NCBI GenBank assembly: GCA_973895155.1
Contig: OZ316899.1
Coordinates: 15,341,974-15,405,973, forward strand
DNA from: Marsupella aquatica
Lineage: Eukaryota > Plantae > Marchantiophyta
Length of the DNA stretch: 64,000 nt
Reading direction: 5' to 3'
Shown here: positions 1 to 64,000 of the stretch, piece by piece
Position numbering within the stretch: position 1 is the first letter of the stretch
Layout of the letters: each line of letters begins with the position of its first letter
Notes under the pieces: model-generated
What the model was told of the DNA's origin: nothing
Database searches by the model: none
The model's input: only the letters and a program-made list of their open reading frames with translations
Made by a program: the position numbers and the translations under genes

Positions 1-150
1 TCAATCACGGACGTCCACAAGCGTACAGGACAGAGGCATGACGACAAGGGGGCGCGACTTCTCCAAGCGATGGGAACTATTCGGGTGAACTAAGGGTCAA
101 CCCGACACCATAAACTCGTGCCAGAAGAGTGCCGGTGTTCAGAATGTGGG

Positions 151-3100
151 ATGTCTGATAAAGGGAAACGAGGTTGGAGAACAAAACGAGAAGAGAAAGC
201 AAAAGCAGAAGCCTCTCAAGACCCACTTAACCCGAGAGAATTACTGCCGGATTTCCAATCACCGGATTATCCGACACCTGGAAGTGTAGCAGAGCGAGTC
301 ACCCTGATCCAGCAAAGTGAAACAGAGGGAATAGTACAGAATCCAACAACAAGTCGACCTGTAATTTATAAATTACGCTCCAGAGATGTGCAATACATTT
401 CACCCAAGCCTAGTAAGAAAGGAGTTGACATTGTCAAACCGTTAAGAAGAACGCAAAGCTTGGATGAATATGAGGGTACACCTGCGTTGCAGATAATAGG
501 AACAGAAAAGATTACCAATACAAGGCATGAAAGTATAATTGGAGGAGGAATTCAGCAAATTGAATCTTTAAAATTTAATTCTGACTCACCTTCACTTCAG
601 AGAACGCCCATTGGAGAATCTGCAAAATTAGCAGAGATACCTCCCTCGCTTGGTTATGGAAGTGCTAGCAACAGCCTTAGCACAATAAGCACTCCCAATT
701 CTTTAAATTCAACTTCACCATTGACGTCTCAAGGATCAGTCACCAGCACTAGTTCACAATATTTGGGGGCCACTCCTCCAATCAATTTAATCCCGGTTCT
801 TGTAAGGAGAACTCAAATGGCTCGAAACAATATTCGCTATGATACCTTTAAGGAAACATCCAAGGAGGATGCTGAAACCTTTTTGAAGGAATTTGAAGCT
901 ACAGCCACCTCAAATGGGCAACGAAGATGCTGAAAAAGCCACAATTTTTGGAGGCTTGTTGAAGAAAAATGCCCAAAAATGGTATGATCGATTCCCAGAC
1001 AAAAATGATTGGGGAAAAACAAAGACCGGTTTTCTGGACAAGTATAAGGAGGATGGTGTTGAGGCGAGAGCCTTTGCCAGAATTCTCAACTCACCATGAA
1101 GAAACATGGATCAGTCAGGAAGTATGCAGATAAATTATTGGACCTGGTGGACAAATACAATCCCAATACAGCTAAATCTACCACGAGAGATTGGTTTATC
1201 AACGGACTTCCCTCCCGAATTGCACGATATGTGAGAAGGGAAGGTGGTACAACTTTTGAAGAGGCACAGGAAGCAACCCAAAAATATGTGGACTCTGAAG
1301 TCTCTGAGAAGAAATGAGTTAAGAAGGACTTAAAAAAGGGCAAAAAGAAAAAGAAAAAGAAAAAGACGAAGTCTTCATCAAGCTCAGAGTCTGATGATAG
1401 TGATAGTGGCAGTACTAAGGGAATAAGTTCTGACTCAAGCTCCAGTAGCAGTTCAAGTAGCAGTTCAAGTTCTGACGATGTGGACTCTAAGCCAAAAAAT
1501 ATGCAGAAAAGCTCGGTACCCCAGAAGGCTAAAACCTTGGATAAAATGATGGATTCCTTGACTAGTAAGTTAAACAAACTCTCGGTGAATGCGGCCATCT
1601 ATAAACCAACTAGAAAATTGCCACCTGCCATTCAAAATAATGTTTGGTGCACACGCTGCAATAATCAAGGACACTACCACCACGAGTGCCCCACATTACA
1701 ACGAGCTGTTAATTATGGAGAAGAGGAAGAGTTGATAGATTATGGAGATATCTATGCAGTCCAGGCACCATTTGCAAGGCAATACTTCCCTCCAGCTGCA
1801 GGACCAACTGCATGGACCCAGCAGAAAATAGCAGGATCATCCTCATTTAATCGACCGGGGCCAAGACCACCGATGGGACCTCCGGGAGGATATCCACCTA
1901 GAGGAGCACCAAGGGTACAAGGGACTTGTTACAATTGTGGTCAACCAGGGCATTATTCGCTAGAGTGTCCGTACCCAAAGAGAGAAGTAGGATACACTCC
2001 AATTTGTGGCAACTATGGAAAAGAAGGACACCTGCCCCTAGAGTGTCCGAGCCCACCAAAACCAAAGATGATGGTGAGATTTGCTAAGGGTCCTATGAAG
2101 GAAGCACCCAGGCCGGAGGAGGTCAGAATGATCTACAGCCAGGAAAATGTGGAACAATGTAATCATGTAACCATTGAAGCAGAAAGAGAAGAGGAGGTGT
2201 GCAACATTTATACACAAAATCTATCGGGTATCATCCCAGATGTTGAAGTGGAACACTTAGTACAAGATCATGTTGTGGGGATGCCCAACCAACGAGTCCA
2301 AGAACGGGACCGTGTTCTGGAAACTTACGCCACTACCAGATCCAAGTCTCATCACGAAAAGAAACATATTAAGGACGGGTCTAAGCAGAAGAAATCGTCC
2401 AAAAAGAAGAGTAAGACAAGGATACCAGCAGAGGAAGGAATCCCAAAAGAAAATGACCCAGCGTATGACAGGTATGACCCCAAGTACTTTCAGCCTGATA
2501 TATCTGAAGAGATTAAAACTCAAATACATGAGTTAACTGAGGATACACCCCTGCTAGGGGAACGGAAGGAAGTACGTTCAGAGATAAAGAGGCCCGAGCC
2601 CAAACTGACCATGGAACCACCACTCAGGCCGAAGGGGTATGATATCGTGGACATCGTCAAAAACCAACCTGCCAACATTACAATCGGGGAACTATTAGAA
2701 GACAATCCCACTTATAAAAAGCAATTAAGGACCTTGTTGACAGGAAGGAGGAAAAGAAGGAAACTACCTTCTGTAGAGGCCTTGAGATTAGAATGGGAGG
2801 ATAAGGGACCTCCAGAAATTGAAGTTCAGATCATGGGGTGTGTAATACCCGAAGTACCAGTGGATGGTGGATCGAGTGTGAATATCATGACCAAGGAAAC
2901 AACATCCAACATTGGAATCCATAAGTTCAAGAAGACCTTGCAAGTACTACGGATGGCAGATCAATCCAGGGTAGTGCCCGTAGGCAAACTTATTGGTCTC
3001 GACATAGTTATTGGGGGACTGACCTTCTCCTTAGATTTTGTAGTCCTCCGACCTGAAGTTCCCTCCTCCTATCTCCTGCTCTTAGGTAGACCTTGGTTAT

Positions 3101-6100
3101 ATAAGGCCAAAGTCAAGGTTGATTGGCACCGACGACGGATGTCCTTTGGGAAACCAAGAATCACTATCAGTTGGGTAGATGAACCTTATTTAGGCGAAAC
3201 CCAATCGGATGATGGGTACACCTCTGATTTTTTGGATTCTACTCTCCTCATCAAAGCCCCCAAGTTTGAACCCCTGGAAGTCGGGTATCTCGATATCCTG
3301 GAAGTAGAGGGTGACACACCAAGTGAAGGGACCCTCACACCTGTCTCCTGACATGAGGAGAGGGCAGAGGAAGAGACCAGGATGGGAAACGCGGACATAA
3401 ACAAGATGCCCTCCTGGGATGATATTTCACCAAACGAAACCAATGGAATTGTCGACCTTCGAAAATGCCAGAAGATTGAGATAGAACCAGGAAAATTCTT
3501 AAATATCAGTAATCATATTGAAGGAGAGTTGAGAGAGAAATATATTGATTTGCTGACTCAGTATAAGGATGTGTTCGCCTGGAGCCATAAGGATTTAAAA
3601 GGAATACCACCTCACCTAGGAGAGCACATAATTGATTAATGGAAGGAGCAATTCTAGTAAGACAAAGACAGTATCGTTTGAACCCAAAATATTCCATGCT
3701 TGTCAAAGAGGAACTCGATAAGCTAACCGATGCTGGTTCTATTTACCCGGTACTTAGCAGTGAGTGGGTTTCACCCATTGTAATTGTTCCAAAGAAACCC
3801 GGACCAGATGGAAAGCCGAAAATCCGAGTATGTCAAGATTTCAGGAAACTGAATGCAGCTACTAGGAAGGACCATTATCCCTTGCCATTCATAGACCTTG
3901 TGTTGGATATGGTTGCTCTCCATGAACTTTATAGTTTCCTAGATGGGTACTCTGGCTATAACCAAGTATCAATCCGAGAAGAGGACAGAGATAAAACTAC
4001 TTTTACCACAGACTGGGGAACTTACGCTTTCCGTGTTATGCCCTTCGGACTCTGTAATGCACCTGGGACTTTCCAAAGGATTATGATGATCATTTTCCAG
4101 GATTTTCTCAGAAAATTTCTGGAAATCTTTATAGATGATTTTTGCGTTTATGGATCAGCCAACCAACACCTGGATCATTTAAGACAAACATTCCAGCGCT
4201 GCAGAGAGTCACAGTTGTGTCTACATCCTGAGAAATGTTTCATTGGCATGAAGGAAGGTATTCTACTGGGACATGTTATCTCACAAAGAGGAATTGAGGT
4301 GGATGTGGAGAAAGTTTGGGTTATTTTGGCATTACACCCCCCTGGGAATTTGAAGGAGTTGCGAGGCTTCCTGGGCTATGTGGGGTATTACAGACGATTT
4401 ATACGGAAGTATGCTGACCTTGCCATGCCCTTGACTCACCTTCTTAAAAAGGAAGCGGAATATGTGTGGACTGACGACAGGCAAAGAGCTTTTGAAATTT
4501 TAAAAACCAAACTAACTGTTGCACCCATTCTACAACCGTCGGATTGGCAGAAACCTTTTCATGTTTATATTGATGCCTCGGCTTTTTGTGTTGGAGCTGC
4601 CTTGAGTCAATTAGATGATGAAAAGAAAGATCACCCAATATATTATGCCAGCAGGCAAATGAATAGTGTTGAAAAAAATTATACGATCATAGAGAGGGAG
4701 GCCTTAGCGGTCATTTTCTCTTGTAAAAAGTTCAGACACTATCTTTTGGGTTATAAAACCATTTTCCATACGGATCATTCTTCTCTGAAATACCTGGTGA
4801 ATCAGGCAGATTTAAGTGGGCACATCACTAGGTGGGTACTTCTTTTACAAGAATATGATTATGAGGTGCAGGTTCGAGCCGGGAACACCATGAGAATGCA
4901 GACTTCCTATCCCGACTTCCTGGAGATCCTAGTGTTGAACCTTTGTCTGATCAATTTCCGGACGAGCAGCTATGGCATTTGGAGGGAGAAGAATCAAGGT
5001 ACTTTGACATTGTTCAGATGCTTACTCATGGACTCTATCCACCAGGCTTGAATGCAGAAGAAAAAGCTGTTTTCCTATACAAAGTCGGACCATATACTAT
5101 CGTGAGGGGTGTTTTGTTTAAATTATTACCAAATCAGAGACTTCATCGTTGCTTGGAAGCTCAAGAAGTTCCAAAGGTAATTTCAGCCTTACACACTGAA
5201 GCCTCTGGTGGACACTATGCCGTTAATACAACTGTTAAGAAAATTAAGGATGCTGGATTTTGGTGGCCTACCATGCACAAGGACACTTATAACTATATTC
5301 AAAGCTGTGACCCTTGTCAACGCATAGGGAAGCCTATGGCCACATCAAAATGGCCTTTAACTCCCATTTTACCTCTATCTCCATTTGAAAAATGGGGGAT
5401 AGACTTTATTGGCCCCATTTCCCCTGCTGCTAGAAGAAGTAGAAGCAGATATATCATTCTTGCTGCGGACTACCTCACCAAATGGGTGGAGGCTAAGCAT
5501 ACTAGGAAGAATGATGTTGCCACAGCCGCCAGTTTCTTATTTGAAAACATTATTACCAGGTATGGCTGCCCTTTGGAATTGGTAAGTGATCGAGGCCTCC
5601 ACTTCCTTAATGAGACAATTGAGCTCATTACTGAGAAATATCTGATTAAGCATCGAAAGACCACACCTTATAACCCCAGAGGTAATGGACTGACTGAGAG
5701 AGCTAACGGGTTAATGGGAAAAATATTAAATCAAATGGTGGAGGCACATAAAACTGATTGGGATATCAAACTCCACTCTGTTTTATGGGCTTACAGAACC
5801 GCAGAAAAGATTACTACCTTGAGAACACCATTCTACTTAACTTTTGGTATGCATAGTGTTGCCCCTATTGAATTTGAATTACCTACTGAGCGGCTTCTGA
5901 TCTCAGAAAGATTACCTGAACCGGATAGCTTCCACATTAGGCTGGAAACTCTAGATGAGTTAGAAGAGCATAGGCTTTTGGCCTTAGAACAGACCCATCA
6001 TCAATAGGACAAACGGAAAGAGGCTTATGATAAAAAGCTGAGAACACCTGCTCTTCAACCGAGAGATTTGGCACTTGTTTACGACTCCAGGTATATGTTT

Positions 6101-6265
6101 TTCCCTGGGAAACTCCACACTCACTGGATAGGGCCTTACAAAGTGGTTATTGTATGGTCAAATGGGTCTTTAACCTTGGAAACCTTGGATGGAGAACCTC
6201 TTGCAACAAGAATCAATGGTTTCAGGGTCAAGAAATATTATTTACCTCATTCTGAAGGCTTGTGA
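151..6265 (+). pseudogene. gag-pol of family A, with several frameshifts and stops
   Basis: Zn knuckles (CTRCNNQGHYHHEC, CYNCGQPGHYSLEC), protease VDGGS, RT LDGYSGY/MPFGLCNAP/FIDD, RNase H DAS...TDH, integrase HHCC and WGIDFIGP/SDRG. Confidence 0.93.
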
Positions 6266-6281
6266 GGGCACGGTGCCGTTT

Positions 6282-6294
6282 GAGGAGAGGGCTA
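6282..6294 (+). promoter_or_regulatory. Polypurine tract of family A
   Basis: GAGGAGAGGGCTA immediately before TGTGAG; same GCTA|TGTGA junction as the verified 3' LTR of family B. Confidence 0.7.
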
Positions 6295-9067
6295 TGTGAG
6301 TATTGGGTAATACCGAAAACCTGAAATTACTGAAAAATTTAAACTTTTTACTGTGTTTAAGCCTGCTGTTGCTATTAAAGTGCCAAGTGTAAACTACGGG
6401 TATACTTTATAACGGGATTTCGCATTTACGCGTATGAGCATTACGAGTTTACGGGTTTACGAGTTTACGGGTTTATGATGTTACAAGTTTACGCCGATAC
6501 GGGATTACGGCTTACGCCTTACACTTTTAAGGAAAGTTCACGTTACGGCGCTATGGCTAACTTCGCAACGGGACTTAGAAATGGATTGGGGACTTTATAC
6601 CTTGATAGGAATCAAGCACAGAGTTCAGGCGCTCACTCCTGTCTTTTCACCACCCCTATTCACTTGCTCTTTCTCTTCGAAAGCAACCTTTGCAGCACGC
6701 AAATCACCGTTGCAGCTATGGCAAACCTGGGTGCTGAGGAACAGTATCAAATTGAAGCTCTAGCAGTCTCAAAAGTAGTGGCAGCTCGTATACCACGAGC
6801 GCCTGATAGTCTTTCTAATTTACAAGACTCTTTACAGCACTTAGGATTGGAGCGCTTGCTCAGGATCCCCTGGAATGTCGAGCTTGACTCCTACTTGTAG
6901 GATTTTGTGAAGGGGACTATCATCCCGATTGAATTCAGGCGAACGATTTGAGCTCACCCCAGCCTGTGGACTGTTGAGCAAATTGCTTACGCCTTTGGAT
7001 GCCCATCAGAAGGAGAGGCGTTATATTCCAAGAAGCAGGACTTATCTACTCCATACTTCTCAGGAACTCGAAATGCCAAGAATGGTTGGAACTTGTCCCA
7101 GTGTACTTATCCTGAATTGAGAGTGCTCATGGAATTTCTGGTACCCATTCTTCATCCGAAAAAGCCAACTCTCTGTCCTGTGGTCTTGGCTAACACCATT
7201 GTAGCTGCTCACAGTGGAGCTATAAAAATAAATTGGGCCCTACTTCTGTTTAATGTAATGAAGGATCAAGTAAGGAGCTTGGAAGCAGGGAGGACCACTT
7301 GCTTATAGAATTATCTCTCTCAGCTCTATTATACCCATGACTATTTATATCTGGAGGAAGAGACAGAGAGGGGGTTACTCCTGATTGACTTGGGTATTGA
7401 AGAATAAATTCCTATGGAGGACATTGTACATGTCACCCCATTGAATTCGAATGATCAGAACGTTGAGGAGAATGCTGATGTTCCTATGGAGGATACTTCA
7501 TTAGAAGTCCCTACACATTCTCCTATGCATAGCAGGGAAGTTGTTTGCCAATCAATAAGTAATGAGAATTCCCCTAGCCGGACTATGGATGCAGATCCAC
7601 TAGAAGCTGAAGAAGTAAGGAGCATTCATCAACAAGACAATGTTGCTACACCAACTGATGCTACTCCTCATGAGACCACCAGGTTCACTCCTTCAAAGGC
7701 AGAGTCGAATCAGCAGCTTATTGATAAGTTGACATCTCTCCTCAGTTGCAGTAATGATGGACTATATGATGCTATTAATAATTTGAGAATGGAGGCTGTT
7801 AGTTTGAGATCACCATTTCATGATCAGCTAAGTCCTGTCAGAATGACCTCTTCCCCAAGAGAACTAGCACCAATGGAGTTTGTGATCTGTACTCCTGTCA
7901 CTGTATAGCCCCCTCCCCTAGAAACAAGTGACCCTGTTCCAATAATAGATAGTACCAGCTGTGTGGCCATTGTGGATGACTTGCTAGAAATACTACAGTG
8001 TGAACCTCGACAGATAGCATCTGTGGTCAGCAACTTGATCCAACAATATCCAACTGCTAGTCCCACTCCTAGCCCAGGTTTGCAACCTTACAGCCCTGAT
8101 TCCAACTACAAACCCACAGAAGGACCCACCTACAATCGGTCACAATATGAACACCCTTACGTCAGAGAGGATATACCTGAAGACTCTGATCCACCCTCAG
8201 ATGGTGAAACTTATAGATCTTATGATAATTCTCTTGAGTCATGCCCAAGGCAGGGATTTGAAGATGTTGATACTACCTTAAGATCCAATCCAAACTTAGT
8301 AGCAGTTGTCACCTCATCTACTCAGACACCCCGGAATGCCACCATCGAGAGTAGATACCCGAGACATCCAGAGTCCCAAGTGCACAGGTATGTGGAGACC
8401 TGTAAGATTATGTAGGCCAACAGACCACCGGTTGGAGAGTTTTGGAAATACTACTATCTCAAGAAGACAGAGGCCAGTTATATCTTCGACCTCAGGTGTT
8501 TTGGAACTTCCAGACTGGAGATGGCACAATTTGATGAGTTATGGACTGACTCTCTCTATTTCCGGCCCATTCTTGCTGTGATGCTACTTCAGGGTGATGT
8601 AGAGGTGGAGGACCCAGATTTAGTTCTGGCATATTTTGGAAATTTGGCAGCTTATGCCCTAGATTTTGTGGTTTCTTTTCTCATGCAGAGTAAGAAATCT
8701 ACTTCTCCCCAGAACGCTTACCTTCCTCGAGAGCCCAAGGTTACCCTTGTTTCAACCAGTTCATTAGCTGAGAAATAGAGAATCTAGAACAATGCCACCT
8801 CTCAAACTCTAGCCAACTTCAACCGGTATTTCAGAGATGTCAAATGGAGGCTTCACCCTTTCTATTCCAGGATGCTAAACTCTGATGAATTTCTATACCA
8901 TTATCCCCAAGTATATGCTGCTACTTGCAATAATTATGACATGATTGGGATATATAGAGAAGCTCTTCGAATAGACATATGTTATCTAAGGAGAAGAATG
9001 CCCCTGATGTATCCTAAAAGGCAATTGAGATGCCTACCCTACTCTCGAGGATCCCCACGCCAGGGTG
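6295..9067 (+). repeat. Putative 3' LTR of family A (truncated)
   Basis: Starts TGTGAG after the PPT; short GTTTACG repeats at about 6420-6500; no second copy in window to confirm. Confidence 0.6.
6718..9067 (+). pseudogene. LTR-located accessory ORF of family A (plant-transposon-protein/Transposase_32-like N-terminal domain), decayed
   Basis: MANLGAEEQY...LGLERLLRIPWN*DFV...YFSGTRNAKNGWNLSQCTYPELRVLMEFLVPILHPKKP aligns by eye with the B and D LTR ORFs. Confidence 0.65.
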
Positions 9068-9425
9068 TGTGACGCCGCCAGTATGGCGGTTAATGAGTGA
9101 TTCGGTCTAACTGCGTTTAGCACGCGCGTTAGGAGTGTCTTGGGCCGCTATTATTAGCATAACAATAGTATTTAGGTAATCATTATGGGTAGGACATCAT
9201 TAGGCAATAAGGGGGAATTCAGGTTCGGACTGGCGGCGGGTCGCTATTCGCACACCCGGGTCACGAGCGTGGAGGGGCCCCTCCCTCGGGTCCGTATAAC
9301 GTACTTAAGAAGCGGCCACTGACACGCGCTGACTCAGACCGGCGGAGTGGCCGGTACACCACAAGCGTGAGCGGTTCAGCCTATGGGCGTCGAGGAGACG
9401 TCGGGGGATCGACAAGCCCTCAAGG

Positions 9426-9432
9426 TATAAAA
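9426..9432 (+). promoter_or_regulatory. Putative TATA box of B LTR
   Basis: TATAAAA about 108 bp upstream of the LTR-ORF ATG; conserved in the 3' LTR near 19528. Confidence 0.6.
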
Positions 9433-9533
9433 GGGGAGCCAACCCTTTGTAGTGCACCAGTCCATCAGTCCACGCGCCAGCTTCGACCCCAACTCTCTCG
9501 TTCGCTCTAAGTCGCCACTACTATCTCCTCTGA

Positions 9534-12174
9534 ATGTTGCACACGATCCTCTCCAACTCGGCCATTCGATTCTGGACGTAGTTCCTATCTACCGGAAGGC
9601 ACTTGGCCGACTCATTGAAACACGCCAACCCGCGCTGATACGAAATTGAACGCGAGTATGAGAGAGCCATCCGCCTAGCAGGACGACACCACTACATCCT
9701 TAACTTTGACTACCCGTCTCAGAGCGAGCTTTACCGACCAGTAGAGGTATCTGGGTACTTCTTCAACGGAGACAAATATATCGGTTTCTGGGAAGCATTG
9801 CTTCGGCTTCCGGACGAGGTCTTCAATATCCCGGGTACGACCGACTTGCAACGACATCACTTTGACCACATCCCTGCTCAGGTTTGGGCTATCATCAACA
9901 GCGAGTCCAGCACTACCCGTTCAACAAGGTCGTCTGCACTCGCTTCGGAGAACTTCTACCAGCACCTACAGAGCTTCATGGGAACTCGGCCATCAACCAA
10001 CATGACCAACTCAGTCGAACCCGTACCCGTACCCGTACCCATGCAACCTCAGGCTCAGCTTCAGCTTCAGCCTCAGCCGCACCCTAGCCAAACCCCACCA
10101 CTGATCGCCCAGCCAGCACAAGTACGCTCCGTCATCAACGCCGTGGATCTTAGCGATGACGACGAGGCTACCCCACCCTTGACCAGGCGGCCCAGAGGAA
10201 CAAGCGCTCAGGGGGCCGACACTATATCGTCCCACCCCCTGCTCTGACCCCAGGAGCGGCCCCGGCAGACAACATGGTGACCATGGCCGCCCCGGGCCCT
10301 TACTAACGGCAGTGGCACTACCCAGGCCCGATCGGGAGGATGGGGAAGTGTCACCTTCCCCGAGCCAGTCACGGGGGAAGAAGAGGAAGGAATCCACCAC
10401 TGCATCCGGGTTACCATTGGCCACGGTAGCCGTAGCCAAGGTGATGATGCACCGCATGGGGGAAAACGTTCACAAAAACATCCTCCATCCCAAGCATGCG
10501 GTGTACCTGAAGACTCAGGGATTCGAGCACCTCGCCTCCCTCCCCTGGAACACTTGCAGGTACTATGGGGAGGACATGACGGAGTTCGTCAGGAATTATG
10601 ACGACGCGCGTCAACATACTCGGCTGCGGGGAAGGAGTATGTCCCTCACAGAAGAACGGCTCAGGATGATCTTCGGGTTACCCGAAGGTGACCATCGAGT
10701 CGAATCACGGGCTCCCGGGGGCAAGGGAGCCAAGTACCAATCTTCAAGTTTTCCCTCAGAGGGAGCAGTGGACAACGGGTTCGTGATGAAGACCTGCCTC
10801 ATCCCCGAGATAGCTGAGCGACTGGAGTTCCAGAGGTACGCCCTCCACATGATGGAACCCCGGGGGGAGATCTCCGCCGCCCAAGTTATCCAGGTCGAGA
10901 ACTATCGACCTAGGAAGTGGGCGTCGTACTTCGCTAAGAAATTCCATGAAGAGATGGAGCGGCGAAGGAAGACGCTGTACATTGGCGGGAAGGCGTATTT
11001 CGATAGCCACATCGAGATCATTCTTGAGTGGTATGCCCGGTTTGATCGACGAACCCTTCCTCGTGTCAACGTTACAAAGCTGGTCCCAGCTAGGTGGGTT
11101 TTCCTGGCCTTGGAGAGACGGCCCCAACCCGAGGCCCGAAGTCCAGCGGACACGCCAGCTTCACCCACCCCACCTCCACAAGTAGCTGTAGTCGTAACCG
11201 AGGAGGTACCGGATGGGTCGGTTGTCACAACCGTTGATGCAACCCAACAAGCCGAGCTAAGTACAGAAGTCGGTACGGCGGAGGTCTTACCCGAGCCCGG
11301 GTCTCCCAAAGACCCACCGGTGGCTATTCCGGAGAACCGGACATTGCTGCAGGAGGACACTCTAGCCCCTTCCAACGTTACGTCCCCAGGGCTGGACGTC
11401 ACTGCCCCAGCCCCCGCGCGTGTTGACGTCTGCCCGTGCCCAACTCCGGACAGGCACAACCTGGACCACCCGGAACTCTTCGTACCGGGTACATTTCTGA
11501 ACGGGCTTCTGGGAGATTTCTCTCATCAAATTGCCCAGGATACCGGGGAGTTCATGGCCCGGAAGGTAGCCTGTTTCTTCAATCAGGAGTTGGTTGCCGT
11601 AGTAAAGGCAGGTCGGGCCCAGTCAGAGGCCCTTCAGAGGATAGAGCGGTACCGGGTGCAGTCTGTGTACCTAAAGAACAAAGTTGCGGCTCAAGAGGCT
11701 GAGCTTCTACAACTACGACCCAAGGTTGCAGCCGCCGATGAGTTGTTAGCAAAGGCGCACGCTCTTACCGCCCTAGCCGAACAGGCCAAAGCTGGGAACG
11801 AGGCCGAGATTACACGACTCCGGAACCAGATTGACAGTTTGAAGAATCAAACCGTCACCTGGCAGAAAGACCTGGAGGAGGCCGAGGAACGGGCCCAGCG
11901 GGACACGGCGGAGATAGCCACGCTGCAGGCCAAGGTGGCGCGGCTCCAAACCGAGGCCGAGAAGCAGGACCAGCTGGCAGGTAAACTGACGAGCGATGCC
12001 CAACAGCTGGAGGAGGCATGTCAGGAGGCAGCAAAGGAGACGGACGCGGCGAGGCAAGAGAACGAATCTCTGCTGGACCAGGTCCAGCTCCTCAAGGCGG
12101 ACAATGACAGGCTTCGAAGGCAACGGGATGGCCGCTCCCATTCGGGGAGCTCTGGCAAGCGTGCCAGGCATTAG
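9534..12174 (+). pseudogene. LTR-encoded ORF of family B, 5' LTR copy (~880 codons; Transposase_32-like domain plus C-terminal coiled coil)
   Basis: ATG 9534 is in frame with ORF 9798; 1-bp deletion near 10232 separates it from ORF 10312-12174; motif GFEHLASLPWN..TEFVRNY..RLRGRSMSLTEERLRMIFGLP. Confidence 0.8.
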
Positions 12175-13081
12175 CAGCGGAGTAGGAATAGATTAGGATT
12201 AGGACTGGCTTAGTCAGGCTCTTGCGACAGGAACCTGCCTTAGATACAGCAGCGCTGCCATGCTGTCCAGCCTGCGTAGATTAGGATCTTCTAATAAGAC
12301 ACAGCCGTTTTCCGGCCTGACTGTCATCTTAGTTAGGACCTTAGTCAGCAAATCTTCGGCGAGAGGACACCCCGTCCCTCGTCCCTTAGTATTTAGTGCA
12401 CCCCTCGGTAGAGGCAGGGGGTTTTTAGTTGCAGAGTTGGACGTCCGCGGTATGTGCGGGGAGTCCCGACCTCTGGGAATGAAAGAGTACCAAGGGGAGG
12501 GGGTAGGACTAAGCTCGTCGGGCGAGTGCGGAGCCGGGCTCCGTTGTAGTGTGCACCCTCGGCCTTGAACCTGTTCATTGTGGGGATGTCGGGTCAACTA
12601 AGTGTACGCATATGTTCCCTTTGTAGTAAAATCCTTTCCCATCATTTTCCTTTGTGTAAATCGAGATTGTATGCATGTGCGCGTGTATGTGTGTGGGTTT
12701 CTCGTATATGGGTGGTAGCGCCAGGCCGAACGCACTACCCGAGACGTGCACAGGGTGCAGCCTGCGGGTAAGTGGTTGCGAGCACGGGTTGAGGACCTGT
12801 ATCATCGAATCCGGATCGAAGGCGGACAGCACGAAGGCTTAGAAGCCCTTAAGCCGGGGTCGATCCTGCTATCGACTAAGGTACGTTCCGGCGGCGGAAC
12901 ACAAACCATACCTAGGAGGTGTCCGTATTTAGCAGTATGCGCACTTAGCGCTAGTTTACGAGAATAAGGTGCATTACATGCTTCCCTTCCTGCCCGAACC
13001 CTCAGATTTACGAGGGATGTGCCCGTCTAAGCTGAAGTCTGAGTTAAGGCCGCAACCGACGACGTGACATAGCCTTTGTTT

Positions 13082-13099
13082 TGGCGCTAGATGGAGGGG
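13082..13099 (+). promoter_or_regulatory. Primer-binding site, probably tRNA-Asn
   Basis: TGGCGCTAGATGGAGGGG resembles the complement of the plant tRNA-Asn 3' end (recalled as TGGCGCTAGAAGGAGGGG); 12 nt from the LTR end. Confidence 0.7.
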
Positions 13100-13192
13100 G
13101 CACTCTACATATCGTAGAGGGGAGACATGTGCGTATTCACCTAGGCAGGATACATCAAGACGTAGTACTAACCATCGCATTTATATGAGTAA

Positions 13193-16100
13193 ATGCCCGT
13201 CACTCATTCTCAAGCAGCTTACTTGAGGAGATTGACCAGCGAACGAGAAAGTGCAACCATGACAAGTTCCGATTCTTCGGGCTCGGAGGACTCGCAATCG
13301 CCCCGACGTATGAACATACCCCCGGGACCTTCGGGGTCCGATTCGACCGGTCCTGCTGCGGTTCCTCCGCCACCACCACCACCACCGCCACCTCCACCAC
13401 CACCTATGGCAGCCGCTCCACCGATGGCCCGCACTGCTCAAGCTCCTCCACAAATATCGCAACGATCGCGATTTCATTATCGACCTTTCAAGGGGCATCA
13501 TGGGGACGATCCGGATGAATGGTTGGATGAGTTTGAAGCCACTGCTAATGCTAATGGGGAAGATGCCATTAAGCTAACCGTCCTCCCGGGGGTGATGCGG
13601 GGAGAAGCTCGTCCATGGTACAACTCGTTGCCACCCGGGACTACATGGGCACAATTCCAAGCTGCATTGCTGCAGGAGTTTCGTGCCATTGGATCAGAAC
13701 AGCGTTCTCTATTAAAGATTGGCCAGCTTCGCATGGGAAAGAAGGAGTCCCTGCGGAAGTTCATTCAGAAGTTTCAGAAACTTGCGGCCAAGATCCGGCC
13801 CAGGCCGGGAGACGCGCTCCAGCTTACATGGTTCCTTCATGGTTTGCCCACGAATATGCAATTCTGGGTACGCCAGAATAATCCAATTTCAATGCAGGCG
13901 GCCATAGCGTGCGCCGAAACTTACCGGGAGTCCACCTATAACTCCCGACGGAGCCAGCGAGCACGCCGCAAGAAGGGTAAGTACGAGACCTTCAGTGACA
14001 GTGACTCCGAATCGGACGACGAGAGGAAGAAGAAACGCAAGAAGAAGAAGAAACATCGTTCGACCTCGTCCAGCTCGGAGACGGAATCCAGTTCGGATTC
14101 AGCTTCAAGCACCGGATCCTCTACCTCCAGTTCATCAGGAAGTGACTCGGAGGGCGGAAGCCGGAGCAAAAAGAAGAAGAGACGAGTGAAGAAGGAGGGG
14201 AAGATCAAACCCCGGGCGCAAAGAACGATACCAGATCCAAAGGCTGCCGAAGCAGACAAGCTGAATGAAATCACGGATCGACTCAAAGCACTGTCAGTAC
14301 ATCTTGCGGAAAAGCCGGTGGAGAAGAAGAAGCCATCTGAGATTCGAGCCCATGCGTGGTGTTCAAAGTGCTTCCAATCCGGCCATGTGGTGCAGGAATG
14401 CCCAAGGTGGAAGAACCGAGTTCACCAAGTAGAGCTGGATGATGTTGACAACCCGGGTCCCGAATCGGAGTCCACGGAGTATTTCTTTGAGGACCCTCCT
14501 GATTCCGTGTACCAGATTTCAACGATAGGTCCGCGTAATTTAGCGGGTAGAACTGTATACCCCTACCCAAACAATGGCCGGAGTTTCCAGGTTATCAGTA
14601 ACCCGAGCATCCCTCCTAAGCCAGGGATTTGGCGATCCCCGGTTTGTTATAACTGTGAAAAGCCAGGACACTTTGCGAGGGAATGCACCAAACCAAGACG
14701 TCAGGGAGATGGCCGAGGCACCCCACTATGTCAAGTCTGCAAAACGGAGGCTCATTCCACGGCCAACTGTCCATTGGTAATCGCTGCTCGAACGAGCGCA
14801 GCTAGACCGGCCCAGGCTGGACCGGCCACGAGCGATGCAGTCGTCCAAATGATTGCTGTAGAATGGCAAGATGACAACACCGAGTGGGTGAATCTGGTGG
14901 ACGTGGCGGAACACCCTAATCCATCTGACGAGGCTGAGTGCTATCGTGTGTCAACAAGAGCTGAACGGAAGGAAGAGAAGCAGGAGGAGAAACGCAGGAA
15001 AAAGCAAGATACTACTCCGGTGCAGCCAGCGATAGATATACCCCCGGAGAAGGACGATGACTACCGACGGGACGACCCGAAGCTATTTTTCCCCCGCATC
15101 GAAGAATTGGTAAAGAAACAGCTGGAGGCTTACGAAGCTCGGGAATACCAGAAGGCAATCGATAAGGACATCAAAGCAGCCGAGACAGCCCGGCGACAGG
15201 AGCAAGAAAAGCAAGATAAACAAGAGGAAGCCAAGCAGCAGCCGAAGGAAGAAACGAAGGAGGACTATGATATTAAGGAGGACGTGAAGAGTTGCCCGGT
15301 TACAGCGACGGTGGGGCAACTGCTGCAGAACAACCCACAGTACAGACGACAACTAAGGGAGTTGCTCATGGGTCGCCGAAGGAGGAGACTACCCCGAGTT
15401 GGGATCGCAGACTGCAACATGATATGCGAGGACCTTGGAGCGCCGGACAGCTCGATCGAAATTAATAATTGTACCATCAAGATGGTTCTTGTAGACGGAG
15501 GAGCGGGAGTCAACATCATGACTGAAGAAACGTCAGTCAAGTTAGGATACCTCACGTATCAACCCACAGCCCGAGCTATCAAATTAGCAAACGGGGCAAG
15601 GGTCCTCCCATTAGGCACGCTCACACGAGTGCTCACTCTGGTGGGAGGGGTGGAGTTCTATCTCAACTTCCTAGTTATGAGGCCGGTTCGTCCCTCCTCT
15701 TACCCGGTTCTTCTGGGCAGGCCGTGGCTGTACGGTGGCCGCGTAGTCACGGATTGGGGAAAGAAGGAGCTACGGTTTGGCGAACCCACCGTACGGGTAT
15801 CATGGGCAATGGACGATTATCAGGGAGAAACCCCACAAGGACCCGAGGAATATGATTCGGAGACCTCGGAGGAAGAGGAACTCAATATGATTGAACTCAT
15901 CTCGTCCCTATCCAAGGAAGATGTCTTGGGAGTTGAAGCAACCCGCGAAACACATCTCCTAAATTACCCGAGGGCTGCCATTGAGTCCACCCCAAGCACA
16001 TCTACTGCCGGGGATGAGGAAACACACAAACAACTCGTCGAGATGGAGGACACGGCTCCAGCTAAGCAGGGAGCCGAGGCTGCTTCTATCGTTGCAGAGC

Positions 16101-19100
16101 CTCGTGACCACGAACCTGTCCAACAACCGCCCGAGGCCAAAAACTCGAGACCGAGACATAAGAAACGAGTCTCATGGGATCCGTCCATTCCGCAATTGGA
16201 GGAAGTAACTCCAACCCCGAGACCAATCCCGGTTCCACCCATGTACGGAGGAGTTCGATTAGTTGAGCTTGATGCGAGCCTGGACCCGAGCCTGCGAAAC
16301 CAGGTTGAAGTCATCAGGAAGGAGCACTACCGGAAGTACACCATTGGGATGGACAAATCTTTTAACCTGGGCCACGCTCTGACAGGGGAGACTGAAAAAT
16401 CCATCCAAGCTTTGCTCAAGGAATATGAAGATGTGTTTGCATGGAGTCATCATGATTTAACAGGCGTCTCCCCCGAGTTGGGAGAACACACGATCGATCT
16501 GAACCTAGGAGCCCATGCGGTACGGTAGCGACAACGTCGCATGAACCCGAGGTACTCCATCTTAGTGAAGGAGGAAATTGATCGTCTCCTCGCCGCCGAT
16601 ATCATCTACCCGGTAATGGCCAGCGACTGGGTCTCTCCCATTGTCATTGTACCAAAGAAGGGAGGTACGGATGGAAAACCTAAGATTCGTATTTGTCAGG
16701 ACTACCGTAAGCTGAACGACGCAACCCGAAAAGACCATTACCCATTACCATTCACGGATATGGTTCTAGATATGGTAGCCCAAAATGAAATCTATACATT
16801 TCTTGACGGGTATTCAGGTTATAACCAAATCTGGATTCGCCTCGCGGATCAGCTCAAAACAACTTTCACTACGGAGTGGGGGACTTTCGCATTTCGGAGG
16901 ATGCCTTTCGGTCTGTGTAACGCCCCGGCCATGTTTCAGCGCCTTATGATGAATATCTTCCACGATTTCCTACGGGAATTTCTGGAGATATTTATCGATG
17001 ACTTTGCCATCTTTGGAACCGTTGCCATGCACCCCGAACACCTAAGACAAACGTTGCAACGATGCCGAGATGTTAACCTCAAACTACTCCCGCCAAATGC
17101 TTCTTCGGGGTAGAGGAGGGGGTGTTACTCGGGCATCGTGTGTCCAAACGGGGCATTGAGGTGGACCAAGAGAAAGTTGCGGCCTGGATGGCAGTGGTGT
17201 TCCCCGTGGATCAAAAAGCAGTACGATCCTTCTTGGGCTGCATAGGGTATTACCGTCGGTTCATTAAAGATTTTGCTAAAATAGCTTTGCCCTTAACAGA
17301 GATGATGAAAAAGGACGCGGTGATCGAGGAGACCCCAAGGAGACGGGTTGCTTTCGAAGAACTCCGTAAAAGACTCACCACCGCACCTATCATGGTCACT
17401 CCAGACTGGAACAAGGAGTTCCACGTGTATGTCGATGTGTCAGGGTTCTGTATCGGGTCTGTGCTTAGTCAGCTTGATACGGACGGACGCGACCACCCCA
17501 TCTACTTCGCTAGCCGTCAATTATTCACAGCCAAAAAAAATTATTCCCCCACGGATCGAGAGGCACTGGGCATAATCTACTCATGTAAGAAGTTCCGGCA
17601 CTATCTGCTCGGCTACAAGGTCATCTTCCACACGGATCACGACAGCCTGAAGTACATGGTCAACAAAGCAGACGTAACGGGACGGATAGCCCGTTGGGTG
17701 CTACTTCTCCAGGAATTTAACTACGAAGTTTGGGTTCGGCCAGGAAAGGCACACCTCAATGCCGACTTCTTTTCACAGCTGGACGGCGTACCAGTCGATC
17801 AGCCAATTGATGATATTTTTCCGGATGAGGAGTTGTTCCACGTAGGGGAAGGGACACCAACGTGGTACGGCTCAATAATCACCTTCCTTTTAATGGGCCG
17901 CATCCCTGACGGCATCAATCAGGAGGCCGCCGCTGTGTTTTTACGGAACGCCGGGCCTTACGTCATGATACAGGGTCACCTACATAAGGAAGGTATTAAT
18001 GGAAAGTTACGACGCTGCTTAGAGTATAAGGAGACGCTTATCGTGATGAGGGCCCTGCATGAAGAAGAAGCTGGAGGCCATTTCGCGGTGGTCACGACAG
18101 CTCGAAAGATTCTGGACTCGGAGTATTGGTGGCCTACGTTGCATCGGGATGTACAGCGCTTCATTAAGGGCTGTGACTTGTGTCAGCGAGCTGGGGCCCC
18201 GAGGCGGGCTCATCATCACCCACTCACATCTGTGCTTCCATTGGCACCATTCGAAAAATGGGGAATTGATTATATCGGGCCGTTTACTCCCGTTACCCGA
18301 AGGCAAAGATGCAGGTACATCCTACTAGCTATTGATTACTCCACCAAGTGGGTCGAAGCGCGGGCTACGGTAAAGGACGACGCCGCAACCAGTGCCAGAT
18401 TCTTATATGAACAGATTTTCACCCGATTCGGCCCGCCCTTAGAATTGGTAAGCGACCGTGGAACCCACTTCCTCAATGACACCGTAGCCCAGCTTACGGA
18501 GCGTTACCTAGTCAAGCACCGCAAGACTACCCCGTATCATCCTAAAGCCAACGGGATGGCGGAGAGAGCAAATGGTATCATTGGGAAGATCCTCAACAAA
18601 ACTGTAGCTGCGCACAAAATGGATTGGGATGATAAGTTGTACGCAGCGGTGTACTCGTATAATCTAGCTTACAAAACTACTACGAGTCATAGCCCGTACT
18701 TTCTTGTGTTCGGCCAACATTCGTTGGTGCCCGTCGAGTTTGAAGTACACACTCCACGGGTCAGCATTCGGGATCGCTTACCTGAATCTGAAAGTTCGTC
18801 AGACCGAGCTTATCAGATTGAAGCCTTGGAAGAAGCACGGCTACTAGCAGCTCGACACGCCGTGAAGAAACAGGCAACTTCGAAGAAGCAGCATGACAAA
18901 GGACTACGGAGAGTCAATGTCGTGGCAGGCGATCTAGTCCTTCTGTACGATAGTAGGTACATGCAGTTTCCAGGGAAGCTTCATACCCGGTGGTTAGGGC
19001 CCTTCCTTGTCAATCAGATCTACCGTAACGGATCTTTGGAGCTTGCGACGTATGCCGGCGATTTACTCCCCACGCGAATCAGCTACGATCGTGTAAAAAA

Positions 19101-19203
19101 GTACCACCATCAAGATGACGACGCCGAGAGTGATGTTTGCAAGGACGCTTCACAATTAAGCAGGGAGCTATGTGAAGCCGCCGGTACGGCGGTTAATGAG
19201 TGA
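13193..19203 (+). pseudogene. gag-pol of family B (in-frame TAG at 16526-16528, frameshift near 17090)
   Basis: Retrotrans gag, Zn knuckles, protease VDGGAG, RT FIDD, RH DVS/TDH, integrase WGIDYIGP; reading frame ends inside the 3' LTR. Confidence 0.95.
19158..19167 (+). promoter_or_regulatory. PPT of family B
   Basis: AAGCAGGGAG just before the 3' LTR. Confidence 0.65.
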
Positions 19204-22200
19204 TTCGGTCTAACTGCGCTTAGCACGCGCGTTAGGAGTGTCTTAGGCCGCTATTATTAGCATAATGATAGTATTTAGGTAATCATTATGGGTAGGACAT
19301 CATTAGGCAATAAGGGGGAATTCAGGTTCGGACTGGTGGCGGGTCGCTATTCGCACACCCGGGTTACGAGCGTGGAGGGGCCCCTCCCTCGGGTCCGTAT
19401 AACGTACTTAAGAAGCGGCCACTGACACGCGCTGACTCAGACCGGCGGAGTGGCCGGTACACCACAAGCGTGAGCGGTTCAGCCTATGGGCTCGAGGAGA
19501 CGTCGGGGGATCGACAAGCCCTCAAGGTATAAAAGGGGAGTCAACCCCTTGTAGTGCACCAGTCCATCAGTCCACATGCCAGCTTCGACCCCAGCTCTCT
19601 CGTTCGCTCTAAGTCGCCACTACTTTCTCCTCTGAATGTCGCACACGATCCTCTCCAGCTTGGCCATTCGATTCTGGACGCAATTCCTATCTACCGGAAG
19701 GCACTTGGCCGACTCATTGAAACACGCCAACCCGCGCCGATACGAAATCGAACGCGAGTACGAGAGAGCCATCCGCCTAGCTGGATGACACCACTACATC
19801 CTTAACTTTGACTGCCCCTCTCAGAGCGAGCTTTACCGACCAGCAGAGGTATCTAGGTACTTCTTCAATGGAGACAAATATATCGGTTTCTGGGAAGCAT
19901 TGCTTCGACTTCCGGACGAGGTCTTCAATATCCCGGGTACGATCGACTTGCAACGACATCACTTTGACCACATCCCTGCTCAGGTTCGGGCTATCATCAA
20001 CAGCGAGTCCAGCACTACCCGTTCGACAAGGTCGTCTGCACTCGCTTCGGAGAACTTCTACCAGCACCTACAGAGCTTCATGGGAACTCGGCCATCAACC
20101 AACATGACCAACTCAGTCAAACCCGTACCCGTACCCATGCAACCTCAGGCTCAACCTCAGGCTCAACCTCAGGCTCAGCTTCAGCTTCAGCCTCAGCCGC
20201 ACCCTAGCCAAACCCCACCACCGATCGCCCAGCCAGCACAAGTACGCTCCGTCATCAACGCTGTGGATCTTAGCGATGACGACGAGGCTACCCCACCCTT
20301 GACCAGGCGGCCCAGAGGAACAAGCGCTCAGGGGGCCGACACTATATCGTCCCCACCCCCTGCTCTGACCCCAGGAGCGGCCCCAGCAGACAACATGGTG
20401 ACCATGGCCGCCCCGGGCCCGTTACTAACGGCAGTGGCACTACCCAGGCCCGATCGGGAGGATGGGGAAGTGTCACCTTCCCCGAGCCAGTCACGGGGGA
20501 AGAAGAGGAAGGAATCCACCACTGCATCCGGGTTACCATTGGCCACGGTAGCCGTAGCCAAGGTGACGATGCACCGCATGGGGGAAAATGTTCACAAAAA
20601 CATCCTCCATCCCAAGCATGCGGTGTACCTGAAGACTCACGGATTCGAGCACCTTGCCTCCCTCCCCTGGAACACTTGCAGGTACTACGGGGAGGACATG
20701 ACGGAGTTCGTTAGGAATTATGACGACACGCGTCAACATACTTGGCTGCGGGGAAGGAGTATGTCCCTCACGGAAGAATGGCTCAGGATGATCTTTGGGT
20801 TACCTGAAGGTGACCATCGAGTCGAATCACGGGCTCCCGGGGGCAAGGGAGCCAAGTACCAATCTTCAAGTTTTCCCTCAGAGGGAGCAGTGGACAACGG
20901 GTTCGTGATGAAGACCTGCCTCATCCCCGAGATAGCTGAGCGACTGGAGTTCCAGAGGTACGCCCTCCACATGATGGAACCCCGGGGGGAGATCTCCGCC
21001 GCCCAGGTTATCCAAGTCGAGAACTATCGACCTAGGAAGTGGGCGTCGTACTTCGCTAAGAAATTCCATGAAGAGATGGAGCGGCGAAGGAAGACGCTGT
21101 ACATTGGCGGGAAGGCGTATTTTGCTAGCCACATTGAGATCATTCTTGAGTGGTACGCCCGGTTTGATCGACGAACCCTTCCCCGTGTCAATGTTCCAAA
21201 GCTGGTCCCAGCTAGGTGGGTTTTCCCGGCCTTGGAGAACCGGACATTGCTGTAGGAGGACACTCCAGCCCCTTCCAACGTTACGTCCCTAGGGCTGGAC
21301 GTCACTGCCCCGGCCCCCGCGCGTGTTGACGTCTGCCCGTGCCCAACTCCGGACAGGCACAACCTGGACCACCCGGAACTCTTCGTACCGGGTACATTTC
21401 TGAATGGGCTTCTGGGAGATTTCTCTCATCAAATTGCCCGGGATACCAGGGAGTTCATGGCCCGGAAGGTAGCCTGTTTCTTCAATCAGGAGTTGGTTGC
21501 TGTAGTAAAGGCAGGTCGGGCCCAGTCAGAGGCCCTTCAGAGGATAGAGCGGTACCGGTGGAGTCCGTGTACCTAAAGAACAAAGTTGCGGCTCAAGAGG
21601 CTGAGCTTCTGCAACTACGATCCAAGGTTGCAGCCGCCGATGAGTTGTTAGCAAAGGCGCACGCTCTTACCGCCCTAGCCAAACAGGCCAAAGTTGGGAA
21701 CGAGGCCGAGATTACACGACTCCGGAACCAGATTGACAGTTTGAAGAATCAAATCATCACCTGGCAGAAAAACCTGGAGAAGGCCGAGGAACGGGCCCAG
21801 CGGGACACGGCGGAGATAGCCACGCTGCAGGTCGAGGTGGCGCGGCTCCAAACCGAGGCCGAGAAGCAGGACCAGCTGGCGGGTAAACTGACGAGCGATG
21901 CCTAGCAACTGGAGGAGGCATGTCAGGAGGCAGCAGAGGAGACGGACGCGGCGAGGCGAGAGAACGAATCTCTGCTGGACCAGGTCCAGCTCCTCAAGGC
22001 GGACAATGACAGGCTTCGAAGGCAGCGGGATGGCCGCTCCCATTCGGGCGGCTCTGGCAAGCGTGCCAGGCATTAGCAGCGGAGTAGGAATAGATTAGGA
22101 TTAGGACTGGCTTAGTCAGGCTCTTGGGACAGGCACCTGCCTTAGGTACAGCAGCGCTGCCATGCTGTCCAGCCTGCGTAGATTAGGATCTTCTAATAAG

Positions 22201-22971
22201 ACACAGCCGTTTTCCGGCCTGACTGTCAGCTTAGTTAGGACCGTAGTCAGCAAATCTTCGGCGAGAGGACACCCCGTCCCTCGTCCCTTAGTATTTAGTG
22301 CACCCCTCGGTAGAGGCAAGGGGGGGGTTTTTAGTTGCAGAGTTGGACGTCCGCGGTATGTGCGGGGAGTCCCGACCTCTGGGAATGAAAGAGTACCAAG
22401 GGGAGGGGGTAGGACTAAGCTCGCTGGGGGAGTGCGGAGCCGGGCTCCGTTGTAGTGTGCACCCTCGGCCTTGAACCTGTTCATTCCGGGGCTGTCGGGT
22501 CAACTAAGTGTACGCATATGTTCCCTTTGTAGTAAAATCCTTTCCCATCATTTTCCTTCGTGTAAATCGAGATTGCATGTGCGCGTGTATGTGTGTGGGT
22601 TTCTTGTATATGGGTGGCAGCGCCAGGCCGAATGCACTACCCGAGACATGCATAGGGTGCAGCCTACGGGTAAGTGGTTGCGAGCACGGGTTGAGGACCT
22701 GTATCATCGAATCTGGATCGAAGGCGGACAGCACGAAGGCTTAGAAGCCCTTAAGCCGGGGTCGATCCTGCTATCGACTAAGGTACGTTCCGGCGGCAGA
22801 ACACAAACCATACCTAGGAGGTGTCCGTATTTAGCAGTATGCGCACTTAGCGCTAGTTTACGAGAATAAGGTGCATTACGTGCTTCCCTTCCTGCCCGAA
22901 CCCTCAGATTTACGAGGGATGTGCCCGTCTAAGCTGAAGTCTGAGTTAAGGCCGCAGCCGACGACGTGACA
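19171..22971 (+). repeat. 3' LTR of family B (3801 bp)
   Basis: Direct repeat of 9068-13069 with a 219-bp deletion. Confidence 0.95.
19636..22076 (+). pseudogene. LTR-encoded ORF of family B, 3' LTR copy
   Basis: Same ORF as 9534-12174 with a different set of lesions. Confidence 0.8.
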
Positions 22972-25900
22972 GTTTGGCTTGCCAATGGGCAATAAAACCA
23001 AAGTAGATACCAGGAAGACCTTGCCAGACAAGGAGTTCCGGTTGTTTCCAGGGCCATCAACAAAGAATGGCTTCTTCCAAAACACCTGCACAAACCCGCA
23101 CATAGGAGAAATGATCAATTTCTTGCGGGTGACCATGCATTGTAACTTGCCGAGGGCAGAGATTGGCAAGGCACAGGTCTATCTAGCAGAGAGGCCAGAC
23201 CCGAGCCGAGACTACAACGGGTACCTCCTCACTCAACTAAAGAAGATCTTGAAGGAGGAACAGCTGGTGATCGGCATGGGAAGCGTGTCCCAGCTTGGTT
23301 ATCATATGCCGCTGTTGTGCCGGTATGCCCAAAGTCAGATATTCGCCCCGGTACTGCCCCTGCAGGCAAGAGCACCAGAGGAGGTTCCGGAACCAAGGCC
23401 GGCAACAGAGAAACCGACCCAGCCCGATAGTCCTATAATCGAGCAGGTGTTTAGGCCGAGGAAGGAGGACTTGCCGATGAAGCAACCAGGCATGCAGAAT
23501 CTGCTAAAATTGCTGGAGAAGGAAAGGAGAACGGTAACGGCAACGGGACCGGTACAGAATACTGCTCCCAAAGTCGGCCTTAGCCAACTTACCAGGGAAA
23601 ACCCCTTTACCGGGGTCAAGGAGAGAAGGAGGCCGGAACACAAGCCGGGAGTCCGAATGTATGTAGGAGCTTCAAGTCCCAAAGCCGAGGAAAAGCAGTC
23701 CAAAGCTCCTGGTCGCGACAGGGAGAAGATGAGATCAACCTGGAAGCCGGAGGAACCAGGACCCATGATCTGTGAGGCCGTGTTCACAGCAAGACCAGGA
23801 CAGCAGCGGGGGGCGGTAGTCCAAGCCGAGGAGGAGGCGGTAGAAGGCTACGACAATGATGACTCCGGCTACGGGTCGGACCATCATGTTCCAGGAATAA
23901 GGACCTGTGGCAGGTTCATCCCCACGCTTCCAAGAGTAGTTCGAGGGGACCCGACCCAGCAGAGCAGCCCCGAGTCTCCCCCACCAAATGTCGCTCCCCG
24001 AGCTTTGACGGCATAAAACAGACGGCACAGGAGTTTCAAGAACAACTCAGGGAGGAAGAAGAGGCAGCCCTGGCTAGGGAGAAGGATTTACCAGGAGGAG
24101 AATGGCCAGAGGACATCAGGCGGCTTGCAGAAAAACAAAGCAGCCCGCCAGCCGTGATAGAAGAAATTCGCAAGGCGGCTTGGGAACAAAGGCCGCGGTG
24201 GATGATGCCGATGACTTCTACTCACTCCGCCTATGCTAAAGAACGAGCCATGGAGTACGGGGAGATGTGTGGGGAACTTGCGCTCGGCATCTTTGGGGAG
24301 GAGTTGGAGCAGGGACCCTTTTTCAAGAGGGAAATGTTGGAGAAGCGCCGATTAGAAGAAGCAGTGGCTTTGGAGAGAAGCAAGAAGGACGAGGTCATTC
24401 GTCGGCTTAGGGCAAGGGAAGCCGAGGTAGAAGACCTGAAGGCGGCCAAGAAAGCCCAAGATGAGCTGCGGATTAAGCGGCATGAGCTCAACATCATGTA
24501 GGGGCAATTGGATACCGCGTAGTCTGATAATCAGATTATCAAGGATAAACTAACTCGGACCCAAGGTGAGCTGGCCGATTCGATCAAGGAGAAGGAGAAG
24601 TGGAAGCAAGAGCTAAGAGACGTAGAGGAGGCCCACATAGCAGCCAAAAATCGGGCCATGGCGGAACCTCGGAGAAGGGAAAGGGCGTTGAAGGGGGAAC
24701 TCGAGGATATCCGCGAAGCCCTTGAGCAGAAGGAGGCCAAGTTAGGGAAATCCTATCAGGCGATTATCGTGCTGCGGTAGGAGCTCGCATCCATGACGGT
24801 CAGCTTCAAGGCCGACCTCCATGAGAAAGATGACCAGCTTGATCAGACTTATGCCAAAATAAATAAAATGGAGTCTGAAGTCGTTACGGAGCTCGACAAG
24901 GAGCTGAGAGCAACCCAGGAGGAGAGGGCTACCTTAAAGAAGGAATTGGAGGAAGCCCAGAAGGAGCGGGAGGAGGCGCGCAAGGACCTAGATGAATTGT
25001 AGGAAGAGTTGGAGGAAAGCACACGGAAGATGGAGAACTTACAGCGGCGAGCCGACAACCAAACGGAGCGGCTGAAGAAACAGGCCACAGTATTTAAATG
25101 CTTGGCTTCCTCAGGTCCAACTCCAATTGGGGCAACCAAGTTGCCAGGAGTAGTACTGGCCGAAGGACAAGCCGAGACACTTGCACCGGTGCCGGAGGTA
25201 AGTGGCAAGGGAAGGGGCCAGCTGCCGAACCAAAGAAGAAGAAGAAGAAGCGGAAACCTTTTGGGTCAGGGAGTAATACGGATCCTCAAGCCGTCGTGAC
25301 CAAGGAGGTAAACCCAACACCAACCTCAGGCAGGGTCACTGTAGAGGATCCAACTGCCCTAGAAGGCGGGGATGGCAAAGCTGAGGCCAGGATACTCGGT
25401 GATGAAGCCAAGGTACCGGATCCACCACTAGAGCATGTCGGGGAGGCCGTGGCCGATGCTGAGGCCAAAGCCGAGGGTGGACCCAATCAGGCCGATGGAG
25501 AGTTGACTCGGTCCGGAGCAGGTAATCTGTCAGAGGATGGACCTACGGTAGTGGCTGCGGAGGAAGTGTTGGGGGCGTCCATTGAGGACCAGACACCGCT
25601 GCCATGACGGTGGTGGAGGGCCGCTCCTTTTAAGGAGGGCGGACGTGGAGGAGGAGGCGTGAGTGGGCAGGGCGGGCTCAGATCTCCAAGTTTAGAATTA
25701 GGATCAGGACCAAGGGGCGGCCCTGACACTTAGCTTAGTGGGATTGCGGGTCCACTGGTAAGAGCAACACTTGTGCTCCTGCCTCGCTGTACATAGGTAG
25801 ATTACAGTTAGGTAAATTAGGCTTACGCTGCAAGGAATTAGGCGGATCCACTACCAGGATAAGTACCTGGGCAGCGGGGAGTTCAGGGCCTTATTCCTTA

Positions 25901-26512
25901 GCAAGTTTTTAGTGCACCAACAGGACTGGGATCAAGTAGTTAAAGAAGCTCTCGGTTAGTTATACTGTGACCCTTGTGTATATTCATGTTTCCTCATACC
26001 TAAGAGATGAATAGAGTTGGCCTCACGGCTTAGTTCGCAGATCTTGTATATGAGAAGTACTATTTGTATGGCAAGTGCATGGTATAACTCAGTCAGAAGG
26101 AGTCATTTTGCTATTTGTGTGTCGCATTAACCTGTTTGAAGATTGCCCACATCAACCAAGAAGGGAGTAAGCAAGGTAGTAAGAGTTGGATGTGTCGAGC
26201 TGAGAGAGGTCTTAGCGGCTTACCCAAGCCAGTTGGGGATCATTCCGGCGGTGGAATCCAAACATACCTAATGGAAAACCAAGAGAGGAGGACAAGGGAA
26301 GGCCTAGAATAGGCCGGCTACGTATCTCATGACCCGATGAAGGATCTGTCTAGTATATGTGAGTAAAATGTTAATAGTAATAGTAGTATAAGGAAGTTAG
26401 CAGCGTCCCATGCCGCTAAGCCGCGAAATTGGCCTCGCCAAGAGCGAAACCTGCGGGAATCGGCTTGTGCATAGGTGTTTCTTGGGTTTAGGGAGCCATG
26501 GGACGCACCACA
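22972..26512 (+). repeat. LTR of family D, 5' part missing
   Basis: 24481-26512 matches the solo LTR at about 55087-57144; ends GCACCACA. Confidence 0.85.
22973..25607 (+). pseudogene. LTR-encoded ORF of family D (same domain as B LTR ORF plus long coiled coil), decayed
   Basis: FGLPMG..VDTR..FPGPSTKNGFFQNTCTNPHIGEMINFLRVTMHCNLPRAEIGKAQV aligns with B FGLPEG..VESR..FPSEGAVDNGFVMKTCLIPEIAERLEFQRYALHMMEPRGEISAAQV. Confidence 0.75.
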
Positions 26513-26554
26513 CAATGCTCCCCTTGAACATGAGGTAAGTGTTCTCTGTGGTCT

Positions 26555-29500
26555 CTATTGTTCCTGCATCAACTTAGAGAAGCTTCGTAAGCCGATGGAA
26601 TGTGTATGGTCTTTATGGATAGCCGGTGGTAGTGATTTTGTAAACATATCTACGTGATTCAGCTGGCTCGCTATCCATTTAACGGTAATGCTGTCACCTT
26701 GCTGCTTGTGTGTGAAAAAGAATTTTGGAGCGATGTGCTTCGTCTTATCGCCCTTAATGAAACCTGCCTGTATTTGGTCCACACAAGGCCTGTTATCTTT
26801 GTAGATCGGTGTGGGCGATGTTAGTTTAGTTGTACCTGTGTGTTTGCCAATGTGGTTAAGCACATTCTTGAGCCAGATGCACTCCCTGCTTGCTTTGTAT
26901 AGCGCTATGATCTCCGAGTGGTTTGAGGATGTCGTTGTTAATGTTTGTTTGCTGCTTTTCCAGGAGATCGCCGTTGTTCCAATCATAAACACGTATCCCG
27001 TCTGCAATTTTGCATCCTGCGGATCTGATAGATAGCCCGCGTCCGCATAACCTGTTAATGTGTTGTCTGTATTTGCAGGGTAAAACAGTCCCATGTCAAT
27101 TGTGCCCTTAAGGTATCGTAAGATCCTTGTAATGCCATTCCAATGGCAAATGGTTGGCTGTGCGCTGTGATGTGCTAAGAGGTTAACTGCGAATGCGATG
27201 TCAGGACGGGTCTGACTGGCAAGGAACATGAGGACGCCTATGGCAGATAGGTATGGCTTGTCTGGACCAAGTAGTGGTTTGCTTTCATCTCTTTTCCGAA
27301 ACATGTCTTCATGTTTATCGAGTGATCTTATGTCCATCGGGGATTTGACTGCATGAGCCTTTTGCATATGAAATTGCGGTAATATGCGCTATGTATACGT
27401 GGTTTGATGAAGTAGTATGCCTCTTGGTAAATGTTTGAGCTGGAGGCCAAGGCAAAATGTAGTTTGCCCTAAATCATGCATTTTGAAGACTCGTTTGAGT
27501 AATTTGATGATTTCCTGCATTATTTGGCTGGTACCAAATAGGTTTAGGTCATCCACATAGATGGCAATTATAATGAATTCTTGGCCTTCTCTCTTAAGGA
27601 AGATGCATGGAGCAATATCTTGATTTTGGAAACCCATGGCGAGCATTTCAGCTTGGAATCGCTTGTACCAAGTTCGGCCACTCTGCTTCAGGCCATACAT
27701 GGACCTGAGCACTTGCATAGCATATCGTATTCTGGCTTGAAGAGCCTTAGTTTTAGGGTTTAGGGTTTAGGGTCTACCCTTGCTCATGTGGGGTTTCAAT
27801 TTTATACTCTGTGAGATACGTTGTAGTATCTCTTGATTTGAGTGGTCAAACATAGTGCCCTCTGGTTTGTGTGTTGTCGTGGGTAGTTTCTCCCCCTGAC
27901 AGTGTGCTTCCTCCCTGTTAATTAATTCTGGTGGAGCTTCCATATGGATTGTCGTGTCTAAGTGGCCGTATAAATATGCTGTTACAATATCTAACTGATG
28001 CTGTGATGCAGTGAGAAGGCTATCAAGTATTGGTAAGTAATTACATCCATAACGGGTGAGTAGGTGAGATTGTAGTCTCTGCCTGGTATTTGAGTAAAGC
28101 CCTTTGCTACTAGCCGTGCTTTATAGCATACTACCTCCTCCTGTGCATTTCTTTTTAATAAAGGTCCACTTGTATCCTGTCAAGTGGATGTCTGGCCTAG
28201 TGTGATCGAGCCAAATACTTGTCTGGAGATCAGGGAGTCGAGTTCCTGATTGATGGCTTTCTCCCACTCCGGCCAGTCGGATTGTCTCTGTGCTTCTTTC
28301 ACCGTCAGTGGGTCCGGTGTGTCTTCTTTTATTTGTTGTGCTATTGTATATGCAAATGTTTTGTCTGGGAAGGTACTCTTTCTATCCCATATATTGCCAA
28401 TTATATTATAATTGATGGCGATTTCTTCGTTTGTTTCGGTAACAGGTTGGTTCAGTATAATGTGGTCGTTGTTTATTGCTGCAGGAGTGGGTGTAGTTTG
28501 GGCTGAGGGCACTTGACACCTCTGCCGTGGTTGCTTGTCTGTTGCCCCGGGTGGTCTTCCCCGTTTGGCCCTTGGTGCCGTGTATTTGGCTGGTTGTTTT
28601 GTCATCTGTATACGTGATGGGTGTTTGCTGCGGGTATGTGCGATCTTGTCACTTTTGCTGCATCTGCGAATGAATCTGGTAACTGCTCCATCATTCTTGT
28701 AAGGTGGAGTAGTCTTTGTACTTTGCTGTTGGCTTGGCCTGTTCTCGGGTCATTCTAGAACTCAGATTGCGTCTGCCAATTGAGTTCTGTATTGTCGTCT
28801 TTGTCTTGTTGTGATCTATCTTCTAGGCTTGGGAAAGTGCTCGCGTAGAAGTGGCAGTCCATGAATCTGGCTTTAAACACGTTTGTCGTTGTTGGTTCCA
28901 GGTATCTGATGATGGAGGTGGAGTCTAGGCCCACATAGATGCCCATTTGTCTCTGTGGGCCTATTTTGGTTCTCTTTGGGCCCATAATCGGAACTAGGAC
29001 CTGACACCCAAATGTTCTCAGGTGGGAGACGTCGGGGATGTGTCCAAATGCTAAGTGGTGTGGAGAGGTAGAATTGAATGATGATGGTCGGTAACTGATG
29101 AGTGTAGTTGCGTGTAGTATGGCATGGCCCCATGCCGAAAGTGGTAGGTTGGTTTGCATAAGGAGTGGTCAAGCTATGGTTTGTAGCCTTTTGATGAGGG
29201 ATTCAGCGATCCCATTCTGAAAATGGACGTGGGCGACCGGATATTGTATCTCTATGCCGGCTGATTCGTAGAACTCTTCAAAGGTCTTGGCGGTAAATTC
29301 TCCAGCATTATCTACTTGAAGAGTTCTTATTGGAAAGTTGGGGAATTGAGCTTTGAGTCTCAGTATGTGCGCCAGGAGTCGGGGGAATACCATGTTTCTC
29401 GTGGATAATAGTGAGACTCTTGACCATTTAGATGATGCACAGATAATGGCCAAGAAGAAGCGGAATGGTCCGCTTGTGGGTTCAATTGGACCGCACACAT

Positions 29501-29583
29501 CCGCGTGGAGCCGGTCTAGGAATTTGGGTATTCTTGTTTCAGTGGTAGGTGGGGATGGACGTAGGATCAGTTTTCCTTTGGAG
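26555..29583 (-). pseudogene. Bianca pol: integrase, RT, RNase H
   Basis: DNAGEF, YGLKQSG, IYVDDL, GYADAGY, KHIAPKFF; several stops and frameshifts. Confidence 0.92.
27752..27772 (+). repeat. Interstitial telomeric repeat (TTTAGGG)3
   Basis: TTTAGGGTTTAGGGTTTAGGG. Confidence 0.85.
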
Positions 29584-30100
29584 CACTAGTACATTTTTGC
29601 TCATTTTCCGATGCTCCCGCTGAAACATGAAACAGGCGTCTGATGGCCGGAGTTACGCAAACTTTCGTTTACAAAAGTATCGGAACTTGCGATCCCCACA
29701 GCTTCGGAAACCCTTTGTCCGATTCCCAAAACAACGGACATCATTTGCGATACTCCTAATATAGGAACATATCCAATGTCTTGACTATCGGACCCCTCTT
29801 CTAAAAATTGTTACTAAGTTTACGATCCCTGAAGTATCGCATTCAATGTCCAATTTAGTGAAGAACGGAAATATTGCGATGAAAAATGTATCGCTGAGTG
29901 CTTCCGATAGGTTGGGTATCGCAAATGTTTTCCGAAGTAGTGTTTATCACAAATAATTCCGATGCTACACGTATTGGAAATGGAGTCCAAAAGGGTTTAA
30001 ATCGGATATATGTGGTTCGAGGTCAAGATTTGAACAAGGAGGTCTTCCGATGGGCTTCCGTTGTTTTAAGCATGGGAAATGGTATCGGGAATAAATGGAC
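29584..30100. repeat. Left CACTA TIR and subterminal TCCGAT/ATCGGA repeats
   Basis: Multiple TTCCGAT/ATCGGA copies in both orientations. Confidence 0.8.
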
Positions 30101-30279
30101 GTGACTCAAATGCATATATTACTTAGGGATTGCAATTTGGATTGTGTCAAGGGACTATATACAGTTGTATCCAAAACTATATCCAACCAATGAATCTTTG
30201 GGCACGTGTGAAATGACATGACAAAATGTATATACTATCCATGAAGATAAAACATATAGGGGTTTTACCTAGGTCGCAT

Positions 30280-33200
30280 CTATTGTAATGAGGGGTCCAA
30301 ATCCTCTACTACAACTACACTTGGCTTGTCTTGAACAATGGATCGTGAGCGAGGGATGTAAGGCATAACAATGGACCACTCTGGGTCATTCGGATAACGA
30401 AGATAGAAAGATTGCTCCAAATGATGGGGAAATGCAAATGGATCTGAGGTTCTCCAATTGGAACTAATGACACTAGTTGCACTGGTCGTCAATCGTGTGA
30501 ACCCACATGCATCTTCCTCACAGGTCCAATTATGGCCAACAAGATTCATCCAAAACCATTTGCACTTGAACACCACCTCCTCCAAGGTTGTATGGGCATG
30601 ATAATTTACGATAAGAATCTCCTCTATCTTCCCATAGTGGGCCACAGTTGAACGTATTGGATTCCGGTCAGAAGTACTACTTTGTGACTCTTGGGTGAAC
30701 CACCCCATCACCCCACAATCTTGTGTTGTTGCTCTCTTCATATCAAGATGTTGGATTCGAAAATGCCTCCCCTTTGACCACATGGCTGTTCGAGTCGTGA
30801 CCGTGAGTAATGGACCATGAACAAGGGTGCGCATGTCATTGGTGACCTTCGGAAAGTGCAAAACACTCTCACCCTGACCCACCAAGGCATCAATCTCTGT
30901 CAACTTCTCCTTCATATATGGGAGAAACTTGGGGAAGAGGCGTGGCCAACGACTATTACTCTTCTCCTCCTCATAAAATGCAGTCCACTCCCCTGAAATC
31001 TCTGGTGAGTTATACAACATGAATGTGGTGAGTTGCAGACATTCAGCAGAGCCTAGTAGTTGTTCTCCCTTTGCTCCAGTGAGTCTATCCTCATAATCTG
31101 CCTCTCGTGCTGACTCATCTATCCAACCCCTTGGAGCATTTGGATCAAGTGTAGCCACAATGTTCGTACAATAGAACATACTCTCTGCTCCAAGGTGACG
31201 TTCGGCAAGGCTACCTTCCACCCTAGCACGGTTTGATACATATGATTTCATGACTCCCATGAATCGCTCTACCCAATACATCCAACGACAATGTACTGGG
31301 CCAGCAATGGCTACTTCATGCACTAGATGTACAAGAAAATGAACTTGACCATCAAAGAAGGAAGGAGGGAGTGCTCGCTCCAACTTGCACACAACCTCCA
31401 CTCCAAATACCTCCATGGCAGCAATCTCTCCCTCGTTGACCTCCTTTTGACAAACCCATCTCAACAATCTACCCAATGACCAAAGTGCATCCCGAAGATC
31501 CTCGCTGCCCAATCCAATAATAGCAACTGGAATAACATGCTGCAATAGACGATGATAATCGTGGGTCTTCAAGAAAGCTGGCCATTTTGGAGAGTCATCT
31601 CCACCAAATGCCTTGCGAAGATTGGCACCATACCCTGTAGGAAACCACATTGACCCTATCCGCTTGCAAAACTCTATTCGCTCACTCCTTGTGAAAACCC
31701 ATGGGGGATGGATAGTAAGGGGAGGGTCAGGGTCCATAGATGGCCAAAAACCATGAAGGCCATGCATCCCCATCCCCTCACAACTCTCTCTCCAATTGTT
31801 GTTTTTCTCTCCATATAGATGGCGGATCAATGACCTCCTAACATTCCCCTCAATATGCATAGGGTCCAATAGATGATTTATCGGCATGTGTTCCCAATAT
31901 GGAAGTTGTGCCAATGCAGACAAACGGGTCATGCCACATCTAGCCAAGGGTAATGGGTCATCTGGATCAGTCACCCTCTCCCATACCTCCTTCCAATATA
32001 TTGGGTCCTTCGGTAAAGGCTGAGGTCTTGTGTCTGGCTGGCCCTCATCCGTGTCATACAAAAATGGATCATACCTCCAGTCATGCCCCTCAGGAAGATA
32101 CTTTGTGTGACCAATGTAAACTATCTTCCGCAGGGTGGTAGACTTTGGGCGCGCCACTCCCTCCAAGTCTGGTCCACAAGTCGGGCAAGCACGATATCCA
32201 GAAGTTTGCAAGCCAGAAATATATCCAAACCCTTCACAAACAATGGTCACAAATTAAAACCCATTAAGTTTTGAAACCAAACCAAAGGGAACAAAATAAA
32301 CAGAACGATATATATATATGGGTAGCTGCACAAGCCATACTTAATTTATAAAGAGTTGGGTACCTGGAAGATCATGCATGGTCCACATAAGAATGGCTTT
32401 GAGCTGAAACTCACGGGGTAAGCCCCCTATATGCACTCGACCATCATAGCAATCCACTCCCCCCCAAAGTTTCTGTAGCTCCTCAATCAACGGTTGCAAG
32501 TATACATCAATCTTCTTCACTTGCTTAGGGCCAGGAATAATCATAGATAGGAGCAAATGACCCTTCTTCATGGCCATCCATGGTGGGATGTTGTAGCTAG
32601 TGAGGACTACTGGCCATACAGAGTATGGTTTGGCCTTGACGGCCAGTGCAAATGGGCTAATGCCGTTTGATGCCAAACCAAGGCGAACATGACGAGGGTC
32701 AGTCTTGAACTCACCCCAACGCTCTTCCACAAATCTGTTTGCAGGAGAGTCAACCATCATGCGCATGGTTGGATCCTGAGTAGTGTTTGAACGGTGTTGG
32801 GAGTGCCATACCATATACTTAGCCAACTCTGCGCATCGAAACTGGTGATGCAAACGAGGAATAAGGGGAAAGTACCTCATAACCTTTTGAGGTACTCTTC
32901 CTATCAACATATCCTCACGATATCTTGGCGCGTTGCACACAGGACATGTAAGAGCATTTGAGTGCTCCTTCCTGAACAAAACACAATCATTCACACAAGC
33001 ATGTATGACCTCATACTTGAGGCCTATGGACTTCAACACTTTCTTCGCCTCTTTCCATGATGCTGGCAAGTTGTTCCCCTCTGGTAACATACGATCATGC
33101 AATGTCCTGAAAATATCATCAAGAAGCAAGTTGCTTGCTCCATGTCTTTGCTGCAAGTTCAGTAATAACATGATTGCTGAGAGACAAGATAATCTAGACC

Positions 33201-35017
33201 CCTCAAAAAGACAAGTCCGTGCATGCTCTTGAGCCTCCTCCCACTGGTGCGAGTGTGGATTCCGTGAAGGAGTAGGCACGAGGAGGAGGTAAGTCAATGT
33301 CCTCCCAGTCACCTGGGTCATGATCACCCCGGGGATCACCCTCATCTGCATCCATGAATTGGTGCATCAACTCATCCATAGCCCGGTCCTCATCCACTCT
33401 TTCTTGGGTAGCATTAGGTAGTTCATGTGGAATGTCCATATCCTCAAAAGGTTGACCCCCTTGCCTACCATCCATGGCCTGAAGGGGATGTCGCACAGCT
33501 CGTGATAATACCTCAATATCTGGCTGAACAAATGCATTCTATCATACACAAAAGAAAACAATGAGAATGATATAAGTCCAGGTCTCTCAACCAACAATTG
33601 AGACATCCATATATGAATGAGTCAAAAGACTCCATAGCTCTTGAAACCACTTAGAGAATGACTCAAGTAATAGTTTTATAAAAGTGAACACATACACATG
33701 TTTGTATGTGCTATGAAGGACGACACCGTATGGCCATCTTAGGCACGTTCCAATCATAGTCACAAAAGAGTTCCTCACCAACCCTAATAGTCGTAATGGC
33801 TATAGTCATAACATGGTCATCCATATGCTTGACATAGTAAGGTGGTGGCGGTGCCCCAAAAATCTGAACCCACTCTACATTTGGTTGAAGTCCTCGTCCT
33901 CTCCCTTTGGTACTATTGATATACCCAGCGATGTTATCACATCGCACAGGATCACCATCAATCATCCTACAATGCCAAGGCCTCTTGAGGACCTCATCCG
34001 GATCGGAATCCATTTGCAATGCATACACTCCCCATGATGGTTGTTGCCGCAAAATAATGTTCCAATTCTTGGCAGTGTATATAGGGCCAATGTAAGGAAA
34101 TAAGTGCTCCCCATCATAACCTCTTCGCCATGGCTTTGGATGGACCACAATGTCCTCCAAAGCAAATAACCCAAATCCTACATCAACAAGGGAAGATGAC
34201 TGCACTATCCAATGACGGCTCCATATCTCTATAGGGGCATTAGTGGGTATGCCTTGAGGGATTTTGAATATCTCAGACGAGAAGTCCTTCACAAGAGGCA
34301 ACGCCTTTCCAGTGAGATATGACAATCCCAACCTACCCTCCACTACCACATAACCCTCACCTGGCTTCATCATAGGCGGACCTACCAAGTTTGGGTCTTG
34401 AGACTCACGAGTGCCCAATGGTTTGTAATGTCTCCTATGCCTATGGGAGCATGGGCGGGTGTGTAAAACCCTAGATGGAGGTACCTCCAGGTCACCTTGC
34501 TCAATGTCCTCCACCCTTGCTACAGGTACACTCCCGCCCTCACCACTGGGGCGCGGGGTAGGAGGAGGGGGTGTAGATGTTGATGCAAGCATCCGTCTTG
34601 CACTAGCCAAGAATGTGTCTAGCCATAGCTCTTTAGAGATCAATGGAGGAGGGGGCCTACGGGGCACCTATTCATTCAAAAAAAATCCAAAATTAATAAA
34701 TATATGATGATAGTGGCCATGATTTAAGTGGCAAATTATGTTTCCTTCAAAATGTGCGGGGTGAGAGTATGGGGTGCATACCTGGCGAGCTGAATGTCCT
34801 GGTAAATCAGGTTGGTGTTGCCCATAATTCTCAATATGCTCAATACACTCCCAAGCTTGACGAACCACCATTCCCTTACATCGCACACACCAACATGGAA
34901 TGGGGCGTAGAGGAGGAGGAGGTTGATGCGGCCTCGGAGGGGGGGGGGAGGAACGTCCCCCTCAGAAGATGACGAGTCCGAGTCAGAATCTGACTCGGAA
35001 CTCCCAGAATTTGACAT
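30280..35017 (-). pseudogene. CACTA TnpD-like transposase; predicted exons 35017-34782, 33523-32364, 32231-30280; frameshifts near 34945 and 33245
   Basis: IPCWCVRC..HI..YG (transposase-associated Zn-like), IHACVNDCVLF, YSVWPV, WTMHDLP|GFG..ACPTC, LLDPMHIE, KTHDYH, GPVHCRWMYWVER, VFKCKWF; GT-AG introns in phase. Confidence 0.9.
33711..34667 (-). CDS. SET-domain (lysine methyltransferase-like) exon inside the CACTA transposase gene
   Basis: GFGLFALEDI, FPYIGPIY, IDG..NIAGYINS, PNV, IRVGEELFCDY; open for 318 codons; preceded by a phase-0 AG acceptor. Confidence 0.8.
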   Translation of the reverse strand: MPRRPPPPLISKELWLDTFLASARRMLASTSTPPPPTPRPSGEGGSVPVARVEDIEQGDLEVPPSRVLHTRPCSHRHRRHYKPLGTRESQDPNLVGPPMMKPGEGYVVVEGRLGLSYLTGKALPLVKDFSSEIFKIPQGIPTNAPIEIWSRHWIVQSSSLVDVGFGLFALEDIVVHPKPWRRGYDGEHLFPYIGPIYTAKNWNIILRQQPSWGVYALQMDSDPDEVLKRPWHCRMIDGDPVRCDNIAGYINSTKGRGRGLQPNVEWVQIFGAPPPPYYVKHMDDHVMTIAITTIRVGEELFCDYDWNVPKMAIRCRPS

Positions 35018-35613
35018 CTGCCCATCAATGTGAAAATTAATCACATGTCAAAAATCGTTCCCACCCATATTAAGTACCCTAAATACAATATGTCAAGATT
35101 GGAACCTAGTTTACACTAAGCAAATAATTAAAAACAATGACTGTGCATCTTACCTAAATGATATCCGCGCTAAACAATGCCTACTAGGATCTTGGCCTTA
35201 GAATATATGCTAAGACAATATCCAAAATGTCTGCACAATTAAAGGAATACCATCAGAATTTATCTATACATATGTCCCCATAGAATCATATCCACTATAT
35301 ATTGTGGCCATCAATGAAAAAAGTTTAGCCAAATATATACTTAAAGTGCTCACCTCCAAATGATAAAGGGAGTACATCATACCTTTCGGATGCACGGCCT
35401 ATCGCGATGCATAATGCATTGCAAAAATGGACCTACAAAAATACAAACAAAGAGAACGACCCAACCCTCCGCAAAAAAATACTGCACAATACACGCACAT
35501 GAGGTTAACTTTGTTTGGCCCCCAAAATTAAATCCACATACAAGGTGGACAAATTTGTCAAAATTTTTAATGTGAGTGGATCAATGATCATACCATTCAA
35601 CCCCAAAAGTATG

Positions 35614-35639
35614 TTTAGGGTTTAGGGTTTAGGGTTTAG
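35614..35639 (+). repeat. Telomeric-type repeat (TTTAGGG)3+ in the CACTA divergent promoter region
   Basis: TTTAGGGTTTAGGGTTTAGGGTTTAG. Confidence 0.85.
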
Positions 35640-37157
35640 ACGGTAAGGGGGATGTTACCGCACATATAACCGGCTTTTATTCAAGAACCCCACCGTCCAA
35701 ACAAAATCCGACTACTCAACCAGGCCTACAATTACAATGCAAGTTTTCACATCAACTAAACTTACATTTCCTTACCACATCCCCAGCCCCCCCCCCCATT
35801 GACTAACTTATTATAAATCCGTCCTTAAAGGCATAAAAAATAATGGACAAGCTAAGTCCGATCATATTGGAAGAGGGGTCCGATACTTTAAGCATCACTA
35901 TTTCCGATCCCGTTTTCGATAGTTGAAGTATCAGATGTTCCGATTCTTAAAAAGTTGGATGGAGGGCACAATAGGGTTTGGTACTTTTCCCGACTAAAGT
36001 ACGAATGTCTTTGTATCGGGCTTGGTTTTGGATGCAACTTGGGAGGAGCTGCCGAGTGAACACAAAGCGGAGGAGCACGCATTGGAGGTCGAGGCTATGG
36101 AGGGGAATGGCACGGATGGGGGGGAGGAGACAAAGCAGCCAGGGTGGGTGGAGATGGAGCAGGGCCGTCGCAGCAGATCTCGGACATTATGGCAGAGATT
36201 TTCAAGAGGCAAGCAGGCCTGTCTGCTGAAGCTGCGGCCATAGCAGCTCAATTGACCCAGGGCCTGATTGACGAATCCAGGCAATCTGCCATAAGTGAAG
36301 CAGAGAAGGCTTTCATGGAGAGGCTAGAGAAAGGAAAGGAGAAAAAAAGAATGAGGAAGGAGGAGAGGAAAGGCAGGCCAGTGGAGGCCCTCTCACCACA
36401 AGAAAGAGAGAAGAGGCTTAGAAAGGAGGCTCGAGCTGCAGAGAGGGCAAGGATTGAGGAAGAGAGGCTATGAGCAGAGGAAAGGGCCAAACGGCCAAAA
36501 TTGTTCATTAAGAAGGGAGGAGCTCCGATGACAAAGAGCTACAATTTGTTCAGAAGTCAGCTAGGGCAGGTGTTGAGGGCAAATTTCAGCCCCTTAGACT
36601 ACTGGGGGAAGAAGAAAGAAGAGGAGAAATTTCAAGCAAGGGAGCAAGTGAAGGAGCGATTATGTAATGGCTGCTTTCTGGATGATCGATGGCTGAATAA
36701 GAAGATCTCACGTTCACTTGCAGATAGACGTAATAATGTGAGAGAAAAGATGAGGAAGTACCTGGCAGATTGTAAGGAGGAGGCAAAGGTGATGAGGAAT
36801 TGTATGGTGCGAGGAAACAGGAGATTTTGCTAGCGAGGCAACATTGTTAGCGAAGCATTCTGGCGGATACATTTATCTCACATTCCACGAAAACAATGCC
36901 CAAACAGTCTCAGTTTTCCACCTCTTACAATAATGAAAAGAATATGACAATGGAAAATCCTGCATGATTTTCATAAGTATTCCATACTTGAGCCACACAC
37001 GTTTTAATCATCTAAAAAGGATCACCAAAACTAGAAACTCCCATCAAAATATGGAACCTCTTTACATTGAAAGTGTGGATCGCCAACAACTTCAAGACAG
37101 AAAAACGGTAAGAGTCGACCTCGACCAGTACATCCAGTCCTACTTCCTCTTACTTGA

Positions 37158-40100
37158 TCAGTCATAAACTTCATCCTCTGATTCATCAGAGATGTCACTA
37201 CTACTAGGATCGCTACTGGTCTCCCTCTCCGTGGACTCGGCAGACTCATCTAAATACTGACGGACTGTCCCCGCCTCATTGTCGATAAACCTTGAACAAT
37301 CCAGATATCTTCGAGCACCTCTCATGGACCGAAGTCCTTTCGATTCCCAAGTCAAGATAACAGGATCTTCATCAACCTGCCTCGCCGATGTCTCAGCATA
37401 GCACGGAAGAGTAAAAGGCTTCTCAGGAGTAACCACAATGGACTCCTGGACTTCCCTCCGAAGACGAAATCTCTCCTCAGAAAACCAATCCACCCTCCTA
37501 TCACTGACGCAACCACCGACATCAGTTGACGAAGAGCAACAAAATAAAGAAAACAAAAGAAACCAAATAGGGAGTCCGACATCAGAAGAGGCCAAGTACT
37601 TTACTCCAGGTCGAATTTGTCTTTCTCGCTTGAAGGCCCAGCCTGTTCATCCCCTGGAATCGTGAACTCATCATCTGACCCAGCGTCTTGATTAACCTTG
37701 GCTGGTTGATCCCTAATCTGCTTTGCCTTGCTCGAATGCCTCGCCAGAACACTGTTTAAAGTTTTTTCTGCACAGCAATGGAGAATGTCCCTGTCTTCAA
37801 CACCGACAACAAAACTCCCGGAGAATTCTTCGGCAGAAAACGAGCTACCGTCACACACAGTCCAGTCAAGGACTATGTCTTTGGGTTTTGTGAGGAATTC
37901 CATCACGGCTTGCATGAACCCAATTGAAAGCCTTTTCGATCCAGCAACAGCCGCTTCTGGACAGGGGTCAGTCTTAGGGTAACAAACACTCAACATTGAC
38001 TTATGTCTTGCATCTTCCGAAGACGTCAATGGAACATACGCTGGGTCTTTAGGAATCTTTGCACTAAATTCCACCCGACAAAAAACATCCAGGGTGAGAG
38101 TGCACACCTGCATAAAAACCAAAATACATCAGAAACAATGCTAACTTTGTTAGCGAGCTTGCTAGCATTAACTTAGTCGGAAAATAGAAAATTAACACCT
38201 AAACAAGATATGTTTGGTAGCTGAAAATTATAATTTTGTTAGCGACATCGCTAGCATTAAAACTCTCAAGAAATTTAAGGGATAACTACCTCAATATCCA
38301 TATCTGCCCTCCATAAAGGGGTGGACAACAAAACGGTATATTGCTGCACATGTTTGAATTTGTTTTTTTGCTCAACTGCCGTAAATATTTGCCTCATGTG
38401 ATTGAAGTCTGAGCTGTGCAAGACAACAACATATCCGTCGTCTGAAAGCATTGGTCTCATCACTCCAAAAAAATAATATGGGAGTTTCTCGCTCCAAACA
38501 TTCCAAGACGGAACCTGTTTGTCTGTAACGCTTGTTCTATGCCCAGTTGGAAGAGAAATGAATCCCAAATGTGCTCCAATCCCAGCATAAGGCTTTCCAT
38601 TAATTACGACATGGTTCGGGCACTCTACGCTCTTCGACATCCCAGTAATCCATCGATCTCCATCTCCCATCCAAGATGGCCTCACTTTACTTACGCTAAT
38701 TGAGTTTGCAGTATCGGTCAAATTGCTACGAGCCAGGAAATGTCGCTGCCCATCCATCTTCAAACCACACATCCGAGCAACACCTTGAGCAACTGAAACT
38801 TCCTCATCGTCCGAATCTGAAAGAATCTGGATGTTCCGCTTCCGTTTCAAACGTTTTATACTTCCTAAATCCACTGCGCTCTTTGTTGTGACTTCGGCAT
38901 CTGGGGACTGAGGTTCCTCACCATCATCTGCTCCACTCTTCAAACTCTCAGAAGCCGCTCCCTTCCTCCTCTCTGTGAAGCAGAAGACATTAGTGTCTGT
39001 ATATTTGACACACATCCGGACTTAAAAATAAAAAGTAACATACAATTAACAGACTTACTTGGCTTTCCGGAAATCTGGGACCCATCTTTGGATGTGTCCT
39101 TCAATGCTCCTTTTCTTGGCTTCCGTGCTTGACTCCTATCCACTATGGTAGCTACACCAAGACAAGCTTTTTCCATCGCCTCGCAACCACCAACTTCAGC
39201 ATCAGTGGGTGCCAATTTGGACTCGGAGATGTAAGATTCCGGAAGGAATCCTTGATTGATCATGTGAAGAGCTGCTTTCTCTGCAGTGTCAAATGTCACA
39301 GACCATTTGTCCGAGTCCAAATACCATGGACAATGAAGAACCTCCCACTCGCTCAATCTCCTCGGAGCTTCACTTCCCTCGCAAGGAAACATACAATATT
39401 CCCCAAACTTATCACTTGTAGGGTCCTCTTTAACCCCGACTATCCATGGGGAGAAACAGGTTGGGTAGGACCACCAGTAAAATTTGTCTGCTACTTCTTT
39501 GTCTACAAAAAATCGATACGTGTATCTCTTCGCTCTCCTCCGAAACAATGTAATGTCTACCTTCTCTCCTGTCTTGGGTGGCCAAATCTGCTTGAAAAAA
39601 CAAGTTTTCACACGAGTTTGGAAATTCTCAAAATCCTCCTCAATGTCAAGGATTAGCGAAGCTTTCGTCTTCTCTGAAGACGTAAGGATCCTTGACTCAG
39701 GGACAGTAGGCATTACCTCAGAAACAATTTCAGACATGAGGGAAGACAAAATTGACTCGGCTTGCTCCCACACTGCCCAATGATGAAGCCAAAGCTTAGT
39801 CTCACCATCTGAGAATTGACCTGGATGAAAGAATTTTTTCCGAAGCTCAGGATGACACTGTGCCTCTAGGAGTGTACATCGGAGCTCTGGGGATAAAGAG
39901 GTCACACCAATGAACAATCGAGCTTGATCAAGACCACAAGAAACATTTCCCCTGCCTTTGTCATCTGTTCTCTGGGCCTCCTTTCTCTCGTTCTCGCAGT
40001 AGTTATGCATTTCGACACATTTCTTGAAAAAGTCTCCAAACTCAGGATTTAGTAATGGACCGATCTTTGGAACTTTCACATTCCAATCAGCAAGTTGTTC

Positions 40101-41217
40101 TTTCATCATGTCACGCATTGCTAAGTCCTGTGCAGCCTTGGAAAGGGGCTCGCCTTGAGCCTCCTTAAGAGCAAATTTCTTCTTAAGGTCCTCGGTCTGC
40201 GATGCAATGTTAGCAGCGGATAGAATATAAGTGCAGGCATCCAGCGTCATGTTCTTCGAATACCATGCGGCCTTCCGCACATTGGCCATCTTTTGCTGGA
40301 AAAGTTTGTAATTCTCAGCGTCGATGATATCTTTGTAAACGGATAAGTCATTGTTCAGAATCTTCTGGACGCGTTCAGCCTCCAAAACCCAGGAATTCTC
40401 TACATGACATTGAGTTAACCTGCCACAACATGCCTCATGTTAGCGAGATCGCTAGCTGAAAGTGACCTGGTAAAAATGAAATTTCAGAACTATCTTATCA
40501 TGAGAAGTCCCACCTGTTCAATGCGTGCATAGCCGACTCGATCTGAACGAAAGAGTTCTTTCCACCCTTAAAGATCTTGCAGACCACTCGAGGATGGTAC
40601 TTAATATCATCCGGATGTTCCTCCGCCAGTTGGCTCCATGAATACAATCGGTGGTTTCCATCGAAAACACAAAACATTTTGTCCTTGAGGATCTGGAAAG
40701 AAACATGAGAATCACATTCGCGCTCAAACTCCTCGTTTTGCAACACCCAAATATCATCCCAAGTTTCGCGGATGGCATCTGTACAGATCTGGATTTCTCC
40801 ATCCTCGTTTGTCATCTGAACGTAAAATCGAGGCGCATCCTTGATGTAACCCTGCGTTTTGAACTCGGACTTCAATGTGTCTATCGCAGTGGAATCCTTC
40901 TGCAGAGACCGGACAATCTACATGTTTCTCATCCGGCACAGAGGAATTCGGGGGGGAGCCAATGCAAATCCGAACTCATTCACTCCAAACGAGTGAAGAT
41001 GACGGTTTATGACAACCGTGTAAGGTTCCAAAGCGCTCGGATCAAACACAGGAGCAACTACGTCTACCGCTGTCACCATCTTGGGCCGCCTTGGAGTCTT
41101 CAATCCCGCTACAAGCACTTTCTTGTTCGCTGTGGACCTAGTTTCTCTCCTTGTCGACTCCCTAGACTGAAACGATCCTCTCAAAGAAATACTCTCTGGA
41201 GACAACGATGACTCCAT
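37158..41217 (-). pseudogene. ParB/Srx-like N-terminal domain plus N4/N6 DNA-methyltransferase-fold protein, 1198 codons; exons 41217-40514, 40419-39059, 38972-38290, 38107-37605, 37503-37158; one internal TAG at 40918-40920
   Basis: Four GT-AG introns all preserve phase; IPLCRMRNM*IVRSL..LKSEFKTQGY..VFDGNHRL; HLGFISLPTG..MLSDDGYVVV..MEFLTKPKDIVLDWTVCDGSSFSA..VVGVED. Confidence 0.75.
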
Positions 41218-44200
41218 GAAATAAAACCCTTTGGAGAAGAGTGCTCGAGCCCGGAGACTGCAGCGGCTGCACGCGTCAAAAACGTCCACAGAGCACCTCC
41301 TTTCGGAGAATTAGGACAGCCGTACAAACTGCTACGAACTCCCTCCAAAGCCTTATAGAGTTACGATAGTGAATACTGACAACGATCGACAGTACGATGT
41401 AAGGAATAACAGAAATCTCCTGGCAGGGACCACTAGTTGTACTTTTTGGAAAACATGAAGAACAACCTTCACGACCGATAATCTTATCCAGACAAAATAC
41501 TCCAGGTGTCCCGTGTAATTTGTACCGTTGACATTATGGTACCCGTTGACTATTCCCAACGGAATCCTAACGGTAAACTTCCTCAAAAATCAGTTTGACT
41601 TTTTGGCTAGCGAGATCGCTGGCATAAACTCAATGACACAGGTATCCTTAAAAGAGTTGAAATCAACGGTTTTCTTGCCATAAAACTATCAAAACCAAGC
41701 TAGCGAGATCACTAGCATGGGAGACGTCCCTATACGTTGAGTAAAAGACAAAATAACGGTAAAATCAACGGGAACCGACTGACAATCTGTTCGGATTGTT
41801 GTTTCCGTTGGGAAAAACCCAGTTTTGGTCCTGCAAATAGGATTCGTATGGGAGATTCAAAACATAGTGGTTGTATTTTTGTATGCTAAGAAGAGATGAT
41901 GTCGATGAATTCCAAGGTGGTTTTGGAGCGTAGAATGACGGGAGATGTGGTGGTACTCCCAAGTGCCCCTGACTCATCGGAGGTTAGGGTGACAGAGTCA
42001 TTCCTTGCAACTCATTTTGGAATTCCAAAAGATGACCTTGTCATGAAGTTGTTTGAGTTGTATTCTCAAAATGGGCCACGGAGTCACGAGTTGAGAGAGG
42101 ACAGTAGTACTTCCGAGAAGGTCTGGACGCTGAAGGTTGGATCTTGTGTCAAGGTTCTGTCCAGTAAAGATGGTTTTCCTGATGTCATTTTGGAACCCAT
42201 GGAATTAGATCCCGTTCATCAAACTCCTGTGATTGATCTTGGGACGCCTCCCAAAGACAGAGCTCCCAAGGTCATTGAAATATCTCCAGAGAGTATAAGG
42301 CAAGACACATCTTGTGGTTCGATGAAGTCACGAGATGGTTCCGAACCCGAAGGGTTAGCGACAAATTTGATTGAAAGGACTGGGGATAGCATGACCACAG
42401 TGTATCGGATGAGTGCCTATGACGCTTTTCTCAATATCAGTGGAGCGAGTGAACTTGCACAATTTAGAAGAGGGAATCAATGGAATGAATGTCAGGTTTC
42501 GACTCTGCCATCGACATACAATGGTAACGTTGTTTTTGAACTTCCTCCAGTCGAGTGGGGCGGGAGGGGAGGAGGTCTCCAAGATATGGATCGAGAGAAG
42601 GACGGCTATCCTTGGACGAGACTAGTGACTACATCTGCAAATTTGAAGCCAAGGTTTCATTGGGCTGTGTCGAAAGTTCGTTGCGCTAGAATTCTTGAAT
42701 GCCATAATTTGGGTTGCCGGAAGTTGAAACATACTGAGTGAAAAATGACTGCGCTTTCAGAGGGAAAGGGTTGCTGACTGACATCTTTCGTCTTGGAGAG
42801 CAAGTGAGTGAGGGAGGACTTTCTGTGGCTTCTGTGAAGAGAGGCCTCTCTGTATTCGAGAATGCCCGGCAAAACTGTTGTATGTGTACCCTAAGCAAGG
42901 TTTGGAGAGTCACATTTCAATGCATATGTCCAGATTGGCTGTGCATATGGGATTCCACGATCACCCTGTTTGGAAGGGAAAATCTCGTTCTGCGAGAAAA
43001 ACAGCGGAAGATGTGGTTTTAGGGGTCCATCGGTTGAATCCAGTCTCAACTCCCGCACGTCTGAGAAACCAGTCAATTGGGAACCTTGTCTCGCTATTGC
43101 ATCCAGAATCATCGGCTCAGTTGTCGAGAGAAGAACAACAAGAAATTTGGAGTTTGATCGGAGTAGTTTCTACCGCTCCAAAGTTCCAAGCTATTCTTCG
43201 GAGTGTGAAGATGGATAATCCTAAAAAAGGAGAACTTGACTCACTTCGTGAAATGCAATCACGTAACAATTTCCCTTTCGTGCAGAGGTACCTATTTCCC
43301 GATCAAGGAAACAGAAATGATCGAGCGCATGTATTCAAAATGAGTACAAATGGTCCTGGATCGGGTGTGGAAATTTTGAGGAGCATGGAGGCTGGAGGAG
43401 CATTGGAAGGTTCGTGGGTCAGTTTTGACGTGATGCATCGTATCACTAGTGGATGGTTGACCTTCAGCGCACACATGTATGACCATAATTACCGCGCTCT
43501 GTGTACAATTTTCACTTGGGAGTTGAGAGCCGAAGACACAGAGTCGCTTGAAACTACGTGGAGGTTAATGGTAGATGTCGCATCCAAGAATGGAGTGCAT
43601 AATCCCATTATTGGAGGATTCATAGCAGACAATGCGGAGGCTGGCTGGATTTTTGTGAGAAGGGTATTTTTTGGAGGTGTCAGAAATCCTCTGAAAGAGC
43701 ATAGTGATGCTTTCCATCTCTCTCAATCCCTCAGAAGACACACTTTGGAGGGGATCAAGGAGGGGTGTCATGCGGAGCACTATAAGATGTGGGAGAAGTT
43801 AAGAATTGCTCCAACATACGTCGAAGCATATCGTATCGCCGAAGACATTCAAAAATGGTGGAAAGAGGGGAATTGTCACCCTTCCAAGCTTAAATCACTA
43901 CAAGGGTGGATTTCATGGTGGGTTGTGCGGTGGAGACAATGGGGTAACTTTATTCGTGTGGTGAGTAACGGTGAATTCTTTCTGATGAGTTTAAGCTAGC
44001 GAGATCGCTAGCAATAAAATTTCTTTTCGTAAATGTATTTTGGTCACCGATTGAAACATTAGACTGTCTCAAAATAGACATATCGCTAGTGAATACAAGT
44101 GTTAACTCTGCTCATTTTTCAGACGCAAACTGCGAAGGAGTCTGCTCTGATGCCAAACTGTGCGGGAGCTGAATCTGCTCACGCATCAATGCGTTCCTGC

Positions 44201-46026
44201 CAGCCGAAGAAGAAAATTGGTTTGATTGAAGCCTATGAAGTTGACCAGAATCGAGCAGCTGGACAGATTGCAGCGTTCACTGCATACTTGGAAGGGTGTC
44301 ACCGTGGGAATGGTCCTACAATATTTGAGTTGGCCTTCAGAAATGCAGATACAATGGGGTCTATGGATGCCTATGAGAAGGCATCCAATCTACTATTTGA
44401 ATCATCTGGAAAATATGAGTTCTATAGAACTGTGCCTTTACATGGAGATCTTAGAACAACGTCAGGGAAACGGAAGGGTAGTGCTTCTGCTTCTATTCAT
44501 GAAAACGATTCTCATAGACATGATAAGATATTGCGCACAGTGGCGTCGCGGTCTAGTTTGAAAAGAAGAAATCTTTACACAGAATTTGGTAACTTCAGCG
44601 GTGCTTCTGATATTGGTGGACCTTCAGACTTTCCTGGCGATGGAGACAACCCCACTTGCCATGGACCTTCTCTTCCTCGTGAAGTTATAAATATATTAGA
44701 TGATGGTGAAGAACTACGTTGGAGAAATACCACAGCCTCAAAATAATCGGGATGAAATTCAGGATGCACCCCGAAGGATCCCTTTTGTTGAAGAGGTTGA
44801 TGTGACATATGGGACCTGGCACTTGAGGCGGAGTGGAAAAGGGAGTGGACCTGTTTGCAATGGACGAGTGGACCGAAGTGTGTTTGGAAGAGATGAGTGC
44901 AGGAATCTCATCAAAGAAACTGGAATGAAGGCATTCCGGGCTGGAGTGGTTGGTGTTGCGATTCACGGATTGAGGTTGTCATCTCCACATCGTCAGCTTC
45001 TATACTTCTGTCCGAATAATAGGTGCCATAAAACAGGTGGCAAAAGGACTCTTGCCCAGCTTCCGGAACCACCTGAGGCATTGCAAGTCCAGCGTGGGAC
45101 CAGGCTGACCCCAACAGAGATTGACTTTCTTCTTCGAAATGGGATTGAAATCAGAGGATTATCATACTCTGATCGAGCACCGATTGGGTCGTTCTCCTCT
45201 CCAAATCGTGTTGACCTCCGAATTGATGTGAACTCCTTCCCAGAAAGAGTTGACATTGGTATTCCAAACCGTAGATTCAAGACCCGGAATGGGAAAGGCG
45301 TTCGTCAACGTTTCCAGAACACCCCGGAGCTTCTCACGCATTTGATCTGCGACTGACAAACATATGAGAGTCATTGGAAGTGAGAAGATATGCCTCGAAA
45401 ATGGGTGGGGATGGCAATATCTTATCGTCACTCACGAGACAGATTCTAAAATTGCACACAAGTACTGGGTCCAAGTGTGTTGCTTTCCTTCTTGCTCATT
45501 TGATGACTTCTACAAGAGACACACGAGAGGAAGACCCTATATGTCTTGTAAACACCTCCTCTGGGTGTACTTAAACAAGTTCTCACTGAATCTAGACAGA
45601 GACGATCTTGTGAAGCAGCCAATTCTGACTGTTGCTGAAGTAAGGAGTTTGATTCCGTTGCAGTGTAGTTGACTTAATCTCTATTATCCGTTGAGGTGAA
45701 CGTTTCAGCGTCCCTAATTTTGTCGCCTTTTTGGTTTTCAGAACAGAGGAAAGTCCTCCACCTCACTAATTATATTGTGTATGCAATGTTAGCGAGGGTC
45801 TAGTACTATTCTATACGTATCGGCAATAGTGTTTATTTTTCTAGCGATGTCTCTGGCATTAAACCCGTAAAGTAAAGTTTTAGGTTTCCCGTAAACGGTT
45901 TCTTTTTGACCAAGTTCTACATAACGTAGAGTTCAATAACTCATGTATTTTAATTGTTTTTGGGATATACATTCGAGAAAACAAACCATTTTAGTCACGC
46001 ATAGTTTTACTAGCGATGTCGCTAGC
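38149..46026. repeat. Dispersed 18-bp palindrome GYTAGCGA-NN-TCGCTAGC, eight near-full copies
   Basis: 38149-38166, 38238-38255, 40439-40456, 41606-41623, 41699-41716, 43995-44012, 45840-45857, 46009-46026; partial sites near 36829, 36846, 42354, 44083, 45788. Confidence 0.9.
41896..45672 (+). pseudogene. Mutator-like transposase with GCM-like Zn DNA-binding domain and C-terminal SWIM finger; intron 43961-44122; stop at 42739 and frameshifts near 42820, 44715, 45340
   Basis: DGYPW..C..LECHNLGC..CGFC..C..C..HMGFHDHP; FDVMHR, FIADNA, DAFHL, GAESAH; YWVQV..PSCS.DDF..CKHLLWV. Confidence 0.75.
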
Positions 46027-47026
46027 AAAACTAGTACTGTAAGTCCAAACATTGCAGTCGGCAGTCTTCTCAAGAAGTTATTTCAAAATGAACAAAGATG
46101 TTCTCCCTTACAACTGTGTTGGACATTGAGTGTCGAAGAACTTTTTCGGATCCCAGATCTACGAAATAGACACAGTCGGGCTTAGGTTGTTGTTGCTTTT
46201 TGCGATAGTTAGGCCACAATAATAAGGGAGTATTTTATATAGGTAGAGTGGGTAGTGATACCCATGAGTTGAAAGGGATGTGGGGGTGTTAGGGAATTTT
46301 TCTAAGTAATGTGTGGGGCTAGGTAGGGATTATTATTCATTAAGTAATGTGGGGGATTTGGTAGGGATTAACTTTTAAAATAATGTATTTCAAGTAATGG
46401 GGGGTTTCAATTTTATTCTCATTTGTCGGGGAGGGGGGTTAATTATTATCTTGAGTATGGTGCAGGAGCAAGAGCATGGACGCCCAATCTTGCCGCCCGA
46501 GAGAGAGTTGGCTAAGAAATTTGGAACGCGGGCTCTGAAGCTTCACATGCAGGACGAGTTGGGGTCGGTAAGTATATGCACAATTGAAAACCATATTTCT
46601 AACCTTTGAATGCAACATGGTTATAATCACTCCCTTGTAGGTCATTTGCAACACTAACACTTGGGTTGATGGTTGCTTACATGTATGTAGGAGTCAAATG
46701 AGGAGTCTGAGGGTTTGGACTCAGCCGAGGAGGGTTTGGGGGCCTCAGATTCAGAGTCTGAGGCTGAGGAGGGGAGTGTGGCACCCACCCCTGTTCGCTT
46801 GATTGGCGGCGCATCCCGAGGGACTCAAGGTAGTCATTCCAGACGGAGGACTGGTGGTGATGTAGGTGGCTGTAGAGCAGCAGGAGGTAGTGGGGGTGCT
46901 ACAACTGCTGGAGGTGGTGTTGGGACAGGTGGTAGTGGGCGCCGGGGAGGTTTTGATTGATCTGCAGGTGCTGGTGGGCAGGGTAGTACTGGGGCCCATA
47001 GTGGTTCTCATAGGCCCGGGTCTGGT

Positions 47027-49383
47027 TGTCACGCGATTGACATGGGTCTTAACACCAAAGACGTCACTATGGGTGCCAAAACCATCTCCTTGTACCTGAG
47101 GATCACGAAGGGATGTTGTGAAGGCCGGTAAACACCAATTTATGCCCTTAACACCAGACTATCATAGCAAAGCTCTATCACACATCACCCAAGCTCAATC
47201 CCAAGGAACCAAGGTTGGGGATCAGATCTGCGCTCATGATAGTTCTGGTGAGAAGGGGTCTTCATATCGGGCCCGTACACACAGGGCCTAGCGCTACGGT
47301 GCGCATAGGTCTATACGTATGCTTACTGTCATAGGTATGTTTCTATTCCGCCGCCGGAATGTACCCATAAACCAGTGACTCCTGACTGATTCCCAGCTTA
47401 GGGACTTCTAAGCCATTGCCCCACCACTCTGCCATTCCACTCTCAGCAATCAGAGCTGTGACAGCCCTCACCCAACCCACTTCAATGCACCCGGTACACC
47501 TCTCAGTGGCGCTGCTAGTCTCATCATACACTCAGATTGCCTCACACACACACACACATCCATGAGAGAAATGAGGCCTGAAAGAAAAACTCAATTGGAT
47601 TCAAAGATGTGCACAATAGTTCACTGAGAACACTTGATCCGAACACTAGGCCCGAAGGCTGTCTCCTCCAGATTGCGACGTGCTTGCCCTGCAAGCCCCG
47701 TGCTTGCCATGCAAGCTCAATCCTGAACTCAACCTCCTTCACTGCACTTCATTCTTGGGGGCACATACAGATCTCACACCTCCAATTCAGAACGTCAAGT
47801 TACGCATGCATAGTTGACTCGACTTCAAAGCTGGTACCAGGCCTAACGGCGATCTACCCCAGACTGCAATGAGGCCCGGCCTCACGCTTGCCCTGCAAGC
47901 TCAGCTCTGGCCATAGATCCCTTAGTGCTCTCCACCAGACAAAGGCCGGGACTCCCCATGGGTCACGTAGCCTTGCCAGACTGAACTGTAAATGCTCCTC
48001 CTGCTGCCCCTTACTCAGTACCTCAGCCTCCCTAATGTGCCCACTGCAAATCGAATTGAAATCCTCCCCACAGTTTACAATCACCAATACATCACCTATC
48101 ACCAAGGCTCTGTATCGGGGGAAAAGAACCCAGTTGTGCTGCCCACTAGAAAGAGCCACAATCCAGCTCGCAAACCTAGCAACCCGTTGTTGTGAAGCTT
48201 GGCTGATTACTCCCTGAGTAATAGCACAACCAAGCTCTCCCCAACACGCAGCGTCCAAGTCCAGCCTTGCTTGCACAGAGCTCCTCCCCGCTGCTCAGTC
48301 TAAGTGAGATCACACAACTGAAGTCCCCCCCCCTCTCTACCGGGGGGGCTGCTCTATATACTCTCATACTGAGCCCAAATGGCTGGGTACTACGCTGCTG
48401 GAGCCCCATCCCAGCCCTAACAGAGCCGCCACTATCTCTAACTACTGAACCCTAACTCGCCATTTTATTTCTATCTCGAATTGGCTATGTACTTCGGATT
48501 TGGCCCTCCTCCATGGTTTTTGCGAGCTTACGCCTCCTCTCCCGATTTCTGTATTCAACCATTTGCTGCGTGGATAGCAGCGTTTGAAGCGGCTTGAGCT
48601 CCTCTTTCCAATGAGGTCAATTATAGCCGATTTGGTCAAATACACAGAGAGTTATGCCCCCGCAACCGAGAGGGGGTACTCACTGCTGCGCTAACCCGAG
48701 TTACATAGCTAACCCGAGTTCGGCTAACCTAGCTATCCTATCTAACCCGAGTAGAGCTAACCCGTGGTCTCGGGTTAGGCCGCTACCCGCTATCCGCTAT
48801 CCGCTAACCTAGCCTAAGCTGAGCCCGAACCCGAGCTTACCTATGCTAACCTGAGCCCGAGTTTAGGCTAACCCGAGTTCAATCTAATCCGAACCTAGGT
48901 TAAGCCTAAGCTGAAGCTGTGCTGACCTGAGCTAAGCTGAAGCCGTGCTCACCTGAGCTAAGCTGAAGCCGTGCTTACCTGAGCTAAGCTGAAGCCGTGC
49001 TTACATAATCTAAGCCGTGGTCGAGCTTGGGTTAACCCGAATCTGAAGCCGAATCCGCTAATTCTGGCCATAAGTTAACCCGTCACACTAATCAGACCGT
49101 ATCTCTCTTAATACACCTCCGTTTCCCGAGTGTTTTATATCGATTTTACTCGCCTTGACCAGATCTTTCCAATGCTCTTTACAGATCCGGATTTGGTGAC
49201 ATATTGAAAGAAATATGGTCGTCGACCACCCGCGACATAGTTTTTATTTCCCTACTCTTAACGCCATGATTGCCCTTATTCTTGCCATCTTGCTAATTGT
49301 TATGTAATATCAATAGCTACTCCTTGCATACAGCAACCTACTTAATCAGATTACAAAATAAGGACCATGTCATTGGCGTCACA
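47027..49383 (-). mobile_element. Solo LTR (family E, 2357 bp)
   Basis: TGTCACGC...GCGTCACA with 5-bp TSD CTGGT; strand inferred from repeat-rich U3-like part and TATA-like sequence. Confidence 0.88.
48688..49040. repeat. Short tandem repeats in solo LTR E (AACCCGAG units; 26-bp CTGAAGCCGTGCTTACCTGAGCTAAG about x4)
   Basis: Directly visible. Confidence 0.85.
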
Positions 49384-50129
49384 CTGGTGGGGGGGGTTGG
49401 TAGTGGGCCCCATGGTGGTTCTCACCGCCATTCAGGGGTTGTTGGCGGAATGGTTCTCGCCGTTCAGGGGCTAGTGGTGGAGGGGCAAGTGGGGGTGGGA
49501 GCACTGCTGTGGTCATTCAGGGGCCAACAGGGTGAGTGGGACTGGAGTTGGTGGCATTGGTGATGGGACTCCATCTCATCAGTCAGGGGCTAGTGGAGGT
49601 GCAGGGTCTCACCACTCTACAGCCCAAGGGGGTAGTGGAAGTGTATCATTTCATACTTGCTCCGATGCTGGGGGTGTTGCAGTGCCTTCTCATGACTTAG
49701 AAGGTGATGTTGGTGACGTTGGTACCCCGATAGCTCCAAGCACCACAGCTGCAACTGGATCTCATGCTGTCATTGATAGGGTCCTAGGGTTAGTGCCAGA
49801 TGCCACTCCCCGACCAGAGAGGTATCGCCCTCGTGCCAAGAAGAGGAAGGGACGACATGCACCAACATATGGATAGGCCAGGTAGCTTAGCATAGGACCA
49901 TTTGTAGGTAGGCCGCGATGCCATGCAGGTTGAGATGGATTATACACTTGTACATGTAAAGGTTGTACTTTCCATGCTAGAGGAAGCCATCCTCTTTTGT
50001 ATATATAATGGCAGGGGTTTTCCCCCTTTTGAGTCTCACTACCATTCTTGCTACCCATGCTCACTTCCATGCATCCCAACATTGTAACCCCCACACCCCC
50101 AAAATTAATAATCAGAAATTTTACCCCAT

Positions 50130-50659
50130 CAATTATCCGATACTCCTCCGATCTTAAAACTATCGAAATGTCCAATTCTCTAAAACTTGGAATTTGCCAT
50201 CCCCAGAGAATCAATCTTTCCGATACCCTCGGTTACGGTCTTTCCGATACTTCTACTAACGGTATTTCCGATATTTCTAACGACGGTATTTTTGATCCTC
50301 TTATTTACGGTCTTTGCATAACCTTTTGGTACGCAATATGCGATATTCAGAGTTACCCAAATTCCAATTCTTTACGTATCGGAAGTGTATCGGAAACACT
50401 TGGCTTTTGGGCCGCCTCCCCTCTTCCATTTCCGATTTTATTAACATCGGATGGCTGTTTTTCCGTTATTGTCGAGTACGCAAAGTGCGTTAATTTTAGT
50501 ATTGCAAAGTCCGATTATCTTCCGATTGTCGTTATCCGATGGGTTGAGTATCGGAATTTGCGATACGTTTAGAGTCGGATGAGATGTTTTTCTTGGAAAA
50601 AATTTACAAAGGGATCCGAAGGTGTTTGTATCAGAAATTGGCCTCATAATGTACTAGTG
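50130..50659. repeat. Right CACTA subterminal TCCGAT/ATCGGA repeats and TIR
   Basis: More than 10 copies in both orientations. Confidence 0.85.
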
Positions 50660-52258
50660 GAGCAGGCTAGGCAAGGGTTCTTCATAGCTATTGGATGTAC
50701 TGTCTGTGGTATGCCTCGGGTGTCTCTCAGTATTCACTGGAACATTGTGGTCCTAGGGTGGCCGAGCCTCCTGTGCCATATATCTGTAATGGTTTCCTTA
50801 TGTGGTTCTGTATGGTAGGTATGGGCTTTGGTGATATAGAATCCCAGTGGGAGGGCTGTAAACGTTTCCTTTATCCCCGTTTGTTTGGGTGTATTTGAGG
50901 TAATGTGCAAGACTTCCCTATTGTTCTCTATGCCCGTCTGTATATGTAAGTTATTTGCTCTAATGTATTTAAAGCTCAAGAGGTTTCTCGTTGCCCTTGG
51001 GGCATAGATAGCCGATTGAATGTATATAACTATGCCTCTGGGCAGGATGATTGTTGCGGGTCCAGAGCCTTCCTCGATCTAGTGCTGGTCCATTATGGTC
51101 GTTATCTTGCGTTGTGATGGTGTAATATATTTGAAGTATACTTTGTTTCGTAATATTGAGTGCAAGGTACCACTGTCTACAATGCAGTGGTTTAGTTTGT
51201 TTATTGGTGGTTGGCTTCCCAAAGTGATCGTATGTATTTCTGGTAATATTTCCGTTGATTCAAAAAAGGTGCCATATGTTTATGATTCGTTTGCAGTAAG
51301 GCTTTTCTTGTATAGATCTACCAAGTGTGCTGGGGCTCTACATGTTCTTTGTGTGTGCCCTTTAGTGCCACAGCGGAAACAAATTGGTGGGTTTTCAGCG
51401 TTATCTGATTGTGATCGTTGGCTGCTGTTGTTGCGTTACCAGGTAGGTCTCTAGTTGTATGGGCAGGGTCGTCCGTAGCCTCCTCCCCGGGATCCATTGT
51501 TGCTACCGCCTCGTCGAGGGCCACCTCCCCGACCTCTTAATGGTCCTCGTCCTCTGAATGATCCACGGCCTCTGGAGTTGCCTCTTAAACTTCCTCTGCC
51601 TCGGGGGTAAGTTCCTTGTTCTCGATTTGGGGCGTTGTAGTGCGCTTCTGATGGTGGCTGAGGTGGGAGAGTTCTTGGGGGTCGTTGTTGGGTATTTTGT
51701 AGGAGAAGTAGTTGGTGCTTCTTGGCTATTAGCATGTTTGCTATTAGCTCCGAGTATTGGTAAACTGCATATTCCTGTATTGCATTGATAGGACAAGATT
51801 GGGTGAATGAAGTGTCGACAGAGTTTTCCCAATTTGTTCCTCATTAGTGACTGGTTGGCCGCAGATTGCCAACTGCACCACTATCCGGAAAAGCTCGCTG
51901 TTGTAATCGGCAATGGACTTATGATCTTGTACGCGGAGGTTCACCCAGTCATGCTTGGCTGCTGGCAAGAAAATCGTCCGTGTGTGGTCAAATCTGGAAA
52001 GGAGTTCTTCCCATAGAACCCGGGGGTTGAATTCATTCATGTATTGTCTCTTGAGTGAATCCGCTAGGTGGTGCCGGACTAGAATGAGAGCTTTGGCTTT
52101 TTGCTGTAGCGTTGGGCCGTATCCGTTATGACTGTATCCTTAAGGTCCTTGGCGGCCAGGTGTGCCTCCACATCGAGGGACCAAGAGAGATAGTTTGATC
52201 CGTCGATGTGCAGAGCCTAGAACAGTAATTTCTTGATTGAGTTTGCGGATGTCGACAT
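50660..52258 (-). pseudogene. Bianca gag, protease and pre-integrase region
   Basis: GSNYLSWSLDVEAHL, LWEELLSRFDH..DWVNLRVQD, WHRRLGHP. Confidence 0.88.
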
Positions 52259-52480
52259 GCTCCAATATAAGTTTAATAAAGTTGCAATTTGCAATCCCCT
52301 ATTCTGCGCAAGAACTTCGCTCTTGGTCGTCCCTCTTTGTCAGTTCCCCCCTCATCGGATTGCTACTTCCGATCGTCCGAATTGTGGATCGTCCAAATTG
52401 TGGATCAGAAAGAGAAATGTTGTCCACTGTCCCTTTGGCTGACGAATTGATCGGGAGGAAAAAAAATGTGTGGAGCGCAT

Positions 52481-52493
52481 TGTGTTGATAACG
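52481..52493 (-). promoter_or_regulatory. Bianca-type PBS
   Basis: Minus strand AACA|CGTTATCAACACA resembles the Bianca CGTTATCAGCACG motif. Confidence 0.65.
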
Positions 52494-52779
52494 TGTTTTG
52501 TTCTCCATAGAATCAATCCTTCCATTCCATCTCCGAGGTGTTACATAGTGTGTCCCTAAGGACTTGGTAGTTAGGCAGTTATTCCTGCCCCGAGTAGAGT
52601 AGACATAACCTTGGGTTATACTAGGTCTAACTAGGGTTATAACAACAACTACTATTTATAAGGTTTTTTCTACTTTTGGTTTTTCACCAAGTAGCATACT
52701 GATCTGAAAGGTATTTACAAAGAATACTACGAGTATGAGCTGAAAAAGCTTCATTGTCTCGTTTGATCTCTACACAACA
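52494..52779 (-). repeat. Bianca 5' LTR (~286 bp)
   Basis: Minus strand TGTTGTG...AAACA with TATAAATA; outer end coincides with the break in the Tork ORF. Confidence 0.7.
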
Positions 52780-54517
52780 TGCAAATTCCAAGTTACCCCA
52801 TCTACTTGCCTCACAAGTACCAAAATAAGTGTTAAACCACAGGTCTCCTGAAGGACACCATTAGCAGAACTCCATCGATGGCCATTTGCTTCTAAAACTC
52901 CAAGTATGAGATTTTTCATCATGTTGGGAATATGTCTCACATTCCTCAACGTTCTCACAGCACCATCAAACATCTGAAATCTTACAGATCCAAGTCCAAC
53001 AACTTGACATGGGATTCCATTTCCCATCAACACTGACCCGTTGGAAACCGTGTAAGAACTAAAAAACTCTCTCCTAGAGCAAATATGAAAAGTACATGCA
53101 CGATCTAGAATCCAGTCATCACTACCTGGATTTGACACTACGTTGAGAGCATAACCTTGGCATCACAATATGTCATCATCATCGAGTAAATCTACCTCAT
53201 GCAAGCTCGATGTCGCGTTAGCAGATGCAATAGGGTTCTTTACTCGACAATCCCTTTTCATGTGGCCAGACTTGCCACAATTCCAACATGCAAGAGGCTT
53301 CCTCTCTTGCGATTTCCCTTTGGATTTAGATCTCCCCCGTGATGTAGATCTAAATCTGTTCTGCCCATTTGTGCGTTGCGCTACTCTTCCACGGTTCACG
53401 TTCAGCGTAGTGCTAGAAGAAGATGTTGTCTGTGATTGACCCAGCTTCTTCTGAGCATCATCAAACAGTAAAGAGCTCACCACCTCATTATACAAAATGG
53501 ACTTCAGATCTCTGTACAAGAGCATCTGTTTCAAGCCCTGACATGACGGCGGTAAGGAGCTTAGCAAAAGCAAGGCCTTATCCTCATCTTCAACTCCTTT
53601 TCCCAGGTTTGACAGATCCACCGCTAGATTGTCAAACTCATCCAGGTGATCCTGCATCTTGCTCCCTTTCTTGAGCCTGAGGCTCATCAAGAGAGACTTC
53701 TTGTACAGTCGGTCAGACGCATCTTCTCGGTAGTACTTCTCTCTTAGAGCCTTGAACAGTGACGCGCAATTCGCATAATCATCCAATTGCTTGATGATTT
53801 GCGGCTTGAGATATAGCATCACTGCATTGACAGCAATCACCTGCTCCTGTCTCCATTGCTTCACAGAAATCTCCTCCTCTCCATCATACTGCTCTCGCGA
53901 AGAAAGCAGATGAGCTAAGCCCATGGCCGGGTATGGCACGCGTGACAATAAACAGGAAATAGGTTTACTGGTACCAGGAAAATTTTTCCTGTTACCAGCA
54001 AAAAGTTATTGTTACCAGGAAAAATAACCATGTCAAAATATTTTCTAAAAATTGAATATTTTCTGAAAATTGAATTTTATTTTTTATTTCCCCCCCCCCC
54101 AAAATGGTTTTTTTCCCCAAAAAAATTTTCAAAAAATTTTCAAAAAATTACCACTCATTTCCCTGTTACCAGTTTCTGATTTCTGTTACTGTTTGCTGTT
54201 TCCTGTTGTTTGTAAATACCCCCCATGGCCCTAAGGGCACCCTTCACTTGCTTCTCCCATAGCAAGTAATCAGTACGACCATCGTACTTCTCCACCTCAA
54301 ACTTCACTCCAAATCTAGCCATCTCCCTCTTCTTCCCTACTACCAACAGCTTTGGTAATAGTACAGCTTCCTCCACTGCACGCCGCACCGGTGATTGTAC
54401 CGGTGATACTAGTTCTTCCTCAAACGGTAGCAGCTCCTCCTCAGACTCTTCGTCTAATCGTCGCGATCCTGAAACTCCACCGACGCCAATTTTTCCAGTA
54501 TCCTCCGAGTCACTCAT
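52780..54517 (-). pseudogene. Tork-type gag and protease, interrupted by a MITE
   Basis: KFEVEKYDG..YLLW, DKALLLLSSLPPS, CWNCGKSGHMKRDC, WILDRACTFHIC. Confidence 0.9.
53929..54221. mobile_element. Mutator-type MITE (293 bp)
   Basis: 9-bp TSD CCCATGGCC (53920-28 and 54222-30); ends GGGTAT...ATACCC; removal restores ALRAMGLAHL. Confidence 0.88.
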
Positions 54518-54740
54518 ATGAAACAATCACAAAAAAATGTCTTTTTTCAAAACTTCTCATAAAACTCAAAACTCAACACCACCGCGTAGCCCACGAAGCT
54601 AGGAGTCCAATAGTGAAAGCCAAAATATAAATCAAAATTTGACAGAAAAGTTATTCAAATTTTGGTCGGGGTGGGTAAAATCTTGGGAAACTCCCCCGTT
54701 TTGACCACCTCGGAGAATAACCAAAATAGCCAGTACAACC

Positions 54741-57144
54741 TGTGATGCCTAGCCAGGAATTACTAGGCCAGTTTAAATGATAAAATAAGGAGTAAACCCT
54801 GGAAACACATTAGTGTAGTAGCAAAAAGATGGAAAATATAAACAATTAAGGGTGGCTATGGAACCCGAGCCGAGGCCGGAAGTAAAAACGTCGGGGGAGG
54901 GAACACAATTAGGGTTAGGGCGCACTAAGTGCCGGTGGCTATAGGTAACTAACGGGAAGGAAGACCAGACAGGGAGGGGTAAGGATCGATCACAAGAAAT
55001 GGCGGCTCATTTGCAAGCACAAACTAAGCAGACGACTACGGGAGGCCAACTACTGTCCGCTGCTCAGGCAAGCACTCGACGTGGAACATGAGCTAAACAT
55101 CATGCAGGGGCAATTGGATACCACGCAGTCTGATAATCAGATTATCAAGGATAAACTGACTCGGACCCAAGGAGACTTGGCCGGTGCAATCAAGGAGAAG
55201 GAGAAGTGGAAGCGAGAGCTGAGAGACGTAGAGGAGGCCCACATAGTAGCCAACAACCGGGCCATGGCGGAGACCCAGAGAAGGGAGAGGGCGTTGAAGA
55301 GGGAGCTCGAGTATATCCGCGGAGCCCTTGAACAGAAGGAGGCCGAGTTAGGAAAATCCTATCAGGCGATCATTGTGCTATGATAGGAGCTTGCATCCCT
55401 GACGGCCAGCTTCAAGGCCGACCTCCATGAGAAAGACGACCAGCTCGACCAGACTTATTCCAAGATGAATAAAATGGAGTCTGAGGTCGTAACGGAGCTC
55501 GACAAGGAGCTAAGAGCAACCCAGGAAGAGAGGGCTACCTTAAAAACGAAGCTAGAGGAAGCCCAAAGAGAGTTGGAGGAAGCCTAGAAGGAGCTGGAGG
55601 AGGTGCGCAAGGACCTGGACTAATTGCAGGAGGAGTTGGAGGAAAAGCACGCGGAAGATGGAGAACTTACAGCGGCGAGCCGACAACCAAACGGAGCGGT
55701 TGAAGAAACAGGCCGCAGTATTTAAGTGCTTGGCTTCCTCAAGTCCAACTCCAATAGGGGCAACCAAGTTGCCAGGAGTAGATTGGCCAAAGGACAAGCC
55801 GAGACACTCGCACCGGTGCCGGAGGTAAGTGGCAAGGGGAAGGGACCAGCTGCCGAAACAAGGAAGAAGAAAAAGCAAAAACCTTTTGGGTCGGGGAGTA
55901 ACAGGCTTCTCAAGCCGTCGTGACCAAGGAGGTAAACCCGGCACCAACCTCAGGCAGGGTCACAGCAGAGGATCCAACTGTCCTACAAGGCAGGGATGGC
56001 AAGGGCTAAGCCGGAATGCTCAGTGATGAGGCCGGTGTACCAAATCCACCACTAGAATAGGCCGGGGAAGCCTAGCCATATCGGAGGCCATGGCCGATGC
56101 TGAGGCCAAAGCCAAGGGTGGACCCAGTCAGGCCAATGGAGAGTTGACTCGGTCCGGAGCAGGAAATCTGTCAGAGGACGGACCTACGGTAGTAGTTGTG
56201 GAGGAAGTGTTGGGGGCGTCCATTGAGGATCAACCACCACTACCATGATGGTGGTGGAGGGCCGCTCCTTTTAAAGAGGGCGGACGTGGAGGGAGGAGGC
56301 GTGAGTGGGCAGGGCGGGCTCAGATCTCCAAGTTTAGAATTAGGATTAGGACCAGGAGGCGGCCCTGACACTTAGCTTAGTGGGATTGTGGATCCATTGG
56401 TAAGAGCAACACTTGTGCTCCTGCCTCGCTGTACATAGGTAGATTACGGTCAGGTTAGATTAGGCTTACGCTGCAAGGAATTGGGCGGATCCACTGCCAG
56501 GTAAGTACCAAAGCAACGGGGGGGGGTCAAGGCCTTCTTCCTTAGCAAGTTTTTAGTGCAACAGCAAGGCTGGGATCAAGTAGTTGAAGAAGCTCTCGGT
56601 TAGTTATGCTGTGACCCTTGTGTATATTCATGTTTCCTCATACCTAAGAGATGAAGAGAGTTGGCCTCACGGCTTAGTTTGCAGATCTTGTGTATGAGAA
56701 GTACTGTTTGTATGGCAAGTGCATGGTATAACTCAGTCAGAAGGAGTCATTTTGCTATTTGTGTGTTGCATTAACTTGTTTGAAGATTGCCCACATCAAC
56801 CAAGAAGGGAGTAAGCAAGGTAGTAAGAGTTGGATGTGTCGAGCTGAGAGAGGTCTTAGCGGCTTACCCAAGCCAGTTGGGGATCATTCCGGCGACGGAA
56901 TCCAAACAATCCTAAAGGAAGACCATGAGAGGAGGACAAGGGAAGGCATAGAAGAGGCCGACTACGTATCTCATGACCCGATGAAGGATCTGTCCAGTAT
57001 ATGTGTGTAAAATGTTAGTCGAAGGAAGTTAGCAATGTCACATGCCGCTAAGCCATGAAACCGGCCTCGCCAAGAGCGAAACCTGCGGGAATCGGCTTGT
57101 GCAGGGGGGTTTCTTGGGTTCAGGGAGCCATGGGACGCATCACA
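54741..57144 (+). mobile_element. Solo LTR of family D (2404 bp, internally deleted)
   Basis: TGTGATGC...GCATCACA, 5-bp TSD CAACC; matches 24481-26512. Confidence 0.93.
54999..56248 (+). pseudogene. Remnant of the D LTR ORF (start joined to coiled-coil C-terminus)
   Basis: ATG at 54999, deletion junction near 55085, then homology to 24481-25607. Confidence 0.65.
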
Positions 57145-57579
57145 CAACCTGTCATTGGAATTGCAATGTGATCGGTGCGCCGCGTTGCTAACTGCAGTGG
57201 CAACGTCCTCACCGAAAAAGAACCAAAGAAGTTATAGTTCGGCGGATAGAATCTTCGTCGGACGGCCAAAAAACAGATCTCTGTTTTCTGGGAATATTCC
57301 CGCACAGTCTGTCAGGTCTCACAGGGGGCCGTTCCCCCTGTTGGAGCGGTTAAAACAGAGGGTGGCAGGTCCCGGCACCAAGTAAAACAAGAGGAAGCAC
57401 AAAAAAGGTTAAAAATAGGCCTAAAGGGGGCCCTTAAGGCTCTTAAAACTAGAAAATACCCCGTAAAGGGCCGGGGGCATGAAGGGCATATGGCCAGGGT
57501 TGTATGCTTCCAAGTATAGGCAGCGAGTCAGGCCGGGGACTAACGCCGACGGGAGCAGGTGCGCGTGGTGGCGAGTTTA

Positions 57580-57605
57580 AACCCTAAACCCTAAACCCTA
57601 AACCA
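57580..57605 (-). repeat. Telomeric-type repeat (AAACCCT)3+ in the Tork 5' UTR
   Basis: AAACCCTAAACCCTAAACCCTAAACC. Confidence 0.85.
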
Positions 57606-58460
57606 CCCTAAACTATGCGAGCGGCCGGAGGGAAAACAAGGCGAGGCCGACCAAGAGGCAGCCGTCGGGCGGCTGAATGTGCGCCGGCCGGCGCTGCATA
57701 GTCGAGCCTGGCCTACATGTGTATACACATGAAAAAATAGCCCTAAAGTAACCCAGAAAAAAATGCCGTTTTAAGGGAAAAAATGCTGGTTACACACCTT
57801 GCCGCCACCAATTCCAGGAGTAAAATTGATGACCACTGATGGGAAAAGTTGCCAAATTCAACCGGAGCCTCTGCCCTCACAACAAAGGTAAAGTTTCCAT
57901 CGTGTCACACTCACTCCCCGTCAAGTGCCAATCCCGGGCTCAAAACAATTGCCTTGCCGCGATCAAATCATTGAGTCGTAGCACTTCGCGCCTCATCCAC
58001 CAAGTCAAACGTCATGAAGAGAAACCCAGTTCAGATGAGAACAAGCTCCATAGCTTGTGAAAAAACCTGAACGCCTCCTTCACTCATCACGTCAACGCAC
58101 TCGATAACAACTCAGCAGCAACTCAGCTACCAAAATGACCAGCTCGCTTCAACCTTCAACTTGAGCTATAATGTGCAATCTCCCAAACACCGCACAGCTC
58201 ACATCGTTGAAAAACGCAAACTCTGGTCTCTCCCCCGAAAACCCGTCGAACACAAATAAACCCTGAATGACGCAAACTTTGATTCCTCCGCACCATGGAT
58301 ACCGATCAGCGAGTTCTAACCACCGTTAGAATGCCCTCTCACTAACCTATCCGCACAGCCACACACATTCAAGTTTCATGCGACAAAACTCCGAATATAC
58401 CATTGACAATGAACGTTTGAAAAAACCCGTCACAAAAAAATGTCATCACCTCCCAGGCAT

Positions 58461-58472
58461 GCTCTGATACCA
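58461..58472 (-). promoter_or_regulatory. PBS for tRNA-iMet
   Basis: Minus strand TGGTATCAGAGC, 2 nt from the LTR end. Confidence 0.92.
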
Positions 58473-58474
58473 CT

Positions 58475-58818
58475 TGTTGAGCATAGACGACATTTGCAAC
58501 GGCAAGCCCATGAACCATCCAACGTACAAGAGTCGACACAGAGAGATACGTGGTTCACCTCCACATGAGGCTACGTCCACGGGAACATACAGGAGCTTTA
58601 CTGCACTCTAGGCCGACCGGCCATACCAAGCATCCACAGCACAAGCTCTCCCTATCTCTCAACTAGCTCCGTAACAATGAGCCTAAGTTCCACCAGGGTC
58701 TGGCATCAGCCCTGGCTATATGCACAACAGCACTACTGCTAACATTAGCTAAGTCCTAACCCAAGTTAGACTAGCTGGAGTTAGCTCATGAGTCACAAGA
58801 CTAGAGCAATATCTAACA
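58475..58818 (-). repeat. 5' LTR of the Tork element (~344 bp)
   Basis: Minus strand TGTTAGAT...TCAACA; outer end inferred. Confidence 0.7.
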
Positions 58819-59211
58819 CACACTAGCTAATTGACTTCTAATCCGTCCATTAAAATATTTCATCGTCTTTTTCCTTGGCTTAGTACTACTTGGATTAGAA
58901 GTATCATCTTTGTTGAGATTCTTTCTCCACTTTTTTCGTTGTGACCATGTAGCAATTTTGGGCATTCCCTATTGCTTTATTTGATCACTCATTAGTTGAC
59001 ACCTACCACCACTACTTAGATAATACTTGTTTCTTTATTGACCTTCAACTATAACTTATCTTTCCTAGTCAATATTTTTCTAGAATTAATACATTTATGG
59101 ATATCAGTTTTGTACACTAAATAACTAATTGATACAAATTGTATACAAAACAAAAACAATTACCCATATTTACATAATTTCTATGTAATTATGTTTTTTA
59201 GGCATCTGACA
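58819..59211 (-). other. Unidentified AT-rich insertion, possibly the start of another LTR
   Basis: Begins TGTCAG on the minus strand exactly where the B-family RT breaks (ICQDYCK|). Confidence 0.4.
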
Positions 59212-62200
59212 CTTACAATAGTCCTGACAGATGCGGATTTTAGGTTTTTCGTCCGTACCTCCCTTCTTTGGCACAATGACGATAGGGAACACCCAATCAC
59301 TAACCATCATCGGGTAGATGATATCCACGGCTAGGAGACGATCAATCTCTTCTTTTACCAAGATGCAATATCTTGGGTTCATGCGACGCTGTCGCTGTCG
59401 TACAACGTCCGCTCCTAAGTTCAAATCAATTGTATGTTCTCCTAACTTGGGGGAGACTCCAGTCAGGTCATGATGGCTCCATGCAAACACGTCCTCATAC
59501 TCCTTAAGTAGTGATTGGATAGATTTCTTTGCCTCGCCTATTAATCGTGACCTAAGTTGAAAGTCTTATCCATCCCGATGGTGTACTTCCTGTAGTGTTC
59601 TTTCCTTAAGACCTCCACTTGGTTCCGCAGGCTAGGGTCCAGGCTAGCATCTAGCTCCGCTAGGCAAACTCCCCCGTACATTGGTGCGGTCGAGATCGGC
59701 TTCGGGTTCTAGACTACTTCTTCTTCTAGTGGGATGGAGGGATCCCAAGACACTTGTTTTTTGTGCTTGGTTGTCGGAATTTTGGCTTTGGTCAATGGGC
59801 TGGTAGGCCTATGACTAGGAGAGTCAGCACTCGTAATTGTGACGTCGGCTCCCTGTTTTGCTGTAGCTGTACTCTCCGTGGTTTCCGTGCTGATGACTTG
59901 GTTGGACTGTACCTCTACTGAGGTGTCAGAGGAACTCGGGCTGATGTCGGGTGTATCCTCTTTTGGGTAGTTCATGAGATGGGTTTCTCGTGTTGCTTCC
60001 ACTCCAAAAACATCTTCCTCAGAAAGGGACAAGATGAGCTCTATCATGTTGAGCTCTTCCTCCTCCGAGGTCTCCAAATCGTATCCCTTGGGTCCCTATG
60101 GGGTTTCACCCTAATAATCGTCCATTGCCCATGATACTTGTACCATGGGTGTTCCAAATCGCATCTCCTTCTTTCCCCAATTTGTGACTACGCGGCCCCC
60201 GTACAGCCAAGGCCTGCCCAGAAGGACCGGATAAGAGGATGGCCGAACCGGCCTCATGACTAGAAAATTGAGATAGAACTCCACCCCTCCTACAAGAGTG
60301 AGCACCTTGGTAAGCATGCCCAATGGAAGGACCCCTGCCCCATTTGCTAACCTGATAGCTCGGGCAGTGGGTTGATACGTGAGGTACCCCAACTTGACCG
60401 ATGTTTCCTCGGTCATGATATTGACTCCCGCTCCTCCGTCCACAAGAACCATCTTGATGGTACAATTGTTAATCTCAATCGAAATGTCCGGCGCTCCTAG
60501 GTCCTCGCAGATCATATTACAATCCGCGATCCCAACCCGTGGTAGTCATCTCCGTCGCCGACCCGTGAGCAACTCCCTCAGTTGCTGCCAGTACTGAGGA
60601 TTATTCTGCAGCAATTGCCCTACCGTTGTTGTAACTGGGCAACTCTTCACGTCTTTCCTAATATTGTAGTCCTCCTTCTTCCCTTCCTTTGGCTGCTGCT
60701 TGGCTTCCTCCTCTCGCTTTTCTTGTTCCTGTCGTTGGGCGGCCTCGGCTGCCTTGATGTCCTTATCAATCGCCTTTTGGTATTCCCGTGCTTTGTAGGC
60801 CTCCAATTGTTTCTTTATGAATTCTTCAATGCGGGGGTAAAATAGCTTTGGGTCGTCCCAACGGTAGTCATCGTCCTTCTCTGGGGGTATATCTATCGCT
60901 GGCTGCACCGGCGTAGTATCTTGCTTTTTCCAGCTTTTCTCCTCCTGTTTCTCTTCCTTTCGCTTGGCTCTTGTTGACACGCGGTAGCATTCGGCCTCGT
61001 CTAATGGATTAGGGTGCTCCGCCACATCCACCAGATTTACCCACTTGGTGTTGTCATCTTGCCATTCCACAATGATCATTTGGACGACTGCATCGCTCGT
61101 GGCTGGTCCACTCGGGACCGGTCTAGCTGCGTTTGTTCGAGCGGCTATTACCAATGGACAGTTGGCCGTGGACTGAGCTTTTGTTTTGAAAACTTGACAT
61201 AGTGGCGTGCCTCGGCCATCTCCCTGCCGTCTTGGTTTGGTGCATTCCCTTGCAAAGTGGCCTGGCTTCTCACAATTGTAACAAACCGGGGATCGCCAAA
61301 TCCCTGGCTTAGGAGGAATGCTCGGGTTACTGATAACCTGGAAACTCCTGCCATTGTTTGGGTAGGGGTATGTAATTATACCCGCTAAATTATGCGGACC
61401 CACCATTGAAATTTGATACACAAAATCAGGAGGGTCTTGAAAGAAATTATCCGTGGACTCCGGTTCAGGTTCCGGGCTGTCAACATCATCCAATTCTACC
61501 TGGTGGACTCGATTCTTCCATCTTGGGCATTCCTGCACTACATGCCCAGATTGGAAGCACTTGGAACACCACGCATGTGCTCGAGTCTCTGATGGCTTCT
61601 TCTTCTCCACAGGTTTTTCCGCGAGATGTACTGACAGCGCTTTGAGACGATCCGTGATTTTGTAGAGCTTGTCTGTTTCCGCCATCTTTGGATCGGGTAT
61701 CATTCTTTGAACATGGGGTTTGATTTTCCCATCCTTCTTAACATGCCGCTTCTTCTTCTCGCTCCGGCTCTCGCTCTCCAAACTGCTTCCCGATGAGCTG
61801 GAGGTGGAGGATCCATTGGTCAAAGTTGAGTCCAAACTAGACTATGTCTCCAAATTGGACGAGGTAGAATGATGTTTCTTCTTCTTCTTGCATTTCTTCT
61901 TCTTATTGTCGTCGGATTTGGAGTCACTGTCACTAAAGGTCTCGTACTTGCCCTTCTTATGGCGTGCCCGTTGGCTTTGCCGGGAGTTATAAGTCGACTC
62001 CCTGTAAGTTTTGGCGCACGCTATGGTAGCTTGAATTGAAATTGGGTTATTCTGGCGCACCCAAAACTGCATATTTGTGGGCAAACCGTGGAGGAACCAC
62101 GTAAGCTGGAGCGCATCACCTGGCCTGGGCCGGATCTTGGCGACGATCTTTTGAAACTTCTGAATAAAATTTTGCAAGGACTCCTTCTTTCCCATGCAAA

Positions 62201-62740
62201 GCTGGCCAATCTTTAATAAGGAACGCTGCTCTGATCCAATGGCACAAAACTCTTGTAGCAATGCAGCTTGGAATTGTGCCCATGTAGTCCCAGGTGGCAA
62301 CGAGTTGTACCATGGGCGAGCTTCTCCCCGCATCACTCCAGGGAGGATGGTTAGCTTAATGGCATCTTCCCTATTGGCCTTAGCAGTGGCTTCAAACTCA
62401 TCCAACCATTCATCCGGATCGTCCCCATGACCCTTTGAAAGGTCGATAATGAAACCGTGACCGTTGTGATATTTGTGGGAGAGCTTGGGCAGCGCGGACC
62501 ATAGCCGGAGGGGATGCTGCCATAGGTACCGGTGGCAGTGGTGGTGTTGGCCGTGGTGCAGTAGGGATTGGAGCAGGACCGGCTGGGCCGGACCCCAAAG
62601 GTCCCAGTGGTATGTTCATCCGTCGAGGCGATTGCAAATCCTCTGAGCTTGAAGATTTGGAGCTTGTTGTGGTTGCACTCTCTTGTTCGCTGGTCAATAT
62701 CCTCAAGTAAGCCGCTTGAGAATGAGTGATGGGCTTCTAC
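59212..62740 (-). pseudogene. Partial gag-pol of the reversed B copy
   Basis: ORF fragments closely similar to the 13193-16710 translation. Confidence 0.9.
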
Positions 62741-62834
62741 TCATATAAATGCGATGGTTGGTAACCAACTTGGGCTTGGTGTACTTTGCCCAGGTGCATC
62801 CGCACATGTCTCCCCTCTACTACACGTAGAGTGC

Positions 62835-62852
62835 CCCCTCCATCTAGCACCA
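62835..62852 (-). promoter_or_regulatory. PBS of the reversed B copy
   Basis: TGGTGCTAGATGGAGGGG with the same 12-nt spacer. Confidence 0.7.
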
Positions 62853-62864
62853 AAACAAAGGCTA

Positions 62865-64000
62865 TGTCACGTCGTCAGCCTAGGCCTTAACCCGGCCTTC
62901 GGCTTAGACAGGCACATCCTTCAAAAATATGAGGGTTTGGGCAGGGAGGGAAGCACGGAATGCACCTAACTCACGTAAACTAGCGCTAAGTGCGTGTACT
63001 GTTACTTACGGACACCTCCTAGGAATGGTTTGTGTTCCGCCACCGGAACGTACCTTAGTTGATAGCGGGATCGACCCCGGCTTACAGGCTTCTAAGCCTT
63101 CGTGTTGTTCGCCTTTGATCCGGATTTGATGATACGGTCACTCAACCCGTGCTCGCAACCACTAACCCGCAAGTTGCACCCCATGCACGGCTCGGGTAGT
63201 GCGTTTGGCCAAACATTGGCACCCATACACGAGATTCACACATATACACACACACACAAGCATACAATCTCGATTTACACGAAGGAAATAATGGGAAAGG
63301 ATTTTACTACATAGGGGACATACATGTACACTTAGTTGACCCAAAAGCTCTTGAATGAACAGGTCCAAGGCCGAGGGTGTACACTACAATAGAGCCCGGC
63401 TCCGCACTTGCCCAACAAGCTTAGTCCTACCCCCTCCCCTTGGTACTCTTTCACTCATAGAGGTCGGGACTCCCCGCACATACCGCGGATGTCCAACTCT
63501 GAGACTAAAACCCCCCCTTGCCTCTACCGAGGGGTGCACTAAATACTAAGGGCTGAGGACCAAAGTGGCCTCAAGCCCAAATATTCACTAACTAAGATCC
63601 TAACTAAGCTGGCTGTCAGGCCGGAAAACGGCTTGTCCTATTAGAAGATTCTAATCTACGCAGGCTAGACAGTATGGCAGCGCCGCTTTAACTAGGGCAA
63701 GCGCTTGTCCCTATAGCCCGATTTAGCTACTCCTAACTCTATTTTAATCCTACTCTGTTGCTAATGCCTGGCACGCTTGCCAGAGCTGTCCAAGTGGGAG
63801 TGGCTATCCTGTTGCCTCCTAAGCCTGTCGGCATCTTGCTTGAGTAGCTGGACCTGATCCAACAGAGATTTGTTCTCTTGCTTTGCCGCGTCCGTCTCCT
63901 CCGCAGTCTCCTGGCATGCCTCCTCCAGCTGTTGGACGTCGCTTGTTAGCTTATCCACCAACTAGGCCTACTTTGTGGCTTCTCCTTGAAGCAGCGCCAC
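62865..64000 (-). repeat. 5' LTR (partial) of the reversed B copy, including the C-terminus of the LTR ORF at 63761-64000
   Basis: Ends GACGTGACA; ORF ends SSGKRARH as in 12174. Confidence 0.92.

Follow-up and report, generated by a model that had tools for sequence, protein, structure and literature searches.

A SET-domain exon inside the transposase gene of a decayed CACTA element, with a first exon predicted to be shared through alternative splicing

SETMAR (Metnase) is a domesticated host fusion of a SET domain and a mariner transposase. SET genes have also been described in mobile elements, including the HarbingerS elements and MuDR elements of oomycetes (Kojima and Jurka, Repbase Reports 2014, as cited in PMC12730594) and Helitrons (bioRxiv 10.1101/2025.02.11.637652). 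In red-algal Plavaka elements, which belong to the EnSpm/CACTA superfamily, PAG2 carries a SET domain that is proposed to act as a chromatin modulator (bioRxiv 10.1101/2025.02.11.637652). For the SET genes of oomycete and algal transposons, PAG2 among them, the available text of the sources reports no enzyme test (PMC12730594; bioRxiv 10.1101/2025.02.11.637652).

Maize Spm and Arabidopsis Spm3 produce TnpA and TnpD by alternative splicing, and TnpA(Spm3) leads to CG hypomethylation of cognate copies (bioRxiv 10.64898/2026.08.24.746577). The plant anti-silencers VANC and TnpA are DNA-binding proteins, and the available parts of two preprints present the way in which silencing is removed as largely open (bioRxiv 10.64898/2026.08.24.746577; bioRxiv 10.1101/2025.02.11.637652). 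Many bryophyte transposons carry H3K27me3 or H3K9 marks (bioRxiv 10.1101/2022.10.24.513474). The Legionella SET enzyme LegAS4 (RomA) has Phe at the position of the His in the NHS motif and methylates H3K14, and a basic motif is needed for its binding to nucleosomes (bioRxiv 10.64898/2026.05.29.728679).

Here we analyze a 64,000-nt stretch of Marsupella aquatica DNA (the window) in which a SET-domain exon lies within the transposase gene of a CACTA element. The layout is real and conserved, and both splicing into the SET exon and enzyme activity are predicted. Our reading of the whole, which we hold at slightly less than an even chance, is that this is a decayed copy of a CACTA lineage, likely of liverworts, in which a SET exon sits in an intron, exon 1 is alternatively spliced, and a SET lysine methyltransferase keeps the element active. 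The initial annotation regarded SET genes in DNA transposons as known for some Harbingers and knew of no such layout in plant CACTAs. It missed the red-algal EnSpm/CACTA elements with SET. A literature search conducted mostly at the abstract level, with Repbase Reports outside its reach, found no publication on a SET exon in a plant CACTA transposase gene.

The complete CACTA (EnSpm) element spans positions 29584-50659 (no strand assigned), or 21,076 bp including two nested insertions. It is bounded by 12-bp terminal inverted repeats (TIRs) starting with CACTA, at 29584-29595 and 50648-50659, and by a 3-bp target site duplication (TSD), GAG, on both sides (29581-29583 and 50660-50662). Short subterminal repeats are found at both ends, with 10 and 15 motif matches per approximately 700 bp versus 1.2 per 700 bp across the window, although the motif was picked by eye from these same ends and the enrichment is not an independent test. 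A Tnp2/TnpD-type transposase with Pfam matches to Transposase_21, DUF4218, and DUF4216 is encoded downstream of the SET frame. Terminal repeats, duplication, and transposase together place the element in the CACTA/EnSpm superfamily. What had been called a CACTA transposase gene is part of a whole element.

The order on the minus strand is exon 1, a 114-nt intron, the 318-codon SET frame with its stop, a 187-nt spacer, and two transposase exons. Pfam matches and reading frames place transposase exon 2, which encodes Transposase_21, at 32364-33523, and the last exon, which encodes the C-terminal part of Transposase_21 followed by DUF4218 and DUF4216, at 30280-32231 (both minus strand). GC content is 0.32-0.33 in the introns and spacer versus 0.47-0.53 in the exons. 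A divergent second CACTA gene lies in pieces on the plus strand (36060-49876), where it is split by the two nested insertions; it encodes a coiled-coil and helical region at 36060-36810 and resumes at 46455 and beyond. Its products had no Pfam match. We take it to be possibly a TnpA-like accessory gene, a label given from resemblance only.

Coding exon 1 (34782-35017, minus strand) encodes a Ser/acidic stretch, a Pro run, and a CxCxxC..H..YG motif, and is homologous to the N-terminus of ordinary CACTA transposases. The short intron that separates it from the SET exon (34668-34781, minus strand) is a 114-nt GT..AG intron with a GC content of 0.33, and the TAG of its acceptor doubles as the in-frame stop that closes the SET frame upstream. 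The spacer that follows the SET exon (33524-33710, minus strand; 187 nt, AT-rich, GC 0.33) ends in the transposase acceptor, and likely contains both the 3' end of the SET transcript and the 3' end of the long intron. The donor CAG/GT after 34782 and the acceptors ending at 34668 and 33524, all three named in the initial annotation, are present. Its account of exon 1 itself stood only in part. The donor is where it was placed, but a single open phase-0 exon does not exist in this copy, as the distance from the ATG at 35017 to the donor is 236 nt, which is not a multiple of 3. Similarly, the acidic stretch and the zinc-type motif are both there, but in different frames rather than one.

Upstream, a candidate intron (35153-35018) has an acceptor that abuts the ATG at 35017. 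Diverged copies recovered from public DNA runs align as far as 35027 and resume at approximately 35146-35151. From the sequence and these alignments, a likely non-coding 5' exon can be placed at 35154-35230 (minus strand), and it is likely that at least one non-coding exon precedes exon 1. Diverged copies in the DNA runs also align through the donor and near each acceptor, but not within intron interiors; they retain 22-25 nt on the acceptor side of the 187-nt spacer.

A profile built from 8 exon-1 segments and run on 231 proteins, 119 of them additional transposases, matched 18 of these transposases within their first 110 residues (E<0.01, best 6.6e-8). The matches fall on the CPCxxC..H..G motif of those transposases, and 15 of the 18 carry PF13963. 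When exon-1 segments were scanned directly with Pfam, neither of two matched PF13963, and we therefore view exon 1 as a diverged version of the transposase N-terminal motif. The domain that the SET frame had been proposed to have in common with the transposase is thus the transposase's own N-terminal CxxC/His motif. Because this motif is found nowhere else in the gene, the transposase needs a splice over the SET exon. In two Adiantum proteins from the sister group (P0115 and P0122), the motif and the transposase are in one sequence with no SET between them. Given that transposases elsewhere carry the exon-1 motif and that the sister sequences lack SET, the most fitting view is that the SET exon was inserted into a transposase gene, in its 5' part. 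It is well supported that exon 1 would be common to the transposase and SET products, and the shared motif is a putative targeting domain.

The SET exon (33711-34667, minus strand), delimited by its reading frame, Pfam, and fold prediction, comprises 318 codons and a stop. As had been claimed, the frame is uninterrupted from 34667 to 33711 and has its own stop. It encodes, in order, a conserved N-terminal segment, a low-complexity linker, a basic patch, a family-specific pre-SET part, and the SET core. The lack of a SET profile hit had been named in advance as grounds for rejecting the proposal; a hit was obtained, together with a predicted SET fold. The Pfam SET match (33756-34178, minus strand; residues 164-304 of the frame) has an E-value of 3.1e-6 and scores 28 bits against a cut-off of 22.4. 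The AF2 fold model, made with 55 sequences, has a pLDDT of 90.6 and a pTM of 0.86, and the top ranks in Foldseek and VIA-align searches were all SET proteins. They include Set1 (Z 12.1, rmsd 2.6, 124 aligned residues), SET8 (Z 11.6), and LegAS4 (Z 11.1, 30% identity); the SET domain of SETMAR (3bo5) is row 33 among the structural neighbours. Since Set1, EZH2, SET8, SET7/9, NSD2, and LegAS4 all lie within 1 Z unit of one another but have different targets, the fold does not point to a particular substrate.

The GxG, YxG, and GEELxxDY motifs are all present, as first described. The statement that NHS is replaced by INS was out of register: GYINS[ST] is the equivalent of RFINHS, so the Asn is kept and the His alone is replaced. 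In an alignment of 55 homologues (median pairwise identity 36%; positions numbered in the 218-aa query), G66, Y97, and N163 are invariant and position 92 is Tyr or Phe in all 55 (Tyr in 41). Y115 is found in 52 of 55 rows, N151 in 49 of 55, and Y204 in 45 of the 48 rows filled at that position. The position of the NHS His is Ser in 54 of 55 and His in none. The family therefore has the fold, GxG, YxG, the Asn of NH, and the catalytic Tyr of ELxxxY expected of a SET methyltransferase, but lacks the NHS His.

The best match of the SET profile to a solved structure was Legionella LegAS4 (E 7e-5; next best E 5e-3). Residues Y135, Y159, N181, and Y220 of LegAS4 align with Y92, Y115, N151, and Y204 in a HMMER alignment with the offset counted by hand; these are four of the six positions altered in a LegAS4 allele that is catalytically dead. 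The sixth active-site residue, Y231, has none in the SET core, and post-SET cysteines are absent from the core as well. LegAS4 lacks the NHS His and is nevertheless active, so the loss of this His is not evidence of a dead enzyme. From the conserved active-site residues, methyltransferase activity is plausible. Pre-SET, AWS, CXC, SRA, and PHD domains are absent from all 58 family members scanned with Pfam at E<=0.01 and from the window protein at E<=1. This is a SET protein without the class-specific domains of SUVH/SUVR, ASHH, ATX, E(z), and ATXR5/6.

Just ahead of the folded domain is an Arg-rich patch (34422-34472, minus strand), picked out by counts of Arg and Lys in homologues. Among the 35 of 55 rows that could be scored (20 were too short), 21 had at least 5 Arg or Lys per 12 residues at the patch, versus 3 and 0 of 35 in two core windows; further upstream, the comparison gave 3 of 21 homologues. 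A role in nuclear localisation or in contact with nucleosomal DNA is possible.

The complete CACTA copy in the window is decayed. There is a frameshift in exon 1 at or near a C-run at 34939-34948, and transposase exon 2 has a 2-nt deletion near 33277; in all four public DNA runs, most of the depth is without this deletion. The copy has Asn in place of the Asp seen in the LASDG motif of the Riccia protein P0049. We take this Asp to be catalytic. With two frameshifts, Asn in LASDG, and two nested insertions, this is not an autonomous element. The SET frame also departs from the family at conserved positions, with a codon missing before GxG, Ser for Gly, and Val for Ala. Because exon 1 and the transposase are both frameshifted, the window copy is dead and makes neither product, and the biology must therefore be read from the family.

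Sequence variation at the C-run gives some idea of how the reading frame of exon 1 might look in other copies. Among the 32 of 203 pieces listed from four public DNA runs, four contigs bridge the run with at least 31 letters to either side. All of them come from diverged copies, and compared with the window they lack 5, 11, 5, and 5 nt. These shorter runs would restore the exon-1 frame if the remaining exon has no other indel. A fifth contig, from a close copy and with 17 letters on one side, is 3 nt longer, which leaves the frame shifted. Length variants of +3, -3, -2, and -1 were found among the 12 of 23 rows listed; those of +3, -3, and -1 leave the frame shifted. This variation points to an unstable run and to the possibility that many close copies are also broken.

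A word-index search yielded 10 relatives of the SET frame, the best being a Calypogeia fissa model with 58% identity over 99% of the frame. An exhaustive search yielded 86 clusters at E<=0.001, with identity down to approximately 25% and invariant motifs. Pfam (E<=0.01) found SET in 38 and Transposase_21 in 2 of 58 scanned family members, and no other domain. Thirty family proteins were looked up, of which 12 are Riccia sorocarpa models and 2 are Calypogeia fissa models. A metagenome scan gave two loci out of 284 candidates. One of them, the independent locus L001 (45% identity), retains exon 1 intact at 78 codons, followed by a 111-nt GT intron in phase 0 and by a TAG directly before the SET frame; its sequence stops 225 nt past the SET stop, short of any transposase. 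The other, L002, differs in its 5' context and falls on a remote branch of the SET tree. In Riccia, Calypogeia-like, and metagenome copies alike, the SET sequence occupies the same position in the gene. Exon 1 is joined to SET in gene models of Calypogeia and Riccia, which are predictions, and the best transposase match, R1sor_015800, bears the locus tag adjacent to that of the exon-1/SET model R1sor_015799. Riccia and Calypogeia fall in separate classes of liverworts, so the arrangement is either old or has moved between hosts.

Trees are consistent with this picture in a limited way. The transposases nearest to that of the window are plant CACTA types. Five SET-linked transposases (the window, P0049, P0074, P0118, and P0113, the last linked by adjacent locus tag) form one clade in a quick tree of 55 sequences (SH-aLRT 99), for which the best matches and seven hand-picked rows were chosen from 122 usable rows. 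Within it the Riccia trio P0049, P0113, and P0118 group together, as do their SET partners in the SET tree. Since one species supplies four of the five and known linkage was used to set the labels, this is modest evidence of co-descent. The SET tree, for which 77 of 103 rows had sufficient length, does not unite the 18 rows of known CACTA context in a single clade of their own (8 changes), a scatter that speaks neither for nor against a single origin given that the context of the other rows is unknown. An ESM Atlas search with the Calypogeia homologue P0001 returned streptophyte SET clusters when done by structure, and clusters of mixed haptophyte and bacterial membership when done by features. 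No SET relatives of 878-2505 residues were found among 7981 candidates in a weak search. Pattern scans, which are insensitive to distant relatives, recovered none from 101 candidate stretches in IMG/VR or 29 in GTDB genomes.

The mechanism that we propose has one transcription unit with two 3' choices at the first coding intron. Use of the far acceptor at 33524 would, on strong grounds, give a transposase with the N-terminal CxxC/His motif. Use of the near acceptor at 34668, for which the grounds are fairly strong, would probably give a protein in which exon 1 is joined to SET with its own stop. At about 400 residues, this product would comprise the acidic stretch, zinc-type motif, linker, basic patch, and SET domain. 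It seems reasonably likely that it would bind SAM and methylate lysine, with the basic patch holding the enzyme on nucleosomal DNA. If these steps are granted, the chances are about even that the protein would act on a histone tail at the element or close to it, with an anti-silencing effect as for TnpA and VANC. By analogy with these proteins, and given that bryophyte transposons are silenced by histone marks (bioRxiv 10.1101/2022.10.24.513474), keeping the chromatin of the element open may be the likeliest purpose, with a non-histone target or a self-limiting mark nearly as likely. A broader version, which we think somewhat unlikely, is that in an old bryophyte CACTA clade the intron would act as a switch between the transposase and a minimal, His-less histone lysine methyltransferase that is equipped with the transposase's zinc motif and marks the element's own chromatin against host silencing. 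In this version the enzyme would have no relation to host KMT classes and would resemble most closely the SET enzymes of the bacterial effector type.

One alternative concerns the splice. The SET frame could be a nested gene with its own transcript from an internal promoter or start, leaving exon 1 to serve the transposase only, and Met residues at position 26 of the frame in the window and position 6 in L001 offer possible starts. However, a conserved phase-0 acceptor lies exactly at the start of the SET frame in both sequences, and the residues before the first Met are conserved while the position of the Met is not. The 25 residues ahead of it are identical at 13-18 of 26 positions in all four close homologues. 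P0006 and P0008 lack an internal Met ahead of residues 80 and 91, which means that their translation must begin upstream. P0019 has the exon-1 motif and SET in a single ORF on a 2141-nt Logan contig without an intron-sized gap, although it could be an intron-less genomic copy rather than a transcript. We consider a nested gene distinctly unlikely. Another product, a SETMAR-like fusion of SET and transposase using a donor near the end of the SET exon, is suggested by four Riccia models (P0049, P0074, P0096, and P0118) that join part or all of SET to the transposase exon. These models cut SET at varied points, often before the catalytic Tyr, as would be expected of ab initio predictors skipping a stop, whereas in the window, L001, and most homologues GEELxxxY is still followed by the stop. 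Moreover, the last 190 nt of the SET frame have no in-phase strong donor, and the sole donor-like site is in phase 1. It is very improbable that such a fusion is the main product.

A different objection accepts the exon-1/SET protein and questions what it does. It could be an enzyme or a methyl-lysine binder whose partner is not a histone but the transposase, the second protein of the element, or a silencing factor of the host; or it could hold the element in check by writing a repressive mark. Targets other than histones are common among SET enzymes. The predicted fold does not specify a substrate, and the shared N-terminal motif could just as well mediate binding to the transposase. Against these readings, the basic patch seen in 21 of 35 homologues parallels the motif that LegAS4/RomA needs for nucleosome binding, and the plant DNA-transposon accessory proteins tested so far, as far as the available sources describe them, are anti-silencers. 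We regard this family of readings as unlikely, although it is a serious competitor for the final step. Last, the exon might be a neutrally decaying fragment captured from a host SET gene, since CACTA elements often carry host fragments and the window copy is itself decayed. The initial annotation had listed a one-off captured fragment as a result that would count against it. The number and divergence of the clusters, the invariance of their motifs, and the recurrence of the layout in L001 and the Riccia models contradict this, as do the lack of pre-SET, AWS, SRA, or PHD domains in any of the scanned members, the constant gene position across copies, and the single clade of SET-linked transposases. 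We give this explanation almost no weight.

If the broader version held, no land-plant transposon would have been shown before this one to encode a histone-writing enzyme of its own. In an alternatively spliced gene, the choice of splice site would be a possible dial between transposition and chromatin control. The family offers a small, well-folding SET enzyme candidate in a land-plant lineage with histone-marked transposons, and Marchantia offers genetics. The question of whether a transposon can write its own histone marks becomes directly testable.

The element resembles several known systems and is equivalent to none of them. HarbingerS and oomycete MuDR elements are likewise DNA transposons with a SET histone-methyltransferase-like gene, but, as described in the citing source, they belong to other superfamilies and hosts and their SET genes are accessory genes, not an exon that shares the transposase N-terminus. 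Plavaka PAG2 is also a SET domain in an element of the EnSpm/CACTA superfamily. Going by the descriptions from which this contrast is drawn, PAG2 is a separate accessory gene that joins SET to an N6-adenine methylase and belongs with a distinct lineage of transposases, whereas the SET of the window is a stand-alone exon in a plant-type CACTA transposase gene; Pfam found no N6-adenine methylase domain in the window SET protein or the scanned family. SETMAR similarly has SET and transposase coding sequence in one transcription unit, but it is a host fusion, whereas SET and transposase here are predicted to be alternative products of a mobile element.

At the level of the enzyme, RomA/LegAS4 (PDB 5CZY, 8SR6, 8SWI) shares the minimal SET core, the missing NHS His, the active-site tyrosines and Asn, and a basic patch ahead of the domain. 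The two are only 23-30% identical, the window SET has no ankyrin repeats, and LegAS4 is not established as donor or nearest relative; its substrate cannot be transferred to this family. At the level of the gene, the predicted scheme parallels that of Spm, in which one CACTA gene gives both a transposase and a regulator by alternative splicing. TnpA of Spm is a DNA-binding, transposase-derived protein, whereas the alternative product predicted here brings in an enzyme domain of foreign origin, encoded upstream of the transposase body. Unlike Spm, the window element has a separate divergent gene that may encode a TnpA-like factor.

The His-less GYINS form of the SET-family NHS motif recurs in a set of remote relatives at 24–36% identity (the proteins P0068/P0094, P0085, P0070–P0073, P0078 and P0083, and the metagenome locus L002:283–696). 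Their N-termini are of other kinds; Calypogeia P0068 has two Cys/His-rich repeats. Other mobile elements may also carry this type of SET domain.

In diverged copies, the likely non-coding 5' exon of the CACTA transposase gene (35154–35230, minus strand) shows stronger conservation than its neighbouring introns do. Between the element's two divergent genes lie four telomere-type (AAACCCT) repeats at 35613–35641, a position inside what is likely the promoter region. A further telomere-type run occurs at 57575–57604.

Read by eye, the sequence into which the CACTA inserted is a decayed Copia-like retrotransposon, at 26327–29585 and from 50660 onward. Its integrase region stops at the left target-site duplication of the CACTA, and similar coding sequence picks up past the right one. 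The remainder of the window (1–26000 and 53000–64000), also read by eye, is taken up by several gag-pol frames of Gypsy-like type together with long LTR-like stretches that are repeated, such as those around 9500–12700 and 19600–22600.

The second CACTA gene is interrupted by two nested insertions. One, at 47027–49383, has TG..CA ends, an imperfect 19-bp terminal inverted repeat and a 5-bp target-site duplication, features that point to a likely solo LTR. The other is a 9.6-kb Mutator-like element at 36811–46454, flanked by a 9-bp target-site duplication (36802–36810 and 46455–46463); it splits the gene, whose flanking frames match up across the insertion. Its transposase-like frames (41890–45672, plus strand) were given a DDE/SWIM reading by eye, and a Pfam scan of them returned no match.

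The Mutator-like element has a second gene of its own at 37604–41310 on the minus strand, in which two parts gave weak matches below the cut-off: a ParB-like part at 40501–40917 (phrog_1033, E 0.015; DGQHR, E 0.04) and an N6-adenine-methylase-like part at 37604–38128 (PRK13699, E 0.022; PDB 5hek, E 0.37). About 12 copies of a palindrome are spread through the non-coding stretches of the element between 36825 and 46033. Red-algal Plavaka and Mutator elements are reported to have a cassette of ParB, methylase and inverted repeats (bioRxiv 10.1101/2025.02.11.637652). With all of its matches below the cut-off, the combination of ParB-like part, methylase-like part and palindromes in the Mutator-like element is reminiscent of that cassette as described there.

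Follow-up and report, generated by a model that had tools for sequence, protein, structure and literature searches.

A probable transposon accessory gene with predicted ParB/Srx and methyltransferase folds in liverworts

Gene model, relatives and divergent neighbour

The window analysed here – a 64,000-nucleotide stretch of liverwort DNA – carries a five-exon gene on its minus strand (41217-37158), a divergent transposase-like gene on its plus strand, and copies of a short palindrome around and between their coding parts. An earlier sequence-only reading had proposed five exons joined by four GT-AG introns into 1198 codons with one stop, and a six-frame reading with explicit junction placement reproduced this model with exactly that codon count. 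The spliced model comprises 3597 nt (1198 codons plus the stop codon). Its introns measure 94, 86, 182 and 101 nt, and all are of the GT..AG type with phases that fit the open frames on either side; the donor of intron 4 was adjusted by one base by hand. The protein strings quoted in the earlier reading were all located: IPLCRM (40947-40930), VFDGNHRL (40668-40645), FISLPTG, LSDDG (in exon 3), DIVLDWTVCDGSS and VVGVED.

Exon 1 (41217-40514, 704 nt) supplies the start codon, a basic N-terminal tail and a predicted ParB/Srx-fold domain (about 41030-40514), within which our motif survey placed DGNHRL (40662-40645), a ParB/Srx phosphate-loop motif of the GxxR / DGhHR type. It also contains the sole stop within the spliced model, an in-frame TAG at 40920-40918. 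The suggestion that this TAG probably arose from CAG finds no support, since relatives are open there with P, H, E or T – i.e., the position is variable. Intron 1 (40513-40420, 94 nt, GT..AG) has one palindrome copy inside, and its junction gives a Riccia-like spacing (AMHNLN.SSHATVQYDW in the window versus AMHALN.LTQCHVENSW in Riccia). Exon 2 (40419-39059, 1361 nt) encodes a middle domain particular to this family, about 450 residues long, and is followed by intron 2 (39058-38973, 86 nt, GTAAGT..CAG). Exon 3 (38972-38290, 683 nt) encodes a basic/acidic linker and then the first half of the predicted methyltransferase fold, including strand 4 with the motif IV site and strand 5 with LSDDG. Beyond intron 3 (38289-38108, 182 nt, GT..AG), which holds two palindrome copies, exon 4 (38107-37605, 503 nt) encodes the second half of this fold (motifs X, I and II) and an acidic tail. 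The TAA closing the exon 4 frame is spliced out with intron 4 (37604-37504, 101 nt, GTAAAG..CAG), and exon 5 (37503-37158, 346 nt including the stop) adds a C-terminal extension with TPEK..LP.YAE ahead of an acidic tail rich in serine.

Each of the five exons has a collinear counterpart in proteins of two liverworts, Riccia sorocarpa and Calypogeia fissa, and in metagenome contigs. Apart from the first 123 residues, the exons match Riccia P0117 or paralogues of it without a change of order, and five independent loci carry matches to all five exons in order, which argues that the exon model is not due to chance. Exon 1 is homologous to residues 187-322 of Riccia P0117 and to loci L002-L008. For exon 5, homologous sequence forms the C-terminal extension of Riccia P0127, P0130, P0131 and P0029 and also occurs at loci L001 and L003-L006, downstream of their exon 4. 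For exon 2, phmmer identified 114 homologues (best E 1e-111), and the named relatives of the middle domain among 1.84 billion proteins come from liverworts only. This domain had no match in Pfam, PHROG, NCBIfam or PDB sequences, and a profile of the N-terminal and middle alignment had 0 matches in the PDB.

The transposase-like gene lies head-to-head with the five-exon gene on the plus strand (41896-45669) and was read as five open pieces (41896-42741, 42878-43999, 44099-44746, 44700-45356 and 45346-45669). The same arrangement is present in Riccia (L001) and Calypogeia (L004), with the neighbour 27-56% identical. Conserved in its alignment are positions of the D / D / (C/D)xxH type, and a Cys/His region lies at the N-terminus; Pfam searches with the window gene, Riccia and ten homologues, and PDB searches by sequence and by profile, assigned it to no family. 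From this motif reading and the multi-copy synteny, we infer that the neighbour is transposase-like, and perhaps Mutator-like or Sola-like. The search for element ends and a target-site duplication found neither: a 35-nt inverted pair (26236-26270 and 47332-47366) was without a target-site duplication on inspection, and blastn against Calypogeia returned similarity in coding and palindrome parts only.

In Riccia the unit is multi-copy, with dozens of paralogous fragments across many chromosomes. The sequence-only reading had envisaged a long-domesticated prokaryotic module; we instead consider it very likely that the gene is an accessory gene, bearing ParB/Srx and methyltransferase folds, of a multi-copy two-gene DNA transposon. 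A host gene long domesticated from a prokaryotic ParB-methyltransferase fusion – possibly akin to the Marchantia sperm 4mC enzymes, and decaying here – would agree with the spliceosomal introns and with the lack of a close prokaryotic relative, and liverworts have acquired N4C methyltransferases. The dispersal of the Riccia fragments argues against such a gene, however, as do the divergent transposase-like gene and the palindromes of one kind that always accompany the family gene, the stop codon in the window copy, and the retention of TSPPY in MpDN4MT1a/b; we regard domestication as extremely improbable.

Predicted folds and the catalytic and SAM motifs

Searches used single window exons or natural relatives as queries. 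The window exons themselves returned nothing significant in Pfam, PHROGs or NCBIfam, and the fold evidence derives from relatives 35-56% identical to the window. For the N-terminal domain, the exon 1 orthologue at L002, which shares 56% identity with the window, was modelled with AlphaFold; pLDDT is >90 over residues 80-240. The best 33 Foldseek rows are nearly all Noc, ParB, KorB, PadC, Srx or SbnI (best probability 0.98, E 0.04). Consistent with the ParB/Srx assignment made from sequence, an independent VIA structure search of 48,161 chains returned only 18 with Z of at least 2, and the top 13 all belong to the ParB/Srx superfamily (Z 7.9 down to 2.5). KorB leads (Z 7.9, rmsd 2.7, 95 aligned), followed by PadC (6.8) and Arabidopsis Srx (6.4) – scores of 6-8.6, here and below, being middling by VIA's own scale. 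DGNHRL is invariant in eight of eight loci (window, L001-L005, L007 and L008). Sequence hints were weak (ParB phrog_1033, E 0.015; TIGR03187 DGQHR, E 0.04), and neither window exons nor full-length relatives matched Pfam ParB_N (PF02195) or another Pfam ParB family. The N-terminus is thus predicted from structural models to have a ParB/sulfiredoxin fold.

A galectin-8 match of part of exon 1 (1b; E 0.012) was dismissed as chance, as it is at odds with every other line, and a tblastn search of the same part against phages found no match. By language-model similarity the N-terminal domain also resembles fungal DUF3723, an unexplained accessory gene of Starship giant transposons. We found no literature link between DUF3723 and ParB.

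At the C-terminus, PF01555 scored above its threshold (26.7 bits) in two Riccia members (P0124, 31.7 bits; P0130, 27.0 bits). Other relatives scored below this cut-off (19-26.4 bits over eight, and 23-26 bits in six and in locus L005), and the window's own exons had no PF01555 match in the Pfam search. Exon 4 matched an NCBIfam DNA methyltransferase (E 0.022) and aligned at motif I with DpnA/M1.HpyAVI in the PDB. Searching the PDB with the family profile returned only DpnA/M1.HpyAVI (E 0.005) and CcrM, the latter with collinear matches in two segments. CcrM was also the best Foldseek match (E 4e-7); all 75 matches at E <=1e-3 were amino-methyltransferases, and other matches included M1.HpyAVI, M.BceJIV, RsrI and MboIIA. 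VIA gave Z 8.1-8.6 for the methyltransferase model, and 25 of 30 ESM-Atlas neighbours were N6_N4_Mtase. The predicted fold is Rossmann-like, and its motif order is the permuted one, with motif IV first and motifs X-I-II last. Pfam, profile, Foldseek and ESM-Atlas results thus support the earlier assignment to a methyltransferase of beta-class motif order, and the C-terminus is predicted to be a beta-class N6A/N4C DNA-methyltransferase fold, from a model that is poor overall (mean pLDDT 56) and confident only over residues 20-131, the motif I half resting on sequence alignment. Riccia P0118 searched against phages and plasmids gave matches in the motif I region only; these were weak (E 3e-3 to 7e-2) and all within annotated DNA methyltransferases. 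UniRef names the Riccia members 'trimethylguanosine synthase', a name we rejected because Pfam and fold searches point to N6_N4 DNA methyltransferases.

FISLPTG (38562-38542) occupies the motif IV position, (D/N/S)PP(Y/F/W), and aligns with LYLDLPTG of Riccia and with the CcrM/N6_N4 strand 'vDLIfaDPPY'. In a survey of seven lineages, this site reads [SADFC][LF]P[TNHS] family-wide: SLPT in the window, ALPT in L002, SLPN in L005, FLPN in L004, CFPH in L003 and D[LM]P[ST] in Riccia. The degenerate motif IV reported for the window is therefore real and is a loss of the whole family, which fits the proposed 'binder rather than writer'.

Motif I of the window is the degenerate DIVLDWTVCDGSS (37879-37841), with VVGVED directly after. 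Relatives read D[WCMF]xxGxGx[ST], with GxG as GVG, GEG, GLG or GWG, and the window reads CDG – the first glycine replaced by C in this copy only, with VGVED kept. At L002, motif I is masked by a run of N. Motif I had been called degenerate, and so it is in the window copy; for the family, where GxG is kept, the description fails. Judging by these sequence motifs, SAM binding probably persists in intact relatives, since they conserve GxG and, after strand 2, the acidic residue (E/D).

Replacement of the (D/N/S)PP(aromatic) loop by a variable one argues against classical exocyclic-amine methylation, and the methyltransferase domain is likely non-catalytic or non-classical. A divergent catalytic loop alone is no proof of inactivity. 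We know of no active amino-methyltransferase with such a motif IV loop; METTL14, with its comparable EPPL, is inactive. An alternative is that the family protein is an active N6-adenine/N4-cytosine DNA methyltransferase that binds palindromes via its ParB part and marks its own transposon, the window copy alone being dead. Such an enzyme would be in keeping with the fold and its beta-class order of motifs, and with the conservation of GxG and of an acidic residue beyond strand 2; palindromes are typical methyltransferase targets, and methylation has been proposed for Ectocarpus Sola1-1_Ec32 (PMC12477816). Across the seven lineages, however, the amine-contacting position of motif IV is S, A, F, C or D and the aromatic position T, N, H or S, and the lack of conservation at position 1 speaks against any fixed catalytic role. 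We therefore judge an active methyltransferase decidedly improbable. The catalytic loop is lost in every lineage while the SAM loop is kept (window copy excepted), and we caution against naming such genes DNA methylases or trimethylguanosine synthases (the UniRef name for the Riccia members).

The lesions in the window copy are the one premature TAG and the G-to-C change in the SAM loop. Of 128 family-invariant positions, this copy differs at 14 (10.9%), within the range of the family (6-28% at other loci), which rules out general decay. Given its private loss of the motif I GxG and its in-frame stop, the window copy is best read as a recently inactivated pseudogene of a transposon accessory gene. 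Taken alone, the locus is an unremarkable dead copy. Loci L005 and L006 are 99.9% identical, hence uninformative for dN/dS, and other pairs are too diverged.

Palindromes and their candidate reader

A palindrome of 14-18 bp recurs at 8 places in the window, where 0.08 would be expected, and is confined to introns and intergenic DNA. Its core is TARCGR-NN-YCGYTA, of the GCTAGCGA-NN-TCGCTAGC family. Two copies lie in intron 3 (38149-38166 and 38238-38255), one in intron 1 (40439-40456) and two in the divergent intergenic region (41606-41623 and 41699-41716); a perfect copy lies between two of the neighbour gene's coding pieces (43995-44012), and downstream of that gene are a copy with 3 mismatches (45840-45857) and another at 46009-46026. 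These element-specific palindromes were absent from the sequence-only reading. Relatives bear their own lineage-specific variants in introns, promoter region and flanks, and the flanks of L001 and L002 contain arrays of copies spaced 64-69 bp apart.

Repeats in subterminal and internal positions are the classical binding sites of transposases, as in CACTA, hAT or Mutator elements. The palindromes could accordingly be sites of the transposase-like neighbour, with some other task left to the ParB/methyltransferase-like protein: it might be a nuclease or clamp dependent on NTP, methylate RNA or proteins, or act as a decoy for the host methylation machinery. The spaced arrays in the L001 and L002 flanks do resemble subterminal transposase sites, the N-terminal Cys/His region of the neighbour could be a zinc-finger DNA-binding domain, and no HTH emerged for the ParB-like protein, whose exon 2 gave no match in profile and PDB-sequence searches. 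On the other hand, copies inside introns and in the shared promoter region would be unusual for transposase sites, while such placement is known for VANC-type factors (PMC5735166) and for dispersed KorB operators. Reading palindromes is typical of ParB-family proteins, and a red-algal report ties inverted-repeat arrays to a ParB-bearing accessory gene. Palindromes serving the transposase are, in our estimate, rather unlikely; that the ParB/methyltransferase-like protein is their reader we hold as a tentative view, at somewhat less than even confidence.

The lost catalytic motif, together with non-coding DNA studded with the element's own palindrome, makes self-recognition rather than methyl writing the probable role. 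Overall, we lean towards the view that the locus is an inactivated accessory-gene copy of a two-gene cut-and-paste liverwort DNA transposon, whose protein is probably a self-recognition factor. Such a protein would recognise the dispersed palindromes of its own element sequence-specifically, its ParB-type domain might switch in a nucleotide-dependent manner or mediate dimerisation, and the protein could thereby protect the element from silencing, or help to assemble or regulate the transposition complex. A more ambitious proposal, which we consider improbable, is a ParB/parS-like system in liverwort transposons – the protein would load on its own palindromes and switch in a nucleotide/SAM-dependent manner without methyl transfer, its specificity co-evolving between lineages, and would shield the element from silencing or organise transposition. 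If this were true, the DUF3723 likeness of the N-terminal domain would make a ParB/parS-like transposon system a cross-kingdom theme.

Comparison with known systems

KorB of plasmid RK2 and chromosomal ParB/Noc read palindromes dispersed over the replicon, and their N-terminal domain is a CTP-gated switch. KorB and Noc are the closest structural matches of the N-terminal domain (Z 7.9 and probability 0.98, respectively). Unlike them, the liverwort protein has DGNHR in place of GERRxR in the loop, and is eukaryotic, intron-bearing and fused to a predicted methyltransferase fold. With CcrM, M1.HpyAVI/DpnA, M.RsrI and M.PvuII (PF01555), including phage ParB-methyltransferase fusions, it shares the predicted fold, the permuted IV..X-I-II order, the GxG loop (lost in the window copy) and the acidic residue after strand 2; it differs from prokaryotic and phage beta-class enzymes in its replaced DPPY/SPPY loop and its introns, and phage and plasmid similarity is found only around motif I.

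Marchantia MpDN4MT1a/b and bdelloid N4CMT belong to the same methyltransferase superfamily and are likewise eukaryotic; the structure searches recovered N4CMT (E 5e-4, Z 7.8). MpDN4MT1a/b are host genes expressed in sperm and active 4mC writers that keep TSPPY. Whereas these enzymes and N4CMT are active single-function host genes with TSPPY/SPPY, the motif is absent from the present family, which is transposon-borne. Nothing supports the tie to the Marchantia 4mC enzymes that had been suggested, judging by the motif only, with TSPPY as quoted in the paper.

The VANC proteins of Arabidopsis VANDAL (Mutator) elements are anti-silencing proteins (Nat Commun 2017, PMC5735166; EMBO Rep 2023, PMC10398659). 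By analogy, the liverwort protein may be likened to VANC as an accessory protein encoded beside the transposase, with short element-specific non-coding motifs that differ between related families. The two have no common domain known, and VANC motifs are short tandem repeats, not palindromes. Among transposon-encoded factors that recognise their own copies and manage them epigenetically, only VANC is known in detail; for ParB-methyltransferase accessory genes there has so far been brief mention in algal transposons.

In the Plavaka elements of the red alga Bostrychia, PAG2 combines an N6A methylase with SET, and PAG3 combines ParB with a 2OG oxygenase (bioRxiv 10.1101/2025.02.11.637652). The ParB-like N-terminus, the inverted-repeat tandem arrays by the gene and the self-binding hypothesis are common to both systems, but the Plavaka domains reside in separate proteins with other partner domains, whereas ParB-like and methylase-like parts are fused here with a novel middle domain.

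The nearest description is that of the Sola1-1_Ec32 accessory protein of the brown alga Ectocarpus, a ParB-like protein with a DNA methyltransferase that its authors propose binds and modifies its own element (Genome Biol 2025, PMC12477816). Algal transposons with such genes have thus been published, and we found no published report of ParB-methyltransferase accessory genes in land plants. Compared by description only, both proteins have about 1100-1200 aa, an N-terminal ParB-like domain and an N4C/N6A-type domain, and both are encoded on the strand opposite the transposase (here an inferred one). The host here is a liverwort and not an alga, and motif IV is lost, whereas the algal protein is predicted to methylate. 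This locus and its relatives would extend the ParB-methyltransferase accessory design to land plants (liverworts), and offer a concrete candidate protein-site pair for studying how transposons tell self from non-self.

Gene model and its homologues

Six-frame reading revealed, on the minus strand between 41310 and 37161, long open pieces with the frame shifting between them. Splice donors and acceptors placed by hand, then checked by script, join these pieces into five minus-strand exons: 41217-40514 (704 nt), 40419-39059 (1361 nt), 38972-38290 (683 nt), 38107-37605 (503 nt), and 37503-37158 (346 nt). The four introns (94, 86, 182, and 101 nt) are all GT..AG, with GTAAAG as the intron 4 donor. 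The spliced length of 3597 nt (1198 codons plus stop) agrees with the codon count of an earlier sequence-only reading, whose quoted peptide strings were each recovered in place and whose single in-frame stop is the TAG at 40920-40918.

Searches used single exons by reference, or natural relatives. A phmmer search of exon 2 against 1.84 billion representative proteins returned 114 relatives (best E 1e-111), and all those with species names belong to two liverworts, Riccia sorocarpa and Calypogeia fissa. The Riccia protein P0117 (1207 aa) matches the later part of exon 1 and exons 2, 3, and 4 in order, while exon 5 matches a C-terminal extension of the Riccia proteins P0127, P0130, P0131, and P0029. 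At the DNA level, exons 1-5 are collinear in relatives' loci L003, L004 (Calypogeia), and L005/L006; exons 1-4 were detected in the metagenome contig L002, and the later part of exon 1 plus exons 2, 4, and 5 in the Riccia locus L001. Identity between window exons and these loci is 28-56%, and this collinear homology indicates that the window exons are real.

In Riccia the gene is strongly multi-copy, with 26 C-terminal fragments across many chromosomes. ‘Trimethylguanosine synthase’ is the UniRef label on several Riccia members (P0115, P0117, P0118, and others); ‘profilin’ and ‘plant heme peroxidase’ are each used once. These names look like annotation artefacts from fragmented or chimeric transposon gene models.

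Exon 1 of the relative loci is open, with no interruption opposite the window TAG. The stop had been read as probably a mutated CAG; relatives carry P, H, E, or T at this position, and because the residue varies, that origin is unsupported. The TAG is private damage to the window copy, like the loss of its motif I (the SAM loop). These two changes aside, the window copy is not unusually diverged: 14 of the 128 family-invariant residues are altered, versus 6-28% in other loci under a leave-one-out control.

A ParB/Srx domain joined to a methyltransferase fold

The N-terminal part of the window gene gave weak sequence matches (a ParB phrog, E 0.015; a DGQHR domain, E 0.04), so we folded the L002 counterpart of exon 1, a natural sequence with 56% identity to the window, using a 21-sequence alignment. 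The model has pLDDT >90 over residues 80-240, and its best Foldseek rows are Noc, ParB, sulfiredoxin, KorB, PadC, and SbnI (probability 0.98, E 0.04). In a second, Foldseek-independent structural search, 18 of the 48,161 chains aligned reached Z 2 or more, and the first 13 all belong to the ParB/Srx superfamily. The Z values are middling, led by KorB (7.9), PadC (6.8), Arabidopsis Srx (6.4), pNOB8 ParB (6.2), and a serine kinase (6.0), with Atu1540, SbnI, human Srx, SspE, Spo0J, BrxU, Osa, and a Dnd protein next. The DGNHRL loop is invariant across the lineages compared. Because the match list is exclusive and this loop never varies, the predicted ParB/Srx fold is a firm assignment, bearing out what had been proposed from the window sequence.

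In the ESM Atlas, fungal DUF3723 clusters are the nearest language-model neighbours of the ParB-like domain of Riccia P0117 (residues 165-335), taking 14 of 30 hits at scores of 0.95-0.96; ParB_N and phage DUF6551 rank below them. Starship giant transposons carry DUF3723 as an unexplained accessory gene. A literature search found nothing linking DUF3723 with ParB, and we treat the likeness as a lead only.

Several searches converge on the methyltransferase fold proposed for the C-terminus. Pfam N6_N4_Mtase scores above threshold on Riccia P0124 and P0130, and narrowly below it on many other relatives and L005. A family profile compared with all PDB sequences matches only M1.HpyAVI/DpnA (E 0.005) and CcrM, the latter in two collinear segments, apart from one viral fusion-glycoprotein row (E 1.1) taken as chance. 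AlphaFold modelled Riccia P0118 poorly (mean pLDDT 56), with confidence at residues 20-131 only; even so, Foldseek searches with this model recovered CcrM (4e-7), M1.HpyAVI, M.BceJIV, RsrI, MboIIA, MT-A70 enzymes, and rotifer N4CMT, and VIA gave Z 8.1-8.6. Bacterial N6_N4 methylases make up 25 of 30 ESM-Atlas neighbours.

In genuine enzymes, the strand leading into motif IV, the catalytic loop, ends DPPY. The corresponding strand reads FISLPT in the window, FIALPT in L002, FISLPN in L005, FIFLPN in Calypogeia, FICFPH in L003, and YLD[LM]P[ST] in Riccia: a single proline is constant, the first (amine-contacting) position of the motif is unconserved, and the motif's aromatic residue is missing. 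Since motif IV is absent across lineages, its loss is an old property of the family. The SAM loop, in contrast, reads D[WCMF]xxGxGx[ST] in all relatives, and the family also retains the acidic residue that follows strand 2. Only in the window copy is the first SAM-loop glycine replaced by C (DWTVCDGSS), and the loss is therefore private damage. The earlier description of degenerate catalytic motifs thus extends to the whole family for motif IV and applies to the window copy alone for motif I, which is intact in relatives. In L002, the closest relative, a run of Ns at ~4740-4760 exactly covers the motif I codons, and its SAM loop was accordingly read from a second alignment piece.

Palindromes and transposon context

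The window contains 8 copies of the palindrome GCTAGCGA-NN-TCGCTAGC against 0.08 expected, a count reached in 0 of 100 shuffles. All copies are non-coding and confined to 38149-46026, where they lie in two of the introns (1 and 3), in the intergenic DNA between the divergent genes, in a gap between coding pieces of the neighbouring gene, and in that gene's downstream flank. Relatives likewise carry palindromes, each with its own version: ATATTGCTAGCGAGCTCGCTAGCAATAT in Calypogeia L004 (15 copies); TAACGA-NN-TCGTTA in L003 (20 copies, 6 in intron 1); TAACGG-NN-CCGTTA in L002 and L005, with an array at 64-65 bp spacing in L002; and, in Riccia L001, TCCAGCGGA..TCCGCTGGA on both flanks at 66-69 bp spacing and TTCCGGCGAG..CTCGCCGGAA in the intergenic region. 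Candidate binding-site versions are TAGCGAG.CTCGCTA, TAACGG..CCGTTA, and CCAGCGGA..TCCGCTGG. We infer a mechanism of self-recognition, in which the accessory protein would bind the palindromes of its own element.

The neighbouring gene (41896-45669, plus strand) lies upstream of and divergent from the accessory gene and comprises five open pieces. In Riccia L001 and Calypogeia L004 the same gene, at 27-56% identity, is again placed head-to-head with the accessory gene. Its piece at 45346-45669 (+) is homologous to L004 3561-3255, making the gene ~300 nt longer than the ORFs first listed. Acidic residues and a position of the (C/D)xxH type are conserved in the alignment, as they are in several cut-and-paste transposase superfamilies, and there is also an N-terminal Cys/His region. 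Because no Pfam or PDB profile recognises this putative transposase, we call it ‘transposase-like’ and assign no superfamily.

The surrounding DNA is plant-like and repeat-rich – a nest of transposons. Ty3/gypsy polyprotein ORFs (gag, protease, RT, RNase H, and integrase), a copia-type gag, and further zinc-knuckle ORFs occupy 1480-6007, 13193-19203, 53163-53948, and 60546-62405. On the minus strand, 30280-34667 holds a CACTA-type transposase (Transposase_21, DUF4218, and DUF4216) and, directly adjoining it, a SET-domain ORF (33711-34667). The SET-bearing ORF is reminiscent of PAG2, an accessory gene of Plavaka/EnSpm elements in red algae. Plant-telomere-like (TTTAGGG)3 runs at 27752-27776 and 35614-35638, in direct orientation, bracket the CACTA/SET block, which may have inserted beside or within the ParB-gene element. 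A 35-nt inverted pair (26236-26270/47332-47366; 86% complementary, 21 kb apart) has the core ATTCCGGCGG, resembling the Riccia intergenic palindrome TTCCGGCGAG. These repeats may be the termini of a larger composite element that takes in both the CACTA block and the ParB unit; inspection found no target-site duplication. At 48906-49015, a 26-nt unit, CTAAGCTGAAGCCGTGCTTACCTGAG, is repeated in tandem (4.2 copies, 92% matches).

Comparison with known systems

The accessory gene in the window belongs to a transposon, and this copy is dead; the original observation and fold reading were right. A literature search combining liverwort, transposon, and ParB returned nothing relevant, and a review of eukaryotic adenine methylases (PMC4738411) lists no such land-plant family. 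This type of accessory gene has already been sketched for algae. Ectocarpus Sola1-1_Ec32 encodes a 1104-aa ParB-like plus DNA-methyltransferase protein opposite its transposase, in a transposon survey that refers to Iyer et al. 2011 and Petroll et al. 2025 (PMC12477816), and Bostrychia Plavaka elements carry ParB-bearing and N6A-methylase-bearing accessory genes with inverted-repeat arrays adjacent (bioRxiv 10.1101/2025.02.11.637652). Marchantia 4mC enzymes keep TSPPY. Two things are new here: the host is a land plant, and the whole family has lost its catalytic loop with the SAM loop retained. The best-studied functional analogue of the accessory gene is VANC of VANDAL elements (PMC5735166).
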